Part shown: positions 1 to 43,068 of the stretch, piece after piece
Numbering within the stretch: position 1 is the stretch's first letter
Layout: each line of letters begins with the position of its first letter
IMG/VR virus record: IMGVR_UViG_3300029179_000007
Span: 1-43,068 of that record
Reading direction: 5' to 3' (one strand)
DNA from: a virus
Length of the DNA stretch: 43,068 bases
Notes under the pieces: model-generated
Database searches by the model: none
Told to the model about the DNA's origin: nothing
Seen by the model: the letters and a program-made list of their open reading frames with translations, nothing else
Position numbers and translations under genes: made by a program

Positions 1-99
1 AGTATTAGCCATCTTAGATTTAGGAGTGAATCCATCAGCCATTTCAAATTGAAGATTAAGCTGCTGTAGTTTCTCAATGGATACAGGAAGCGGTTCGTT
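1..99. repeat. Terminal overlap: bases 1-99 are identical to 42970-43068 (closure redundancy of a circular or circularly permuted genome)
   Basis: Read directly: agtattagccatcttagattt...atacaggaagcggttcgtt occurs at both window ends. The overlap lies inside the portal ORF and keeps it in frame. Confidence 0.95.
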
Positions 100-1731
100 G
101 GTGCGAGGACTAATTACCTCAGTATCTTGGCCATACATCAGAATATTGAGCTTAAGATTCTCTTTAATTGGAGTCATCATGCGATGTTCAACAACAAGAG
201 CAGGCAGACGCTGGCGATTCTCAGAGTTAGTCATAATAGAGTCAAATTCTCCAAGGGTACGGTTGCCCTTAGTAAACTGGCCTCTAGAAGCATTGTTCAT
301 ACCAGAGAGTTCTTTCTGCCAATCAGTAATCATCATAGCATCAGCAACTACGTTTTCAGTACCGCGACCATCAAAAGGAATCTGCTTATAGGCTGCATCC
401 ATAGTGTTGTTCATTAGAGCGGCAGGAGCCACAGGAATCTTACTACCCATGAAAGGACTATTAATATCAGCTGCACGAATCATTTCAGGGTTAAAGAGAG
501 CACGATCTTGCAAAGAGCGGTTAGCAGCTTGGAAGCGGATGTTCATAAGACGAGTGACAGTTTCTTGCAACGGCATAGCCATTTCGCCAAAGCCTTGAGT
601 CTGAAGCTGTAGACCATCATCAATCAACGGACTCATACCCATGCCGAAGCGATCATAAGCACCAATATAGGGTTCAAAGCTAATAATTACGTCACGGTTA
701 ACAATATACAGTACCCAAATTTGTACGTGGTTTTTGTTAGGAACATCAGTCATTACGAAGTCAGAAGGAAGAATACGGACATAAAGCTTAGTTACGCAAT
801 ATACGCCATCAGAGTTAGAAGGTACTTGACGAAGGCCAGGAGGAACTTCAGTAGTAAAGCCACCAAAAGTATCCCAGTTCTTATCCTGATTAGGCGAATT
901 AGTGATGTAGTTGCTAATATCCGGGTCTTCGTGGAAGTCAGTAGTAGAGAGATTAGACGACAGGGCATCTTCTACAGCCTTAGCATAAGTAAGCTTGTTT
1001 TCACTGGTGAGATAGTTTAGGAAGTTCTTAAGTTTAATACGATTCCAAATTTCAGTATAGCCTGCGTACTGGCCATCAATAGCTACATCAGCAAGGCTAA
1101 CGGTCCGGTCAAAATGGCAGTTGCGCAGATTAATCGACTTGATAGCATTGATATGCTTGTAATCTATCTTAACAGTAACAGAATTAGGGTTTAGGTCAGT
1201 AACTTGTTTAGTAGGATTATAGGTAGAAATAGGCTTCCATACAGTATCCCAAGCCAGAATGTTATAGCGCGCACCATAGTTAAAGATCAGTTGCAGCTCA
1301 GGAATAGATTGGGAGAGCGTGAGATGATCCTGAATTAGGCCTTCAAGAGCTTCAGACTCGGTGCGACGCTCAGGAGTAGAAGCAACAGGGAAAGTGGGAT
1401 AGCCGCTAAGGTATACTTCGGAGAGATAGGCTACGGTCGATTGTACTTGGCTGATAACAATAGGAGAAACTACTGGAGAGAGGCTAGTCTTACAAGCTAC
1501 TTTGCCATAGCGTTCAGATTGAATCAGATCTTTGCGAGCTTGTGCATTGAGATAGCGGGCATAAGCAACGTCAATTTCATCAAACTTATTACGCAGTTCT
1601 TCGTTACGAGAGTTAGTAGTGTCGAGGATTTTGCAAACGTATTGTTTAAGTAGGCTGTCAGTAAGTTTCGTATAACGATAAGCCTTGGGACGTTTTACTG
1701 ATTCCTCAGAAGGCTTCTTATCATCTGCCAT
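1..1731 (-). CDS. Portal protein, N-terminal 577 codons. The ORF runs off the window start and continues at 42969..42700, about 666 aa in total.
   Basis: ATG at 1731 (MADDKKPSEESVKRPKAYRY...) lies 2 nt after the terL stop. My hand translation checked both ends of this stretch (about 1621-1731 and 1-120) and found them open; the ORF reaches base 1 in frame with the 42700..43011 ORF (...LQFEMADGFTPKSKMANT|DFLMAG...). Size and position directly after the large terminase support the call. Confidence 0.8.
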   Translation of the reverse strand, partial: MADDKKPSEESVKRPKAYRYTKLTDSLLKQYVCKILDTTNSRNEELRNKFDEIDVAYARYLNAQARKDLIQSERYGKVACKTSLSPVVSPIVISQVQSTVAYLSEVYLSGYPTFPVASTPERRTESEALEGLIQDHLTLSQSIPELQLIFNYGARYNILAWDTVWKPISTYNPTKQVTDLNPNSVTVKIDYKHINAIKSINLRNCHFDRTVSLADVAIDGQYAGYTEIWNRIKLKNFLNYLTSENKLTYAKAVEDALSSNLSTTDFHEDPDISNYITNSPNQDKNWDTFGGFTTEVPPGLRQVPSNSDGVYCVTKLYVRILPSDFVMTDVPNKNHVQIWVLYIVNRDVIISFEPYIGAYDRFGMGMSPLIDDGLQLQTQGFGEMAMPLQETVTRLMNIRFQAANRSLQDRALFNPEMIRAADINSPFMGSKIPVAPAALMNNTMDAAYKQIPFDGRGTENVVADAMMITDWQKELSGMNNASRGQFTKGNRTLGEFDSIMTNSENRQRLPALVVEHRMMTPIKENLKLNILMYGQDTEVISPRTNEPLPVSIEKLQQLNLQFEMADGFTPKSKMANT

Positions 1732-1733
1732 GA

Positions 1734-3290
1734 CTAGACTCCTATGTCTATGTCTTCAACTGGTGGTAGCGAATCCAAGGTTCTGTACTGGCCTGTTGCC
1801 GGTACTAGATGCCCTCGGTGCTCCGTTAATACTTGCTTTTGGTAGGCTGGAGCATCTAAGTAGTCGTCACGGTTATCAGAAGAGTTGAGTTTATAGTTGT
1901 TAGCAAAGTATTCAAAGATGACTCTTGGGCCATTAGCTATACCGCAGTTTCCAGCTTGTAGTTCGTCAATGTAGTCGGAGATACGAGATTGCTTTGTTTT
2001 GTTTCTAGTGTGCAATTCAACTACAGTGATCCAACTCAAGTTCAATTTACGTAAGAATGTTTCCATCCAGAAGCATAGCGACTGTTGATAGCCTGTTGAT
2101 TCAATGCCAATGATGGACGCACCTACTCGTAAAGCTTCCATAATAATGTTAACTACGGTAGTTTTAGGATCCCATACTCCGCCTTTAAGCTGTACGCAAA
2201 CAGGAAAGCCATCATAAACTAGATGAGTAGCAATTACGTTATCGTCAGACTTTTTACGGAAGCCAGCAGGGTCAACGGTTAGGAAGGCTGCATCCCATTT
2301 CATCTCTGCATAGTGATCAGAGAGGATAGGTAGAGGAGAAGCTAGCAGTCGATACTTAGAATCTAGTGGATCATTCTGTACTTCTGCAAACCAGATGTGG
2401 CCTAAGCCCATTTGAGCATCATGGCGGTATTCTTTAAATAGCACGGATACTGGCTTAAGTTCAGGCCAAAGAGATTCGCCGTCAGAGAGGATAGCACCAG
2501 TAATAAGAGATAGCCATTCAGAGTTATCTTTAAGCTTCTTAAGCAAGCATTCACCTGGGAACATGTTGCCTAGGAAGATAATACGTCGGTTAGAGCCGAA
2601 GTTGTCGATACATTTAATGAGGGTGGCAACGAACCATTCGATTAGACTAATGTTTTGTACAGGAGATAGCGCAGATTCACGAGATTGAATGTCATCACAA
2701 ATGATTAGATCCGGACGTTTGTTGTTTTCGTTAGCACCACGAACAGCAGAACCAGCGCCCATAGGAAGAAGAATGCGAATCTTGCCATTCATTATGCCTT
2801 TCTTTTTCTTAGCATTGTCTACTGTCTTAGCTGCGGACCAACGACCGTAGATAGCTTCTACTTGAGGTGCAGATAGCATAGCGTCTACGTCATCAATAAA
2901 GGCCATTGCTTTGCCTTCAGTTGCGCAAACTACCATGATGAAGAAGTTGAAGTCGTATACAATAAACCAGACGGTTAGAATTTTAAGGAATGTAGTCTTA
3001 ATGAAGCCACGGGGAAGGCCCAGCGCGAATCGCAAGATAGCGTAAGGATCTTCTGAGCGAGTTGTTAGAGTAGCAAAGATGTCAGAATAGAACTGTGAGA
3101 ATGGAATTCTCATTACCGCAGGTGCAACAATGCCCGCAAAGTAGTTGATGTCATGCCTACCACGAGCAATAGCCTCTTCAGCGTTAGCTTTATAGGTTAT
3201 GCTTTGATGATTGGCTGTGTCATCACTTGCTTTACGGGCACCGATAAACTCTTCTACTGTAGTAAAGTGAGAAGGTTTAGGCTGGCTCAT
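1734..3290 (-). CDS. terL: Terminase large subunit
   Basis: 518 aa. Walker A-like GLPRGFIKTTF, Walker B DLIICDDIQS, nuclease-domain acidic motifs FLTVDPAG / IGIESTGYQ / DDYLDA. AAGGAG lies upstream of the ATG. Confidence 0.9.
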   Translation of the reverse strand: MSQPKPSHFTTVEEFIGARKASDDTANHQSITYKANAEEAIARGRHDINYFAGIVAPAVMRIPFSQFYSDIFATLTTRSEDPYAILRFALGLPRGFIKTTFLKILTVWFIVYDFNFFIMVVCATEGKAMAFIDDVDAMLSAPQVEAIYGRWSAAKTVDNAKKKKGIMNGKIRILLPMGAGSAVRGANENNKRPDLIICDDIQSRESALSPVQNISLIEWFVATLIKCIDNFGSNRRIIFLGNMFPGECLLKKLKDNSEWLSLITGAILSDGESLWPELKPVSVLFKEYRHDAQMGLGHIWFAEVQNDPLDSKYRLLASPLPILSDHYAEMKWDAAFLTVDPAGFRKKSDDNVIATHLVYDGFPVCVQLKGGVWDPKTTVVNIIMEALRVGASIIGIESTGYQQSLCFWMETFLRKLNLSWITVVELHTRNKTKQSRISDYIDELQAGNCGIANGPRVIFEYFANNYKLNSSDNRDDYLDAPAYQKQVLTEHRGHLVPATGQYRTLDSLPPVEDIDIGV

Positions 3291-3392
3291 GCTGCTTGTT
3301 TCTCCTTAGTAGCTCCTTTCAGAGCTGTGGGCAAAAAAGACACTTTGTTAGCCTGAAAGAAAGCGGCAGCAGCGGCCATGGTCTTAGTAGCT

Positions 3393-3971
3393 TCAGTACT
3401 GTAATGCTGTTTCATGTTGAGATTCTCCTTCGATTGGAGGCATTGCCTCGGCTTCTAACATCTTTTGTAGTGAACTAGCTGGCATAGGAGTAGTAGAGCG
3501 AGAGCCAATAGCAATGATCTCAGAATTAGGACCAATAGTAAGCTCTGGAGCGCAGATAGCCGGCATAGTAATTTCTACAATCTTCATAGTCATCTGACCT
3601 TGACCAGAAATAAGAGGATTCTGAATAGCCTTAGTAGCAGCTTCACGGCGGAAAGCATCATTTTTAATAGTGTTAAGAGTAGCAAGAGCAAGAATAAGTT
3701 CTCTACCAGCAAGCATTCCTGATTCAATCTGAGTTTGAAGTTGATCCATGGCAGCATGTTCTATGCCGATCATTTTATCCTTGGCAACTTCATCAGAAGA
3801 CTGAGGAGCTTCAGTAGCTTGTTGTTCAGCAAGTTCTTTTAGCGCAGCTTTAAAGTCCTGGTCTTGTAGTAACTGGCTAATGTAGGACTTCGACACGCCT
3901 ACTACGGAAGCAACAAGAGCAGGATTCATGCCTCCTACTAATAGCTGAGCAATGCGGTCGATTTTGGTCAT
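3393..3971 (-). CDS. terS: Putative terminase small subunit (N-terminal HTH)
   Basis: MTKIDRIAQLLVGGMNPALVASVVGVSKSYISQLL is a helix-turn-helix. The gene sits immediately upstream of terL. ATG 3971 is preferred over the track's TTG at 4055, which has no SD. Confidence 0.6.
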   Translation of the reverse strand: MTKIDRIAQLLVGGMNPALVASVVGVSKSYISQLLQDQDFKAALKELAEQQATEAPQSSDEVAKDKMIGIEHAAMDQLQTQIESGMLAGRELILALATLNTIKNDAFRREAATKAIQNPLISGQGQMTMKIVEITMPAICAPELTIGPNSEIIAIGSRSTTPMPASSLQKMLEAEAMPPIEGESQHETALQY

Positions 3972-4070
3972 GGGGTGGCCCGTCCTTTTCCTTTTATAGC
4001 GCGTGCGCAGGTGCGCGTATGCGTTATTGTCGCCTATTTTAAGGGGGAGAGGCAAGGGTTAAAATCCTTG

Positions 4071-4114
4071 TAGACTAATCTTTAGGAGTTAGACTAATCT
4101 TGAAGTTTAGGAGT
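4071..4114. repeat. Tandem direct repeat: tagactaatct+ttaggagt (4071-4089), then tagactaatct+tgaagt+ttaggagt (4090-4114)
   Basis: Read directly. Located in the divergent control region about 100-140 nt upstream of the terS ATG. Confidence 0.85.
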
Positions 4115-4132
4115 CTAGTATTGGTAAAAAGT

Positions 4133-4161
4133 TTAGAAAATTTTTTGGGATTGCTTATGAT
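4133..4161 (+). promoter_or_regulatory. Weak sigma70-like promoter candidate (TTAGAA-17-TATGAT) overlapping an A/T-tract+GGGA+TTGC motif
   Basis: Hexamers and spacing read by eye. The A4T6GGGATTGC motif resembles those at 6805-6820 and 15558-15574. Confidence 0.3.
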
Positions 4162-4336
4162 ACTAGCCCAGCGCCGCAGGCAAAAAGGCCCGCACTCCCC
4201 CTACTGAATTGGATGCGAATGCGAATAGGAATCAGTATCATTATCGTTAGCATTAGCTGCTAGGATTGATAGGCATTAGCAGGTGAGTTAGCCTAAGCTC
4301 AGCCGTTTTGAAGCCGACGAACGGTCATTAATTCTA

Positions 4337-4364
4337 TTGACAGTCTAGGCTATTGTGCTAATCT
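4337..4364 (+). promoter_or_regulatory. Early sigma70-type promoter (TTGACA-16-TAATCT with TGc extended -10)
   Basis: Consensus -35 TTGACA at 4337-4342 and tgcTAATCT at 4356-4364, about 40 nt upstream of the first plus-strand ORF. Confidence 0.6.
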
Positions 4365-4400
4365 TACTAACAGAAAGGCAAACAACTAACGAGGTGAAAC

Positions 4401-4565
4401 ATGGGCACTAGGTCGAGCGTACAAGCCAACCTGATTAGTCGATTCCGCGTGGTTACTGGCGCAAGCGTGGAGGATGCTTACTGTTATTTAGAAGCAGAGG
4501 AATGGGATTTAGATGATGCGCTAATCTCTTGGCGTGCTGATAGCTATTTGAGAGAAGCGAGTTAA
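4401..4565 (+). CDS. 54-aa early protein with a UBA-like / EF-Ts N-terminal (TS-N)-like domain. Too short for the ORF track.
   Basis: GAGGTG SD lies 5 nt before ATG 4401. Translation: MGTRSSVQANLISRFRVVTGASVEDAYCYLEAEEWDLDDALISWRADSYLREAS. The pattern F-x2-VTGA-x4-A-x2-Y-L-E-x3-WDL-x2-AL is typical of UBA-like domains. Confidence 0.6.
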   Translation: MGTRSSVQANLISRFRVVTGASVEDAYCYLEAEEWDLDDALISWRADSYLREAS

Positions 4566-4607
4566 TTAGTCTTGGCCTTATGTAGTCTAACATTTTTTAT
4601 AAATGAC

Positions 4608-4636
4608 TTGACTACATAGGGGCGATCACTGATAAT
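4608..4636 (+). promoter_or_regulatory. Strong sigma70-type promoter (TTGACT-17-GATAAT)
   Basis: Hexamers at 4608-4613 and 4631-4636 with a 17-nt spacer, 55 nt upstream of ATG 4691. Confidence 0.65.
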
Positions 4637-4690
4637 GACGCCTCCCCCAATGGGGATTTCCCAAAATGCAATCGAACGAGGATTCACAAA

Positions 4691-5305
4691 ATGTCTCAAG
4701 GTACTATGATCGTCAGCACTGTTAGCGAACTTAAAGATGGCGCCCGTAAAGCTATCGGCTCCTATTCGTTCTACCTGCCGACTCTGGCTGAATTCGGTAT
4801 TCAGGCCGAAGCTAAGCCGGTGTATGAAGGCGAAGGCGAGGAAAAGCAGATTGTAGGCTATGAGTATGAAGGCAATGCTCTTAATTTCCTCGGTAAAGCA
4901 GTAGACGCAGCAGTACGCGCGATGGCCCGTAATAAGCTGCTGCCTAAGTCTGCAACTCTGCGTCCCGGTGCTAAGATGCCGGAAAACTTCCTTGAAGTTA
5001 TTACGCCCGGCGAAGGCCGTGGAGGCTCTGCTGTACTGGCTGAACGTCATGCACTGTTCGCAGCGTGGACTGCGTTTGTTAATGGTCTGGAGCGTCCTGA
5101 AAACGTCAAGAAGCTGCTGATTCTGTTTGTTAAGACTCCTGACGCTCTGCTTACTCAGCCGGAAAAGATCAAAACCACTACCGAGGCGCTGGTAACTCAG
5201 TTTGCTACTGCTGCTGCTGAAGCTGGTAGCCTTACCGAGTGGCAAGCTAATCACCTGAATGGCGTGATTGAGAATTGCGCTGAGAATGGTGAAGCCGGCT
5301 GGTAA
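4691..5305 (+). CDS. 204-aa early protein of unknown function, apparently highly expressed
   Basis: AGGA SD, dedicated promoter and terminator. Codon usage (ctg, cgt, ggc, gct) resembles the capsid gene. I recognise no motif. Confidence 0.8.
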   Translation: MSQGTMIVSTVSELKDGARKAIGSYSFYLPTLAEFGIQAEAKPVYEGEGEEKQIVGYEYEGNALNFLGKAVDAAVRAMARNKLLPKSATLRPGAKMPENFLEVITPGEGRGGSAVLAERHALFAAWTAFVNGLERPENVKKLLILFVKTPDALLTQPEKIKTTTEALVTQFATAAAEAGSLTEWQANHLNGVIENCAENGEAGW

Positions 5306-5313
5306 TAGCCTCA

Positions 5314-5346
5314 GCCCTGCTAGACTGGTTCTAGTGGGGCTTTTTT
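5314..5346 (+). terminator. Rho-independent terminator
   Basis: gccctgctaga / ctggt / tctagtggggc forms an 11-bp stem with two G-U pairs, followed by tttttt. Confidence 0.7.
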
Positions 5347-5379
5347 CTGCCTTCTATAATCTGAATTGGAGTCCTAACT

Positions 5380-5535
5380 ATGTTTACTGTTTACTCTACC
5401 GATGGCGCAACAAAGTTTAATCATGGCGATTGTAAACGCTATATTCAGGCCGCTAGCCTCGCTCGCATTGTTCGCCGGACATTCCCTAATCGAATTGTAC
5501 TGGTAAACATTCCAGTTAGTTACCGGCCAGCCTAG
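5380..5535 (+). CDS. 51-aa hypothetical protein (too short for the ORF track)
   Basis: GGAG SD before ATG 5380. Translation: MFTVYSTDGATKFNHGDCKRYIQAASLARIVRRTFPNRIVLVNIPVSYRPA. Bracketed by two terminators. Confidence 0.45.
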   Translation: MFTVYSTDGATKFNHGDCKRYIQAASLARIVRRTFPNRIVLVNIPVSYRPA

Positions 5536-5554
5536 CCTAGATCAATTGATAACG

Positions 5555-5576
5555 ACCCGCCTAGCGCGGGTTTTTT
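5555..5576 (+). terminator. Rho-independent terminator
   Basis: acccgc / ctagc / gcgggt stem-loop followed by tttttt. Confidence 0.7.
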
Positions 5577-5690
5577 AATGCCTGCTATTTAGTAAACAAG
5601 GCGAATAGTCTACTAGGCAAAAGGCACAATTTCCCAGATTCCCCCAGCTTTAGGCAATCAAACCCAGCAGTATGCCAGCATAGCCCCATA

Positions 5691-5730
5691 AAAATCGCAC
5701 CCAATCGCACAATATCGCATATATTGCCAC
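5691..5730. repeat. Four tandem 10-bp units (aaaatcgcac / ccaatcgcac / aatatcgcat / atattgccac)
   Basis: Read directly. The 10-bp period would place the sites on one helix face. Confidence 0.7.
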
Positions 5731-5810
5731 TATTCAGATTTTGCCCTCCCCTGATAGCCCCTCCTCCTAATAGTATGTATTAGTCTAGTTAGCCTATCTA
5801 TCTATATCCC

Positions 5811-5836
5811 TCCTATCCCTATAGCTCTCCTATCCC
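5811..5836. repeat. Two copies of tcctatccc (5811-5819, 5828-5836), with a degenerate copy at 5801-5810
   Basis: Read directly. They abut the AT-rich block. Confidence 0.6.
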
Positions 5837-6000
5837 CCTATATAATAATAATTAAAAATTTAATACCCCCTACATTATGACGATCTTAGAGTCCTAACCT
5901 ATAAATCCCCCATATCTAGCCTATCATCACTGGTCATTATGCGTCCTATGCTCATACTAACCAAGGCAGGCACAATAGCCCCTCTCCTAATTCTACCATC

Positions 6001-6036
6001 CTGCCCAATCGTGGCATTTTCTGGCCCATCGTGGCA
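6001..6036. repeat. Two 16-bp direct repeats 20 bp apart: ctgcccaatcgtggca and ctggcccatcgtggca
   Basis: 14 of 16 positions identical. The core CCAATCG/CCATCG is related to the 5691-5730 units. Flanked by atcctgcc at 5997 and 6038. Confidence 0.75.
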
Positions 6037-6101
6037 AAATCCTGCCTTAAGGGTGCCCACCAGTGCCTAGACCTGCCTTCCCCCTATTAGGAGTATCAGC
6101 C

Positions 6102-6749
6102 TTGAACATTAAAGACCTACTCAAACAAAATCCAGCATTGCAGCCTAATGAAATCCTAGTCACTAACGTAGAGGAACCCGCTAAAATAACCCTCAGTATG
6201 GACGACCTAGCAGCCGAACTCAGCCTGCCAGTAGAATCTAATAAACCCTCCTCTAGTAGCTCAGCTACTAAACCAGCCCGTTTCTTAATGCAACACTTCG
6301 TCTTATTTTCTACACCCTTGTTTAATGTATTCCTTCAAGGCGTACTACCTATTCCTGCTAGTGGCTTCACCCTTGTAGACTACCTAGCAAACGCAGTAGT
6401 AAAGGCGAACGGTCATCCCTTTACTAAAGAGGCTCCTTCTATCACTGCCGCCTTACTAGAAGAAACTAGAACTAAGCGCACTAAACTCTTTTCAGCAGAA
6501 GGTAAGGAATGGCACTTAGAATTAGTAGCCCGCATTAATAATCATGTAAAGATAGATCCTACTAAATGCTTGCAAAAGCAGCGCGCGTTAGACTCTATCG
6601 CAGCCTATGAAGAAGCGCTAGCTACATTCTTAGTAGATAATGGCTATGATAGTCCTATTGCCTGGATAGAAGCCCACGGCAAACAAATTAATCTAAGCAT
6701 AGGCGCACTAGATTTAAACCAGTTAGGAAAAGATTTCATAGACTTCTAA
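6102..6749 (+). CDS. Hypothetical early protein (215 aa). Initiator or organiser role is speculative.
   Basis: In the frame of ORF 6063..6749. AGGAG lies 8 nt before TTG 6102, giving MNIKDLLKQNP..., which parallels the scaffold N-terminus MNIWDLLRRNNP. The gene follows the iteron-like region. Confidence 0.65.
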   Translation: MNIKDLLKQNPALQPNEILVTNVEEPAKITLSMDDLAAELSLPVESNKPSSSSSATKPARFLMQHFVLFSTPLFNVFLQGVLPIPASGFTLVDYLANAVVKANGHPFTKEAPSITAALLEETRTKRTKLFSAEGKEWHLELVARINNHVKIDPTKCLQKQRALDSIAAYEEALATFLVDNGYDSPIAWIEAHGKQINLSIGALDLNQLGKDFIDF

Positions 6750-6755
6750 CCTAGA

Positions 6756-6786
6756 GGCTGCTTTCTACTGGAGAGCGGCCTTTTTT
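6756..6786 (+). terminator. Rho-independent terminator
   Basis: ggctgct / ttctactggag / agcggcc stem followed by tttttt. Confidence 0.65.
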
Positions 6787-6816
6787 ATTACCAGTCAAAA
6801 AATTAAAAATTGGAGG

Positions 6817-6845
6817 TTGCACTTTTGAAGCCCTTCGCATATAAT
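6817..6845 (+). promoter_or_regulatory. Sigma70-type promoter (TTGCAC-17-TATAAT) with an upstream A-tract
   Basis: Consensus -10 at 6840-6845, preceded by aaaaattaaaaattggagg. Confidence 0.65.
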
Positions 6846-6941
6846 CATGGGGCTTCAGTCTATCCGGCTGATGCAAATGAGAATGGTTCTCATCTAGTTA
6901 CTAAAGTCTTTAAAGACTTCCTAATATATAGGATTAGAAGA

Positions 6942-8009
6942 ATGGACATTAATCTAGTATACGCAATCAAAGAAGTAGCCTCTGGTGGCTTTACTACTAA
7001 GCATAAGCACAATGCTACTAAGCGCAAAGATTGGGCGCCTATTACTAAGAAAGCCGAAGCTATAGGCCGGCAATTAGAAATTAGGACCGAAGCAGAAGCT
7101 ACTGTAATCTGTCCTATTAGTGGCTTGATCGTTCCTTCTGACTTGCCGCCTACTGATAACGCTTTCCTAGTATGCGCGCATCCTATCGTATTTAATGCAC
7201 TAGCAATTATTGATAGTAACGAATACGTTAATAAGCTCAGCGAATCGCAATTGGCTGGCCTTATTCTAGCAATGCTGCACACTCTAGGTAAAGGTAGTAT
7301 TAGTCCTAAGTCTAGCGCCTTTGCAGTTAATGTTAGAATGCAGGCTCTCTTTAAGAAAGAGGAACTGTTAGAGTTTGCAGCATGGATATTCGATAACCTA
7401 GGCCGTACTAACGCCTATTATCCTCCTATTGAACTGTCGCATGAAACCATGCACAAAGGCACCTTCTTAGAATATACTAATTGGGTAGCCAATCTTAGTA
7501 CTGACTTCCTAGTGAGTGGCGTAGAAGAACGAATTATTAAGCCCACAACTCCTAGCACAGAAGTACAGATTAAACGTCTTGATAGCGCAGCTTATGATGA
7601 ATGGCTGGACATGGCTTCTAAGCTGACGCTTCCAAAGTCTTTTGTAGATAAGGCCAAGCCCTATATTAAGAAGCTGGTCAGTACTACTAATGACGACTTG
7701 ATTAATAAGATTTGCAGCAAAGTAGAAGCATTGGCTAAAGATGAAGCCGGAACGATTGGCCTAATAGACTCCACAGAATATCTTGAAATGGCAGCAGTAG
7801 GAGAGATATTCACATTAGAAGTCATGGCCATGCGTAAGAAAGCCGACAAGTTAGGCTACTATAAAGCGCAATTGGATGAATGGGATGCTCCTATTAGTGT
7901 TACTATTGCTTCCACTGGTAGCGTAGAACCTGCACCAGTAGTCAAAGCCGAAGTCGAAAAACCGAAAAAGGTTAATTTCCTAGACCTGCTTAAGAAGAAA
8001 GGGGCTTAA
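6942..8009 (+). CDS. Hypothetical replication-arm protein (355 aa from ATG 6942; the track ORF starts at TTG 6810)
   Basis: The promoter at 6817-6845 lies inside the track ORF. The first in-frame start after the predicted TSS is ATG 6942, with AGGA 8 nt upstream. The C-terminus is ...KPKKVNFLDLLKKKGA. Confidence 0.7.
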   Translation: MDINLVYAIKEVASGGFTTKHKHNATKRKDWAPITKKAEAIGRQLEIRTEAEATVICPISGLIVPSDLPPTDNAFLVCAHPIVFNALAIIDSNEYVNKLSESQLAGLILAMLHTLGKGSISPKSSAFAVNVRMQALFKKEELLEFAAWIFDNLGRTNAYYPPIELSHETMHKGTFLEYTNWVANLSTDFLVSGVEERIIKPTTPSTEVQIKRLDSAAYDEWLDMASKLTLPKSFVDKAKPYIKKLVSTTNDDLINKICSKVEALAKDEAGTIGLIDSTEYLEMAAVGEIFTLEVMAMRKKADKLGYYKAQLDEWDAPISVTIASTGSVEPAPVVKAEVEKPKKVNFLDLLKKKGA

Positions 8010-8010
8010 T

Positions 8011-8325
8011 ATGAACGCTGAATTTAAGCTCAGTAAGGTTAGAAAGCATCCCGAGTTTATTAAAGGCTTCTGTGCTAGTAGCACTATTCGCAAAGGACAG
8101 AAGGTTGTAGTAATTGACGGGCAAACTTGGCAATTACAACTAACAAAAGAACTAGAGGACGCTTTTGATAATCACGGCTTTAATAGTGTAATGTGCATTA
8201 TCAGTTGCCAGACTTATAAGCCTAAAGATAGTAAACCACGATTAATCGCTGTAGCCAAGCCGCACTACTATTCTTCTTACTACACTGCTCTGCGCGAATC
8301 CTACAATGGGAGAATCACAGTATGA
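8011..8325 (+). CDS. Hypothetical protein (104 aa)
   Basis: ATG lies 1 nt after the upstream stop. SD-like AAAGGGG. Confidence 0.7.
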   Translation: MNAEFKLSKVRKHPEFIKGFCASSTIRKGQKVVVIDGQTWQLQLTKELEDAFDNHGFNSVMCIISCQTYKPKDSKPRLIAVAKPHYYSSYYTALRESYNGRITV

Positions 8326-8383
8326 TTAAGGATAAGTAAATAGAGTCCTAGCCCTTAGTAGCTAGGGGCTAGTGCTAAGTTTA

Positions 8384-8413
8384 TTTACAATTAGTTAATT
8401 CATTAGTTAATTA
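8384..8413 (+). promoter_or_regulatory. Possible promoter (TTTACA-18-TAATTA) containing a tandem ttagttaatt repeat
   Basis: Hexamers read by eye. ttagttaatt occurs at 8391-8400 and 8403-8412. Confidence 0.35.
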
Positions 8414-8427
8414 TTGAGGCCAAGAAA

Positions 8428-10437
8428 ATGGCGATTGATTTTAAGTCACTGATTAAAAAGCCTGCTGCTGTTGAAGTAGTAGTCGAACCCAAAGTCGAAG
8501 AACCGAAGCAAGTAGTAGAAGCTCCTAAAGAGCAAAGTGCTGGTATGAGTTTCCTGCAAATGCTTGCTGCTAAGAAAGCAGAACAAGCTCCTAAGCTAGA
8601 GACTCCTGCTGAGATTGCAGTGCATAATGAAATAGTAGAAGATGCTCTGCCTAAGAATGATTTTGTACGCGAAGATAAGCCAGCAGCTAATGCTTTCCTT
8701 GCTAGACTTAATGCTCTTAAAGCCGGTAAACAAGCCGCAACGGTAGCAGAAGCTTCTATTGCTCCTGTATTAGAGCGCAGGGAAACGACTGCCTCTGATA
8801 TGGTACATGGCATTCCTCGTATTGTAGTAGCAGGCAATCCTCTTAACGATGATCAGATGCTAGCTTGTAAGTATGCTATGGAAGGCCAGTCTTGTGTAGT
8901 AACTGGTGCTGCTGGCACAGGTAAAACCACTGCACAAGCTGGCGTAGTACAAATGCTTATGGAACAGGACGCATTTGATACTCACGACTTCAAGTACATA
9001 GGCGAAGCTCCTAGTATTGCTATCTGTGCGTTCACTAAAGTAGCAGTGCGCAACATTGCTAAGGCTATTCGTAAGAATCCTAACATTGCTCAGTTTGCTC
9101 ATCATTGTATGACTATTCATGCTCTGCTTGAGTATGAGCCTGTAAAAGAAGAACGTACTGGAGACGACGGGCTAGCTTATGAAGTTCGTGTATTCCGTCC
9201 GCAACGTACTCAGTATAATCCTCTGCATATTACTCACCTGATCGTAGAAGAAGCTTCAATGGTTGGTACTGATCTTTGGGAAAACTTGTATAACGCTTTG
9301 CTTCCAGGCGTACAGATTATTTTCCTTGGTGATATTAACCAACTGCAGCCAGTATTTGGACGCCCGATCCTAGGCTATGCACTGTGCAAGCTGCCAGTAA
9401 TTGAACTTACTGAAGTTTATCGTCAAGCTCTGGACAATCCTATTATTGCTAATGCTCACAATGTCCTTAAAGGCAAGACTATTGAGACTAGCCCGGATGG
9501 TCGTTGTGCTGTAGTAACTGGCAAATCGAAGTTTAAGATTGGTCAAGATACTACTGCTGTAGCAATGATTAAAATGTTCAAACAGCTCTTTGAAGCTGGA
9601 GAATATGACCCTAATCAGGACATGGTACTGAGTGCATGGAATAAGAAAGCCCTTGGCACTATTAATATCAACGAAGGTATTGCTACTTTCCTTGGAGCTG
9701 CTCGCGGCGCATTAGTACATGAAGTACGCGCAGGCTTTAATCGCTGGTTCTTAGCAGTAGGCGATCGCGTATTAGTAGACAAGCGTGCTGGTACAATCGT
9801 TAAGATAGTAACCAACCCTAAGTATGTAGGCGCAGCTTGTAAGCCTGCTGGTAGCTGGACTCGCGCTGGTGTGCCTATTATTGGCGGTCACTTTGCAGAG
9901 GACGTAGACTTTGACTCAGAAGTAGCTGATGAATCGATTGATTATTCAGACTTCTCGCTTGGTAACGTAGAAGCGGCTAATGAAGAATCTGAATATAAGA
10001 CTCGGGCTGCTAGCCATGTTGTCCATGTAGTCTATTTCGATCAAGTACCTGAAGGTGAAGATCCTATGGACTACACTGGACTTGCAGAAGAACTTAGTAG
10101 CGCAGGCGACTTCCGTAATGAGTTCTTCCAGTTCGGCTATTGCATGACTGTGCATAAGAGCCAAGGTAGTGAGTGGCGTAAAGTGTTTTTTATTAGCCAC
10201 TACGATCATGCTGTAAGCGTTAGTCGTGAGATGCTCTATACTGCGCTAACTCGTGCTCGTGAAGTATTCACTGCATTCTGTAAAGCAGACTTCTTAGAAG
10301 CAGCTGCTAAACGTGCGGAAATCAAAGGCGAATCCTTGCAGGCGAAGATTGAATACTTCACTAAGGGTATTATTGACGTAGCCAATGATGAAGTTAAACT
10401 CATTCCTCCTAGCCTTGACTCACTGAGCCATGAATAG
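8428..10437 (+). CDS. SF1B RecD/Dda-like DNA helicase with a roughly 125-aa low-complexity N-terminal leader
   Basis: Walker A VVTGAAGTGKTT, Walker B LIVEEASMV, and MTVHKSQGSEWRKVF, typical of RecD/TraA-type helicases. Confidence 0.85.
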   Translation: MAIDFKSLIKKPAAVEVVVEPKVEEPKQVVEAPKEQSAGMSFLQMLAAKKAEQAPKLETPAEIAVHNEIVEDALPKNDFVREDKPAANAFLARLNALKAGKQAATVAEASIAPVLERRETTASDMVHGIPRIVVAGNPLNDDQMLACKYAMEGQSCVVTGAAGTGKTTAQAGVVQMLMEQDAFDTHDFKYIGEAPSIAICAFTKVAVRNIAKAIRKNPNIAQFAHHCMTIHALLEYEPVKEERTGDDGLAYEVRVFRPQRTQYNPLHITHLIVEEASMVGTDLWENLYNALLPGVQIIFLGDINQLQPVFGRPILGYALCKLPVIELTEVYRQALDNPIIANAHNVLKGKTIETSPDGRCAVVTGKSKFKIGQDTTAVAMIKMFKQLFEAGEYDPNQDMVLSAWNKKALGTININEGIATFLGAARGALVHEVRAGFNRWFLAVGDRVLVDKRAGTIVKIVTNPKYVGAACKPAGSWTRAGVPIIGGHFAEDVDFDSEVADESIDYSDFSLGNVEAANEESEYKTRAASHVVHVVYFDQVPEGEDPMDYTGLAEELSSAGDFRNEFFQFGYCMTVHKSQGSEWRKVFFISHYDHAVSVSREMLYTALTRAREVFTAFCKADFLEAAAKRAEIKGESLQAKIEYFTKGIIDVANDEVKLIPPSLDSLSHE

Positions 10438-10867
10438 AGAATATGAAATTGAACAGATACTCAGAAGTGCGTTGCTCCTACCGTATGCTCCTCTAGTAGT
10501 ACAAGAGTGGTTGTGCGGTCCTAATCTTGAATCTCGTCTAGCTGGCTTTGCTAATTCTTACACTGACAAATTTTGGACTGGCCTTACTGATAGTACAGTG
10601 CGTGGTGTCTACTGCGTTAATTGCTTTGCAAAGCTTGGAGAATGCGCTGGCGGCGCTTTGAAACGGTCGTGCCCATTCTGCAAGCGGTATAGTAGACAGC
10701 ACTCATTAGCAGCCGCTGCAATAAACAATGTTTTAATAGGCACTTATGCTGAATCAACAGTGTGCAAAGTGCTAGACGAATATCATAGGATTTGGAGCAT
10801 TAGCAATGAGTATCAACAAACAAATGCAAGAACTGGTACGCCAGTTGAAGGAGAACACTGTAGTTAG
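10430..10867 (+). CDS. Hypothetical Cys-rich (zinc-ribbon-like) protein
   Basis: The ATG overlaps the helicase stop (ATGAATAG). Contains CVNC...CPFC. Confidence 0.6.
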   Translation: MNREYEIEQILRSALLLPYAPLVVQEWLCGPNLESRLAGFANSYTDKFWTGLTDSTVRGVYCVNCFAKLGECAGGALKRSCPFCKRYSRQHSLAAAAINNVLIGTYAESTVCKVLDEYHRIWSISNEYQQTNARTGTPVEGEHCS

Positions 10868-11096
10868 TGTAATCCTCTCTGGTGATACTAATATCAGTCA
10901 ATTCAAGCGACGCTTCTCGGTAGTAAAAACCCGTGCAGACGTAGAAGGTAAATTGGACTTTAGTATAGAAGAACTGGATGAAGAATTTATGCTAGCCAAC
11001 TATAACAAAGCTGGCAAAGGTTACAACATGACTATTGTGTTGTTGCCGTATCCTCCAAAGGGTAACATTCTGGACATTAAGACAGGAGATGTGTGA
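10806..11096 (+). CDS. Hypothetical protein (96 aa)
   Basis: GGAG SD 8 nt before ATG 10806. Overlaps the upstream ORF by 62 nt. Confidence 0.6.
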   Translation: MSINKQMQELVRQLKENTVVSVILSGDTNISQFKRRFSVVKTRADVEGKLDFSIEELDEEFMLANYNKAGKGYNMTIVLLPYPPKGNILDIKTGDV

Positions 11097-11674
11097 TGGT
11101 AGACTTTACCGCATTGCTGGCTAAGAAGAAGGCTGAGCGAGAGGCGCAAGGAGGAGTTATTACTCCTGCTCCTGTAGCTTCTGCTACTACTGAAACTCCT
11201 AAGCCTAATAACTTCTTGCAACAACTGGCAGCTAAAGCCGCAAGCAAAGCCGCAGATATTCAGCCTATTGGAGTGCCAGAAGTAGCTCCTATTCCAAAGG
11301 TAATCTCTGCTGCTAACCTTGCTGCTAAGGCTACAGAAGGACAGGCTGAGGCAGAAGTAGCAGGGGATACGAAAGTAGCTCTGGATAATATCCGTCAAAA
11401 AATTCACGATATTCAGGAAATGAATGGCGGAGAACTTAGCGGAGCAATGACTACTCTGCGTGAGATGCTTCGTGCTAACCCTGCTGCTTGCAGTCTCATG
11501 CTACCAGAAGATATGGGCCTTATGGTTCGTGCTCTGCGCAAGATGACTAACAATACTCAAGCTCTTTCCATGGGTGCTGCTAAGACTAGCAAGAAGCCTG
11601 GTAAAGAGAAAGAACTTAGTGTTGAAGAAGTTCTTGCACTAGCTGCGGAGAATGGCACTGATGGCTGGGACTAA
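11096..11674 (+). CDS. Hypothetical protein (192 aa) with an A/K/P-rich N-terminal half
   Basis: TGATG stop/start overlap and AGGAG SD. The N-terminus is MVDFTALLAKKKAE and the C-terminus is ...AAENGTDGWD. Confidence 0.75.
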   Translation: MVDFTALLAKKKAEREAQGGVITPAPVASATTETPKPNNFLQQLAAKAASKAADIQPIGVPEVAPIPKVISAANLAAKATEGQAEAEVAGDTKVALDNIRQKIHDIQEMNGGELSGAMTTLREMLRANPAACSLMLPEDMGLMVRALRKMTNNTQALSMGAAKTSKKPGKEKELSVEEVLALAAENGTDGWD

Positions 11675-11711
11675 CACTCCCTTAATGAACAAACAAATAG
11701 GAAGTCCAGCA

Positions 11712-11912
11712 ATGAAAAACCCTAAGACTTATTTTATCGCAATGCCGTCTGGTCAGAATCGTAAAGTTCGTGGTCTGCTTGTTCAGACTAAAGGCTCTAT
11801 GGGAGAAGATTTGCTCAAAGGTGAGATTATTGTTGCTCGTGTAGGAGAGCATATTCTTACTGAGCAAACTACTATCAACGTGACTGACTGCACTGTAACT
11901 ATTAAGGGGTAG
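11712..11912 (+). CDS. Hypothetical protein (66 aa)
   Basis: AGGAAG SD before ATG 11712 (MKNPKTYFIAMP...). The track ORF begins upstream at 11652, inside the previous gene. Confidence 0.55.
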   Translation: MKNPKTYFIAMPSGQNRKVRGLLVQTKGSMGEDLLKGEIIVARVGEHILTEQTTINVTDCTVTIKG

Positions 11913-11915
11913 GCT

Positions 11916-12113
11916 ATGGATAAACTAATATTAATATCCTTAGCAAAAGCAGCATTTAAAAAAGAACTACTGCAATATGCTAAAAACGAGGAGGACAAAG
12001 TTAAGGTAACGCCGATTGTAAGAGAGCATTATGGAGACTGCGACATGCCAATTAAAAAACCTCGCAAGTCTAAAGGTGAAAAGCATCGTAATCGTAAGAA
12101 TCGCTGGAGCTAA
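11916..12113 (+). CDS. Hypothetical basic protein (65 aa)
   Basis: AAGGGG SD and tight packing. Confidence 0.6.
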   Translation: MDKLILISLAKAAFKKELLQYAKNEEDKVKVTPIVREHYGDCDMPIKKPRKSKGEKHRNRKNRWS

Positions 12114-12116
12114 GTC

Positions 12117-12383
12117 ATGCCTAAGGCAATCTGCAAAGGTCTTAATCTTCGTCCACTACAGAAACAATTGCGTCAAGAACTTGGTGATCTTGCCCGCTTT
12201 CAGCACCTGTACAATAGTCTCAAGAGCAAAGGTATCATAGTAGAACCCTTGTACCTAGACTACGAAGCTGCACGGGCAACGATCTACGAACGCTACAACG
12301 CCCACAAGAATCATATGATTCAAGCTCATAAAGATCGGGAGAAAATCAATGCGCGTAACGTATCACAGTATCTCCCATTCTAG
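12117..12383 (+). CDS. Hypothetical protein (88 aa)
   Basis: GGAG SD. The ATG is 3 nt after the upstream stop. Confidence 0.65.
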   Translation: MPKAICKGLNLRPLQKQLRQELGDLARFQHLYNSLKSKGIIVEPLYLDYEAARATIYERYNAHKNHMIQAHKDREKINARNVSQYLPF

Positions 12384-12525
12384 TTGCGTGCGCTGCGAAG
12401 ATGTAGGCATTGAGTACGTTGTACTATGGCCACTTCATGACGCAGGCGAAATTAAACTTCTAATTGCTTGGAGTAAGCTACCATGGGTACAGAAGAAAGC
12501 GGGCGGAAGGAAGTCTATGAGTTAG
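12349..12525 (+). CDS. Possible 58-aa ORF filling the 12384-12482 gap (too short for the ORF track)
   Basis: GGGAG SD before ATG 12349 (MRVTYHSISHSSCVRCEDVG...). It overlaps both neighbours by 35 and 43 nt, so it is uncertain. Confidence 0.3.
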   Translation: MRVTYHSISHSSCVRCEDVGIEYVVLWPLHDAGEIKLLIAWSKLPWVQKKAGGRKSMS

Positions 12526-12677
12526 CAGTAAAGTGGCCAGGAGAAGAATGGGACATAGAAGTCTATACAAACGAGCAAGCAGTGCGCAATAGAACTAAGC
12601 ACCTACTCAGTATTCATCCTACTGAGCGGCCCAAGTTCTATTGCGAGCACAATGATAAGACCATCGTAAAAGGGTGA
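12483..12677 (+). CDS. Hypothetical protein (64 aa)
   Basis: GGAG SD 9 nt before the ATG. Confidence 0.6.
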   Translation: MGTEESGRKEVYELAVKWPGEEWDIEVYTNEQAVRNRTKHLLSIHPTERPKFYCEHNDKTIVKG

Positions 12678-12679
12678 GC

Positions 12680-12886
12680 ATGAAACGAATAAAGATCATC
12701 CGAAAGAAAAACGGAAAGGCTTACTATATTCTTTTTGCTCGTAAAAATAAAAAAGGTTTTTATACCTTTTGGAAGTTTTCGCACAAAGTAGAATGTGCAA
12801 AGCCTTTCGACGCTAAGGACGCTATCAGTATGCGTGACGCGTTAGTTAAGAAGTACAACTTCGAAATTCAGATCGAGGCAATCTAA
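12680..12886 (+). CDS. Hypothetical basic protein (68 aa from ATG 12680)
   Basis: AAAGGG SD 5 nt before ATG 12680. The track start, GTG 12674, has no spacer. Confidence 0.6.
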   Translation: MKRIKIIRKKNGKAYYILFARKNKKGFYTFWKFSHKVECAKPFDAKDAISMRDALVKKYNFEIQIEAI

Positions 12887-13104
12887 TGAAATATTACACG
12901 GAAGAAGAAGTACAAGAGATAGTACTCAATGCTGTAGTAGCAGGCTTTAATATTACCTCCTATCGCGTGAATGCTGAGAACTGCGGCACGATAGAAGAAT
13001 GTCTGAGCAAAGGTACTAAAGAAATCTGGCATTCTGTAGCTATTGATGCTTGCAAAACGGAAGCCAATGCAATTCTCAAAGAACTTAATGTACAGGAGAT
13101 TTAA
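12886..13104 (+). CDS. Hypothetical protein (72 aa)
   Basis: TAATG stop/start overlap. Confidence 0.6.
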   Translation: MKYYTEEEVQEIVLNAVVAGFNITSYRVNAENCGTIEECLSKGTKEIWHSVAIDACKTEANAILKELNVQEI

Positions 13105-13106
13105 TA

Positions 13107-13361
13107 ATGTCTACTGCAAAAGCTGCACCGCGCAAGTTGAAAGTTGGTGATAAAGTAATCTTCATGCTGCATGATGACACTGGCTATCAAGGTTCCATTA
13201 AGCGCAACGTCTGGCATGAAGGTACTGTAGACTATATATCTGATACAGGCGTAATGCATATAGAGTTTATGCACCACTTGAACTTCTGTTCTCTGCTTAA
13301 GTATGTGCATACAAATTGCCAAGCTCTTGGGCGTATTACTATCATTCGCAAGGTGTCCTAA
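13107..13361 (+). CDS. Hypothetical protein (84 aa)
   Basis: AGGAG SD 8 nt before the ATG. Confidence 0.65.
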   Translation: MSTAKAAPRKLKVGDKVIFMLHDDTGYQGSIKRNVWHEGTVDYISDTGVMHIEFMHHLNFCSLLKYVHTNCQALGRITIIRKVS

Positions 13362-13362
13362 G

Positions 13363-14394
13363 ATGGAACTCGATCTTACTAGACCGCTTGGCGAGATAGA
13401 ATTGCCTAGTGGAGTAGTGTTCACGCCTCCTCCTGGCACTATTCTTATGAATGATCCGACGGCTAAAGTTCGTCTGTCTCATTCTACTAATGCTCTGATG
13501 CACTCGTGCGAGCGCAAGTTTCAAAAGACTAAGCTGCTACTGAGCCGGCATCCTCGTGATGAGACTCCCGCTACTGCTTTCGGTAAAGGCTTTGGTGCAG
13601 CAGTACAGCACTACATGGTCCTTCGTACTATGGGTGAGAATGCTCAAGTAGCAATCGACTCAGCAATCTATGAAGGCGTACTTAACTGGGGTACGCCTAG
13701 TGTGTATGACGATCGACGTTTTATTGAGCGTCTGGTATACGTCATTCAGCTTAGTCAATCATTCTCTGAGCGTATGCTTATGGAATGGGAGATTGCTGAG
13801 TTCAATGGACGGTTCGCTACTGAGCTTTCGTTCAAGATCAATATTACTGATCGCTACTACTTCGTAGGTTATATTGACCTTGTACTGCGCAATGTAAAGA
13901 ACGGTCGCTATGCTCCTACCGACTATAAAACTACGTCTATTACTGGCGAGGACTTAACTCCGCACTTTAAGTTTAGTGACCAAGTACTAGGCTATTCCAT
14001 TGTACTAGACGCCATTGTTGGTAAGCACCTTACTGACTTTGATGTCAACTACTGGGTAGCGCAGCTAGCTAATCATGGTAAAGCTGCTATGTGGAATGCT
14101 AACTTTAGAGACTATAGCTTCCCTAAAACTTTGCGCGATCGCTTTGAGTGGTTCCTTAAACTGTACTTGGACGTAAACTATATTGAGTCTTTGAAAGACC
14201 TTGAGGTTTACCCACGTCGTAATGCTTGCCGTGCGTACAACCGTACCTGTCAGTTCTTTGGTGAATGCCAGTTCACTGAGACTGATCAATTTGCTCCATA
14301 CATTCCAGATGATATGGTCTATGACTTTGAGTTCGAGTTGAACGATCTGTTCATGGATCACCAAGAGCGGCTTAATATAATAACGAGGGCTTAA
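13363..14394 (+). CDS. Cas4/RecB-like PD-(D/E)XK nuclease with a Cys cluster
   Basis: GYIDLVL...PTDYKTT nuclease core. One N-terminal Cys (MHSCERKF) plus C-terminal CRAYNRTCQFFGEC suggests a 4Fe-4S cluster. ATG 13363 has an AAGGTG SD and follows the upstream stop. Confidence 0.75.
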   Translation: MELDLTRPLGEIELPSGVVFTPPPGTILMNDPTAKVRLSHSTNALMHSCERKFQKTKLLLSRHPRDETPATAFGKGFGAAVQHYMVLRTMGENAQVAIDSAIYEGVLNWGTPSVYDDRRFIERLVYVIQLSQSFSERMLMEWEIAEFNGRFATELSFKINITDRYYFVGYIDLVLRNVKNGRYAPTDYKTTSITGEDLTPHFKFSDQVLGYSIVLDAIVGKHLTDFDVNYWVAQLANHGKAAMWNANFRDYSFPKTLRDRFEWFLKLYLDVNYIESLKDLEVYPRRNACRAYNRTCQFFGECQFTETDQFAPYIPDDMVYDFEFELNDLFMDHQERLNIITRA

Positions 14395-14396
14395 TC

Positions 14397-14672
14397 ATGT
14401 GGGCTGAATATCTGATAGTGTTTATACTGTTGATATGTGCTGTATTTGCAGTAAGCAAATGGATTCTTGTAGACGCAGAAACGGATGAGCTAGAGTTGGA
14501 CCTTCTAGCCATTCGCAATAAAGACGTGTCTACGGATTACGCATACCAAGTAAACGTATCATCTCTGCGGGATGAGTACACCTGCTACAAAGAACTGATG
14601 CACAAGAGCCAGCACATAATGAGCTATGATGACTGGCTCATTCAACGTATCGTAATTGAACAAGGGGAATAG
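14397..14672 (+). CDS. Small membrane-anchored protein (91 aa)
   Basis: N-terminal hydrophobic segment YLIVFILLICAVFAVSKWIL. GAGGG SD. Confidence 0.65.
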   Translation: MWAEYLIVFILLICAVFAVSKWILVDAETDELELDLLAIRNKDVSTDYAYQVNVSSLRDEYTCYKELMHKSQHIMSYDDWLIQRIVIEQGE

Positions 14673-14674
14673 GC

Positions 14675-14917
14675 ATGGATGACCTATCTAAAATTTTCAA
14701 TAAGCAAATAGCGGACTTGGGTAAGCTGCGAAAAGATACCTGTACTGCTATCCTTATTGGACGTAATCAGCTCAAGGCTGTAGAAGAAAATCTTACTATG
14801 TATAAAGTAGAAGATCCTTCTATGCTTGGTAAGATGTTTTTGCATGGTATTCCCTTTATCAAAGTGGATGCCGATGACTATCTCAAATTCGTTTATGGAG
14901 AAATTCGCAATGACTAA
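14675..14917 (+). CDS. Hypothetical protein (80 aa)
   Basis: AAGGGG SD and tight packing. Confidence 0.65.
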   Translation: MDDLSKIFNKQIADLGKLRKDTCTAILIGRNQLKAVEENLTMYKVEDPSMLGKMFLHGIPFIKVDADDYLKFVYGEIRND

Positions 14918-15551
14918 TACCATCCGCGTTATTAGTATCGACTGTGAAACCACTGCTCTTAACCATATCCTAGGCCATGCCTGGGCTATTGGTATTGCAT
15001 GGACTGACTATCCTCTGAGTCATGTAATTGGAGCTGTGTATAAGCAGCCTATTTGTCATGAGCTGATTGAGATTGCTATTCCTAAGCAGTGGTGGGATGG
15101 CGAGACTTTCCGTTTCTGTATGAAACATAATAGCACTCGGCTTAATGAACTGATGGTTAAGGCTGCACAACATGAACAAGAGCATGGCGTGTTTGATTCT
15201 TTTGAAGCTGTAGAGTTGTACATTCAAGATCAAGCCGCAACAAAATTAGCTGCTACTGTACAGAACCTTATTCGTGGGCTAGGCAAAGAGGATTATATTG
15301 TAGTATTTAATCATCCTGATTTTGACGTTCCCTTCCTGCAAAAGATTTGGCCAGGCTTCAAGGATAAAGGCTTCTACTACCGCAATATTAAAGATATGCA
15401 GTCGCTTATCGAAGGCCATCTTGGTAGATTGCAAGCAGCTCAATACCTTAAGGCTAGTAAAGAAGCTATCGGGGGAGTTAAGCATTCAGCCGTAGACGAT
15501 GCTATCAACCAGCTTAAGACGCTGATTGGTAGTGGAGCAATCAAGAAATAG
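14910..15551 (+). CDS. DEDDh (DnaQ-like) 3'-5' exonuclease
   Basis: ExoI VISIDCETTAL, ExoII VVFNHPDFDVPFL, ExoIII HSAVDDA. ATG 14910 overlaps the upstream stop (ATGACTAA). Confidence 0.8.
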   Translation: MTNTIRVISIDCETTALNHILGHAWAIGIAWTDYPLSHVIGAVYKQPICHELIEIAIPKQWWDGETFRFCMKHNSTRLNELMVKAAQHEQEHGVFDSFEAVELYIQDQAATKLAATVQNLIRGLGKEDYIVVFNHPDFDVPFLQKIWPGFKDKGFYYRNIKDMQSLIEGHLGRLQAAQYLKASKEAIGGVKHSAVDDAINQLKTLIGSGAIKK

Positions 15552-15570
15552 ACTACGAAAAATTTTGGGG

Positions 15571-15599
15571 TTGCAAATTTTGCAATCGGCGGGTATAGT
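15571..15599 (+). promoter_or_regulatory. Sigma70-type promoter (TTGCAA-17-TATAGT) with an upstream A/T tract
   Basis: Hexamers at 15571-15576 and 15594-15599, preceded by aaaaattttgggg. Confidence 0.6.
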
Positions 15600-15647
15600 G
15601 GGCAGACATGACGCCTCGAATTATTAGTCTATCTGGAGCTAGTTATA

Positions 15648-16592
15648 ATGAATCTCCTGCAAGCAATTAAGGCTGCTAATCAGGCTGGTTCGATTCTTAA
15701 AAGGAATCATACTTTCTTGATCTACGGTGAGCCTAAGACTGGTAAGACTCGTCTAGTAGCAACGATCATTAAGATCCCTGAGCTGAAACGAATTTTCTGG
15801 TTCGATACTGAGAACGGAATTGAAACAATCCTGACAATGTATCGTGAAGGTTTCTTCACTAATGAGGAGATGGAAAAGGTTATCCTCATTAGAATTCCTG
15901 ATACTCGTGAACAGCCTACGGCTATTGAGACGATGCTCAAAGCAATCGCTAGTAAGAACGCTGTAAAGATTTGCGAAGAACACGGTAAGGTTAATTGCCT
16001 TGACTGTACTCAGAAGCTTAAGCCTATGATTGAGTTTGATCATAAGAGTCTTACTCCTGAGGATGCCATAGTAATTGACTCTATGTCGCAAGTTGGTGCT
16101 AGTGCTCTGAACGCAGCTTGTATTGGTAAAGCTTCCGAGTACAAACCAACCTTCGATGATTACGGTGCGTGCGGTAAATGGCTTGGTGATTTGTGTACTG
16201 TGATTCAAGCCGCTGCTTATTGCCACTTCTTTGCAGTTACACACACTCTGGAAATCACTGACGAAGATACTAAAAAGACAACGATCTATCCGTTGTGCGG
16301 TACTAAGAACTTCAGTATGAACTTTGCCAAATACTTTGGTAATGTAATCTACACTGACAAGATTCTGAAAAAGCACAAAGCAATTTCGACTACTACTGGC
16401 AATCAACAGACTCATGCTGGTAGTCGTCTTGGCCTGAAGCTGGATAGTATGGCCGACCCGAATCTCTGTACGCTACTGACTGACGAAAAGTTCTTTAGTG
16501 TTGCAGAAGATACTACCACTGAGGTAGTGCAACAACCTGCTACTGAGGCTAAACCCAAAGTAGTTCCTAACTTCCTGAACCGTAAGCAATGA
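15648..16592 (+). CDS. RecA-like AAA ATPase (AAA_24 / Sak4-like recombination ATPase)
   Basis: Walker A FLIYGEPKTGKT, Walker B AIVIDSMS. About 300 aa, located in the recombination module. Confidence 0.7.
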   Translation: MNLLQAIKAANQAGSILKRNHTFLIYGEPKTGKTRLVATIIKIPELKRIFWFDTENGIETILTMYREGFFTNEEMEKVILIRIPDTREQPTAIETMLKAIASKNAVKICEEHGKVNCLDCTQKLKPMIEFDHKSLTPEDAIVIDSMSQVGASALNAACIGKASEYKPTFDDYGACGKWLGDLCTVIQAAAYCHFFAVTHTLEITDEDTKKTTIYPLCGTKNFSMNFAKYFGNVIYTDKILKKHKAISTTTGNQQTHAGSRLGLKLDSMADPNLCTLLTDEKFFSVAEDTTTEVVQQPATEAKPKVVPNFLNRKQ

Positions 16593-16603
16593 GGAATACC
16601 AAG

Positions 16604-17113
16604 ATGTCTATTCTCGATCTGGATGCAATGCTGAGCCAAAACCTGGAAACCGTAGAAGCTGCTCCTGAGTTCGTTACTCTGGAAACTGGCGTATACGATC
16701 TGAAAGTAGTAAAGGTCGATGCTAAGAAGCGCGAGTCTAAAGATAAAGCTGCGGCTGCTGCTGCTGGTAAGGCTACTGAGTGGTTCGACCTGGTAATTAC
16801 TTACGGTGTAGAAAATACTGTGAGTCTGGAAAAGTCTGATGCTCTGCCTCCGAAGCCTGGTAGCCTGATTCAAGAGAACTTCCAGTTCACTGATAAAGGT
16901 CTGCCGTACTTCAAGTCTCGCGTAGTAGCTATCGCTGTAGCTATGGGCGGTACTGAAGCTGATGCTAATAGCCTGTCTCCGAAAGACGTTATGGATACTT
17001 TCCCTGGCGTTGCTACTTTCCGTGCCAACGTCAAGAAGAACGTCGAGAATGGCGTAGGCGATAAGGTCTACGAGAAGAACCGCATTACCAACGTAGTTGC
17101 TGTTCCGGCTTAA
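16604..17113 (+). CDS. Abundant replication-module protein, possible ssDNA-binding protein
   Basis: GAGGA SD 8 nt before ATG 16604. Strongly optimised codons. Sits between the ATPase and PolA. The SSB assignment rests on position only. Confidence 0.45.
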   Translation: MSILDLDAMLSQNLETVEAAPEFVTLETGVYDLKVVKVDAKKRESKDKAAAAAAGKATEWFDLVITYGVENTVSLEKSDALPPKPGSLIQENFQFTDKGLPYFKSRVVAIAVAMGGTEADANSLSPKDVMDTFPGVATFRANVKKNVENGVGDKVYEKNRITNVVAVPA

Positions 17114-17128
17114 TAGGCCTGTAATAAG

Positions 17129-17153
17129 CTAGCCCCTGCTCAGTGGGGGCTAG
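17129..17153 (+). terminator. Stem-loop (ctagcccc / ggggctag) with a poor U-tract: attenuator or processing site
   Basis: 8-bp perfect stem read directly, followed by ttcaattt. Confidence 0.4.
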
Positions 17154-17182
17154 TTCAATTTCCCAAGCAAAAGGAACCAATC

Positions 17183-17488
17183 ATGTCCCAAGTTAGTGCT
17201 GCAACTCTGTGCATGGTAACTCTTACTCAATTCGTAACTGTACCGGGCGCTCATGAAATTAAGTTTCAACTTCCTTTCCAAGAGCTTCCTAACAAAGAGC
17301 GTATTCTGGAAGTTCTTTCTGGTGAGTCCAATGAGCCTAATGCCTGGACTGCGCTAGTAGAAAACATGGAAGATGTAGACATTCTGGATTATCAAGATGC
17401 GTATGAAGTAGGTGATCTGGAGTTCGAGTGCTATGTAGACGGTGACGTAGTTGGTACTATCGTCATCAGTCAGTGGCCGGTCTACTAA
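17183..17488 (+). CDS. Strongly acidic 101-aa protein (candidate DNA mimic or host-factor inhibitor)
   Basis: AAGGAA SD. By my count about 18 Asp+Glu against 3 Lys+Arg. Hairpins lie on both sides. Confidence 0.75.
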   Translation: MSQVSAATLCMVTLTQFVTVPGAHEIKFQLPFQELPNKERILEVLSGESNEPNAWTALVENMEDVDILDYQDAYEVGDLEFECYVDGDVVGTIVISQWPVY

Positions 17489-17504
17489 TCCACCACTGGA
17501 TAGC

Positions 17505-17533
17505 AAAGCCCGGCCATCGTTGTCGGGCTTTTT
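17505..17533 (+). terminator. Rho-independent terminator
   Basis: aaagcccg / gccatcgttgt / cgggcttt stem followed by ttt. Confidence 0.65.
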
Positions 17534-17563
17534 ACTTTATAATTTTGGATCAAGGAATTTGTT

Positions 17564-19975
17564 ATGAACGTGCTAGTTAATTATGATCCTGCAGAAGCTA
17601 AGTATCTTAAAGCCTTGGATTATTTTGTACGTTCAGCTGGGCATAGCGCAGTAGTAACCAATAAGACTCTAACTCCGTACGAGATGGACTTGTACGCTAC
17701 TAGAGCGAATTGCTCTGCGGTAATCATTGCCAATGTAAAGACTCTTAAGAATTATGTAGACGACGAGAAGCCCACGCTCGATGCTTGGCGCGGTTCGCGT
17801 ATTAATAAAGGTGTGCCGGCTATTGTTGTAGATTCTCTGAGCAACATTTATGCTAAGCCTGAAGGCGACTTCTTGTTCCGTCGTGACTTGGCCAAAGTAT
17901 CTAAAACAATAGTACCACCCCGGAAGTTTAAGTATTCTGTTCTTAAGCGTGTAGATCAATTTCCTAAATGGCTGGAGCTTTGCAATCAAGCTGTAGCTAT
18001 CGGTCTCGACATTGAGACTAACCAGCATAGCCGTAAAAAGAATCCAAAGACTAGCACTAAAGTTCCTTGCTTCGATGATGAGACGTTGGATATTGCCGGG
18101 CTTGGTGAGACTTGGATTACTGTTCTTTCTATTAGCATTATGCTAGAGGACGGTAGGTTAGAAACTTGCGTGCTGCCTCTGGTAAACGGTCGCCAGGATT
18201 TCTGGGAACTAGACTCTGAATACGCTGCTGCTATTAAGTTCATGCAAGATGTCTGTGCAACGAAAGCTCCCAAAGTATTTCATAACGGACTGTATGACTG
18301 CTTCCATTTGATCCGCTATAATTGCTATCCAGAGAATTGGTGTCTTGATACTATGGCACTTAGCTGGTGCTGGTATTCTGAACTGCCTAAAGATTTGGGC
18401 TTCTTGTCTAGTTGGCTACTGTATGATGCTGAGTATTGGAAGTGGCTGTCTGACAAAGAACATAAAGTAGTAGGTAATATCGAAGACTACTGGATGTATG
18501 CTGCAAAAGATACTTGGTATATGATGCGTAACTTGCAAGAGCTTCTGCTGCAAGGTAGTCATTGGATGTTCACTAACTACTACTTCCAGTTCCCTCTAGT
18601 CTACCCATCTATCTATTCTGCTTTTGAGGGTATGCTTGTAAACAACACTACTAGGCTTAAGCTTCTTGACAGAGCTAGGGTAGAAGTTGATGCAGAGTTG
18701 GCTAAGATTCGCGTCATGACCGATGATGCTAAGTTTAATCCTAGCTCTCCTCAACAAAACTCCTCTTTCCTCTATGATGTATTAGGCGCAGCTAGACCAC
18801 CGCGTGCAAAGAGTGTATCTGCTACTGGTAAGAAAGAACGTCGCTTTGTATCTAGCCAGCATCCTATGATTGCTATGTTCACTGATGCGCTTGACAACTA
18901 CGCTAAGAATGCTAAGGGTATTTCTCAATACTTTAAGTTTATTCAGTGGAATGGTAGGCTGCTATGGGGTCTTGATCCTTTTGGTACTGAGACTTCTCGC
19001 TTTGCTAGTCGTAAATCTCATGCTTGGGTTGGTGCTCAAATTCAGAACCAGCCTCCGTATGCTAAGGAAATGTATGAGCCAGACCCAGGATATTTGCTAT
19101 TTGAAATTGACTACTCGAAAGCTGAAGCTATTTGTACTGCTTATCTTAGCCAATGTATCGCTCTCATTATTGCTCTTGTTGAACCTGAGCTAGACAGTGA
19201 AGGAGAGAAGAAAGACTTCTACAAAGTTCTAGGTGAACTGTTCTTTGGAATGAAGTACGAGGATGTAACTAAAGAGTTTCGTAATAAAGTTCTCAAGAAG
19301 ATTCAGCACGGTACTAACTACATGATGGGCGGTGCTACCTTCCTTGATAACCTGGAAGATTTCTCCGTTATCTTCCTTGCTGCTGAAATGCTTGGCTATG
19401 TTATTACTCCTGAACCTAAAGCGCCTAACGAGTTTACTGCTGTGCAGTTTGCTACTAAGCTGCTGGACTCCTACCACATTCCGTTCCCTGAAGTTAGTGC
19501 TTGGTGGGAAAGTATCCGTAACGAAGTAGCTTCTACTCATATGCTTGTAAACCCTCACGGCTTTGTTCGTTACTTCTTTGGTGATGCTGGCAAGAATCAT
19601 GCAGTTTGGCGTAGTGCAGTAGCCCATCAACCACAGTCTACTTCTGTGGGTAACTTGAACAAGGGTTATCTCAAAGCGTACAAATTCGCAGCAAGTTTAA
19701 AAGATAAATCCATTCTCAGAATCAAAACACAAATCCACGATAGTTTGTTAGGACAGGTAAAGATCGAGTACGCTATGGCAATTATTCCATTGCTTGCTGA
19801 TCTACTTGTCGCAAGGCAGGAAATATATGGTAGACAAATGGTTATCCCGGTTGAGATCGAGGTGACTAATACTAACTGGAAGGATAAGAAATCGTGGAAG
19901 GATTTTTCAGAGACTATTTTGCCTACGCTGGGGAGTCAGAAGTCCCTGACACCTTCAACCGTTGGACTGCAATAA
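17564..19975 (+). CDS. Family A DNA polymerase with a 3'-5' exonuclease domain and a roughly 140-aa N-terminal extension
   Basis: Exo motifs IGLDIETN, FHNGLYDCFHL, YAAKDTWY. Pol motif A LFEIDYSKAEA, motif B RNKVLKKIQHGTNYMMG, motif C TQIHDSLLG. Confidence 0.9.
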   Translation: MNVLVNYDPAEAKYLKALDYFVRSAGHSAVVTNKTLTPYEMDLYATRANCSAVIIANVKTLKNYVDDEKPTLDAWRGSRINKGVPAIVVDSLSNIYAKPEGDFLFRRDLAKVSKTIVPPRKFKYSVLKRVDQFPKWLELCNQAVAIGLDIETNQHSRKKNPKTSTKVPCFDDETLDIAGLGETWITVLSISIMLEDGRLETCVLPLVNGRQDFWELDSEYAAAIKFMQDVCATKAPKVFHNGLYDCFHLIRYNCYPENWCLDTMALSWCWYSELPKDLGFLSSWLLYDAEYWKWLSDKEHKVVGNIEDYWMYAAKDTWYMMRNLQELLLQGSHWMFTNYYFQFPLVYPSIYSAFEGMLVNNTTRLKLLDRARVEVDAELAKIRVMTDDAKFNPSSPQQNSSFLYDVLGAARPPRAKSVSATGKKERRFVSSQHPMIAMFTDALDNYAKNAKGISQYFKFIQWNGRLLWGLDPFGTETSRFASRKSHAWVGAQIQNQPPYAKEMYEPDPGYLLFEIDYSKAEAICTAYLSQCIALIIALVEPELDSEGEKKDFYKVLGELFFGMKYEDVTKEFRNKVLKKIQHGTNYMMGGATFLDNLEDFSVIFLAAEMLGYVITPEPKAPNEFTAVQFATKLLDSYHIPFPEVSAWWESIRNEVASTHMLVNPHGFVRYFFGDAGKNHAVWRSAVAHQPQSTSVGNLNKGYLKAYKFAASLKDKSILRIKTQIHDSLLGQVKIEYAMAIIPLLADLLVARQEIYGRQMVIPVEIEVTNTNWKDKKSWKDFSETILPTLGSQKSLTPSTVGLQ

Positions 19976-21159
19976 GTCTGGTATCCTCCATTATTGGACG
20001 CCAGGCCTATCTAGTCTTTGGCCATAAAGAACTCTATCCTAACACTTTTATTCTGCTTCAAGGCCAGCCAGCCTCCCGTAAAAGTACAGCTATATCCATT
20101 GGTACACGGCTATTAAAAGCTACAGGCTACGCTCGATTCGCCTCTGATCGTATGAGCCGTCAAACTTTCCTAGATGAGATGGCTCGTATTAACCAACCTG
20201 ATAACATGGGGATACCACTAGAGCAACAGTTCGAGATGCCACTAGACTATCCGTATGAGATGACGGTTCACGCTAACGAGTTCATTGACTTCATAGGACA
20301 AAATGACAAAGACTACCTTATGCTTCTCACTAACCTATATGATAATCTACCTGAGTATTCTAATCCTAAATTATCTAGCAAATCTGTAATCGTTCGCAAG
20401 CCTACTATTAACTTCATTGGAGGCTCTACTCCTGAGAACCTTAATATGGCATTCCCTAGTACAGCTATGGATACTGGAACTCTTAGCCGTATTCTGTTTA
20501 TTCATAGTAACCCTAGTCCTAAGAAGATTCTTATTCCTCAGCGACCGCCACATGAAGCTATGGTCACTATGCTTAACTGGCTTGCAGAGATTAAGAAGAA
20601 AGTTCAAGGAGCATTTACGATAACAGAAGATGCACTTAGTGCGCTAGATTATATTTATCAAAATTTTGAACCATTGGAAGATTCCCGTTTCTCTTTCTAT
20701 AGCGGACGCCGCTTAGATCATCTACTCAAACTGAGTATGATTATGGCTGCAACTAGGCTTAGTACAACTATGGACATTGACGATGTAGTAACTGCTAATA
20801 GCATCCTCGGCGTAGCTGAGTTCAGTATGCACAAAGCACTAGGACATTTTGGCCGTAGTAAACAATCGACCATTATGCATTCTATTATCGAGTACATGGA
20901 AACGGTAGGTAAGCCTGTAGTTCTCAAAGAACTTTACACTGTATTCGTCAGTGACTTTAATAAAGAAACTGAGTTCATGTCCATGATTATGGATATGCAA
21001 AATAGCGGACGTATTCGTGCAGTAAACATTGGTACAGAAGAAGTTCGCAAACCAGCATTTGAAGTGGTAAAAAAGAAGCTACCCAAGTGGATAGCCCAGA
21101 TGATTGTTCCTGATGTACTAACCGACCAAGAACTCCATAGCGTAGGAATGACAAGATGA
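19894..21159 (+). CDS. DUF3987-like P-loop NTPase (replicative helicase-like protein)
   Basis: GTG 19894 with a GGAAGGA SD. Walker A-like LLQGQPASRKSTA. Overlaps the polA 3' end by 82 nt in the -1 frame. Confidence 0.6.
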   Translation: MEGFFRDYFAYAGESEVPDTFNRWTAISLVSSIIGRQAYLVFGHKELYPNTFILLQGQPASRKSTAISIGTRLLKATGYARFASDRMSRQTFLDEMARINQPDNMGIPLEQQFEMPLDYPYEMTVHANEFIDFIGQNDKDYLMLLTNLYDNLPEYSNPKLSSKSVIVRKPTINFIGGSTPENLNMAFPSTAMDTGTLSRILFIHSNPSPKKILIPQRPPHEAMVTMLNWLAEIKKKVQGAFTITEDALSALDYIYQNFEPLEDSRFSFYSGRRLDHLLKLSMIMAATRLSTTMDIDDVVTANSILGVAEFSMHKALGHFGRSKQSTIMHSIIEYMETVGKPVVLKELYTVFVSDFNKETEFMSMIMDMQNSGRIRAVNIGTEEVRKPAFEVVKKKLPKWIAQMIVPDVLTDQELHSVGMTR

Positions 21160-22157
21160 ACGTATTGAATTGGGAAGAATACCGCAAACTAGCTGCACGC
21201 TCTGAGTCAATCCCCCAGATAGTTCTAGCCAATGATAAAGGCAAAACTCCTAATCATATTCTGGTGCGTCTGCTGCACGCTCAGCTAGGTTTGTGTACTG
21301 AGTTCACTGAGTTTCATGATGCCAAGACTCGGGTTAATGCAATAGAAGAATTGGGCGATATGATATGGTATCTGGCTCTGATCGACAATACCATTAACGT
21401 AGCTAGTCTGCAAAGTTTGGTCCAAGAGAACCCGCAATTCGACTATGACATTAGTCAGTATGTCAGTGCTAGTCATTGGATTGCTGAGATGGCTGATGTT
21501 CTTAAGCGTTGCATTTACTATGCTGAACCGTTCAACGAGCCTAATAAGAAAGGCATTATTCCTAGCAAGCGTTTTGAAGTAGCTTATTGGGGAGTAATTC
21601 GCTGGATGGAAGATATTATTAGCGATCAGAGTTTCCCTTCTATGGGAGAGCTAATGCACATGAATATCGAAAAGCTCAGCAAGCGATTCTCTGATCTTAA
21701 GTTTACTCAACAAGATGTACTGAATCGCAATATAGAGAATGAGCTTAGTCATATTCAAGAAAACTTTGAGCCTACTCAAAGGGAAATAGAGAAGGTGCTT
21801 GAGCAGACTAATGAAACAAATGACCTAGATTTTGCTACCTTCAGCAAAGAGTTAGTTCTGCGCTTCCCTAGTCTGACTGACCAGCTAGTTTTCGGTAGCC
21901 AATTCTTTGCGGCTCTCGACAACTACTACAGCACTAATGGCTGCGACGCAATGTCTAAAGCCTGGAAGTGTGGCTATACTGAACTGATGGCTTGCCGTCC
22001 TAACAATGCAGCAAAAGCTCATAAAGATATTTGGGCTGTAATGGATGTATGGGGACAGTTACATGTTTATGGTAAGCCCCTAACTGTGCAACAACTGTAT
22101 GTAATGTTTGACGACCAAAGGAAACTTTGCCTATGTCCGTCTATGTTGAAGAAGTAA
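21156..22157 (+). CDS. MazG-like nucleoside triphosphate pyrophosphohydrolase with a roughly 160-aa C-terminal extension
   Basis: LHAQLGLCTEFTEFHDA...IEELGDMIWYLALI matches the MazG helix pattern. ATGA start/stop overlap. Confidence 0.65.
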   Translation: MNVLNWEEYRKLAARSESIPQIVLANDKGKTPNHILVRLLHAQLGLCTEFTEFHDAKTRVNAIEELGDMIWYLALIDNTINVASLQSLVQENPQFDYDISQYVSASHWIAEMADVLKRCIYYAEPFNEPNKKGIIPSKRFEVAYWGVIRWMEDIISDQSFPSMGELMHMNIEKLSKRFSDLKFTQQDVLNRNIENELSHIQENFEPTQREIEKVLEQTNETNDLDFATFSKELVLRFPSLTDQLVFGSQFFAALDNYYSTNGCDAMSKAWKCGYTELMACRPNNAAKAHKDIWAVMDVWGQLHVYGKPLTVQQLYVMFDDQRKLCLCPSMLKK

Positions 22158-22369
22158 CACGCGCCGATTGTAAGAAAAAGAACTTTAGTGGACTACGCTC
22201 TGATCGTATCCTCTGCAATATGGAAATCTGGAAAGCTGGTGTAATGGTATATGAAGCAAGCGCAGCTGAGATGGCTACTAATCCTGAACGGTTTAAGCAA
22301 GCCTATGCTGAAGCTTTTGGTTTGTATATCGAGCAAGTAGAGTTCTTAGATATTACCCCACGGAGTTAA
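22133..22369 (+). CDS. Hypothetical protein (78 aa)
   Basis: AAGGA SD before ATG 22133. Overlaps the mazG-like 3' end. Confidence 0.55.
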   Translation: MSVYVEEVTRADCKKKNFSGLRSDRILCNMEIWKAGVMVYEASAAEMATNPERFKQAYAEAFGLYIEQVEFLDITPRS

Positions 22370-22370
22370 T

Positions 22371-22715
22371 ATGGCAAACATCATTCGTGTAATTAGCAAA
22401 GACCAAAAACAATTCGAGCGTTGCAAAAAGGCATTCCAATTGTACGAGAAGGACGTAATTGTCTATCGTGTAACGAAGCCTCAGCAACTGGAGTTGATCG
22501 GTAGTACCAATACCAAGATAGTGGTGCTGCCTAAAGGCTTTGATTGCATGAAAGCATGGGAAGAAACTGAGCTTCGTAAAAAAGCTGATAAGTTAAACTG
22601 CGGATTCTACAGTCTTACTGAAAAGAAATTCAAAGAGTTTGAGAAGGGTCCTAACGTAGTCTTTGAGACTGCTGGACAGGCATTGGAAGAACTTGCTGGA
22701 CCGGAGCTTGTATGA
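22371..22715 (+). CDS. Hypothetical protein (114 aa)
   Basis: GGAG SD. The ATG is 1 nt after the upstream stop. Confidence 0.65.
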   Translation: MANIIRVISKDQKQFERCKKAFQLYEKDVIVYRVTKPQQLELIGSTNTKIVVLPKGFDCMKAWEETELRKKADKLNCGFYSLTEKKFKEFEKGPNVVFETAGQALEELAGPELV

Positions 22716-22903
22716 AAACTACTACAGCGGTTAACCTGTTTGCTACTAATCTTCGTCAATTACTAGATGGCCGAACTACTATAGGCAGAAGGGAATTGGA
22801 AGTCTTGATAGACAATGCTCAGATTAAAACTCTGTCTACAGTAGTAGAATCCTTAAGCCCAGATAGCTTACCTAAAGAAAAGAAAGATAAAGGAGGTGAT
22901 TAG
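22712..22903 (+). CDS. Hypothetical protein (63 aa)
   Basis: ATGA start/stop overlap and GGAG SD. Confidence 0.6.
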   Translation: MKTTTAVNLFATNLRQLLDGRTTIGRRELEVLIDNAQIKTLSTVVESLSPDSLPKEKKDKGGD

Positions 22904-22904
22904 T

Positions 22905-22934
22905 TTGACGCCTGTAGACGTACCGGATTATACT
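22905..22934 (+). promoter_or_regulatory. Sigma70-type promoter (TTGACG-18-TATACT)
   Basis: Hexamers read directly. Drives the last plus-strand gene through a roughly 75-nt leader. Confidence 0.55.
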
Positions 22935-23015
22935 CCGCAACTGATACAGATTCAAAACCTGCGTTAACGGGGAGCAGCATCCGTAATAACACTGCACTTC
23001 AATAGGAGAAAAGAA

Positions 23016-23297
23016 ATGCCTGAGCATAATGATCCTCAAATGCAATATGATCCTCGTACTCCTCTTGGTATTCAAGCTGCTAGTTTATCTGCTGTTGCAG
23101 GTCAAGCTATTACTGAGCAGCTAATCAAGGGGCAGAAAAAAGGTTATGATGGTTGGCAAAACGCTAATACTTTTACACTGGCTATGAAAGCTGTAGCAGC
23201 GGCTGCTAAAGGTAATTGGCCTAGCGTTATTGCCTACGGTGCTATGCTGTATTGGCAATGGAAACATAACCAGCAAGAACAGGAAGTCTCAAAATGA
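23016..23297 (+). CDS. Hypothetical protein (93 aa), possibly membrane-associated
   Basis: AGGAGA SD and its own promoter. Hydrophobic stretch NWPSVIAYGAMLYWQW. Confidence 0.65.
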   Translation: MPEHNDPQMQYDPRTPLGIQAASLSAVAGQAITEQLIKGQKKGYDGWQNANTFTLAMKAVAAAAKGNWPSVIAYGAMLYWQWKHNQQEQEVSK

Positions 23298-23325
23298 TTA
23301 TGCCCTATCTTTGAAAGCTGAGTAA

Positions 23326-23368
23326 TAAAAAACCCCGCCCTAGCTTAATAGCCGGAGCGGGGTTTTTC
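23326..23368. terminator. Bidirectional rho-independent terminator between the convergent arms
   Basis: aaaaaa-ccccgc...gcgggg-ttttt: the stem is flanked by an A-run and a T-run. Confidence 0.8.
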
Positions 23369-23380
23369 TTTGCCTAAGAT

Positions 23381-26300
23381 TTAGTCAAGGTCATCAACTA
23401 GGAGCATCAAAGGCGAATCACCGAAACGATTATGCAAATCTACCAGACGATCATTAGAGTTCTCCAAGAAAGCCTGATTGACTGCTTGCCGGAATCCTTG
23501 CGGCGTGCCAGTACGAAGGTAGCTAGTAGCCAATTCATCCATGAGATCATCGTTAAGGTTGTTTGCACGAATAGCAGTACGCATACGCTCTAGTACAGCT
23601 TGCTTAGCTTCACGATCAAGAGAGCCATAGTAAGAGTTAAGGTGGATGGATTCTCGAACCTTCGCTTCACTCAACGGGCGCGTGCTCATAACGCGGCTCA
23701 GGATGCCTTGCCAGGACCACACTTCTTCCGGTCCTGCAATCGTATTCCCTGGACCAGTCACGCTATATCCGCTTGCCAGCTCGCTTAAACGCGCCACTGG
23801 ACGGCTCACGGATTGCGTGGAGAGCGCCTCGAAAAACGCCTGTCCTGCGTTGCCATCTTGTTGCAGAACGCTTTTGCCCACTTCAACCATACTACCAATG
23901 ACTTGGCCTACCATCGAAGGTGCGACCATAGTATCAAAGCCCGTAGGAATACGAGGGTTTACGTCACCGCGTGTGTGAACAGCAGGACCAAGGTTAGACG
24001 GTAAGCCATACAGCAGCACACTAGCTGCGTCGTCACCTATGGCACGGTAGGTTCCAGTATACAAGTCGTAGTTTTCATCAGAGAAGTGATTACCAATAGC
24101 TTGAGAAATAGGCTGGAAGCCAGGCAATGATCCTACGCCAAAGATACCAGCTTGTGCTAGCATGGTCTGGCCAAGACCTTTATAGTCTTTAAGATCAAGA
24201 TGGCGATACATGTTCTGAGCATAGGTTAGCATATAAGTTTGGAACAAGCCCATAGCTGCGCCTAGTGAACCTTGGAACATCATGGGCCTCTGAGCAGTAG
24301 AGTAATTGCCCAGTGCTTGCTTCATGTAGTCCCTGGCATAAATCAGCACTTGACGATCACTAGCAGCGTTTCCGTAGATGCGTTTAGCTAATTCCACACC
24401 TGTACCGAAAGCGGCCTTTCGTACTAGCCCTTCAGCAAGTTCAGAAGGTTTAGACATAATCTTAACAAAATTAGAATCAAGAGCTTTTTCAAGGTTAGCA
24501 ATAGCACCAGTAGAAAAGCGAGACATCTTCATTACTTCATCTACTTCAGAAAGAATAGGCTCAAGCAGACCTTCTTCGTCAGCCATTTGGAACAAGCGTA
24601 CGTTAACAGCATCCTTAGAGTTCATGCGCCGAATACCATTGTACATAATAGACAAAGAATTACCGTTCAACATTTGATTAGCGTTTTGAATGTTAGTTGC
24701 TTTAATTGCACGGTTGATAGTAGAAGTAGAGAGAATAGGCAGAGACAGCATGTTTACTAGAGGTTGCGCAATTTCACCAAACTTCAATGCGAGCATAGAG
24801 GCCATTTCGTTACCAGCTCGTACTACACGATTAGGGTCAGTAATACCGGCATTGCGAGCACGCTGTAGCAGGAGAGGTTTAGCAGCATCATTAAAGGCAG
24901 CATACGGATCAGGAATATTCATAGCTTTACGAGCAGCTTCATACTTATCCCAGTCCATAGTATCGCCGTCTTTAACAAGATTAGCACCTTGGCGAGCAAC
25001 TTGGAAAGCTTTACCTACTGCTTCAATAGCAAATTGGATACCAGTATCTACAGGCTTATTAAATGCTTGCATAAGTTCAGAACGATACGCAGGATTACGG
25101 CCAAGCAGAATATCTTTAATATCAGCAGCAGTGTCCTTAGTCTGAGCTTGCTTAACCGTACGCATGAAGCCGGTTTTATTTGTATCAGTCAGAGGCTTCT
25201 GAGCTTGAGCACTAAGATAGTCCAGCTTCTTCATCAAGTCAAATGAACCGTACTCAACCATAGCAATAGTCTGAGCATTGAAACGATCACGGAAACCTTC
25301 AATAATATCAGACAGACGTTGAGGAGACAAGTCAGGAGCAGCAAGACCAATACCGCGCTTTTGCATACCCACGTTAGCAGCAGTAACCATCTCAAGATCA
25401 TCCTGCATCATAGCCAAGCGTTCATTACTAACTTCAGTACGGAAACGAATTACTTCATCAGGCCCGGCATTATAAGCTTTAGCAAGATCTTGCAGACCTT
25501 CATAAGTATCAGCAACAAGAAGCTTTTGAGTGTTATCAGAAGTGTTAAGTACGAAAGCATATTCTTTGTTTTTAAGATTAGTGTAAGGCATCCAAATACC
25601 AATAGAAGCAGGACGAGGTTTACCAGAAAGACGATTGACTACAGTTTGAGTTTCATATACTTCATTAGCTGCCTTTTCAATAGCTTGCAAAGCCCGATGC
25701 ACTTCATCATGCTTGACCACCATATCAGTAATAGGCTTAGGATTCTTCAGTGCGCCAGTAGTAGTATCCAGAGTACCAGTGACAAAAGTACGAGCTTCAG
25801 AATCATAGCGAATTAGACCCTTATTACTGAGACGAAGATTATCAAAGATAGCAAATTCGGTACGAGCAGCGTCATTAGTATACAGAGTACGGAAGGCGGA
25901 TGCTACAGGATCAATAAAAGCTTTTTCAATTTGGTTAGCTACATGGACTCGTTTATCGCCTAGTGCAGTAACAAGACGACCAATCTCACCCATGTTAGAA
26001 GTAATCATATCAGCAGATTGGAACAGTGGATTACCGCCTTTAGAGTTATTGAATTGAGCAAGACCTTCACGAAGTGCTTTGTATTCACCAGCATTAAGAA
26101 TTTCTTTAAGGGCAGAAGCAGCAGTAGCAGACTTACTACCTAGTACAGAAGTCTCAACCCAGAGTTTGTTGATAGTAGCATACTGTTCGTCAATAGCATT
26201 AAGTTTAGCAGAGAGATGCATAGCATAAGTAGTATCACCTTCGTTAAGAGCACGCTTAATACGACGATCAAGAATAGCTTCACCACGAAGTTCGGCACGA

Positions 26301-28942
26301 TGCTTATCAAGAATATCACCAGTCTCGCCAACAATTTGCTGCTTGTTAGCAGTAATATGCATGATACGACGAGCAGGACTAAGAGCTTCTCCAACTTGTT
26401 CTTCAGTATTCCAGCGGTTAACTCGAGAATTAAGTTCAGCGTACGGTACGTCACCATTAGCCATATCAATAAAAGCACTACGATTAGAAGCAGCCAGTTG
26501 TACCATCTCAGGGGTAGTATTAAATTTAATAGCAGCTACTTCAGCTTTCATGCCACCTTTAATAGCTTCGTTAATAGCTTCACCTTTAATACGCAGATGT
26601 TCCATAGCAAGTTCTTGGTGATCAAGTTCAGCAAACTTAACTTTACTTACAGGCAGCTTTTGCTTATCTACAAACTTAGCAGCACCAGCCGGAAGCTTAT
26701 CTACCATATCACGAGTACTAGCACCAATCAACCATTCAGCTTCGCCACGATAGATATAGCCAATCACATCATCAAGATTAACTTTATAAGTATGAGGAGT
26801 ACCAAAAAGAGAAGCTACTCGATCATTAAAAGTATAGGAAGAAACAGAAGTGTCACCGTTAGGTTGAGTTTTAGTACCACGTTTAATATAGATATTGCCT
26901 TTGGCATCAGAGTGCGCACCAAGAGCTTTCTTTTGCTGACGAACAAGCGGAGAGTTAAGAATGTTAGTAATAGCATCAGCTTCTGGGGTATTGTTAGACA
27001 TACCACGACGGAGAGTACGAGCACTAGCCATAGCATTACGGAAGTGTTCTTTATCTTGCGCGTGGCCGCCAATCCAGCGAGCGAGGAACAGAATAGCTTC
27101 AGAGTTAAGTTGAGCTTCGTCATTAGCATACTTGCTAAGAGAGTAATGATTGTCACGAGCGTACTGTTTAGCATATTGCTCCATTTTACGAGGAGCTACA
27201 CTATGCCAGTCGTCACGAATAAGATTACCCTTAGCTGCTTCTTCTTTACGAACAAAGTCATAGAAACGATTAGATTCATTTTGGAAGCTATTGAAATCGT
27301 ACTCGTCTTTAATAAGAGGTTTAATTACGCCGGTCTTAATGTCATTATTAATATCAGCAAAATGAGTAGGCTTAACATAATTAACTGGGTCAATAGCAGC
27401 AGTAGGCAGATCAGTAACTTCTTCCATGTTAACGAGTTTGTATTTCTCGTCTTCATAGAGTTTGATTTTAGTATTAGTAAGAGTAATGTAGTCTTCAGTA
27501 GCTTTAGCCAAAGCTTTAGGATCAGATTGAGGATTTTGAATAATCTCTTGTAAGCTAACTTTGCGTCTGTCTACAGCAGATAGCCAGCCGTTGATAGCCG
27601 CATAGTCAGTAGCAAACAGTTCAGTAGCAGCAAGCTTATCAGTTGACAAAGAAGAGTAGTATTTAAGACCAGCAAGATATTCCATCTCGACATCACCAGT
27701 ACGGCTAAGGTCGAAGTTCTTAGCAAAAGAGTTAGTGACAGCTTTATAAGAGAAGCGTTTAAGAGTAGCGTCTACTGCCTTGGGACCATTAACATCCGCA
27801 GCAGTAGTAATAAGGTTAGCATTAAGTTTATTGTCAACGAACGCATCGAATTCAGGAGAATAGAAAGAATTACGAACGAATTGATCTTCGTCTTTTACAA
27901 GGTCACGTTTTTTGAAGATTGGCATATTACCAAGTTTAGGACCTTCATCTACGTTCAGTTCACCAATGTTGAGAGGCTTATAGAATTTAACTTTATCAGT
28001 ACCAAGGAAACGGAGATCAGTAAAGCGGCTAGCAATAGCATTTTTAACTTCAGTAGACAGTGTGCTCATTTCAGGAGACATCTTACTAGCAGCAAGCTCT
28101 CCCATGCGTACTCGCATATTCTGAGCCATGTCAGTAGCGATCTGCTTAGTAAGACCATTATAGTCAGGAAGTTTAGCCATAGTCTCAAGACGACTAGCAG
28201 CAAGATTAAGATGAGCTAGAGTGGCAGAAGTATCAGCATAAGCTACATCAAATACTTTAACGTTCTGGCGTACTGTCTCCAGAGCATCAGTGGTTACTCG
28301 TCCGCCTACAGCTTTAAGTTCAGCATGAGAAATAAGACCAGTAATACCAGCACCAATACCACCGCCGATAGCCATACTAATCCCAAAGTTCTTAACGGGA
28401 TCTTCCATATAGTCTTCCATGTACGGGTGCGCACTAAAGGTCCCCATAATGGCAAGTTCGGTAGCAGCAGTATCCATCAGGTTATTAGCTTGACTACGCA
28501 AAAACATAGCATTACGAACTTTCTTATACTCTGCAGTACCTTTTAAGCCATCAGCAATAAGCGATTCATACTTAGCGAGATCTTCAACTTGACGAGCAGG
28601 AGAAAGAAAAGAAGTACCTTTAAGTCCAGCACGAACACCACGAGCTAGCTTAAGTGCAGCACCTCCAGGAATCAGCATACCACCAATAAAAGACATAGCT
28701 TGTACTACGTCCTTGTTATTGTTGTATGCTGACAGAGCGCCAGTAGCACCCATATCCTGAAGGAGCTTACGAGTGGACACTTCCATACCAGTAGCTTCAG
28801 GAACAATGGAGTTCCAAATGGTAGTGCCCACATCTACAACAGCAGCCGCAGTAGTATTGAAAGCTTTCTCAACAAAGTTCTGGCTAGCATAGTCCAGGCT
28901 ACTGGCCATAGAAACTGTGTTGATATCCCCAAGATTAATCAT
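23381..28942 (-). CDS. Giant internal virion / DNA-ejection-type protein (1853 aa)
   Basis: Last gene of the late operon, after two other internal-protein-like genes (T7 gp14-16-like layout). Gly-rich hydrophobic segments (GISMAIGGGIGAGITGL). I saw no enzymatic motif. Confidence 0.55.
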   Translation of the reverse strand: MINLGDINTVSMASSLDYASQNFVEKAFNTTAAAVVDVGTTIWNSIVPEATGMEVSTRKLLQDMGATGALSAYNNNKDVVQAMSFIGGMLIPGGAALKLARGVRAGLKGTSFLSPARQVEDLAKYESLIADGLKGTAEYKKVRNAMFLRSQANNLMDTAATELAIMGTFSAHPYMEDYMEDPVKNFGISMAIGGGIGAGITGLISHAELKAVGGRVTTDALETVRQNVKVFDVAYADTSATLAHLNLAASRLETMAKLPDYNGLTKQIATDMAQNMRVRMGELAASKMSPEMSTLSTEVKNAIASRFTDLRFLGTDKVKFYKPLNIGELNVDEGPKLGNMPIFKKRDLVKDEDQFVRNSFYSPEFDAFVDNKLNANLITTAADVNGPKAVDATLKRFSYKAVTNSFAKNFDLSRTGDVEMEYLAGLKYYSSLSTDKLAATELFATDYAAINGWLSAVDRRKVSLQEIIQNPQSDPKALAKATEDYITLTNTKIKLYEDEKYKLVNMEEVTDLPTAAIDPVNYVKPTHFADINNDIKTGVIKPLIKDEYDFNSFQNESNRFYDFVRKEEAAKGNLIRDDWHSVAPRKMEQYAKQYARDNHYSLSKYANDEAQLNSEAILFLARWIGGHAQDKEHFRNAMASARTLRRGMSNNTPEADAITNILNSPLVRQQKKALGAHSDAKGNIYIKRGTKTQPNGDTSVSSYTFNDRVASLFGTPHTYKVNLDDVIGYIYRGEAEWLIGASTRDMVDKLPAGAAKFVDKQKLPVSKVKFAELDHQELAMEHLRIKGEAINEAIKGGMKAEVAAIKFNTTPEMVQLAASNRSAFIDMANGDVPYAELNSRVNRWNTEEQVGEALSPARRIMHITANKQQIVGETGDILDKHRAELRGEAILDRRIKRALNEGDTTYAMHLSAKLNAIDEQYATINKLWVETSVLGSKSATAASALKEILNAGEYKALREGLAQFNNSKGGNPLFQSADMITSNMGEIGRLVTALGDKRVHVANQIEKAFIDPVASAFRTLYTNDAARTEFAIFDNLRLSNKGLIRYDSEARTFVTGTLDTTTGALKNPKPITDMVVKHDEVHRALQAIEKAANEVYETQTVVNRLSGKPRPASIGIWMPYTNLKNKEYAFVLNTSDNTQKLLVADTYEGLQDLAKAYNAGPDEVIRFRTEVSNERLAMMQDDLEMVTAANVGMQKRGIGLAAPDLSPQRLSDIIEGFRDRFNAQTIAMVEYGSFDLMKKLDYLSAQAQKPLTDTNKTGFMRTVKQAQTKDTAADIKDILLGRNPAYRSELMQAFNKPVDTGIQFAIEAVGKAFQVARQGANLVKDGDTMDWDKYEAARKAMNIPDPYAAFNDAAKPLLLQRARNAGITDPNRVVRAGNEMASMLALKFGEIAQPLVNMLSLPILSTSTINRAIKATNIQNANQMLNGNSLSIMYNGIRRMNSKDAVNVRLFQMADEEGLLEPILSEVDEVMKMSRFSTGAIANLEKALDSNFVKIMSKPSELAEGLVRKAAFGTGVELAKRIYGNAASDRQVLIYARDYMKQALGNYSTAQRPMMFQGSLGAAMGLFQTYMLTYAQNMYRHLDLKDYKGLGQTMLAQAGIFGVGSLPGFQPISQAIGNHFSDENYDLYTGTYRAIGDDAASVLLYGLPSNLGPAVHTRGDVNPRIPTGFDTMVAPSMVGQVIGSMVEVGKSVLQQDGNAGQAFFEALSTQSVSRPVARLSELASGYSVTGPGNTIAGPEEVWSWQGILSRVMSTRPLSEAKVRESIHLNSYYGSLDREAKQAVLERMRTAIRANNLNDDLMDELATSYLRTGTPQGFRQAVNQAFLENSNDRLVDLHNRFGDSPLMLLVDDLD

Positions 28943-30663
28943 TTAGTATTGCTCCCATCAAAGTTGCCAGTCCAGGGGTTCCAACCAGCACGGAAACTAT
29001 TATTCATCTTGGCTCGTACAATAGCTGCATCTACCATAGAGCGAGTCATTACTGGATTACCATAACCGCCAGGAGGACCGTACAGATCAGTATCAGAAAT
29101 ATTAGAAGCCTGAGAGTTAATATACGCTACCATGGCAGTAGTCTTAGCCGGGTCTGCCGTAGACCAATCCATACGAGACATAATATCGTTAATAGTGATA
29201 AGAGACTCTACGCCTTTTTTGTTAGCTTTCTCTTTAATTAGCACATCTCGAATAGCAATAACTTCATCACGAATTTGAGGATCTTGAGGAGCTTCCCATT
29301 GACTAACAGAACCTTCAAAAGCTTTAGTGCGATTAGCCTGTTGCTGCTCCATAATAATCTGGAATTTCTTAACCTTCATATCAAGCTCAGCAGCTTGTTT
29401 TTCTTTAGGAGACAAGCCCGGCATAACAATAAAAGCTTTTTGGTCTTCTTCGCTAAGGTTAGGTTTGTATTTCTCGTCGAACTGTTCAAGTTCAGTTTTA
29501 AGCTGGTCTACAATTCCAGGATTGTTAATACGAGTACTAAGTGCATTCTTAGCCCAAGTAGCTTCAGGACCACTGCCAATTACTGCAGTCATAGCCACAG
29601 TAGGAGTATCCATACGGCTAAATTCAAGAGCTTTATATTCAACAGTATTAGGATTAGCAGTAGCAAGAGTTTGGTTAATTTGTAGACGTTCAGCAGCAGT
29701 AGGGACTTTATCAGGTCCATAAAGTACAGCGGCGACTTGAGTAACATCAGTATCAGGAACAAGATTAGAAACAGGTTGAACAGTATCTCCGAGACGCTTG
29801 TTAATTAGCGCTTGCGTAGCTTCCATACGAGCATTGACCATCATTAGCTCTGGATCATTTTTAAGAATATCTTCTATCTGTTTATCACGCTCAGCACGAA
29901 GTCCTTTATAAGTATTAATAGTTTGCAGAGATTCCTCGGTAGGACCAAGATATTGTCCAGCATAATTTTGATTATAGAACTGCTGATCTAGCTGGCGGTC
30001 TGCTTGCATTTGAGCTTCTACACCGTCAAGACCAAGAGAAGCACCAATCTGAATTTCTAAGCCAGCAAGTTTGCTTTGTTTGTACTCAGCTACAGAGGCC
30101 ATAAGAGACTGATAAGCAGTAGAGATTTCCGCATAGTCACCAGAATTTTGAATAGCAGAGATTTGCGTATCAATATTCTTCAGTACGTCAGAGCCTTTAA
30201 TAGCCTGCGGTAGATTATTTTGAGTCGTAGTTTTACGAGCAGCACCTGGATAGTTAAACCCAAGATCAGCACCTGGAGCAGCACTGAAGCTAATCTCACC
30301 TTTAGTACCAATAGTTGCACGAACTCCTGGATATGTAGCTTGCGCAGCCGCTGCACGCAATTCCTTATCTTGAGTTTGGTCAGCGAGTAAGTCATTAAGT
30401 GCATCCTCCCCAGAAGACGTAGCAGCCAGAGGTTTAAAGATTTCCGTTTGTTTATCAATGCGATCTTGCTGAGACTGCTTTTGTATTAGCAGATTAGCAA
30501 CAGTGTTGTTATCCAGTTTAGTAGCTTTGTTAGAATCAGTAGAGAAACCAATAGTAGCATTAGGCCCAACAAGGTCGGCATAAAAGGAAGTAAGCCCTTG
30601 TTCCTTTTTGGCTTCTTCTTCCGTATTATGCCAAAGCCCATCTTTATCTGGAAAGATTGCCAT
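28939..30663 (-). CDS. Internal virion-type protein (574 aa)
   Basis: ATGA coupling to the downstream gene. Assigned by position in the ejection-protein block. Confidence 0.5.
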   Translation of the reverse strand: MAIFPDKDGLWHNTEEEAKKEQGLTSFYADLVGPNATIGFSTDSNKATKLDNNTVANLLIQKQSQQDRIDKQTEIFKPLAATSSGEDALNDLLADQTQDKELRAAAAQATYPGVRATIGTKGEISFSAAPGADLGFNYPGAARKTTTQNNLPQAIKGSDVLKNIDTQISAIQNSGDYAEISTAYQSLMASVAEYKQSKLAGLEIQIGASLGLDGVEAQMQADRQLDQQFYNQNYAGQYLGPTEESLQTINTYKGLRAERDKQIEDILKNDPELMMVNARMEATQALINKRLGDTVQPVSNLVPDTDVTQVAAVLYGPDKVPTAAERLQINQTLATANPNTVEYKALEFSRMDTPTVAMTAVIGSGPEATWAKNALSTRINNPGIVDQLKTELEQFDEKYKPNLSEEDQKAFIVMPGLSPKEKQAAELDMKVKKFQIIMEQQQANRTKAFEGSVSQWEAPQDPQIRDEVIAIRDVLIKEKANKKGVESLITINDIMSRMDWSTADPAKTTAMVAYINSQASNISDTDLYGPPGGYGNPVMTRSMVDAAIVRAKMNNSFRAGWNPWTGNFDGSNTK

Positions 30664-30672
30664 AGTAGCTCC

Positions 30673-31632
30673 TTAGAATTGGCTATAAGAGTTGCCAGAT
30701 TGTTTAATAGTCCTATTGGAGTTGATGCTACCCCAATTGCTACGATTTCCTGCGGAGTAAGAAGATGGAGTAGTATAGCTAGAAACAGACTTAGGCGCAG
30801 GAGAGGAACTAGACGGATCAGAATTATTGGTATTAGTAGTGGTAGTTTGGGGTCCCATAACATTAGTCTGCATAGAAGTACTAGAACTATTAGAACTAGA
30901 GCTTTGAGAGCCTACACTAGTTTCATTCCAGCGAGAAGTTTCTTTATTCTTAGAGGTTTGAGTGGTAGTAGTCGTGGCGCCTTTAGCAATGTCCAGAGCA
31001 GCAAGAAGCTGTTGAGTAACCGGGTTATCTATCTTGAGAAGTTCCACATTGTTACCAGAAGCTTGGTTAGCAATCTGCCCATAAGAAATCATAGCATCAA
31101 GTTGCAATTGTGCAGAAGCTCTAGCAGCCTGATCAGCAGCATTCTGAGCTAGTAGAGCAGCCATAGAACTACCGCTTGTACCGGCTGAATCAATGCCAGC
31201 AGAAATAGCAGGAGTCAACTGTTGTAGGGCTTCATATTGCGCAGCCTTAGCAGCAGTATCAGCATCATATTGAGCACTCTCTTTAGAATATTTTTGTTGC
31301 TGGAGAGTATTAGCATTAATTTCTGCAGTAATCTTATCCCAGCGAGCACGGTCTTGAGGAGTACCTCCATTAGCTAATTGTTTAATTAGTTGCTCAAGAG
31401 CAGCCAAAGAACTATCAGACATGTTCTGCTGTTTGGTAGTTACTACTCCAGAGCTGCTAGTGGTTTTAGACCCAGCCGTAGATTGAGAGCTGCTAGCTTT
31501 AGAATTAGTAGAAGTATTTTGAGAGCCAAAAGAAGTATCAGTTCTAGGACCAGTAGTTTGAGTGCTAGTTTGAGAGGAGCCGCCACCTCCATTAGCAGCG
31601 GCTGTATTACCAGAATTACGAGATATAGCCAT
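30673..31632 (-). CDS. Low-complexity S/T/Q/N-rich internal virion-type protein (319 aa)
   Basis: Disordered S/T/G-rich ends flank an A/Q-rich helical core. TAATG coupling to the upstream gene. Confidence 0.5.
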   Translation of the reverse strand: MAISRNSGNTAAANGGGGSSQTSTQTTGPRTDTSFGSQNTSTNSKASSSQSTAGSKTTSSSGVVTTKQQNMSDSSLAALEQLIKQLANGGTPQDRARWDKITAEINANTLQQQKYSKESAQYDADTAAKAAQYEALQQLTPAISAGIDSAGTSGSSMAALLAQNAADQAARASAQLQLDAMISYGQIANQASGNNVELLKIDNPVTQQLLAALDIAKGATTTTTQTSKNKETSRWNETSVGSQSSSSNSSSTSMQTNVMGPQTTTTNTNNSDPSSSSPAPKSVSSYTTPSSYSAGNRSNWGSINSNRTIKQSGNSYSQF

Positions 31633-34600
31633 TACACGTCTCCTCCTTCATCATCTCCGCCATCTTCACCACCCGGTTCATAGTACGACACAAAGCGCAT
31701 TCTGCCAGCTTCGTGCCCATACAAAGTCATATACTGAATATTGAACTGACCCTGTAGCGTTATAGTAAACCATCTGCCGTCAAGAGTAAAGGGGATTTCT
31801 GCAATTCGACTATTGACTAAATCAAAACTAAGTTCAGACTTATCATCATAGCGTTCTAGAATTTTATAATTTACATTATTAAAAGAAGATCTAAACGTCA
31901 AATTTACCTTGCCATGCTGATAGAGATTTTCACTACCGAGTCCAATAGAAGCCCCAGTTAATCTAGTATAACCAGCTCTAGCCAAGCCTATCTTTCCATA
32001 TACAATCTTAGAATAAGGATTAAAGTTCATAAGAAGGCAAGGAAGCCTATCTCTATCAATTAAGGCATCGAAATATGGAGAGCTAGTAGCTAGATATACA
32101 CAACCCATGTTAAGCGTATTTTGAGTTACATCTACTCCATAGTTTACGCTGTCGCTTACAATTAGAGGTCGCTCTACTCTGTTAACAGGAAGGGTGTCAA
32201 ATAGGAGACTATGAGCTTCAGAAAACACTCCCCATTTATCTTGCAGCAAATCTTTCATATAGGCCATTATATAAGAAGGATAATAAGGCTCAAAGATGCC
32301 TTTACCAAAGGTAGCAAATTGCATATCGGAATCAGGATAGCCAGGAGTACTAGGAACAAAAGGCGTAAGGGCGTTAACACTATCTTTATCGTAGCCGTAA
32401 TTAAAGCTAGGAGACGGAATAGAATATCCAGAATACATCAAAGTAGTAACAGGCGGATTATTATTAATAGTATTAATAGCTTCTGTAGGGTCAAAGGTAG
32501 TAGCTGAGCCATTGTCTGTGGGTTCACAAGGTTTAAAAATAGAACGAGAGTGTGTTTTACGGAAAGAAAAACCACCTTTAGGGAAATAGCCATAGCCAGA
32601 AATTTCACATTGGAATACTGTAACAGTTTCACGAGTTCCAGGAACTTCTTCATAGGGAGCGCGTAAAGCTGTCCAAGCAAACTCAGTAGCACCATTTCCT
32701 ATAGTAGTATAATAACCTGGCTCTGAGTCCAGCTTAGCAGTTTCACTGGTAATATTAATAGTCCAGTCAATGTTAGTTTTAAAACTGGCCGTAGTAGCTA
32801 CGATTTTAAGTACGCATCCGTCTTCTTCAGCTACAAAATTCAAATCTACCAATAGGTTAGGAATGATAACATTCATGGCATTAGTGCTAGCATTGCCAGG
32901 ATATGGATCAGGTCTAGTAGGAATAGGCAAAGGCCACTTACCATTAGGGAAAGGATCAGCAGAAAGTCCTACAGAAGCTAAATTTGGATCACCTAGTTTG
33001 ATATTAACTAATCCTCCAAGTCCGCCAATAGGCGAACCGCCAGAAGTCCTGCCTACTAGCAATTCCATAGAACGTTCGTGCATGTCATTAAGTTTAGCAA
33101 AGCTTTCTAACAAGACATTAGTAAAGTCGTCACCAGCAAGATCAATGAACCGTGCACCTGGCTGAGAAACTATAGGGCCTGCTTCATAGGACCAATAGGC
33201 AGAATCAGGAGAGAACCTTGTACTATAAGTTACTAAGCCAAGTAAGTAATCAGTAGTTACTGGATGTCCTGCTTTGGGTGTCCAAGTCCAGCCTTTAAAT
33301 CTCCCCATAGCAGCAGCTTCAGCAGGATCTAATTGTTGCGTGCTGCCGTTATCCCACTTAATATCTTCCATGTAGTTTATACCAAATGGATACATAAACT
33401 TCCATCCGGTGTAGCATGGGATTAATGCTTCTTCATCTGCAACGCTGGGAAACGGCTCTCCTGTAGGCTCAAAATCCTCAATACCAAAATTCGGGGCCAT
33501 GCCAGAAGCTTGTTGCAATAGATTAAAAGGAAAGCCAGGATTATAATTTGGGTCATTAAAACTGGGTGGAGGGTTAGTAACAAAAGGATTTCCTTTACCA
33601 TCAAATACTAGTCGACCATGTCTAGTAGCCCCAGAGTCAGCAATATCTTTATCAGAGATGCCAATAGCAAGATGTGTACCACCCAGCACTTTTACGTTAA
33701 TTATAGGAGCCAAGCGTTTAAAATATGTAGACAGCTCACTTTCGTATGGTTGCAGTACGCCATCAGCTACCTGATATAATCCACCAGTAGTAGCCCAGAG
33801 GTAGTGAATATTATCATTAGGACCAGCAGCTACTTGATCGTAGTAGAGTACTCCAATATCTTTAGCTACAGGAGTAGCCGACCAACGTTCAGACGAAGAC
33901 GCAGGAATCACTCTAGTAATAGAGGCAGTAGCATAAATAATAAAACCGCGACCTGCTTGTTTAATATTAGTGATATTGCCAGCAACAGCAGAGAATTTAG
34001 TAGAACCTGCAAAAGTAGTAGCATCAGGCTTAAAGTCAAATTTATTAAGTGCGTTAGACCAGGCTACTGATCCGTCAGTATCCCAAAAGCCTAAACGGTT
34101 GTCAGCTTTAAAGATACCAACCTGTCCTTCCATATTAAGAAAAGTAGGCTGCATAGCAGCTATGCCAAACTGGTAATCCTCAGATTCGTATATAGCTTCT
34201 GCGCTACTGTTATTAGCTAAAAACTGCTGGTAATCTGCCCAAGGCATGATAGCATAAAGAAGATCTTCAGATTGATGATACATGTATACTATGTTATCAA
34301 GTACTACTCTGGTCCAAAGCGTCTTAGTTCCAGGAGCTTCTTCTACATGCTGTACCCTAGTCCAATAGCGTAGGTCTGCGTCAAAAGTACCTTCATACGA
34401 GCAGAAGAGATAAATCCCACCTTCAGCCAAACCAACACTGATAGGAAAAGCATTCACAGTTTGATAAGTAAAAATATCTTGAAATAGAACTTTATCTAAG
34501 CCGTCTAGTGGATCTTCAGTATTTGGGTTGTCTCTAAAAAATTTGGCAGGATAGAATGCGCTCTTATAGCCAAATGGAGTTGGTAGAACATTAATAGCTT

Positions 34601-34736
34601 CATAAGGAATAGCCGGAATTGCAGTTTCAGGAGCATCTTCTCTTGGAGTTTTACCTAGGTTTATTTGCATACCTTTAGGATCAAGGATAAGCAAAGGTCT
34701 TCTAGTCTCTATATATAAACCTCTTGAAATGCCCAT
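31632..34736 (-). CDS. Large tail protein (1034 aa; nozzle / tail tubular B-like by position)
   Basis: AAGGAG SD 6 nt before the ATG. Size and position ahead of the internal-protein block support the call. Acidic Gly-rich C-terminus GGEDGGDDEGGDV. Confidence 0.5.
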   Translation of the reverse strand: MGISRGLYIETRRPLLILDPKGMQINLGKTPREDAPETAIPAIPYEAINVLPTPFGYKSAFYPAKFFRDNPNTEDPLDGLDKVLFQDIFTYQTVNAFPISVGLAEGGIYLFCSYEGTFDADLRYWTRVQHVEEAPGTKTLWTRVVLDNIVYMYHQSEDLLYAIMPWADYQQFLANNSSAEAIYESEDYQFGIAAMQPTFLNMEGQVGIFKADNRLGFWDTDGSVAWSNALNKFDFKPDATTFAGSTKFSAVAGNITNIKQAGRGFIIYATASITRVIPASSSERWSATPVAKDIGVLYYDQVAAGPNDNIHYLWATTGGLYQVADGVLQPYESELSTYFKRLAPIINVKVLGGTHLAIGISDKDIADSGATRHGRLVFDGKGNPFVTNPPPSFNDPNYNPGFPFNLLQQASGMAPNFGIEDFEPTGEPFPSVADEEALIPCYTGWKFMYPFGINYMEDIKWDNGSTQQLDPAEAAAMGRFKGWTWTPKAGHPVTTDYLLGLVTYSTRFSPDSAYWSYEAGPIVSQPGARFIDLAGDDFTNVLLESFAKLNDMHERSMELLVGRTSGGSPIGGLGGLVNIKLGDPNLASVGLSADPFPNGKWPLPIPTRPDPYPGNASTNAMNVIIPNLLVDLNFVAEEDGCVLKIVATTASFKTNIDWTINITSETAKLDSEPGYYTTIGNGATEFAWTALRAPYEEVPGTRETVTVFQCEISGYGYFPKGGFSFRKTHSRSIFKPCEPTDNGSATTFDPTEAINTINNNPPVTTLMYSGYSIPSPSFNYGYDKDSVNALTPFVPSTPGYPDSDMQFATFGKGIFEPYYPSYIMAYMKDLLQDKWGVFSEAHSLLFDTLPVNRVERPLIVSDSVNYGVDVTQNTLNMGCVYLATSSPYFDALIDRDRLPCLLMNFNPYSKIVYGKIGLARAGYTRLTGASIGLGSENLYQHGKVNLTFRSSFNNVNYKILERYDDKSELSFDLVNSRIAEIPFTLDGRWFTITLQGQFNIQYMTLYGHEAGRMRFVSYYEPGGEDGGDDEGGDV

Positions 34737-34745
34737 AATTTCTCC

Positions 34746-35126
34746 TTATGACGAGAGGTATTTGCCTTCGTTAGAGATAGCCGCCCACCTAACTAGGCAG
34801 TTTATAGTAAGTACTCCATCTGCATCAGTCTTAACTAGACTAATATTTTTGGGCACAAGTAGATCGTAAAACATTCCTGCAATCCCTCTGAATACTTCAG
34901 TATCCCATCCAGGAATTACGGGCAATTGTGAATCTTTATGAGTTAATTTAAACCCGGAAGTGGCATAGATAGTTACCAAGTTAACTTCTTCAGGCATTAC
35001 AATGTCTATTGACGCAGACGTTAATGCTACAGTTCGAGAATACTTAGCTCTAGCCGCAGAGAGGGGTATAGCTACGCCGTCTTGTGTACCTAAGATAAAT
35101 GAGTTATCTGGAATATTAGTACTCAT
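34746..35126 (-). CDS. Hypothetical virion-module protein (126 aa)
   Basis: ATGA overlap with the endolysin stop. Confidence 0.6.
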   Translation of the reverse strand: MSTNIPDNSFILGTQDGVAIPLSAARAKYSRTVALTSASIDIVMPEEVNLVTIYATSGFKLTHKDSQLPVIPGWDTEVFRGIAGMFYDLLVPKNISLVKTDADGVLTINCLVRWAAISNEGKYLSS

Positions 35127-35470
35127 TTCACACCATTATGCTCAAGAGAATAATGATTACCGTCAGGTCTAGACTTAAAGTCGCCACCCCAACGGGCTAA
35201 AGGATGCATAGTTTTCCACTTATCTCCAATAGCTTTATGTGCTTCAGTAGTCTGCTGATATACTCCGTTAATGTAAAGATTGAGATCCGCAGCCAGACCT
35301 ATAAGATGTAGAGAATTAGAAATGCCAGTACCTTTAGCAGCGTTAGCTTTTGCCTCAGCTTCGCTACGCTTAACTTGATCGTATGCCAAATCGTAGCCTT
35401 GCTCAGAAGCCCACAGCACTAATTGAGAGATCAACTTACTAAAAAGAATTCGTTTCTCACTGAGCTTCAT
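35123..35470 (-). CDS. Endolysin, peptidase M15 (VanY / L-Ala-D-Glu peptidase-like)
   Basis: Zn-ligand pattern SLHLIGLAADL ... RPDGNHYSLEH. Adjacent to the holin-like genes. Confidence 0.8.
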   Translation of the reverse strand: MKLSEKRILFSKLISQLVLWASEQGYDLAYDQVKRSEAEAKANAAKGTGISNSLHLIGLAADLNLYINGVYQQTTEAHKAIGDKWKTMHPLARWGGDFKSRPDGNHYSLEHNGVK

Positions 35471-35756
35471 TACGGCGCCCTCTACGGTAATGGTATACGA
35501 ACACTAGCAAAGCTAGCAAGGTTGCGGCGGATAGCAATAAAACTGATATAGCGTCCATGCGAGCTTGCTCCTGTGAGTTTACTGTTAGTAGCCCGTTTAT
35601 TCCGAAGAAAAACCAGCCAACACTTAAGAACATAGGGAAGACGTAAGGTTTATGGCTTCGAGTTGCAGGACATTCATAGTAGCACCAGATGCTATAACCG
35701 CAAGTATATACAGAAATCAGCACTAAGGCTGTATATAATGCTGCTATTTCATTCAT
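35457..35756 (-). CDS. Three-TMD membrane protein (second holin, antiholin or pinholin candidate)
   Basis: Three hydrophobic segments and a basic C-terminus YHYRRGRRNEAQ. Confidence 0.55.
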   Translation of the reverse strand: MNEIAALYTALVLISVYTCGYSIWCYYECPATRSHKPYVFPMFLSVGWFFFGINGLLTVNSQEQARMDAISVLLLSAATLLALLVFVYHYRRGRRNEAQ

Positions 35757-35758
35757 GG

Positions 35759-36094
35759 TTAATCCTTCTTGTTGTTGCTACGCCAGTTAAGGAAGTCCCG
35801 TAATACGCTTACCGGGTCGTTTTTTACTTTTTCGTAAAGCTTTATTACCCCTAGCAGAATATCCTTTCCACCAAAGCTGCCAATGGCTACTAGGAATGTA
35901 ATCAATCCTTTTGAGTATTCCTCCTCTACTAACAAGGGATAGACGATTAAAGAGAGCAGTATAGCTGCAATCATAACGCCAGTTACGCCCTTGACAGTAG
36001 GAGGTTCAACCGCTAGGAATACACGAGTAGCACCAGCAATCAAGCAGATAATTATGATGTTTAACGGAACCCCTAGCAATTGCTCTAATAGCAT
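35759..36094 (-). CDS. Holin (class I-like, three TMDs)
   Basis: AAGGAG SD 8 nt before ATG 36094. Three hydrophobic segments and a charged C-terminal tail ...NWRSNNKKD. Confidence 0.65.
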   Translation of the reverse strand: MLLEQLLGVPLNIIIICLIAGATRVFLAVEPPTVKGVTGVMIAAILLSLIVYPLLVEEEYSKGLITFLVAIGSFGGKDILLGVIKLYEKVKNDPVSVLRDFLNWRSNNKKD

Positions 36095-36203
36095 TGGCAC
36101 ATCTCCTTAATTTTTCGTTGGGACCTCCGGACAATTTGCCTGACTAAGCCAATCAGGTGCTTTTGTCATTTAGTTTAAAGGTATTCTATAGCCTTATTTA
36201 GGT

Positions 36204-37502
36204 TCATAGTGCTAGATCAAACCAAACTTGATCAAGAGGAAAGTGACCCTCAGTAAACGGATACGGTTGGTTAGGAGCTATGACGAAAACGATGTTGCCA
36301 TCTGGGTTTACAAAAATCAGACAATGATTAAAGTAGAGAGGCGTGTCAGTATCCCAGAAGATAGAGAATGCTTTTCTCTTTGCCGGACGAAAGCCCACCG
36401 GGAGATTGGCGATAACTTTGGACAAGGTAGAACCGATGTCAGGGTGAGTCCCTGAAACTGTTACTTTGCCACGCAAGCGAACTACGTTGTCTACTTTAGT
36501 GTAAGACGGATGATGGTAGTCTGCGGAGTCGCCAGCTGAGTCCCAAATAAACGGAGAAACCAGAGTAAGGTTAGTATACACTGGCAAGGATGATTCTACT
36601 TGGCCAGATACAGTAATCCCTGTAGAACTGGTAGTAAGTTTTGCGGCACCTCCATGTCGTAATACCGTAGAGCCTACAGCGGAGTAAAGGTCGATGTTCC
36701 CGGCGACGACTGATAGAGTGCCTTTGCCGGGAGTCCCATCGCCCCCAAGACATTGGACCCTAGCATCGTAATCTACCGGGGATGCCCCAGAGTGAAAATC
36801 AATATACCCAGTGCCAGCAGTTCCATCGGTGCGGCCAACTTCAATACCTGCATTACTTGCGTTAGCCTTAAAAGCATTACCTATAGTTACGTTTCCTGTG
36901 AATGAAGGCGCTGCTATGTTTGCCTTACTATTTGGATCGAAGTTCCCCGAGTGCCATATAGTACGCAATGCAGTACCATCATGATACTGAGGTGCAGCAG
37001 CACCGCGAGGAATAGCGATCCAGCGTTGACCTAGTGAGCTATTGTGGAACAGCCGCAATGCTCCACTACCAGTCTGTATATCAAGTAACCCAGTATCCGT
37101 TTCGCCTACTGCCCCTTGATCTGCTCGCAGAATGTTTAAGGAGATATATCCGCTACCGCCAGAGTTTAGTGTCTGGCCAGCGGACCATGTGTTTGATGCA
37201 GATAGTAATGGTACGTTAGAGCCGCTTGTCCCAATATTACGGATAGCGGCAGTACCAAGTTCCAGAGCCGTGCGAGCTGCGGCTGAATCTGCAGAAGCAC
37301 TAAAAGTCCTAGTAAAAGAAGATATAGTGTATGTCGATAGCGCTCCTGGACCTGAAAAGAATATCCCTAAATTGGCAGCACCAGAGAGTCCTCCTAGAGA
37401 ATTCAAATTAGCTGTTAGACTACTATCGGGTATTTGGTCTGTTGCAGGTAGTTCAGAGGCTACTCCAGTATTTAACAAAACCAAAGGACGCCTACTAGCC
37501 AT
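36204..37502 (-). CDS. Tail fibre protein (432 aa)
   Basis: N-terminal features typical of fibres (LNTGVASELPATDQIP, AARTALELGTAA, GTSGSNVPLL). Codon usage differs from neighbouring genes. Confidence 0.7.
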   Translation of the reverse strand: MASRRPLVLLNTGVASELPATDQIPDSSLTANLNSLGGLSGAANLGIFFSGPGALSTYTISSFTRTFSASADSAAARTALELGTAAIRNIGTSGSNVPLLSASNTWSAGQTLNSGGSGYISLNILRADQGAVGETDTGLLDIQTGSGALRLFHNSSLGQRWIAIPRGAAAPQYHDGTALRTIWHSGNFDPNSKANIAAPSFTGNVTIGNAFKANASNAGIEVGRTDGTAGTGYIDFHSGASPVDYDARVQCLGGDGTPGKGTLSVVAGNIDLYSAVGSTVLRHGGAAKLTTSSTGITVSGQVESSLPVYTNLTLVSPFIWDSAGDSADYHHPSYTKVDNVVRLRGKVTVSGTHPDIGSTLSKVIANLPVGFRPAKRKAFSIFWDTDTPLYFNHCLIFVNPDGNIVFVIAPNQPYPFTEGHFPLDQVWFDLAL

Positions 37503-37510
37503 AGTATTAT

Positions 37511-38029
37511 TTATCCTCGAATAATCGGAGCAGAAGCTTCAAAATCAATGGTAGTGGCTGAAGTGGCAACGCCTATTCTTTGCAGCATACGGCCTGCGAT
37601 AGTAACAGGAGTAGTAGTGACGCCACCTGGAGTAGTATCAGAAAGGAAATAAGTAGCGCCCGGAGTAAGCCCAACGAAACCAGGAATCTCGCCTTCAAAA
37701 TAGACATTAACGTTAGCTGGAGATGTTACGCTGTCTTTAATAAAACCCATAGCCTGCTTAGCGGCAGCTGCGGTAGAAGCATCAGCATAACGGACTTTCT
37801 GACCAGAAGAGTTATGAATATTTACTAAACAAGGCGCTGTCATATTTTCCGATGCGGCAATACTCTTAGAAGAATCACCAATACCGGAAGGAAGTACAGT
37901 AGGGTCTAGTTTACCGTTAGCATCAAGTGCTACTATCTCACCAGCATTAGCCGCGCCAGCAGAAGTTACAGTACCTTCCACTTCAGAAGTATTACCGTTA
38001 GCATCAATTGCCAAATATTTATCAACCAT
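37511..38029 (-). CDS. Fibre-like protein (172 aa), paralogue of the next gene
   Basis: ALDANGKLDPTVLPSGIG fibre-type N-terminus. The C-terminal domain ends ...IIRG, as the 143-aa protein ends ...IIRS. Confidence 0.55.
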   Translation of the reverse strand: MVDKYLAIDANGNTSEVEGTVTSAGAANAGEIVALDANGKLDPTVLPSGIGDSSKSIAASENMTAPCLVNIHNSSGQKVRYADASTAAAAKQAMGFIKDSVTSPANVNVYFEGEIPGFVGLTPGATYFLSDTTPGGVTTTPVTIAGRMLQRIGVATSATTIDFEASAPIIRG

Positions 38030-38031
38030 GA

Positions 38032-38463
38032 TTAACTCCTGATAATTGAATGCCCTATATTGAGGGCTAAAGTCGTGCCGTCATCTAACATAGTTCCGAC
38101 ACAGAGAATAATACCCGTTAAAGGTACTACCTGGGTTAATTGACCTGCATTGCCCAACCAAACTTTTCCTGGCACTAGTCCAGCTACGTCAGAAACTATT
38201 CCATTTGTGATGTAAAATACATCTTGTCCAGCCAGAGCAGCATTTAGTGTTATTCCTATTACATTAGAGGCATGAATTAAAGTATCCTTATCCGAATAGG
38301 TAATTTTATCTAAGCTAGTATCTATAGCTAAAAGTCTATGAGAAGAAGAATTAAAATCTAAAATAGTACTATAATCAGGATTACTAGGAGATGGATCTAC
38401 TCCCTGGCCTGGGATACCAGAGGGTACGGTTCTATAATTACTAGACCCTCTGTAATTAGTCAT
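38032..38463 (-). CDS. Fibre/adaptor-like protein (143 aa)
   Basis: Shares the G-x-V...GL-x-PG...IG...IIR[GS] C-terminal pattern with the 172-aa protein. Confidence 0.5.
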   Translation of the reverse strand: MTNYRGSSNYRTVPSGIPGQGVDPSPSNPDYSTILDFNSSSHRLLAIDTSLDKITYSDKDTLIHASNVIGITLNAALAGQDVFYITNGIVSDVAGLVPGKVWLGNAGQLTQVVPLTGIILCVGTMLDDGTTLALNIGHSIIRS

Positions 38464-39083
38464 TAGATCACTCCAGAATTAACATTATCCAATTTAAACT
38501 GGCGTAACAATCTTACATATTCAGCGTAGTAGCGATCATGAGAAGCATCGTCCCCAGTATTCTTATATACTTTAGCCATAGTTCCTATAATTAGAATTTC
38601 AGAAGCTGAATCTAGTAACCAGTAGTCAGTCTCAATCGTAGAGGTAAGATAGGTTGGTAGACAATATACCCCTATTACAAACTTATCATAGGATTTAGAT
38701 GGATTGATAACAAGTTGATTTTGGCCATTCCTATAGAAAACATCCTGCTCTGGGCAATTAGCTAGTAATAGATTGTGTGGAGTAACTTCAGTAAGTTTTT
38801 GATTATCATAGGCAAGGTAGGCTACCTTACGAATTACGGCTTCATACAAAGGAGCTACTAAGAAATCCGCTAGTAAAGGAATAGCAATTTTAATCGGTCC
38901 AGACATTACAGATTGATTAATAGGATCCGCATAGAATTCAGTTTCATATAAGTCTTGAGGATAGTCAGCACTACGGGCTACTTCTCTAATACAAGCATTT
39001 AAGCTATCAACCGCCCAAGCCTCTTGGTCTGGGCGGCCAGTAGCTTGCAGAACTCGTACTAGAAGATCTGCAAATTGCAGCAT
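38463..39083 (-). CDS. Putative head-tail adaptor / tail tubular A-like protein (206 aa)
   Basis: Assigned by size and position after the capsid genes. TAATG coupling on both sides. Confidence 0.35.
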   Translation of the reverse strand: MLQFADLLVRVLQATGRPDQEAWAVDSLNACIREVARSADYPQDLYETEFYADPINQSVMSGPIKIAIPLLADFLVAPLYEAVIRKVAYLAYDNQKLTEVTPHNLLLANCPEQDVFYRNGQNQLVINPSKSYDKFVIGVYCLPTYLTSTIETDYWLLDSASEILIIGTMAKVYKNTGDDASHDRYYAEYVRLLRQFKLDNVNSGVI

Positions 39084-39526
39084 TATTCAGATGCCTCTAC
39101 TTTTTCGTATACTCCAGCCTTAACTAGCGATTCCAATTCTTCAAGCATATCTTCAGACACCGTCAATGGGAAAAAGAAACGCCCGCCTACTTGAGCAGCC
39201 GTTTGACCTTTGACTCGTCCTTTACTAATTGAATAGTAACCAGGAGTAGCCATGCCATCCTCAGCAGCGCCGAACTGACTAAAACCATAAGCAGGAGAAG
39301 GTACTGCGGTAATGGAATTATCCATACCGACATTAATACCGCCCATAAGGTTATTAAGAGCCTCGTGAGCCGCAGCCAGGTCAGGACGGTCCTGCACTAT
39401 AGAAGTATCAGGCGTAGTAAGTTCAGTCAGAGCTGCTGAGTCTACACTCGGAGCTGCTACAGTAGCAGTTTCCTCTTGTGCGGCCTCATTTTGAGTATTT
39501 TTGAGCTTATTCAGAAAATCGGTCAT
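39083..39526 (-). CDS. Hypothetical head-module protein (147 aa)
   Basis: AGGAG SD 6 nt before the ATG. Follows the post-capsid terminator. The N-terminus is MTDFLNKLKN. Confidence 0.6.
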   Translation of the reverse strand: MTDFLNKLKNTQNEAAQEETATVAAPSVDSAALTELTTPDTSIVQDRPDLAAAHEALNNLMGGINVGMDNSITAVPSPAYGFSQFGAAEDGMATPGYYSISKGRVKGQTAAQVGGRFFFPLTVSEDMLEELESLVKAGVYEKVEASE

Positions 39527-39543
39527 GATATTCTCCTAGGTAT

Positions 39544-39579
39544 AAAAAAAGCCCCGCAAGCAATTTGCGCAAGCGGGGC
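39544..39579 (-). terminator. Rho-independent terminator or attenuator after the capsid gene
   Basis: On the minus strand: gccccgc...gcggggc stem followed by a T7 run. Confidence 0.8.
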
Positions 39580-39604
39580 TTCCCATTGCAAAACAACAGA
39601 AGAA

Positions 39605-40840
39605 TTAAACTACTTCTTTGGTGTAATGAACACGCGGTTTGGCTTTGATCAGGTTAGTAATCACACCACAACCAGCCGGGTTAATAAGTTCTACCGCAGC
39701 TTCAGTAGTAATGGAACCACCTTGAGCATCCACACCGTTACCCATTTCATTGCTACCGCCAGACGAAGGCTGATAGGATTCAGAGATAGTCTTACGACCA
39801 TCCATGTAAGCCATCTTAACAGCCGGCACATCCACGATCACCATAGTACCAGGAGTAACACCGATACCATTGAACAGCGGATGCTCCTTCAGCATCAGCG
39901 AGCCTTTGAAGTAGCGGAACTCACTGAACTTCATGCCGTAGGAAGTTTCTTTTTGGGTCAGAGATACTTCGCCGTACTCTTTACCAATATCCTGCATCAC
40001 GCGCATAGCAGTAGTATCGCAGAAGGCTACACGAGTAGTAGGATCACCTACGTCAGTAGCATACTTCCAGCAAGGCAGCAACATATCCACGATATCATCG
40101 TAGGAAGTTTCAGCAGGAGCAGCATCCACGTTAGTAGGAGCATATTGACGAATTGCGTCAACAATACCCTGAGTAGCATGAATAGGCTGACCGTTCACAG
40201 TACTCATGTACGGCTGGCCCCAGAACAGACTAGACTCAATATCAATCGAGTGGAAGTCCATGCAATCACGCTTACTTTCGGAGATGTTGCTGTAGCCTTG
40301 TTCAGCATAGCTAGCACGAGCAGTATCAGTAAGAGCCCAGGCATTACGCCAGATCTGAGTGAAGTTCGGTACATACACTGCTTGAATACTACGAGCAGCA
40401 GGACGCGGCGAACCTTCTTCATGAGCGTTACCAATAGCAATCCAAGTATCGCCATTGTTAACAGCAGCAGCTGCGATACGACCGAACTGACGAGTAACAG
40501 TCAGAACAGTAGCAGAAGTCACAGTCAGAATACGCACAGTTTCGTTAGTGCGCAGGTTCTGCAGTACCATGCCTTTTACTAGACCAGCAGTAGATACTAC
40601 GGTCAGGGAAGTATCACCTACCAGAGCAGTAGCAGCCATTACAGCCTGGCTAAATACCATGGTCTTAGAGAAGTAGCCGTGAGTAGAAGCTTTTGCTTTG
40701 CTGTCGCCAGTCATAGCAGTCATACCAAACAGCGGTGCGCTACCATTAGGACGACGACGCAGAATAGTACCAGCAAAAGAACGTGCGTTCAGCTCAGCCG
40801 GGTTCTGCGTAGTGTTGAAAATACCAGCATAAATGCTCAT
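39605..40840 (-). CDS. Major capsid protein (HK97 fold, SU10/DUF5309-like)
   Basis: 411 aa with the most optimised codons in the window, followed by a strong terminator. Patterns RRPNGSAPLFGMT and VPNFTQIWRNAWALTDTARA resemble this capsid family. Confidence 0.85.
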   Translation of the reverse strand: MSIYAGIFNTTQNPAELNARSFAGTILRRRPNGSAPLFGMTAMTGDSKAKASTHGYFSKTMVFSQAVMAATALVGDTSLTVVSTAGLVKGMVLQNLRTNETVRILTVTSATVLTVTRQFGRIAAAAVNNGDTWIAIGNAHEEGSPRPAARSIQAVYVPNFTQIWRNAWALTDTARASYAEQGYSNISESKRDCMDFHSIDIESSLFWGQPYMSTVNGQPIHATQGIVDAIRQYAPTNVDAAPAETSYDDIVDMLLPCWKYATDVGDPTTRVAFCDTTAMRVMQDIGKEYGEVSLTQKETSYGMKFSEFRYFKGSLMLKEHPLFNGIGVTPGTMVIVDVPAVKMAYMDGRKTISESYQPSSGGSNEMGNGVDAQGGSITTEAAVELINPAGCGVITNLIKAKPRVHYTKEVV

Positions 40841-40852
40841 GTTATTACTCCA

Positions 40853-41617
40853 TTACTGTTGAGGAAAATTGCCTTGAGAATCAGGTTGAACAAAACCACC
40901 AAGAACGTCCCAGTCTTGCTCCTTAGAAGCCTGAGCTTGACGTTGTTGAACTTTGGACGGATCAGAAGTATCAATGTTGTTACCAACTTGAGACATCATC
41001 TTCCAGACTTGTTGCTCGATTTGTTGGGCTGTAGCAGTGGGGAATTCTTTTGCGAGCCGAGAAGCAGCAGTACGGAACAAGTCCTGCATCATAGGATGCA
41101 AGCTATCAATGCTATTGATATTGTTCGTAATGGCTTGTTGTCGCACAGATGAGTTGAGACCTTCACGCTCGAAGTCAAAACGAGAGTCCAGGTACTTACC
41201 GCTCAGTTGCATACTATGCTCAAGAGCATTAGTGTACGACTGTTGGCCTACGAAATTCAGCAGAGGCATAAGAGCCTTTAGCGTATTTTCGTCCAGACCG
41301 GCTGTCAACTCTTGGGGGATGTTCTGCAAGAAATTGATATTACCAGCAATCTCTTGTAGTTTGTCGCGTGGGATATTAAATTGCGGAGCTTGATTCTGTT
41401 GCTGCTGGCTATTATCCAACAAAAGCGACAGGACGTCAAGCTCTTTGAAAGGGTTATTATCATCCCCATTAGCAGGAAAACCAGCCGGATTAGCCTGCAT
41501 CTGTTGCTGCTGTTGCTGCCCACCACCTTGCTGTTGTTGTTGATTACCCTGTTGCTGGGATTGTTGCTGTTGTTGCTGGTTAGGATTGTTACGACGCAGA
41601 AGATCCCAAATGTTCAT
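40853..41617 (-). CDS. Scaffolding protein with an N-terminal polyQ tract
   Basis: Sits between the portal-side genes and the capsid gene. Helical and Q-rich, with NPNQQQQQQSQQQGNQQQQQGGGQQQQQQMQ. Confidence 0.65.
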   Translation of the reverse strand: MNIWDLLRRNNPNQQQQQQSQQQGNQQQQQGGGQQQQQQMQANPAGFPANGDDNNPFKELDVLSLLLDNSQQQQNQAPQFNIPRDKLQEIAGNINFLQNIPQELTAGLDENTLKALMPLLNFVGQQSYTNALEHSMQLSGKYLDSRFDFEREGLNSSVRQQAITNNINSIDSLHPMMQDLFRTAASRLAKEFPTATAQQIEQQVWKMMSQVGNNIDTSDPSKVQQRQAQASKEQDWDVLGGFVQPDSQGNFPQQ

Positions 41618-41632
41618 TTTGTATTTCCTCTA

Positions 41633-41962
41633 TTACTCAGGTTGGGTATTTTGGGTCATGGCTTTATGCATTTCCATTGCCTCTGGAAGCTTATAAGCCA
41701 GGTTGTACAACTTTTCTAACACGTTCATTTTAGCGTTAGCAGTATTGAGAGCTAGCACAACATCGCGATCAGATTCAGTAGAAGGCTGCATGTGAGTGAT
41801 TTGGTATACTAGATGATCGTACTCGTTCTTGATAAAGGCAAGCACGGCAGGAGAATTACTAAGCTCCATACCGATTTGAATATCTTCTCGCAGTAGATCA
41901 AGCCCATCTTTCGTACTGCGCTCAGATACTGGATTTGGTGCAATGGGTTTAAGGTCTGACAT
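41633..41962 (-). CDS. Hypothetical head-module protein (109 aa)
   Basis: GGGAG SD about 10 nt before ATG 41962. Confidence 0.6.
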   Translation of the reverse strand: MSDLKPIAPNPVSERSTKDGLDLLREDIQIGMELSNSPAVLAFIKNEYDHLVYQITHMQPSTESDRDVVLALNTANAKMNVLEKLYNLAYKLPEAMEMHKAMTQNTQPE

Positions 41963-41991
41963 TCTAATGAACTCCCGATTAGTATCGAATT

Positions 41992-42108
41992 GCCTTATAC
42001 ACGGGAACCCTTTGCGCTAAAAGAGATAGCTACGCACCAGCCCACGGTTGCAAGGCAACCTTCGGCTTGCTGCTTAACGCTACTCTTTGCGCTGTCCCGT
42101 ATAAAGGC
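41992..42108 (-). ncRNA. Roughly 117-nt rod-like structured element (candidate processing site, attenuator or structured RNA)
   Basis: Nested imperfect inverted repeats: ccttatacacggga/tcccgtataaagg, gcgctaaaagagatagc/gctactctttgcgc, and an apical perfect hairpin ggttgc-aag-gcaacc (42046-42060). Confidence 0.45.
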
Positions 42109-42139
42109 ACGCTTCGCTAATTCTCAACGAATCTCCGTA

Positions 42140-42703
42140 CTACTGTCTTAGCAGTCTAGCGTGAATAGCATCGACTGCTTCCTTGATCTTTCCTTCTTTA
42201 AGATAGAGTACAGCGTCACGATCGTCCTCTGCGAGTTCATTAGTAATCTTGTGACCAGTTTCGAGCTTAGAGTTTATGAGCCAATCGGGGCGCAACTTGA
42301 ATACTATACCGTCGTTACGACGAATCCAAGCGGCCTCATTCTCAGCTCGTACATCAGTAATGATCATAGTAGTAAAAGGATATTCAGCTTTAACGTCTTC
42401 GTAGTATTTAGCAAGGATAGTTACCCAGAAGTCAGTATGAATCATCTCACGACCAAAATCAGTACCAAGCTTTTCTAGGAAGTTACGACGAGTGCCAAGC
42501 TCTTCTCTGTTAAGTACAAATTCTTGCTTAGCACCATGCGTCATAGTGATGTGAAATGCTGGATCTACTACAGCAGCCATGCGATAGAGAGGAAGCGCGA
42601 ATTTACTAATGATCGAGTTAGAGATCGTCTCAGCTAGTGCACTACCAAGAGTGTCTTTACCGCTACTATAGGGACCATGAAAACCGACTATCTTAGGAAT
42701 CAT
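42140..42703 (-). CDS. Deoxynucleoside monophosphate kinase-like P-loop kinase
   Basis: N-terminal P-loop IVGFHGPYSSGKDTLG, as in phage dNMP kinases. ATGA overlap with the portal stop. Confidence 0.65.
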   Translation of the reverse strand: MIPKIVGFHGPYSSGKDTLGSALAETISNSIISKFALPLYRMAAVVDPAFHITMTHGAKQEFVLNREELGTRRNFLEKLGTDFGREMIHTDFWVTILAKYYEDVKAEYPFTTMIITDVRAENEAAWIRRNDGIVFKLRPDWLINSKLETGHKITNELAEDDRDAVLYLKEGKIKEAVDAIHARLLRQ

Positions 42704-43068
42704 ACTGGCTGCTGTCCTTGTTCTTCAGGTTGTTGACCACCCGCAGCTTGGTGTTGCTGAGCTACTAATTGCTGCAATAGCTGCTGAATTTCTTGTTGCA
42801 GTGTGAGGTTCTTAGCGAATTCCTGCGTTGCAGTCTTAGCATAAGCGTCAAACCCACGAACTCCACCAAGAGTCATAATGTGAGCGAACATAGCAGGAAG
42901 TTGAGAACCAAAGGTTTGTTGCAGTGGAGCAGACTGAGCGACCATATTCATACCAGCCATGAGGAAGTCAGTATTAGCCATCTTAGATTTAGGAGTGAAT
43001 CCATCAGCCATTTCAAATTGAAGATTAAGCTGCTGTAGTTTCTCAATGGATACAGGAAGCGGTTCGTT
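42700..43068 (-). CDS. Portal protein, C-terminal part (42970-43068 duplicates 1-99)
   Basis: In frame with 1..1731 across the closure. Q-rich tail ...LQQEIQQLLQQLVAQQHQAAGGQQPEEQGQQPV. Confidence 0.8.
   Translation of the reverse strand, partial: NEPLPVSIEKLQQLNLQFEMADGFTPKSKMANTDFLMAGMNMVAQSAPLQQTFGSQLPAMFAHIMTLGGVRGFDAYAKTATQEFAKNLTLQQEIQQLLQQLVAQQHQAAGGQQPEEQGQQPV
42970..43068. repeat. Second copy of the 99-bp terminal overlap
   Basis: Identical to 1-99. Confidence 0.95.

Follow-up and report, generated by a model that had tools for sequence, protein, structure and literature searches.

The window, by which we mean the whole stretch of 43,068 nucleotides of viral DNA that was analyzed, carries as the first gene of its rightward early block an open reading frame at positions 4,401 to 4,565 (plus strand; ATG at 4,401, stop codon ending at 4,565), which encodes a stand-alone acidic UBA-like protein of 54 residues with a net charge of -5. 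The coordinates and sequence of this reading frame given in a preliminary description were correct, and its place at the head of the early block was supported by our analysis. An early promoter, P1, can be read from the sequence at positions 4,337 to 4,364 of the plus strand, with a -35 box TTGACA (4,337 to 4,342) and a -10 box TAATCT (4,359 to 4,364) separated by a 16-nt spacer that ends in TGTGC, an extended -10 TG. It had been described as a consensus promoter, which is right for the -35 box but not for the -10 box, where three of the six positions (T1, A2 and T6) agree with the consensus; P1 is therefore absent from the list of the consensus promoter scanner, which demands at least 4/6 matches in each hexamer. 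The Shine-Dalgarno sequence GAGGTG announced ahead of the gene is present at positions 4,391 to 4,396 (plus strand), 4-5 nt upstream of the ATG. All four lineages with DNA (window/L001, L004, L016 and L012) retain the arrangement TTGAC(A/T)-16 nt-TAATCT together with TGTGC, even the divergent L012, where the intergenic sequence around P1 is no longer alignable. Purine runs resembling a Shine-Dalgarno sequence are found at the corresponding position in L004 (GGGGG), L012 (TAGGAG) and L016 (AAGGG). By promoter logic, the gene would be expressed early.

Directly after the stop codon lies a conserved inverted repeat (4,576 to 4,621), predicted to form an RNA hairpin with a 12-bp stem and a 22-nt loop (-37.7 kcal/mol, z = -5.6). 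Its arms are invariant and its loop is variable in four lineages, there is no U-tract, and its right arm holds the -35 box of a second promoter, P2 (TTGACT-17 nt-GATAAT; 4,608 to 4,636, plus strand), which matched 10/12 positions in the scan and is conserved in all lineages. The hairpin may stabilize the P1 transcript at its 3' end, serve in its processing, or act as an operator of P2. P2 serves the next early gene (4,691 to 5,305), which belongs to phrog_15550 and is a homologue of PaMx41 gp01. Since this next gene has a promoter of its own, the UBA-like gene constitutes a separate and effectively monocistronic unit.

The region had no match when compared by megablast to 50,697 phage records, and the phage could be placed by protein only, its terL being 58% identical to that of the PaMx41/119X/PaP2 group. 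Syntenic orthologues of the UBA-like gene were found in at least four phage lineages. In L001, L002, L004-6 and L012-18, they are without exception flanked by terS and the phrog_15550 gene. Their dN/dS ratios range from 0.12 to 0.28, with synonymous sites near saturation, and the reading frame is a genuine gene under purifying selection. The preliminary description had taken its persistence in close relatives as a touchstone, and here the outcome was divided: every close metagenomic relative has the gene, whereas the cultured relatives PaMx41, 119X and PaP2 lack it and have three unrelated small genes in its place. Because of this absence from the cultured PaMx41 group, we consider the gene as accessory and not as part of the core genome.

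The 54-residue protein matched the Pfam UBA_4 profile (PF14555) with 28.8 bits (E = 1.1e-6, residues 11-42), above the gathering cut-off of 21.8 bits, and the same profile was matched by 33 of 35 family members (best E = 4.3e-10). The UBA-like core extends over residues 11-47 (nucleotides 4,431 to 4,541) and displays the UBA_4 signature LE...W(D/N)(L/I)..A of the helix 2-loop-helix 3 region (YLEAEEWDLDDAL, compared with p47). A gapless alignment to the UBA-like domain of p47/NSFL1C, set out in the preliminary description, proved to be real: 15 of 36 positions (42%) are identical to the human p47 UBA domain without any gap, and the family profile retrieved PDB entry 1v92 (p47 UBA) with E = 3e-7. 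The closest sequence relatives also include the UBA or UBA-like domains of DCN1, FAF1, TDP2 and OTUD7A. No NCBIfam family was matched in a search with the window protein. AlphaFold2 modeled a three-helix bundle (helices 6-19, 23-32 and 37-53) with a pLDDT of 87, and the 50 PDB neighbours listed by Foldseek were almost all UBA, UBA-like or EF-Ts N-terminal domains (TM about 0.6-0.8, probabilities 0.72-1.0), with E-values of 0.17 or worse that are poor because the domain is so small. Profile, model and structural neighbours thus agree with the fold originally proposed, and support the assignment of the protein to the UBA-like domains of UBA_4 type, in the same superfamily as the EF-Ts N-terminal domain.

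Homologues were recovered in 15 close clusters and more than 45 further ones, hence more than 60 clusters, and form a family of stand-alone acidic proteins of 39-133 residues with the signature A..YLEAEEWD..DAV.SYR.D. Part of the conservation of YLEAEEW stems from ascertainment, as relatives were found in the large protein search via shared 5-residue words. In the close relatives P0012, P0013 and P0035, EE-W-D is replaced by AN/SN-W-N and the acidic loop is therefore not strictly required. The core is nevertheless consistently acidic (mean charge -5.3), which makes DNA binding unlikely; a DNA-binding regulator, considered for the window protein, was rejected in view of its net charge of -5 and its acidic core. 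Rather than the multidomain setting of the eukaryotic ubiquitin/NEDD8 system, the relatives showed stand-alone proteins with no second known domain, and a Rosetta-stone approach found no fusion to a known domain among all of them. One match of 1313 residues (P0016) was a repeat-driven false positive, and the longer eukaryotic matches were plant-type multi-UBA proteins and no Rosetta-stone fusions.

As judged from profile matches, the family corresponds to phrog_16325, annotated as of unknown function: this profile matched the window protein with E = 5e-4 and the family members P0045, P0027, P0048, P0040 and P0051 with E-values from 4.5e-11 to 4e-5. The novelty originally claimed for the module holds for the literature, in which our search found no paper on a stand-alone phage UBA/TS-N module family, but not for the databases, which contain phrog_16325 itself, homologues in 30 Pseudomonas Pbunavirus records, where the label is 'hypothetical protein', and, in BFVD, a protein of 59 residues from Sinorhizobium phage phiN3 that has this fold and is named 'Elongation factor Ts-like protein'. 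The contigs of the relatives were obtained by exact-protein look-up. A pattern scan of the IMG/VR and JGI metagenome contigs yielded nothing confirmable, a negative that says little because an exact degenerate pattern as well as a tblastn E-value of at most 1e-3 are needed for a 54-residue query. A narrower-alignment pattern scan of cellular genome contigs found a single locus; either the family is rare in cellular genomes or the scan pattern was too strict. No cultured phage was matched by tblastn with the 79-residue subfamily.

Cultured members are found in phrog_16325, namely gp03 of the Pseudomonas Pbunaviruses SN, JG024, NP3 and PA4. SN gp03 matched phrog_16325 with E = 5.7e-31 and the family profile with an hhalign probability of 97.5%, and is 43% identical to the window protein. 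Its gene follows a sigma-70-like promoter as the first of a block of 17 small genes and is oriented divergently from terL. The promoter region is common to 291 Pbunavirus records and the gene is present in only 23-30 of these (about 10%). The first-gene position thus recurs in phages of two groups that are unrelated to each other, and the slot is swappable. An anti-defence island has been defined experimentally in Pbunavirus phage 14-1 (bioRxiv 10.64898/2026.06.18.732992), and the 17-gene block of SN appears to include it, by gene numbering (gp80-88) and on the assumption that SN and 14-1 are numbered alike. The mapped island gp80-88 holds no homologue of gp03, and phage 14-1 is devoid of the gene.

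The reading that we favour, with a probability of about 0.55, is that the acidic UBA-like protein is an accessory, early and host-directed module that acts by stoichiometric binding, either in host takeover or in counter-defence. On entry of the phage DNA, the host RNA polymerase would transcribe the gene from the first rightward sigma-70-type promoter. The protein would be non-enzymatic and would dock onto a host protein by its helix 2-loop-helix 3 face (YLEAEEWD..DA..SW/Y-R-x-D), blocking or redirecting that protein by stoichiometric binding, and would therefore serve as an accessory takeover or counter-defence factor and not in an essential phage function. The protein-binding mode is suggested by analogy with every characterized UBA-like domain, and we infer that the partner is a host rather than a phage protein. 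The length of only 54 residues, and the lack of fused domains in relatives of 39-133 residues, speak for a binding module rather than an enzyme. As to counter-defence, the link would be one of guilt by position only; our literature searches returned no anti-defence report for the phrog_16325-type family.

Among the alternatives, an internal role in the phage is unlikely but survives best. The protein would then be an adaptor or regulator that binds a phage protein, in the replication/recombination module or in the early-to-middle switch. Its neighbourhoods lend some colour to this proposal, since the gene lies in early or recombination regions of other phages and, in several unrelated ones, beside genes for RecT/YqaJ, a Rad52-like protein, the Enc34 ssDNA-binding protein and SNF2, or precedes a putative Mu-type transposase gene. 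Regulated expression is likewise suggested by the conserved hairpin and by the promoter that the gene has to itself. However, no conserved neighbour or partner gene was found across five unrelated contexts, which makes a fixed phage-encoded partner unlikely, and the gene is dispensable in phages that keep all their replication genes (the PaMx41 group and about 90% of the Pbunaviruses).

Mimicry of the EF-Ts N-terminal domain, mildly disfavoured by the evidence, is in our estimation improbable. The free domain would dock on the G domain of EF-Tu (helix D) and would be a competitor there of EF-Ts or L7/L12, or would protect EF-Tu against defence systems by which it is cleaved or recruited (Lit, the type IV Thoeris caspase, Avs7). 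To our knowledge, the EF-Ts N-terminal domain is the main bacterial representative of the UBA-like fold, and EF-Ts would as such be a plausible donor. The gapless alignment to this domain in the preliminary description was confirmed as gapless, but it is weak, with hhalign probabilities of 74% for Thermus thermophilus and 28% for Escherichia coli EF-Ts. On the structural side, EF-Ts chains account for 12 of the top 50 Foldseek matches (TM 0.65-0.73, identity 25-29%), and the phiN3 protein of the same fold bears an EF-Ts-like annotation. The T. thermophilus protein is 36% identical to the window protein over the alignment and its segment ALEDAGWDEEKAV is close to YL(E/D)AEEWD(E)EDAV of the phage family; moreover, Arg16 of the window protein stands opposite EF-Ts Arg12. 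Phage defence is also known to converge on EF-Tu (PMC13581612). The sequence match to EF-Ts is nonetheless not significant (E = 0.11-0.52 in PDB profile searches; 1aip_C), whereas that to eukaryotic UBA_4 is, so that in sequence the affinity to the latter is clearly stronger; the NCBIfam EF-Ts models did not match the window protein. Furthermore, the EF-Ts signature positions read TGASVEDAYCYL in the window protein, where the hallmark GAGMMDCKK becomes GASVEDAYC and both Met-Met and Lys-Lys are replaced. These positions, which we take to face EF-Tu helix D in EF-Ts, are polar or variable across the phage family, and conservation of the arginine is confined to the close clade. The phage domain is acidic, and so is helix D of EF-Tu (DDEELLELVEMEVRELL). 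Finally, a strain-specific target fits better than a universal one, because the gene is accessory in the Pbunaviruses.

We consider it very improbable that the protein is a Ubl receptor or decoy, which would bind a beta-grasp Ubl, or the E1/E2 of Bil/Bub or Cap2-type CBASS, and block conjugation to phage targets. The domains nearest to it in sequence (those of p47, DCN1, FAF1, TDP2 and OTUD7A mentioned above) are genuine UBA or UBA-like domains that bind ubiquitin, and an early, accessory and swappable gene is what is expected for counter-defence. PaMx41-group phages are known targets of a conjugation-assisted CBASS in P. aeruginosa. Conversely, our literature search found no paper linking UBA-like domains to anti-phage Ubl systems, and the domain is of a UBA_4 type devoid of the canonical MGF/Y ubiquitin-binding loop, reading TGAS instead. 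The family also occurs in many unrelated phages, whereas Bil/Bub systems are rare. As for a non-functional leader peptide or chance reading frame with a compositional domain match, which the very short length, below that of the length-filtered ORF track, could have suggested, the way in which the gene is conserved rules it out in practice, and it is excluded by the UBA_4 score above the gathering cut-off, the more than 60 clusters, the dN/dS of 0.12-0.28, the conserved promoter and Shine-Dalgarno sequence, and the confident AlphaFold2 fold.

UBA-like domains are regarded as modules of the eukaryotic ubiquitin system. We describe here a sizeable phage family of complete, acidic UBA-like proteins under purifying selection. 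In two Pseudomonas-type phage groups that are unrelated to each other, their genes open the early programme and occupy slots that are swapped in and out, as is typical of host-takeover or counter-defence genes. Since the family has a cultured and tractable member (gp03 of SN, JG024, NP3 and PA4), the partner should be findable by routine pull-downs and deletion mutants, and its identity would reveal what the UBA-like fold recognizes in a cell without ubiquitin. If the protein were a Ubl decoy after all, UBA-Ubl recognition would already operate, and be contested, in prokaryotic virus-host conflicts; if the partner were ordinary, the outcome would be one more annotated small early gene.

Compared with known systems, the phage protein shares its three-helix bundle with p47/NSFL1C and other UBA_4 domains (DCN1, FAF1/UBXD, OTUD7A, TDP2), as well as the pattern F..(V)TGA...A..(Y/F)LE...W(D/N)(L/I)..A(L/V).S(F/W/Y)..D. 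Those domains are N-terminal modules of large eukaryotic ubiquitin-system proteins, whereas the phage protein is complete at 54 residues, is much more acidic, and belongs to a bacteriophage whose host lacks ubiquitin. It may descend from those domains or from an ancient lineage of bacteria or phages. With the TS-N domain of EF-Ts it has in common the fold and the length, the TGA turn and (A/Y)L, and in helix 3 the initial (G/W)D motif and the A, and T. thermophilus EF-Ts carries LEDAGWDEEKAV, which resembles the phage family. It differs from EF-Ts by the opposite charge of helix 2 and by the absence of the core and dimerization domains, since it ends at residue 54 and no relative exceeds 133 residues. 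Pbunavirus gp03 shares with it the YLEAEEW motif, the size, the first-gene position and the presence/absence polymorphism but, unlike the window protein, no longer has the TG turn (it reads VVTEEVA) and does not reach the Pfam thresholds; it sits in a myovirus whose genome is otherwise unrelated to that of the window phage. T7 Ocr (gp0.3) has an unrelated fold and size and is a DNA mimic of far higher charge density, and we saw no indication of DNA mimicry or anti-restriction activity for the 54-residue protein. The analogy with Ocr is one of role, each being, on the reading favoured here for the 54-residue protein, a small, acidic, non-enzymatic, dispensable and host-directed product of the first gene that the host RNA polymerase transcribes.

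An open reading frame of 54 codons on the + strand (product MGTRSSVQANLISRFRVVTGASVEDAYCYLEAEEWDLDDALISWRADSYLREAS), hereafter the UBA-like gene, runs from an ATG at 4401 to a stop codon ending at 4565 and is preceded by a GAGGTG Shine-Dalgarno (SD) sequence at 4391-4396, as the preliminary description had reported. The consensus promoter claimed there (P1) holds for its -35 box, TTGACA at 4337-4342, but the -10 element, TAATCT at 4359-4364 (+), preceded by TG and separated from the -35 by a 16-nt spacer, is weaker, and P1 was skipped by a consensus-promoter scan for this reason. The gene borders, on the right, a divergent intergenic region of approximately 430 bp. To its left, terS (phrog_16503, probable start 3971) and, beyond it, a 42-aa ORF and the large terminase gene are read leftward (-), and the genes to its right up to ~22.7 kb, among them helicase, PD-(D/E)XK nuclease and family-A DNA polymerase, are read rightward (+); the UBA-like gene is thus positionally the first of the rightward, replication-side block. 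The next gene has a promoter of its own (P2, TTGACT-17 nt-GATAAT, 4608-4636, +) immediately 3' of the UBA-like gene, which thus constitutes a separate unit. The 42-aa ORF (3287-3415, -), flanked by the two terminase genes, is a gene call in all related contigs (L001, L002, L004-6, L013) and has PaMx41 gp06 as its positional counterpart; like the UBA-like gene, it is a conserved micro-gene that would escape an ORF track filtered by length.

Several non-coding elements lie close to the gene. Directly 3' of its stop codon, an inverted repeat (4576-4621) consists of a 12-bp stem, CCTTATGTAGTC / GACTACATAGGG, and a 22-nt loop; its RNA has a folding energy of -37.7 kcal/mol (z=-5.6) and lacks a U-tract, and the -35 box of the next promoter is located inside its right arm. 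Since the arms never vary among four lineages, in which only the loop is variable, covariation cannot decide its role, which could be that of a 3' stabiliser, a processing site or an operator. The octamer CTAATCTT occurs eight times in the window versus 2.95 expected, a count reached by none of 100 shuffles, and may serve as a promoter or regulator motif specific to this phage. Three of the eight copies (4075-4082, 4094-4101, 4358-4365) fall in the divergent terS/early intergenic region, where one constitutes the -10 of P1 and two lie within a 12-nt direct repeat, TAGACTAATCTT. A block at 4156-4201 (TATGATAC...CAAAAAGGCCCGCACTCCCCC) is unchanged even in the divergent contig L012, where other intergenic sequence is unalignable; it overlaps a promoter-like match (TTTAGA-18 nt-TATGAT, 4132-4161) and may represent an additional promoter or leader located farther upstream, or else serve the leftward late/packaging genes as a signal. 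The segment 4205-4300, which separates the two conserved blocks and is mostly missing from L012, contains short repeats, namely GAATGC-type hexamer units (~4213-4235) and copies of GCATTAGC / GTTAGC(A/C)TTAGCT (4246-4299), which are candidate regulator binding sites or a candidate packaging signal adjoining terS.

A search of 5.8 billion proteins returned relatives of the 54-aa protein in 15 clusters (62-98% identity), all of 46-54 aa, and DNA for three further lineages (L004-6, L012-15, L016-18) was obtained by exact-protein look-up. In every lineage with DNA, the gene lies between terS and the 204-aa phrog_15550 gene. It is under purifying selection, with pairwise Nei-Gojobori dN/dS ratios of 0.12-0.28 at synonymous sites near saturation (pS 0.58-0.83). 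Furthermore, TTGAC(A/T)-16 nt-TAATCT with TGTGC and an SD-like purine run are present in all four lineages, including L012, where they are kept although the remaining intergenic sequence cannot be aligned. From such sequence signals we infer that the gene is expressed, and the possibility that 4401-4565 is not a gene is essentially excluded. Up to ~4495, in the middle of the gene, the L004 contig (8001-8300) shares 92% identity with the window; beyond this point it carries another helix-3/C-terminal allele, SNWNIERAFYDWRMDQRRRAKLCGC, and ~130 extra bases ahead of the conserved hairpin. Alleles of this N-W-N type also occur in P0012, P0013, P0032-35 and P0037, so that two helix-3 allele types exist and the gene contains a recombination breakpoint.

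The protein has a UBA-like fold of the UBA_4 type, which bears out the fold given in the preliminary description, an assignment on which Pfam, the profile match to p47, AlphaFold2 and Foldseek agree. UBA_4 (PF14555) is matched at 28.8 bits against a gathering score of 21.8 (E=1.1e-6), followed by UBA_8 and then TAP_C below their own thresholds. When the family profile was compared to the PDB, the UBA domain of p47/NSFL1C (1v92) came first (E=3e-7), ahead of OTUD7A, DCN1, Mex67, FAF1/UBXD and TDP2, and EF-Ts (1aip_C) reached only E=0.52, or 0.11 with a broader profile. The gapless alignment to p47 given in the preliminary description was reproduced by BLASTP (15 of 36 residues identical, no gaps). 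AlphaFold2 run with the family alignment predicted three helices with a pLDDT of 87, and nearly all of the 50 Foldseek matches listed from the PDB are UBA, UBA-like, NAC or EF-Ts N-terminal domains, EF-Ts chains accounting for 12 of those listed (TM ~0.6-0.8, probabilities 0.72-1.0, with E-values of at least 0.17 that are uninformative for a domain so small). Pairwise profile comparison gave 94% for p47, 74% for T. thermophilus EF-Ts and 28% for E. coli EF-Ts. Within the same superfamily, the EF-Ts N-terminal domain is more distantly related.

After two profile searches the family comprised more than 60 clusters, all of 39-133 aa, among which no fusion to a known domain was found. Its signature is A..YL(E/D)AEEW(D)..(D/E)A(V/L).S(Y/W)(R/K).D, where the conservation of YLEAEEW is inflated, the large protein search picking candidates by shared 5-residue words; AN/SN-W-N replaces EE-W-D in close relatives of the 54-aa protein. 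UBA_4 is matched individually by 33 of 35 members, and the core is acidic throughout (mean charge -5.3 over ~37 residues). Before these profile searches, HMMER on 1.84 billion representatives had yielded two small proteins, P0027 and P0029, besides plant-type multi-UBA proteins. Judging from profile matches, the family corresponds to phrog_16325, of unassigned function, which is matched by the 54-aa protein at E=5e-4, by other members at ~1e-5 to 1e-11 and by gp03 of Pseudomonas Pbunavirus SN (MTKQAKILSVAKLAVVTEEVAKAYLEAEEWLVDEAVYTIKAERKAGLL) at E=6e-31, the latter scoring 97.5% against the family profile. BFVD holds further small phage proteins with a UBA-like fold, and there a 59-aa protein of Sinorhizobium phage phiN3 with this fold bears the depositor name 'Elongation factor Ts-like protein'. 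When 185,579 species genomes were scanned for the exact motif, one locus only was confirmed. Outside phages, the 54-aa query matches best the eukaryotic, plant-type proteins P0017, P0021, P0025 and P0028 (E=1e-7 to 1e-4), in which UBA-like repeats stand three or four in tandem; the match to P0016, a repeat protein of 1313 aa, was rejected as false, being due to a repeated SVSLVRVHAGLSASDTYCY segment. Distant relatives of 95-100 aa (L022 9001-9294, from Burkholderia cenocepacia GCA_018146015.1, and P0071-P0074) have a C-terminal extension and Gly where Trp is otherwise invariant (AELDAEEGNTADAV), and adjoin a DUF6876 gene and a ParA-like gene in an apparent mobile element with an MmeI-type restriction-modification gene.

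No DNA-level match was found among 50,697 phage records; a 42-kb JGI metagenome contig (L001) is near-identical to the window. The large terminase is 58% identical to those of the Pseudomonas phages PaMx41, 119X and PaP2, podoviruses of ~43 kb (Fredfastierviridae, Jamesmcgillvirus), and 44% identical to that of Polaromonas phage Tiera. The window has a G+C content of 43%. Related contigs have, 3' of terL, a 666-aa gene that probably encodes the portal, judging by its position as in PaMx41; it appears to span the window ends, so that the window looks complete, circularly closed or permuted, and cut within that gene. Among the structural genes, an ORF of 187 aa (42140-42703, -) has an equal-length L001 counterpart carrying Pfam DNMK (deoxynucleotide monophosphate kinase), and the leftward structural block contains, at its far end, an ORF of 1853 aa (23381-28942, -), very large for a 43-kb podovirus.

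The distribution of the gene is that of an accessory. A promoter region that adjoins the large terminase gene (L021, Pbunavirus PA4 MZ285878.1, 6826-7147) is common to 291 Pbunavirus records, only 23-30 of which carry the 48-aa UBA-like gene of SN gp03 type behind it; the first-gene slot of the Pbunavirus early block is polymorphic. In PaMx41, three unrelated small genes (gp04-gp02) occupy the same slot ahead of gp01, the phrog_15550 homologue. The UBA-like gene is dispensable in phage groups retaining the full replication and morphogenesis programme, and the slots it occupies exchange genes. To our knowledge, all characterised UBA-like domains are protein-binding modules and none is an enzyme. 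The most economical reading, to which we give a probability of roughly 0.55, is that of a stoichiometric binder of a host protein serving host takeover or counter-defence. The protein consists solely of this domain, is acidic and would be made first; it would likely contact its partner through the conserved helix 2-loop-helix 3 face. Fold, selection, genomic position and accessory distribution are demonstrated, while early timing, a binding mode of action and a host partner are proposed.

In other phage contigs the gene follows genes for an Enc34-type ssDNA-binding protein (L007) or a Rad52-like protein (L010/11), directly precedes a putative Mu-type transposase gene (L009), belongs to a lambdoid early-left operon with RecT/YqaJ downstream of it (P0063), or is one of a series of small genes (L008). 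Recombination genes are thus repeatedly nearby, as would suit a phage-internal adaptor, but no neighbour common to these contexts was found, and we hold such a function to be unlikely. The preliminary description had suggested that the protein could target EF-Tu or another host factor. With the EF-Ts N-terminal domain it shares its fold and a gapless alignment; T. thermophilus EF-Ts carries a striking LEDAGWDEEKAV, and an Arg of the 54-aa protein aligns with EF-Ts Arg12. EF-Tu as the target is nevertheless quite improbable: the matches to EF-Ts in the PDB profile searches are not significant, no NCBIfam EF-Ts model matches, the EF-Ts signature GAGMMDCKK becomes GASVEDAYC at positions variable across the family, and the Arg is not conserved beyond the close clade. 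The EF-Ts contact residues and the sequence of EF-Tu helix D reportedly go back to the Kawashima 1996 structure and to mutagenesis by Spremulli and Wieden; helix D, which would need to be bound, is reportedly acidic, as is the UBA-like domain, which also speaks against this target. EF-Tu is currently viewed as a hub of phage defence (PMC13581612), in favour of such a target, but the patchy accessory distribution suits a variable target better than a universal one. A decoy for ubiquitin-like proteins, acting on Bil/Bub or Cap2-type conjugation systems, is suggested only by the fact that the nearest relatives in sequence bind ubiquitin, and is hardly credible.

UBA-like domains as a kind were already known and the family was catalogued as an anonymous PHROG; the claim of an undescribed module stands insofar as no paper describing this phage family was found in the literature searched. 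What is new is that the phage family is recognised as a bona fide UBA_4-type domain, that in phages this domain is a complete protein and not a module, and that it recurs as first early gene in two unrelated phage groups. The main source of interest is a tractable homologue, gp03 of Pbunavirus SN/JG024 in P. aeruginosa, with which it becomes directly testable what a UBA-like fold binds in bacteria, under our preferred reading a host protein. Genes gp80-88 of phage 14-1, which has no UBA-like gene, form an experimentally defined anti-defence island (2026 preprint, 10.64898/2026.06.18.732992), and the UBA-like gene lies outside this mapped island. In the circular record of Pbunavirus PA4, a sigma-70-like promoter (TTTACT-17 nt-CATAAT) is followed first by the homologue, which is oriented away from the large terminase gene and opens a block of 17 small genes (gp03-gp01, then gp92-gp78 in SN numbering). 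By gene numbering, and assuming that SN and 14-1 are numbered equivalently, this block appears to contain gp80-88.

Follow-up and report, generated by a model that had tools for sequence, protein, structure and literature searches.

A recurring helical peptide on tethered termini of phage replication proteins, a probable docking motif with the phage single-stranded DNA-binding protein as a possible receptor

Several replication proteins encoded in the window (the whole 43,068-nt viral stretch analyzed here) share a short peptide tag, located at the ends of their chains or within disordered tethers, that is under strong purifying selection. The tag is very probably a protein-docking motif with a common receptor. 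The explanation that we prefer overall, at somewhat better than even chances, is a tethered helical docking motif serving one common receptor, for which the OB-fold protein gp16604 is favored. A preliminary description had quoted eight peptides; all of them are present in the window, with coordinates agreeing within about 12 nt, and a ninth copy was newly found.

6102..6134, plus strand: tag copy 1, N-terminus of gp6102 (ORF 6102-6749), MNIKDLLKQNP
7965..8006, plus strand: tag copy 2, C-terminus of gp6942 (ORF 6942-8009), KKVNFLDLLKKKGA before the stop
8428..8469, plus strand: tag copy 3, N-terminus of the Dda/RecD2-like SF1B helicase (ORF 8428-10437), MAIDFKSLIKKPAA
8542..8583, plus strand: tag copy 4, inside the helicase leader (residues 39-52), GMSFLQMLAAKKAE
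8689..8730, plus strand: tag copy 5, inside the helicase leader (residues 88-101), NAFLARLNALKAGK
11096..11137, plus strand: tag copy 6, N-terminus of gp11096 (ORF 11096-11674), MVDFTALLAKKKAE
11207..11248, plus strand: tag copy 7, second copy in gp11096 (residues 38-51), NNFLQQLAAKAASK
16551..16589, plus strand: tag copy 8, degenerate and truncated, C-terminus of the Sak4-like AAA_24 ATPase (ORF 15648-16592), KPKVVPNFLNRKQ before the stop
39491..39526, minus strand: tag copy 9, newly found, N-terminus of ORF 39083-39526, MTDFLNKLKNTQ

The N-terminal copies of the replication arm directly follow their starts, with a ribosome-binding site (GGAG, AGGAG, or GAGG) 7 to 8 nt upstream: TTG for gp6102 (GGAG, 8 nt), ATG for the helicase (GAGG), and ATG for gp11096 (AGGAG, 7 nt). 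Enrichment was measured with two matrices, a clade matrix of 15 columns derived from 44 tags of relatives, leaving the window out, and another derived from nine tags of Pseudomonas phage 119X only. With the clade matrix, the window gave five matches of at least 8 bits versus 0.37 in shuffles (0/200 shuffles reached five) and two of at least 16 bits versus 0.01. The 119X matrix gave seven of at least 10 bits versus 0.81, a number reached by none of 300 shuffles, and six of the seven were peptides already quoted. Copies 4 and 7 scored 18.2 and 18.4 bits with the clade matrix, copy 2 scored 8.3 (16.2 with the 119X matrix), copy 5 scored 8.3 (10.1), and copy 3 scored 12.4 with the 119X matrix, while copy 8 (PNFLNRKQ at the chain end) fell below the thresholds. 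Across 72 loci (357,602 amino acids), we counted 129 matches of at least 12 bits versus 1 to 4 in shuffles, ca. 60-fold, and shuffled expectation was also exceeded in four reference phages. Since the window copies are only 42% identical in nucleotides and use different synonymous codons, selection acts on the peptide and not on a DNA repeat.

The tag was found at equivalent termini of orthologues in 119X, Polaromonas phage Tiera, EBPR podovirus 3, and 67 metagenomic relatives, although the linkers cannot be aligned and protein identity is only 25 to 58%. This supports the tethered docking-peptide reading put forward in the preliminary description, and the layout proposed there, in which several replication-arm proteins have in common a short peptide tethered by a Pro/Ala/Glu/Lys-rich linker, holds. 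That every copy sits at or near a terminus is right for those at chain ends, but three of the eight are internal to disordered leaders. Copy 1 is a variant, N-I-K-D-L-L-K, with Ile at the first hydrophobic position; N-I-K-D-L-[LI]-K was kept in all 10 gp6102 homologues inspected (15 found), followed by some 50 variable residues, and the 119X orthologue gp57 starts with MANSSFLKSLLQ. The gp6942 orthologues in 119X (gp56) and EBPR podovirus 3 (gp58) end in KETFLEKMARIKREKNNG and VLSFLEKLALKKKGITQ, and that in Tiera has MSFLETVKYKK. Helicase N-termini read MAINFKDLIKAK in 119X gp54 and MTSLKDILAAKKAA, MTTLAELIAAKKAK, and similar in other relatives; the leader (residues 1 to ca. 130) lies outside the segment homologous to other helicases, and the equivalent of copy 5 in gp54 is TLSFLDRMKAARQ. 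Copy 6 was kept in eight gp11096 homologues, the remotest having the clade-type PPLTLKERLRLAAAKA at the equivalent site, and copy 7 corresponds to KPLTFAEKMALKK in relatives. The site of copy 8 is where orthologues have clear tags, such as EKPSFLAGLKKK in 119X and KPLSLKEKLALKSQGQ in Tiera; clear C-terminal tags occur in 18 of 71 Sak4 orthologues, KPLSLAERLALKK and KTMSFAERMALKKKQ among them.

Carriers belong to a fixed set of families, the Dda/RecD2-like helicase (27 of 42 members tagged), Sak4 (18/71), gp11096-like (14/40), gp6942-like (18/20), gp6102-like, and post-capsid proteins, with 7 of 13 tagged members in a further group (family 16), and the tag is evidently confined to their termini and linkers. 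In the gp6942-like family, 19 of 20 genes matched at 10 bits or more toward the C-terminus, no more than ca. 100 residues from the stop, and 18 matches reached at least 12 bits; the preliminary description of gp6942 as initiator-like gained no support in Pfam, PHROGs, or NCBIfam. Tags number two to five per genome, the set of carriers differs between subclades, and Sak4 occurs with or without a tagged tail, so that the tag has evidently moved between carrier proteins as the clade evolved. No tag was detected on PolA (0/64), the PD-(D/E)XK exonuclease (0/60), or gp16604-like proteins (0/41), and only three weak matches appeared among 56 DUF3987 genes. Because every locus was gathered by way of either Sak4 or the capsid protein, patterns of co-occurrence give no means of telling which protein is the receptor. 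The tag is not limited to replication proteins: copy 9 lies in the late operon, in a gene flanked by those for the major capsid protein and a head-tail adaptor. Its post-capsid counterparts have GNFLANLKSKAAE in 119X gp14 and MSLADLRAQQAAR in Tiera, and at least 9 of 27 distinct genes of metagenomic relatives scored 5 bits or more (MTTIAEKLAASKAA and LSFAERLAKAKQE among them).

The clade consensus, [KP]-x-[ST]-[LF]-[AK]-E-[RKI]-[LIM]-A-[AL]-K-K, reads as a helix capping box followed by an Ala-rich helix and Lys-Lys: among the 44 tags, Ser/Thr is the N-cap in 42 and Glu occupies N3 in 34, with Ala at positions 6 and 7 and Lys-Lys at 8 and 9. The peptide first described is real but was defined too narrowly against [ST]-[LF]-[AK]-E-x-[LIM]-A-[AL]-K-K, of which the S/N-F-L-x-x-L of the window is a local variant. 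AlphaFold2 placed isolated helices in gp11096 at residues 4-16 (copy 6; pLDDT of ca. 55, packing not confident) and 40-49 (copy 7), with no confident docking of these tags in cis.

The tag would be a short linear motif that folds by itself into a mildly basic alpha-helix some 10 to 12 residues long. A disordered tether rich in Pro, Ala, Glu, and Lys would present it at the end of a chain or contain repeated copies of it, and it would act as a docking plug for one common receptor. Its clients would be the RecD2/Dda-like helicase (three copies), the putative adaptor gp11096 (two copies), gp6942, gp6102, Sak4, and one late protein. Binding would concentrate them in one place, and multiple copies may add avidity toward a receptor that itself forms an array or an oligomer. 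As this receptor we tentatively propose gp16604, at less than even odds, for which the following features are relevant.

16604..17113, plus strand: gp16604, OB-fold, DUF669/N4-SSB-like ssDNA-binding protein adjoining sak4, untagged
16604..16669, plus strand: conserved acidic amphipathic N-terminal segment of gp16604, MSILDLDAMLSQNLETVEAAPE
11615..11671, plus strand: acidic/aromatic C-terminal helix and tip of gp11096, LSVEEVLALAAENGTDGWD before the stop
6729..6746, plus strand: acidic/aromatic C-terminal tip of gp6102, KDFIDF before the stop

By its predicted structure (AlphaFold2, pLDDT of 92), gp16604 is an OB-fold, DUF669-like SSB: Foldseek retrieved SSB/OB-fold proteins as the top PDB matches (PrgE, E value of 4e-3; bacterial SSBs; the gp32-Dda complex) and DUF669 proteins from BFVD (E values of 1e-5 to 1e-6). 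The first 22 residues of its family (n = 101) have a median net charge of -5 and the consensus LDALLDASMDDLDDLPP, and none of the 101 members has an acidic/aromatic C-terminal tip. Such tips were found on the putative adaptors. The C-termini of gp11096 relatives are LTAEEIAAAFDEL, AELAAALDDEDF, and ELADALNSDEF, and AlphaFold2 predicted a helix at residues 176-185, the acidic C-terminal end, so that gp11096, with its N-terminal tag, carries both peptide classes. The second such protein is gp6102, which is tagged at its N-terminus and ends in a tip; its terminal IDF was kept even in a 42%-identical homologue, and 119X gp57 ends in SEMDW. Two further proteins, gp 35735 of Tiera and the product of ORF 5705-6124 at locus L031, pair an N-terminal tag with an SSB tip that is literally of the E. 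coli type, DDDIPF. In this model, gp16604 would have lost the acidic C-terminal tail that in such SSBs normally serves to recruit Sak4 and helicases, the classical polarity of the SSB interactome would be reversed, and gp11096 and gp6102, with a basic tag in front and an acidic/aromatic tip behind, may supply the missing tail in trans. In the sister clade (L154 and L155), the acidic SSB N-terminus is conserved even better, and a tag-like feature remains only in the helicase N-terminal helix, so the SSB N-helix has a function that is independent of many tags. Nor is a tag between capsid and adaptor genes obviously explained by an ssDNA-bound receptor.

A less probable alternative is that the docking helix binds another untagged phage protein, namely the PolA N-terminal domain, gp19894 (a DUF3987 replicative helicase/primase-like protein), or the Sak4 core. 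PolA and the exonuclease are never tagged, DUF3987 proteins barely, and all three are universal in the clade; moreover, PolA has an extra N-terminal domain (residues 1 to ca. 150), conserved from residue 1 at nearly all loci and without a match in Pfam or the PDB. Phage T7 offers a parallel, as terminal peptides of both its helicase and its SSB dock on the polymerase. Background is available (PMC10359462, PMC12339929). However, a monomeric polymerase offers no reason for two or three tags per client. Multiple tags would be explained by a helicase oligomer or a filament of Sak4, but Sak4 is itself tagged in many genomes and its N-termini are only loosely tag-like (median of -3.4 bits).

We consider it unlikely that the tags hijack a conserved host protein as their receptor (beta sliding clamp, SSB, DnaK, RNA polymerase, or, with the tag mimicking the C-terminal peptide of FtsZ, FtsA/ZipA). 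The tag is unusually constant among phages with different hosts (Pseudomonas, Polaromonas, and wastewater and freshwater metagenomes) and proteins only 25 to 50% identical, as would be expected if the receptor evolves slowly; the tagged late protein would also make sense with a host hub, and tips of host SSB are clearly mimicked in the clade (DDDIPF). The PNFLNRKQ end of Sak4 also resembles the FtsZ tail, DIPAFLRKQAD, but in this copy alone, and the consensus lacks the residues of both the FtsZ peptide (D-[IV]-P-x-F-[LM]-[RK]) and the clamp motif (Q-L-[SD]-L-F or Q-L-x-L-x-L). We know of no host motif matching [ST]-L-A-E-x-[LI]-A-A-K-K.

Still more doubtful is the reading, also considered in the preliminary description, that the tags are amphipathic helices which target the membrane as those of MinD and FtsA do and gather replication proteins on the inner membrane. 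The terminal placement, the trailing Lys/Arg, and the several copies per protein or oligomer would suit this reading, which would also accommodate the late protein, and the F-L-x-x-L-K-K variants of the window resemble the GFLKRLF of the E. coli MinD membrane-targeting sequence. It is weakly disfavored because hydrophobic moments are low, 0.14 to 0.58 (0.14 to 0.41 in clade-consensus tags, 0.46 to 0.58 in some window variants). A HeliQuest-type discriminant stayed below the lipid-binding threshold of 1.34 for every copy (0.56 to 1.21 in clade-consensus tags), while four of five membrane-targeting sequences used for comparison (MinD, FtsA, and MreB-type) exceeded 1.5. Tags have only two or three large hydrophobic residues, and the most conserved positions, the Ser/Thr cap, Glu at N3, and Ala-Ala, form no broad hydrophobic face, pointing instead to helix stability and tight packing on a protein. 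Membrane helices, besides, usually tolerate sequence drift, but the tags do not. Multivalent carriers (three tags on the helicase, two on gp11096), long disordered spacers, and basic tags coexisting with acidic terminal helices, at times on one protein, might suggest a sticker-and-spacer replication condensate in which tags bind each other or those helices without a single folded receptor, but this is highly improbable, as each helix has just two to three turns with no sign of self-affinity, and AlphaFold2 did not confidently pair the tags of gp11096 with the acidic helix at the C-terminus of this protein.

No description of the motif emerged from literature searches, in agreement with the preliminary description. 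It counts against the model with gp16604 as receptor that phage N4 has a related SSB, Sak4, and a Dda-like helicase but no tags. DUF669 proteins are SSBs adjoining sak4, normally with acidic C-tails (PMC4889955), and in HK620 the last six residues of the DUF669 SSB recruit Sak4 (PMC5928155). RecD2, which the window helicase resembles, is reported to act together with SSB (PMC8989531). Unlike the usual DUF669 SSBs, gp16604 has an acidic N-terminal segment in place of the acidic C-tail, and, if it is the receptor of the docking helix, this clade would have a short-linear-motif hub wired with the tethers on the clients instead of on the SSB.

The 43,068-bp window is an essentially complete podophage genome. 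A nucleotide-level search of the phage collection with it returned zero matches; its helicase and DUF3987 protein share 53 to 58% identity with their counterparts in Pseudomonas phages 119X and PaP2 and the PaMx phages (Fredfastierviridae, Jamesmcgillvirus), and more remote kin are Polaromonas phage Tiera, EBPR podovirus 3, and Aeromonas phage P5. With proteins named by gene start, the plus-strand arm reads, in order:

gp6102 and gp6942, neither with an assigned function
RecD2/Dda-like SF1B helicase (8428-10437)
gp11096, no function assigned
PD-(D/E)XK exonuclease, then a DnaQ-like exonuclease
Sak4-like AAA_24 ATPase (15648-16592), then gp16604
family-A DNA polymerase (PolA) with an additional N-terminal domain
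DUF3987 protein (gp19894), then a MazG-like protein

The additional PolA domain (17564 to ~18100, ~150 residues, alpha/beta-looking, with MNVLVNYDPAEAKYL...WRGSR...) is conserved in almost every relative, starting at residue 1, and had no match in Pfam or, like the gp16604 family profile, in PDB sequences. The DUF3987 gene starts at a GTG codon (MEGFFRDYFAY...) 82 nt within the 3' end of the polymerase gene (19894-19975); an overlap of identical length is annotated in 119X (27447-27528), and that of Tiera is 19 nt. Elsewhere, a 1,853-residue protein (23381-28942, minus strand) is conserved from end to end with 119X gp25 (phrog_16165) and has no Pfam domain. Since no RNA polymerase gene was recognized among the scanned window ORFs, a cryptic virion-borne enzyme inside this protein is conceivable.

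The preliminary description had proposed that a shared terminal peptide, either a docking peptide or a membrane-targeting helix, tags an initiator-like protein, the helicase, and the recombination ATPase of this arm. Every peptide that it quoted was found in the window, and the N-terminal copies begin right after start codons with good ribosome-binding sites. Significance was assessed with matrices built without window sequences. Using a 15-column matrix of 44 tags from relatives, five window matches reached ≥8 bits against 0.37 expected, a count attained in 0 of 200 shuffles, and two reached ≥16 bits against 0.01 expected. A matrix of the nine 119X tags gave seven window matches at ≥10 bits (0.81 expected; 0 of 300 shuffles), six of them among the copies quoted earlier. 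A repeat at the DNA level was ruled out, as aligned tag codons are only 42% identical and use differing synonymous codons; the repeat is therefore at the peptide level. An artifact of the composition of the Ala/Lys-rich linkers was excluded by within-protein shuffles and position-specific conservation. These linkers are rich in Ala, Glu, Lys, Pro, Ser, Thr, and Gln (fraction of 0.56 to 0.66, against 0.43 in the proteome), and the helicase leader (residues 1 to ~130) lies outside the part homologous to other helicases. The tag is a real and robust feature.

Conservation across relatives, as read from their sequences, provides the decisive evidence for the tag. The 119X orthologues have the motif at the same places even though the linkers cannot be aligned:

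119X gp57: MANSSFLKSLLQ
119X gp56: C-terminal ...KETFLEKMARIKREKNNG
119X helicase gp54: MAINFKDLIKAK, ELSFLQKMLEKK, and TLSFLDRMKAAR
119X gp44: MDFKAFREKAR and VNSFLARLKSK
119X Sak4 gp36: C-terminal ...EKPSFLAGLKKK

The same proteins in Tiera and EBPR podovirus 3 carry the variant [ST]-[LF]-K-E-K-[LI]-A-x-K-K. A further 67 related loci were retrieved from IMG/VR with a Sak4 profile. Within the clade Sak4 is dimorphic (loci L005 to L071, mostly at ~10001-10950), being either core only or extended by a disordered, unalignable tail of 30 to 60 residues that ends in a tag (for example, KPLSLAERLALKK, KTMSFAERMALKKKQ, and RPLTLAEKLAAKKAAA). Helicase leaders in relatives span 60 to 260 residues and hold one to three tags, such as MTSLKDILAAKKAA, PRSLAEMLAAKKAA, and KPISFLEKLRLKK, and in the closer homologues of gp11096 and gp6102 the tags are retained while the linkers gain and lose residues. 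Across 72 loci we obtained 129 matches of ≥12 bits, against 1 to 4 in shuffled proteomes, and 115 of the 129 fell in five families, namely, the helicase, gp11096-like proteins, Sak4, gp6942-like proteins, and a family of 125 to 200 residues (family 16). No tag was found at the clade loci on PolA (0/64), the PD-(D/E)XK exonuclease (0/60), or gp16604-like proteins (0/41). Among 113 distinct tags, 28 lay ≤9 residues from the first start codon and 28 lay ≤22 residues from the stop; another 10 may be N-terminal if the ORF call was overextended, and the remainder were located within leaders or tails. Each genome carries about two to five strong tags, and the set of tagged proteins switches between subclades: one has them on Sak4 and gp11096-like proteins, with or without the helicase, and another on the helicase, gp6942-like proteins, and family 16. 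Because strong tags are distributed differently among genomes, we consider the tag a portable module. The next relatives, Caulobacter phage Kuura and Vibrio phage VS-ABTNL-3, have no tags and share only PolA and the primase-like protein; the replication proteins of phage N4 have none either, apart from the end of its SSB (15322-16119 of locus L156, ...SAAKSLFGKK), which bears a slight likeness to the tag.

A late-operon gene, outside the replication arm, has the same layout. Between the genes for the major capsid protein (39605-40840) and the SU10-like head-tail adaptor (38463-39083), the minus-strand gene at 39083-39526 encodes a tag (39491-39526), a disordered linker, and a domain of ~70 residues, an arrangement also seen in the orthologues of 119X, Tiera, and several metagenomic relatives.

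The consensus of 44 clade tags is K-P-L-[ST]-[LF]-[AK]-E-[RKI]-[LIM]-A-[AL]-K-K-A-A, as in KPLSLAERLALKKK and MTSLKDILAAKKAA. Ser or Thr with Glu three residues on is the classical N-terminal capping box of a helix, and an Ala-rich middle with C-terminal Lys favors a short autonomous helix. The lineage of the window and 119X has a variant with Phe at +1, Leu, Lys, or Thr at +2, and no Glu. Specificity likely resides in the hydrophobic residues at +1, at +4/+5, and sometimes at +8. In the AlphaFold2 monomer model of gp11096, whose core domain had no Foldseek match in the PDB, both tags are isolated helices of low confidence without firm packing, which speaks against docking in cis within this protein.

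Two readings of such a helix had been put forward, and of these membrane targeting is now the less likely; we regard it as improbable. Like the MinD, FtsA, and MreB helices and the FtsZ peptide, the tag is a short terminal helix behind a flexible linker, and its window variants bear a superficial likeness to GFLKRLF (MinD) and PAFLRKQ (FtsZ). Against this, hydrophobic moments are modest (0.19 to 0.58 for window tags, 0.14 to 0.41 for clade tags), and HeliQuest-type discriminants (0.71 to 1.18 and 0.56 to 1.21, respectively) all fall below the lipid-binding threshold of 1.34, while four of five MinD/FtsA/MreB-type reference sequences exceeded 1.5. The tags are less amphipathic than membrane-targeting sequences and lack the strong lipid-facing hydrophobic face of the MinD/FtsA type, and the conserved cap, Glu, and Ala-Ala positions speak further against membrane targeting. 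The clade consensus matches neither the MinD nor the FtsZ peptide.

The tags also lack the defining residues of several known docking motifs. Resemblance to the FtsZ C-terminal peptide (D-[IV]-P-x-F-[LM]-[RK]-[RKN] at the extreme C terminus) is limited to the end of the window Sak4 (P-N-F-L-N-R-K-Q); N-terminal and internal copies do not fit, and in the 44 clade tags Pro stands at -3 in 17 and at -2 in only 4, with Phe at +1 in 7. The F-x-x-A core of the Rad51 FxxA/BRC-type motif mimics the recombinase's own oligomerization motif, and the tags have Arg, Lys, or Ile instead of Ala at +4 from F/L. Nor do they mimic the N-terminal helix of Sak4 in a BRC-like manner, since Sak4 N termini are alike only in composition (the tag matrix scores them at a median of -3.4 bits). 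The β-clamp-binding motif (Q-L-[SD]-L-F or Q-L-x-L-x-[LF]) has no conserved counterpart of its Gln in the tags, its terminal Phe/Leu position is Ala/Glu in the tag (K-P-L-S-L-A-E-R-L), and no clamp gene was recognized among the scanned proteins. With a net charge of +1 to +3, the tags also differ from the acidic SSB-Ct-type tip.

Such tips do exist in these phages as a second, separate class of terminal peptide, acidic/aromatic at the C terminus and of SSB-Ct type in gp6102, gp11096, and proteins of relatives that end in DDDIPF:

6729-6746, acidic tip of gp6102, ..KDFIDF
11615-11671, acidic tip of gp11096, ..ENGTDGWD
5285-5302, acidic tip of gp4691, ..NGEAGW
relatives, acidic tips, ..AELAAALDDEDF, ..DDEDF, and ..EEIAAAFDEL
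relatives, acidic/aromatic or DDDIPF ends, L002 35735-36172 (minus strand), L031 5705-6124, and L028 8534-8860

Several small proteins of the clade end in DDDIPF, the E. coli SSB signature, and two of them (Tiera ORF 35735-36172, which is L002, and L031 ORF 5705-6124) start with a basic tag; gp11096 and gp6102 likewise have a tag at one end and a tip at the other. The co-occurrence of tag and tip (Fisher P = 5e-4) is not independent evidence because the signal comes from the gp11096-like family alone.

Immediately downstream of sak4, gp16604 (16604-17113) is confidently predicted to be an OB-fold protein of the DUF669/N4-SSB type. Its AlphaFold2 model (pLDDT 92, 101-sequence alignment) has OB-fold SSBs as best PDB neighbors in Foldseek (PrgE, bacterial SSBs, and the T4 gp32-Dda complex) and DUF669 proteins as best viral neighbors (BFVD, E values of 1e-5 to 1e-6). 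The Pfam DUF669 signal in the family is marginal (6/101 members, best E value of 0.004), and its PHROGs entry is of unknown function. DUF669 proteins are SSBs of the N4 type, whose genes usually adjoin sak4 and which usually have an acidic C-terminal tail (PMC4889955, PMC5928155), and in HK620 the last six residues of this tail recruit Sak4 to SSB-coated ssDNA (PMC5928155). No member of the gp16604 family (0/101) has an acidic C-terminal tail. Its first 22 residues are strongly acidic, amphipathic, and conserved (median net charge of -5; LDALLDASMDDLDDLPP).

The tag is a tethered helix-forming motif, conserved and portable, which a definite group of replication and recombination proteins have in common. 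It is probably a protein-docking motif with a common receptor, on which the tags would dock their carriers, their copy number conferring avidity. As to this receptor, we tentatively favor the tail-less SSB gp16604 on ssDNA; the rest of the probability, which is the larger part, goes to the PolA N-terminal domain, the DUF3987 protein, Sak4, or a host protein. We favor gp16604 because a RecD2/Dda-like helicase and Sak4 would have their natural hub in it, because the peptide that normally makes those contacts has been lost, and because proteins that combine a tag with an outright SSB tip resemble SSB tails made detachable, which must be anchored to SSB or ssDNA. The logic of a client-borne helix would then be that of the eukaryotic RPA32C-binding motifs (PMC11387677). 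Three points weigh against gp16604: the tag is also found on the gene in the capsid/adaptor gap in the window and many relatives, a sister clade keeps the acidic SSB N terminus but has few tags, and N4 has none. Phyletic profiling does not discriminate, all candidate receptors being universal in the clade; nor does the PolA N-terminal domain, because that of the sister clade seems, in a comparison by eye only, to have common conserved motifs.

That all the parts combine into an SSB interactome of reversed polarity is a more speculative reading, and one we consider unlikely as a whole. The DUF669-like SSB would have given up its acidic C-terminal tail. The helicase, Sak4, and other clients would dock on this SSB with their tethered basic capping-box helices, which may pair with the acidic, amphipathic helix conserved at the SSB N terminus. 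The same tag would anchor small adaptors, namely, gp11096, gp6102, and relatives' proteins with a DDDIPF tip, and these would offer a surrogate SSB tail in trans. Through the multivalency of the tags, a factory for replication and recombination would form on ssDNA.

How replication, recombination, and repair enzymes are coordinated can be studied in its simplest form in phage replisomes. The present tag, which is well defined, strongly conserved, and previously undescribed, is carried by six or more protein families of a large clade of mostly uncultured phages akin to Pseudomonas phages 119X and PaP2. It offers a clue to the function of gp6102, gp6942, gp11096, family 16, and the post-capsid protein, which would all belong to one interaction network. 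The receptor question is readily testable: the 12-residue tag can serve as bait for the hub, and genetics is feasible in relatives that are in culture (119X, PaP2, and the PaMx phages). Should the receptor be the tail-less SSB, this would show that an SSB interactome can have its polarity reversed, as is the case for eukaryotic RPA. The tag would also provide a portable recruitment module for phage engineering and recombineering.

Recruitment to a hub through short motifs is already known from SSB-Ct, clamp-binding motifs, T7 acidic tails, and RPA-binding motifs; to our knowledge, the wiring of phage replisomes has so far relied on acidic tails of SSB or helicase (E. coli, T4, T7, and HK620). 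In the searchable literature on this phage family, on short linear motifs in phage replisomes, and on tethered docking peptides, we found no description of the tag motif, of its occurrence in six or more families across a large clade, of its portability, or of its presence alongside a DUF669-like SSB without a tail and adaptors with acidic tips. The small replisome of T7 is likewise joined by terminal peptides, the acidic C-terminal tails of gp2.5 and gp4 on the gp5 polymerase; these resemble the tips of gp6102 (..DFIDF) and gp11096 (..DGWD), whereas the tag is basic, helical, also N-terminal and internal, and present in more protein families. Clamp-binding motifs, bacterial QL[SD]LF or QLxLxL and the C-terminal peptides of T4 gp43, gp33, and gp55 that bind gp45, are also single short hydrophobic peptides, N-terminal, C-terminal, or internal in disordered regions, common to replication and transcription proteins competing for a hub, but the tag lacks their consensus residues. 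The SSB-Ct (...DDDIPF) interactome, including the HK620 DUF669-SSB/Sak4 pair, has the same hub-and-spoke design: a disordered linker ending in a short conserved peptide wires helicases and recombinases to the hub, the clients include a Sak4 and an SF1B helicase, and the gene for a DUF669-type SSB adjoins sak4 (PMC5928155, PMC4889955, PMC10164576). In the known systems the hub bears one acidic, Phe-ending peptide. In this clade the clients are the bearers of a peptide, basic and helical, and the SSB, a putative receptor, is without an acidic C-terminal tail. In layout the tag is like the RPA32C-binding motifs, being a short helix-forming motif in disordered regions of several unrelated DNA-processing proteins. 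In UNG2, XPA, RAD52, SMARCAL1, TIPIN, and NEIL1 such helices lie in a disordered region beside the catalytic domain and share one docking surface on the ssDNA-binding protein (PMC11387677). The analogy is one of mechanism only, with no sequence or evolutionary kinship, and the RPA receptor is a winged-helix domain, absent from gp16604; the polarity, in which the client carries the plug, is the one proposed here for the phage tags.
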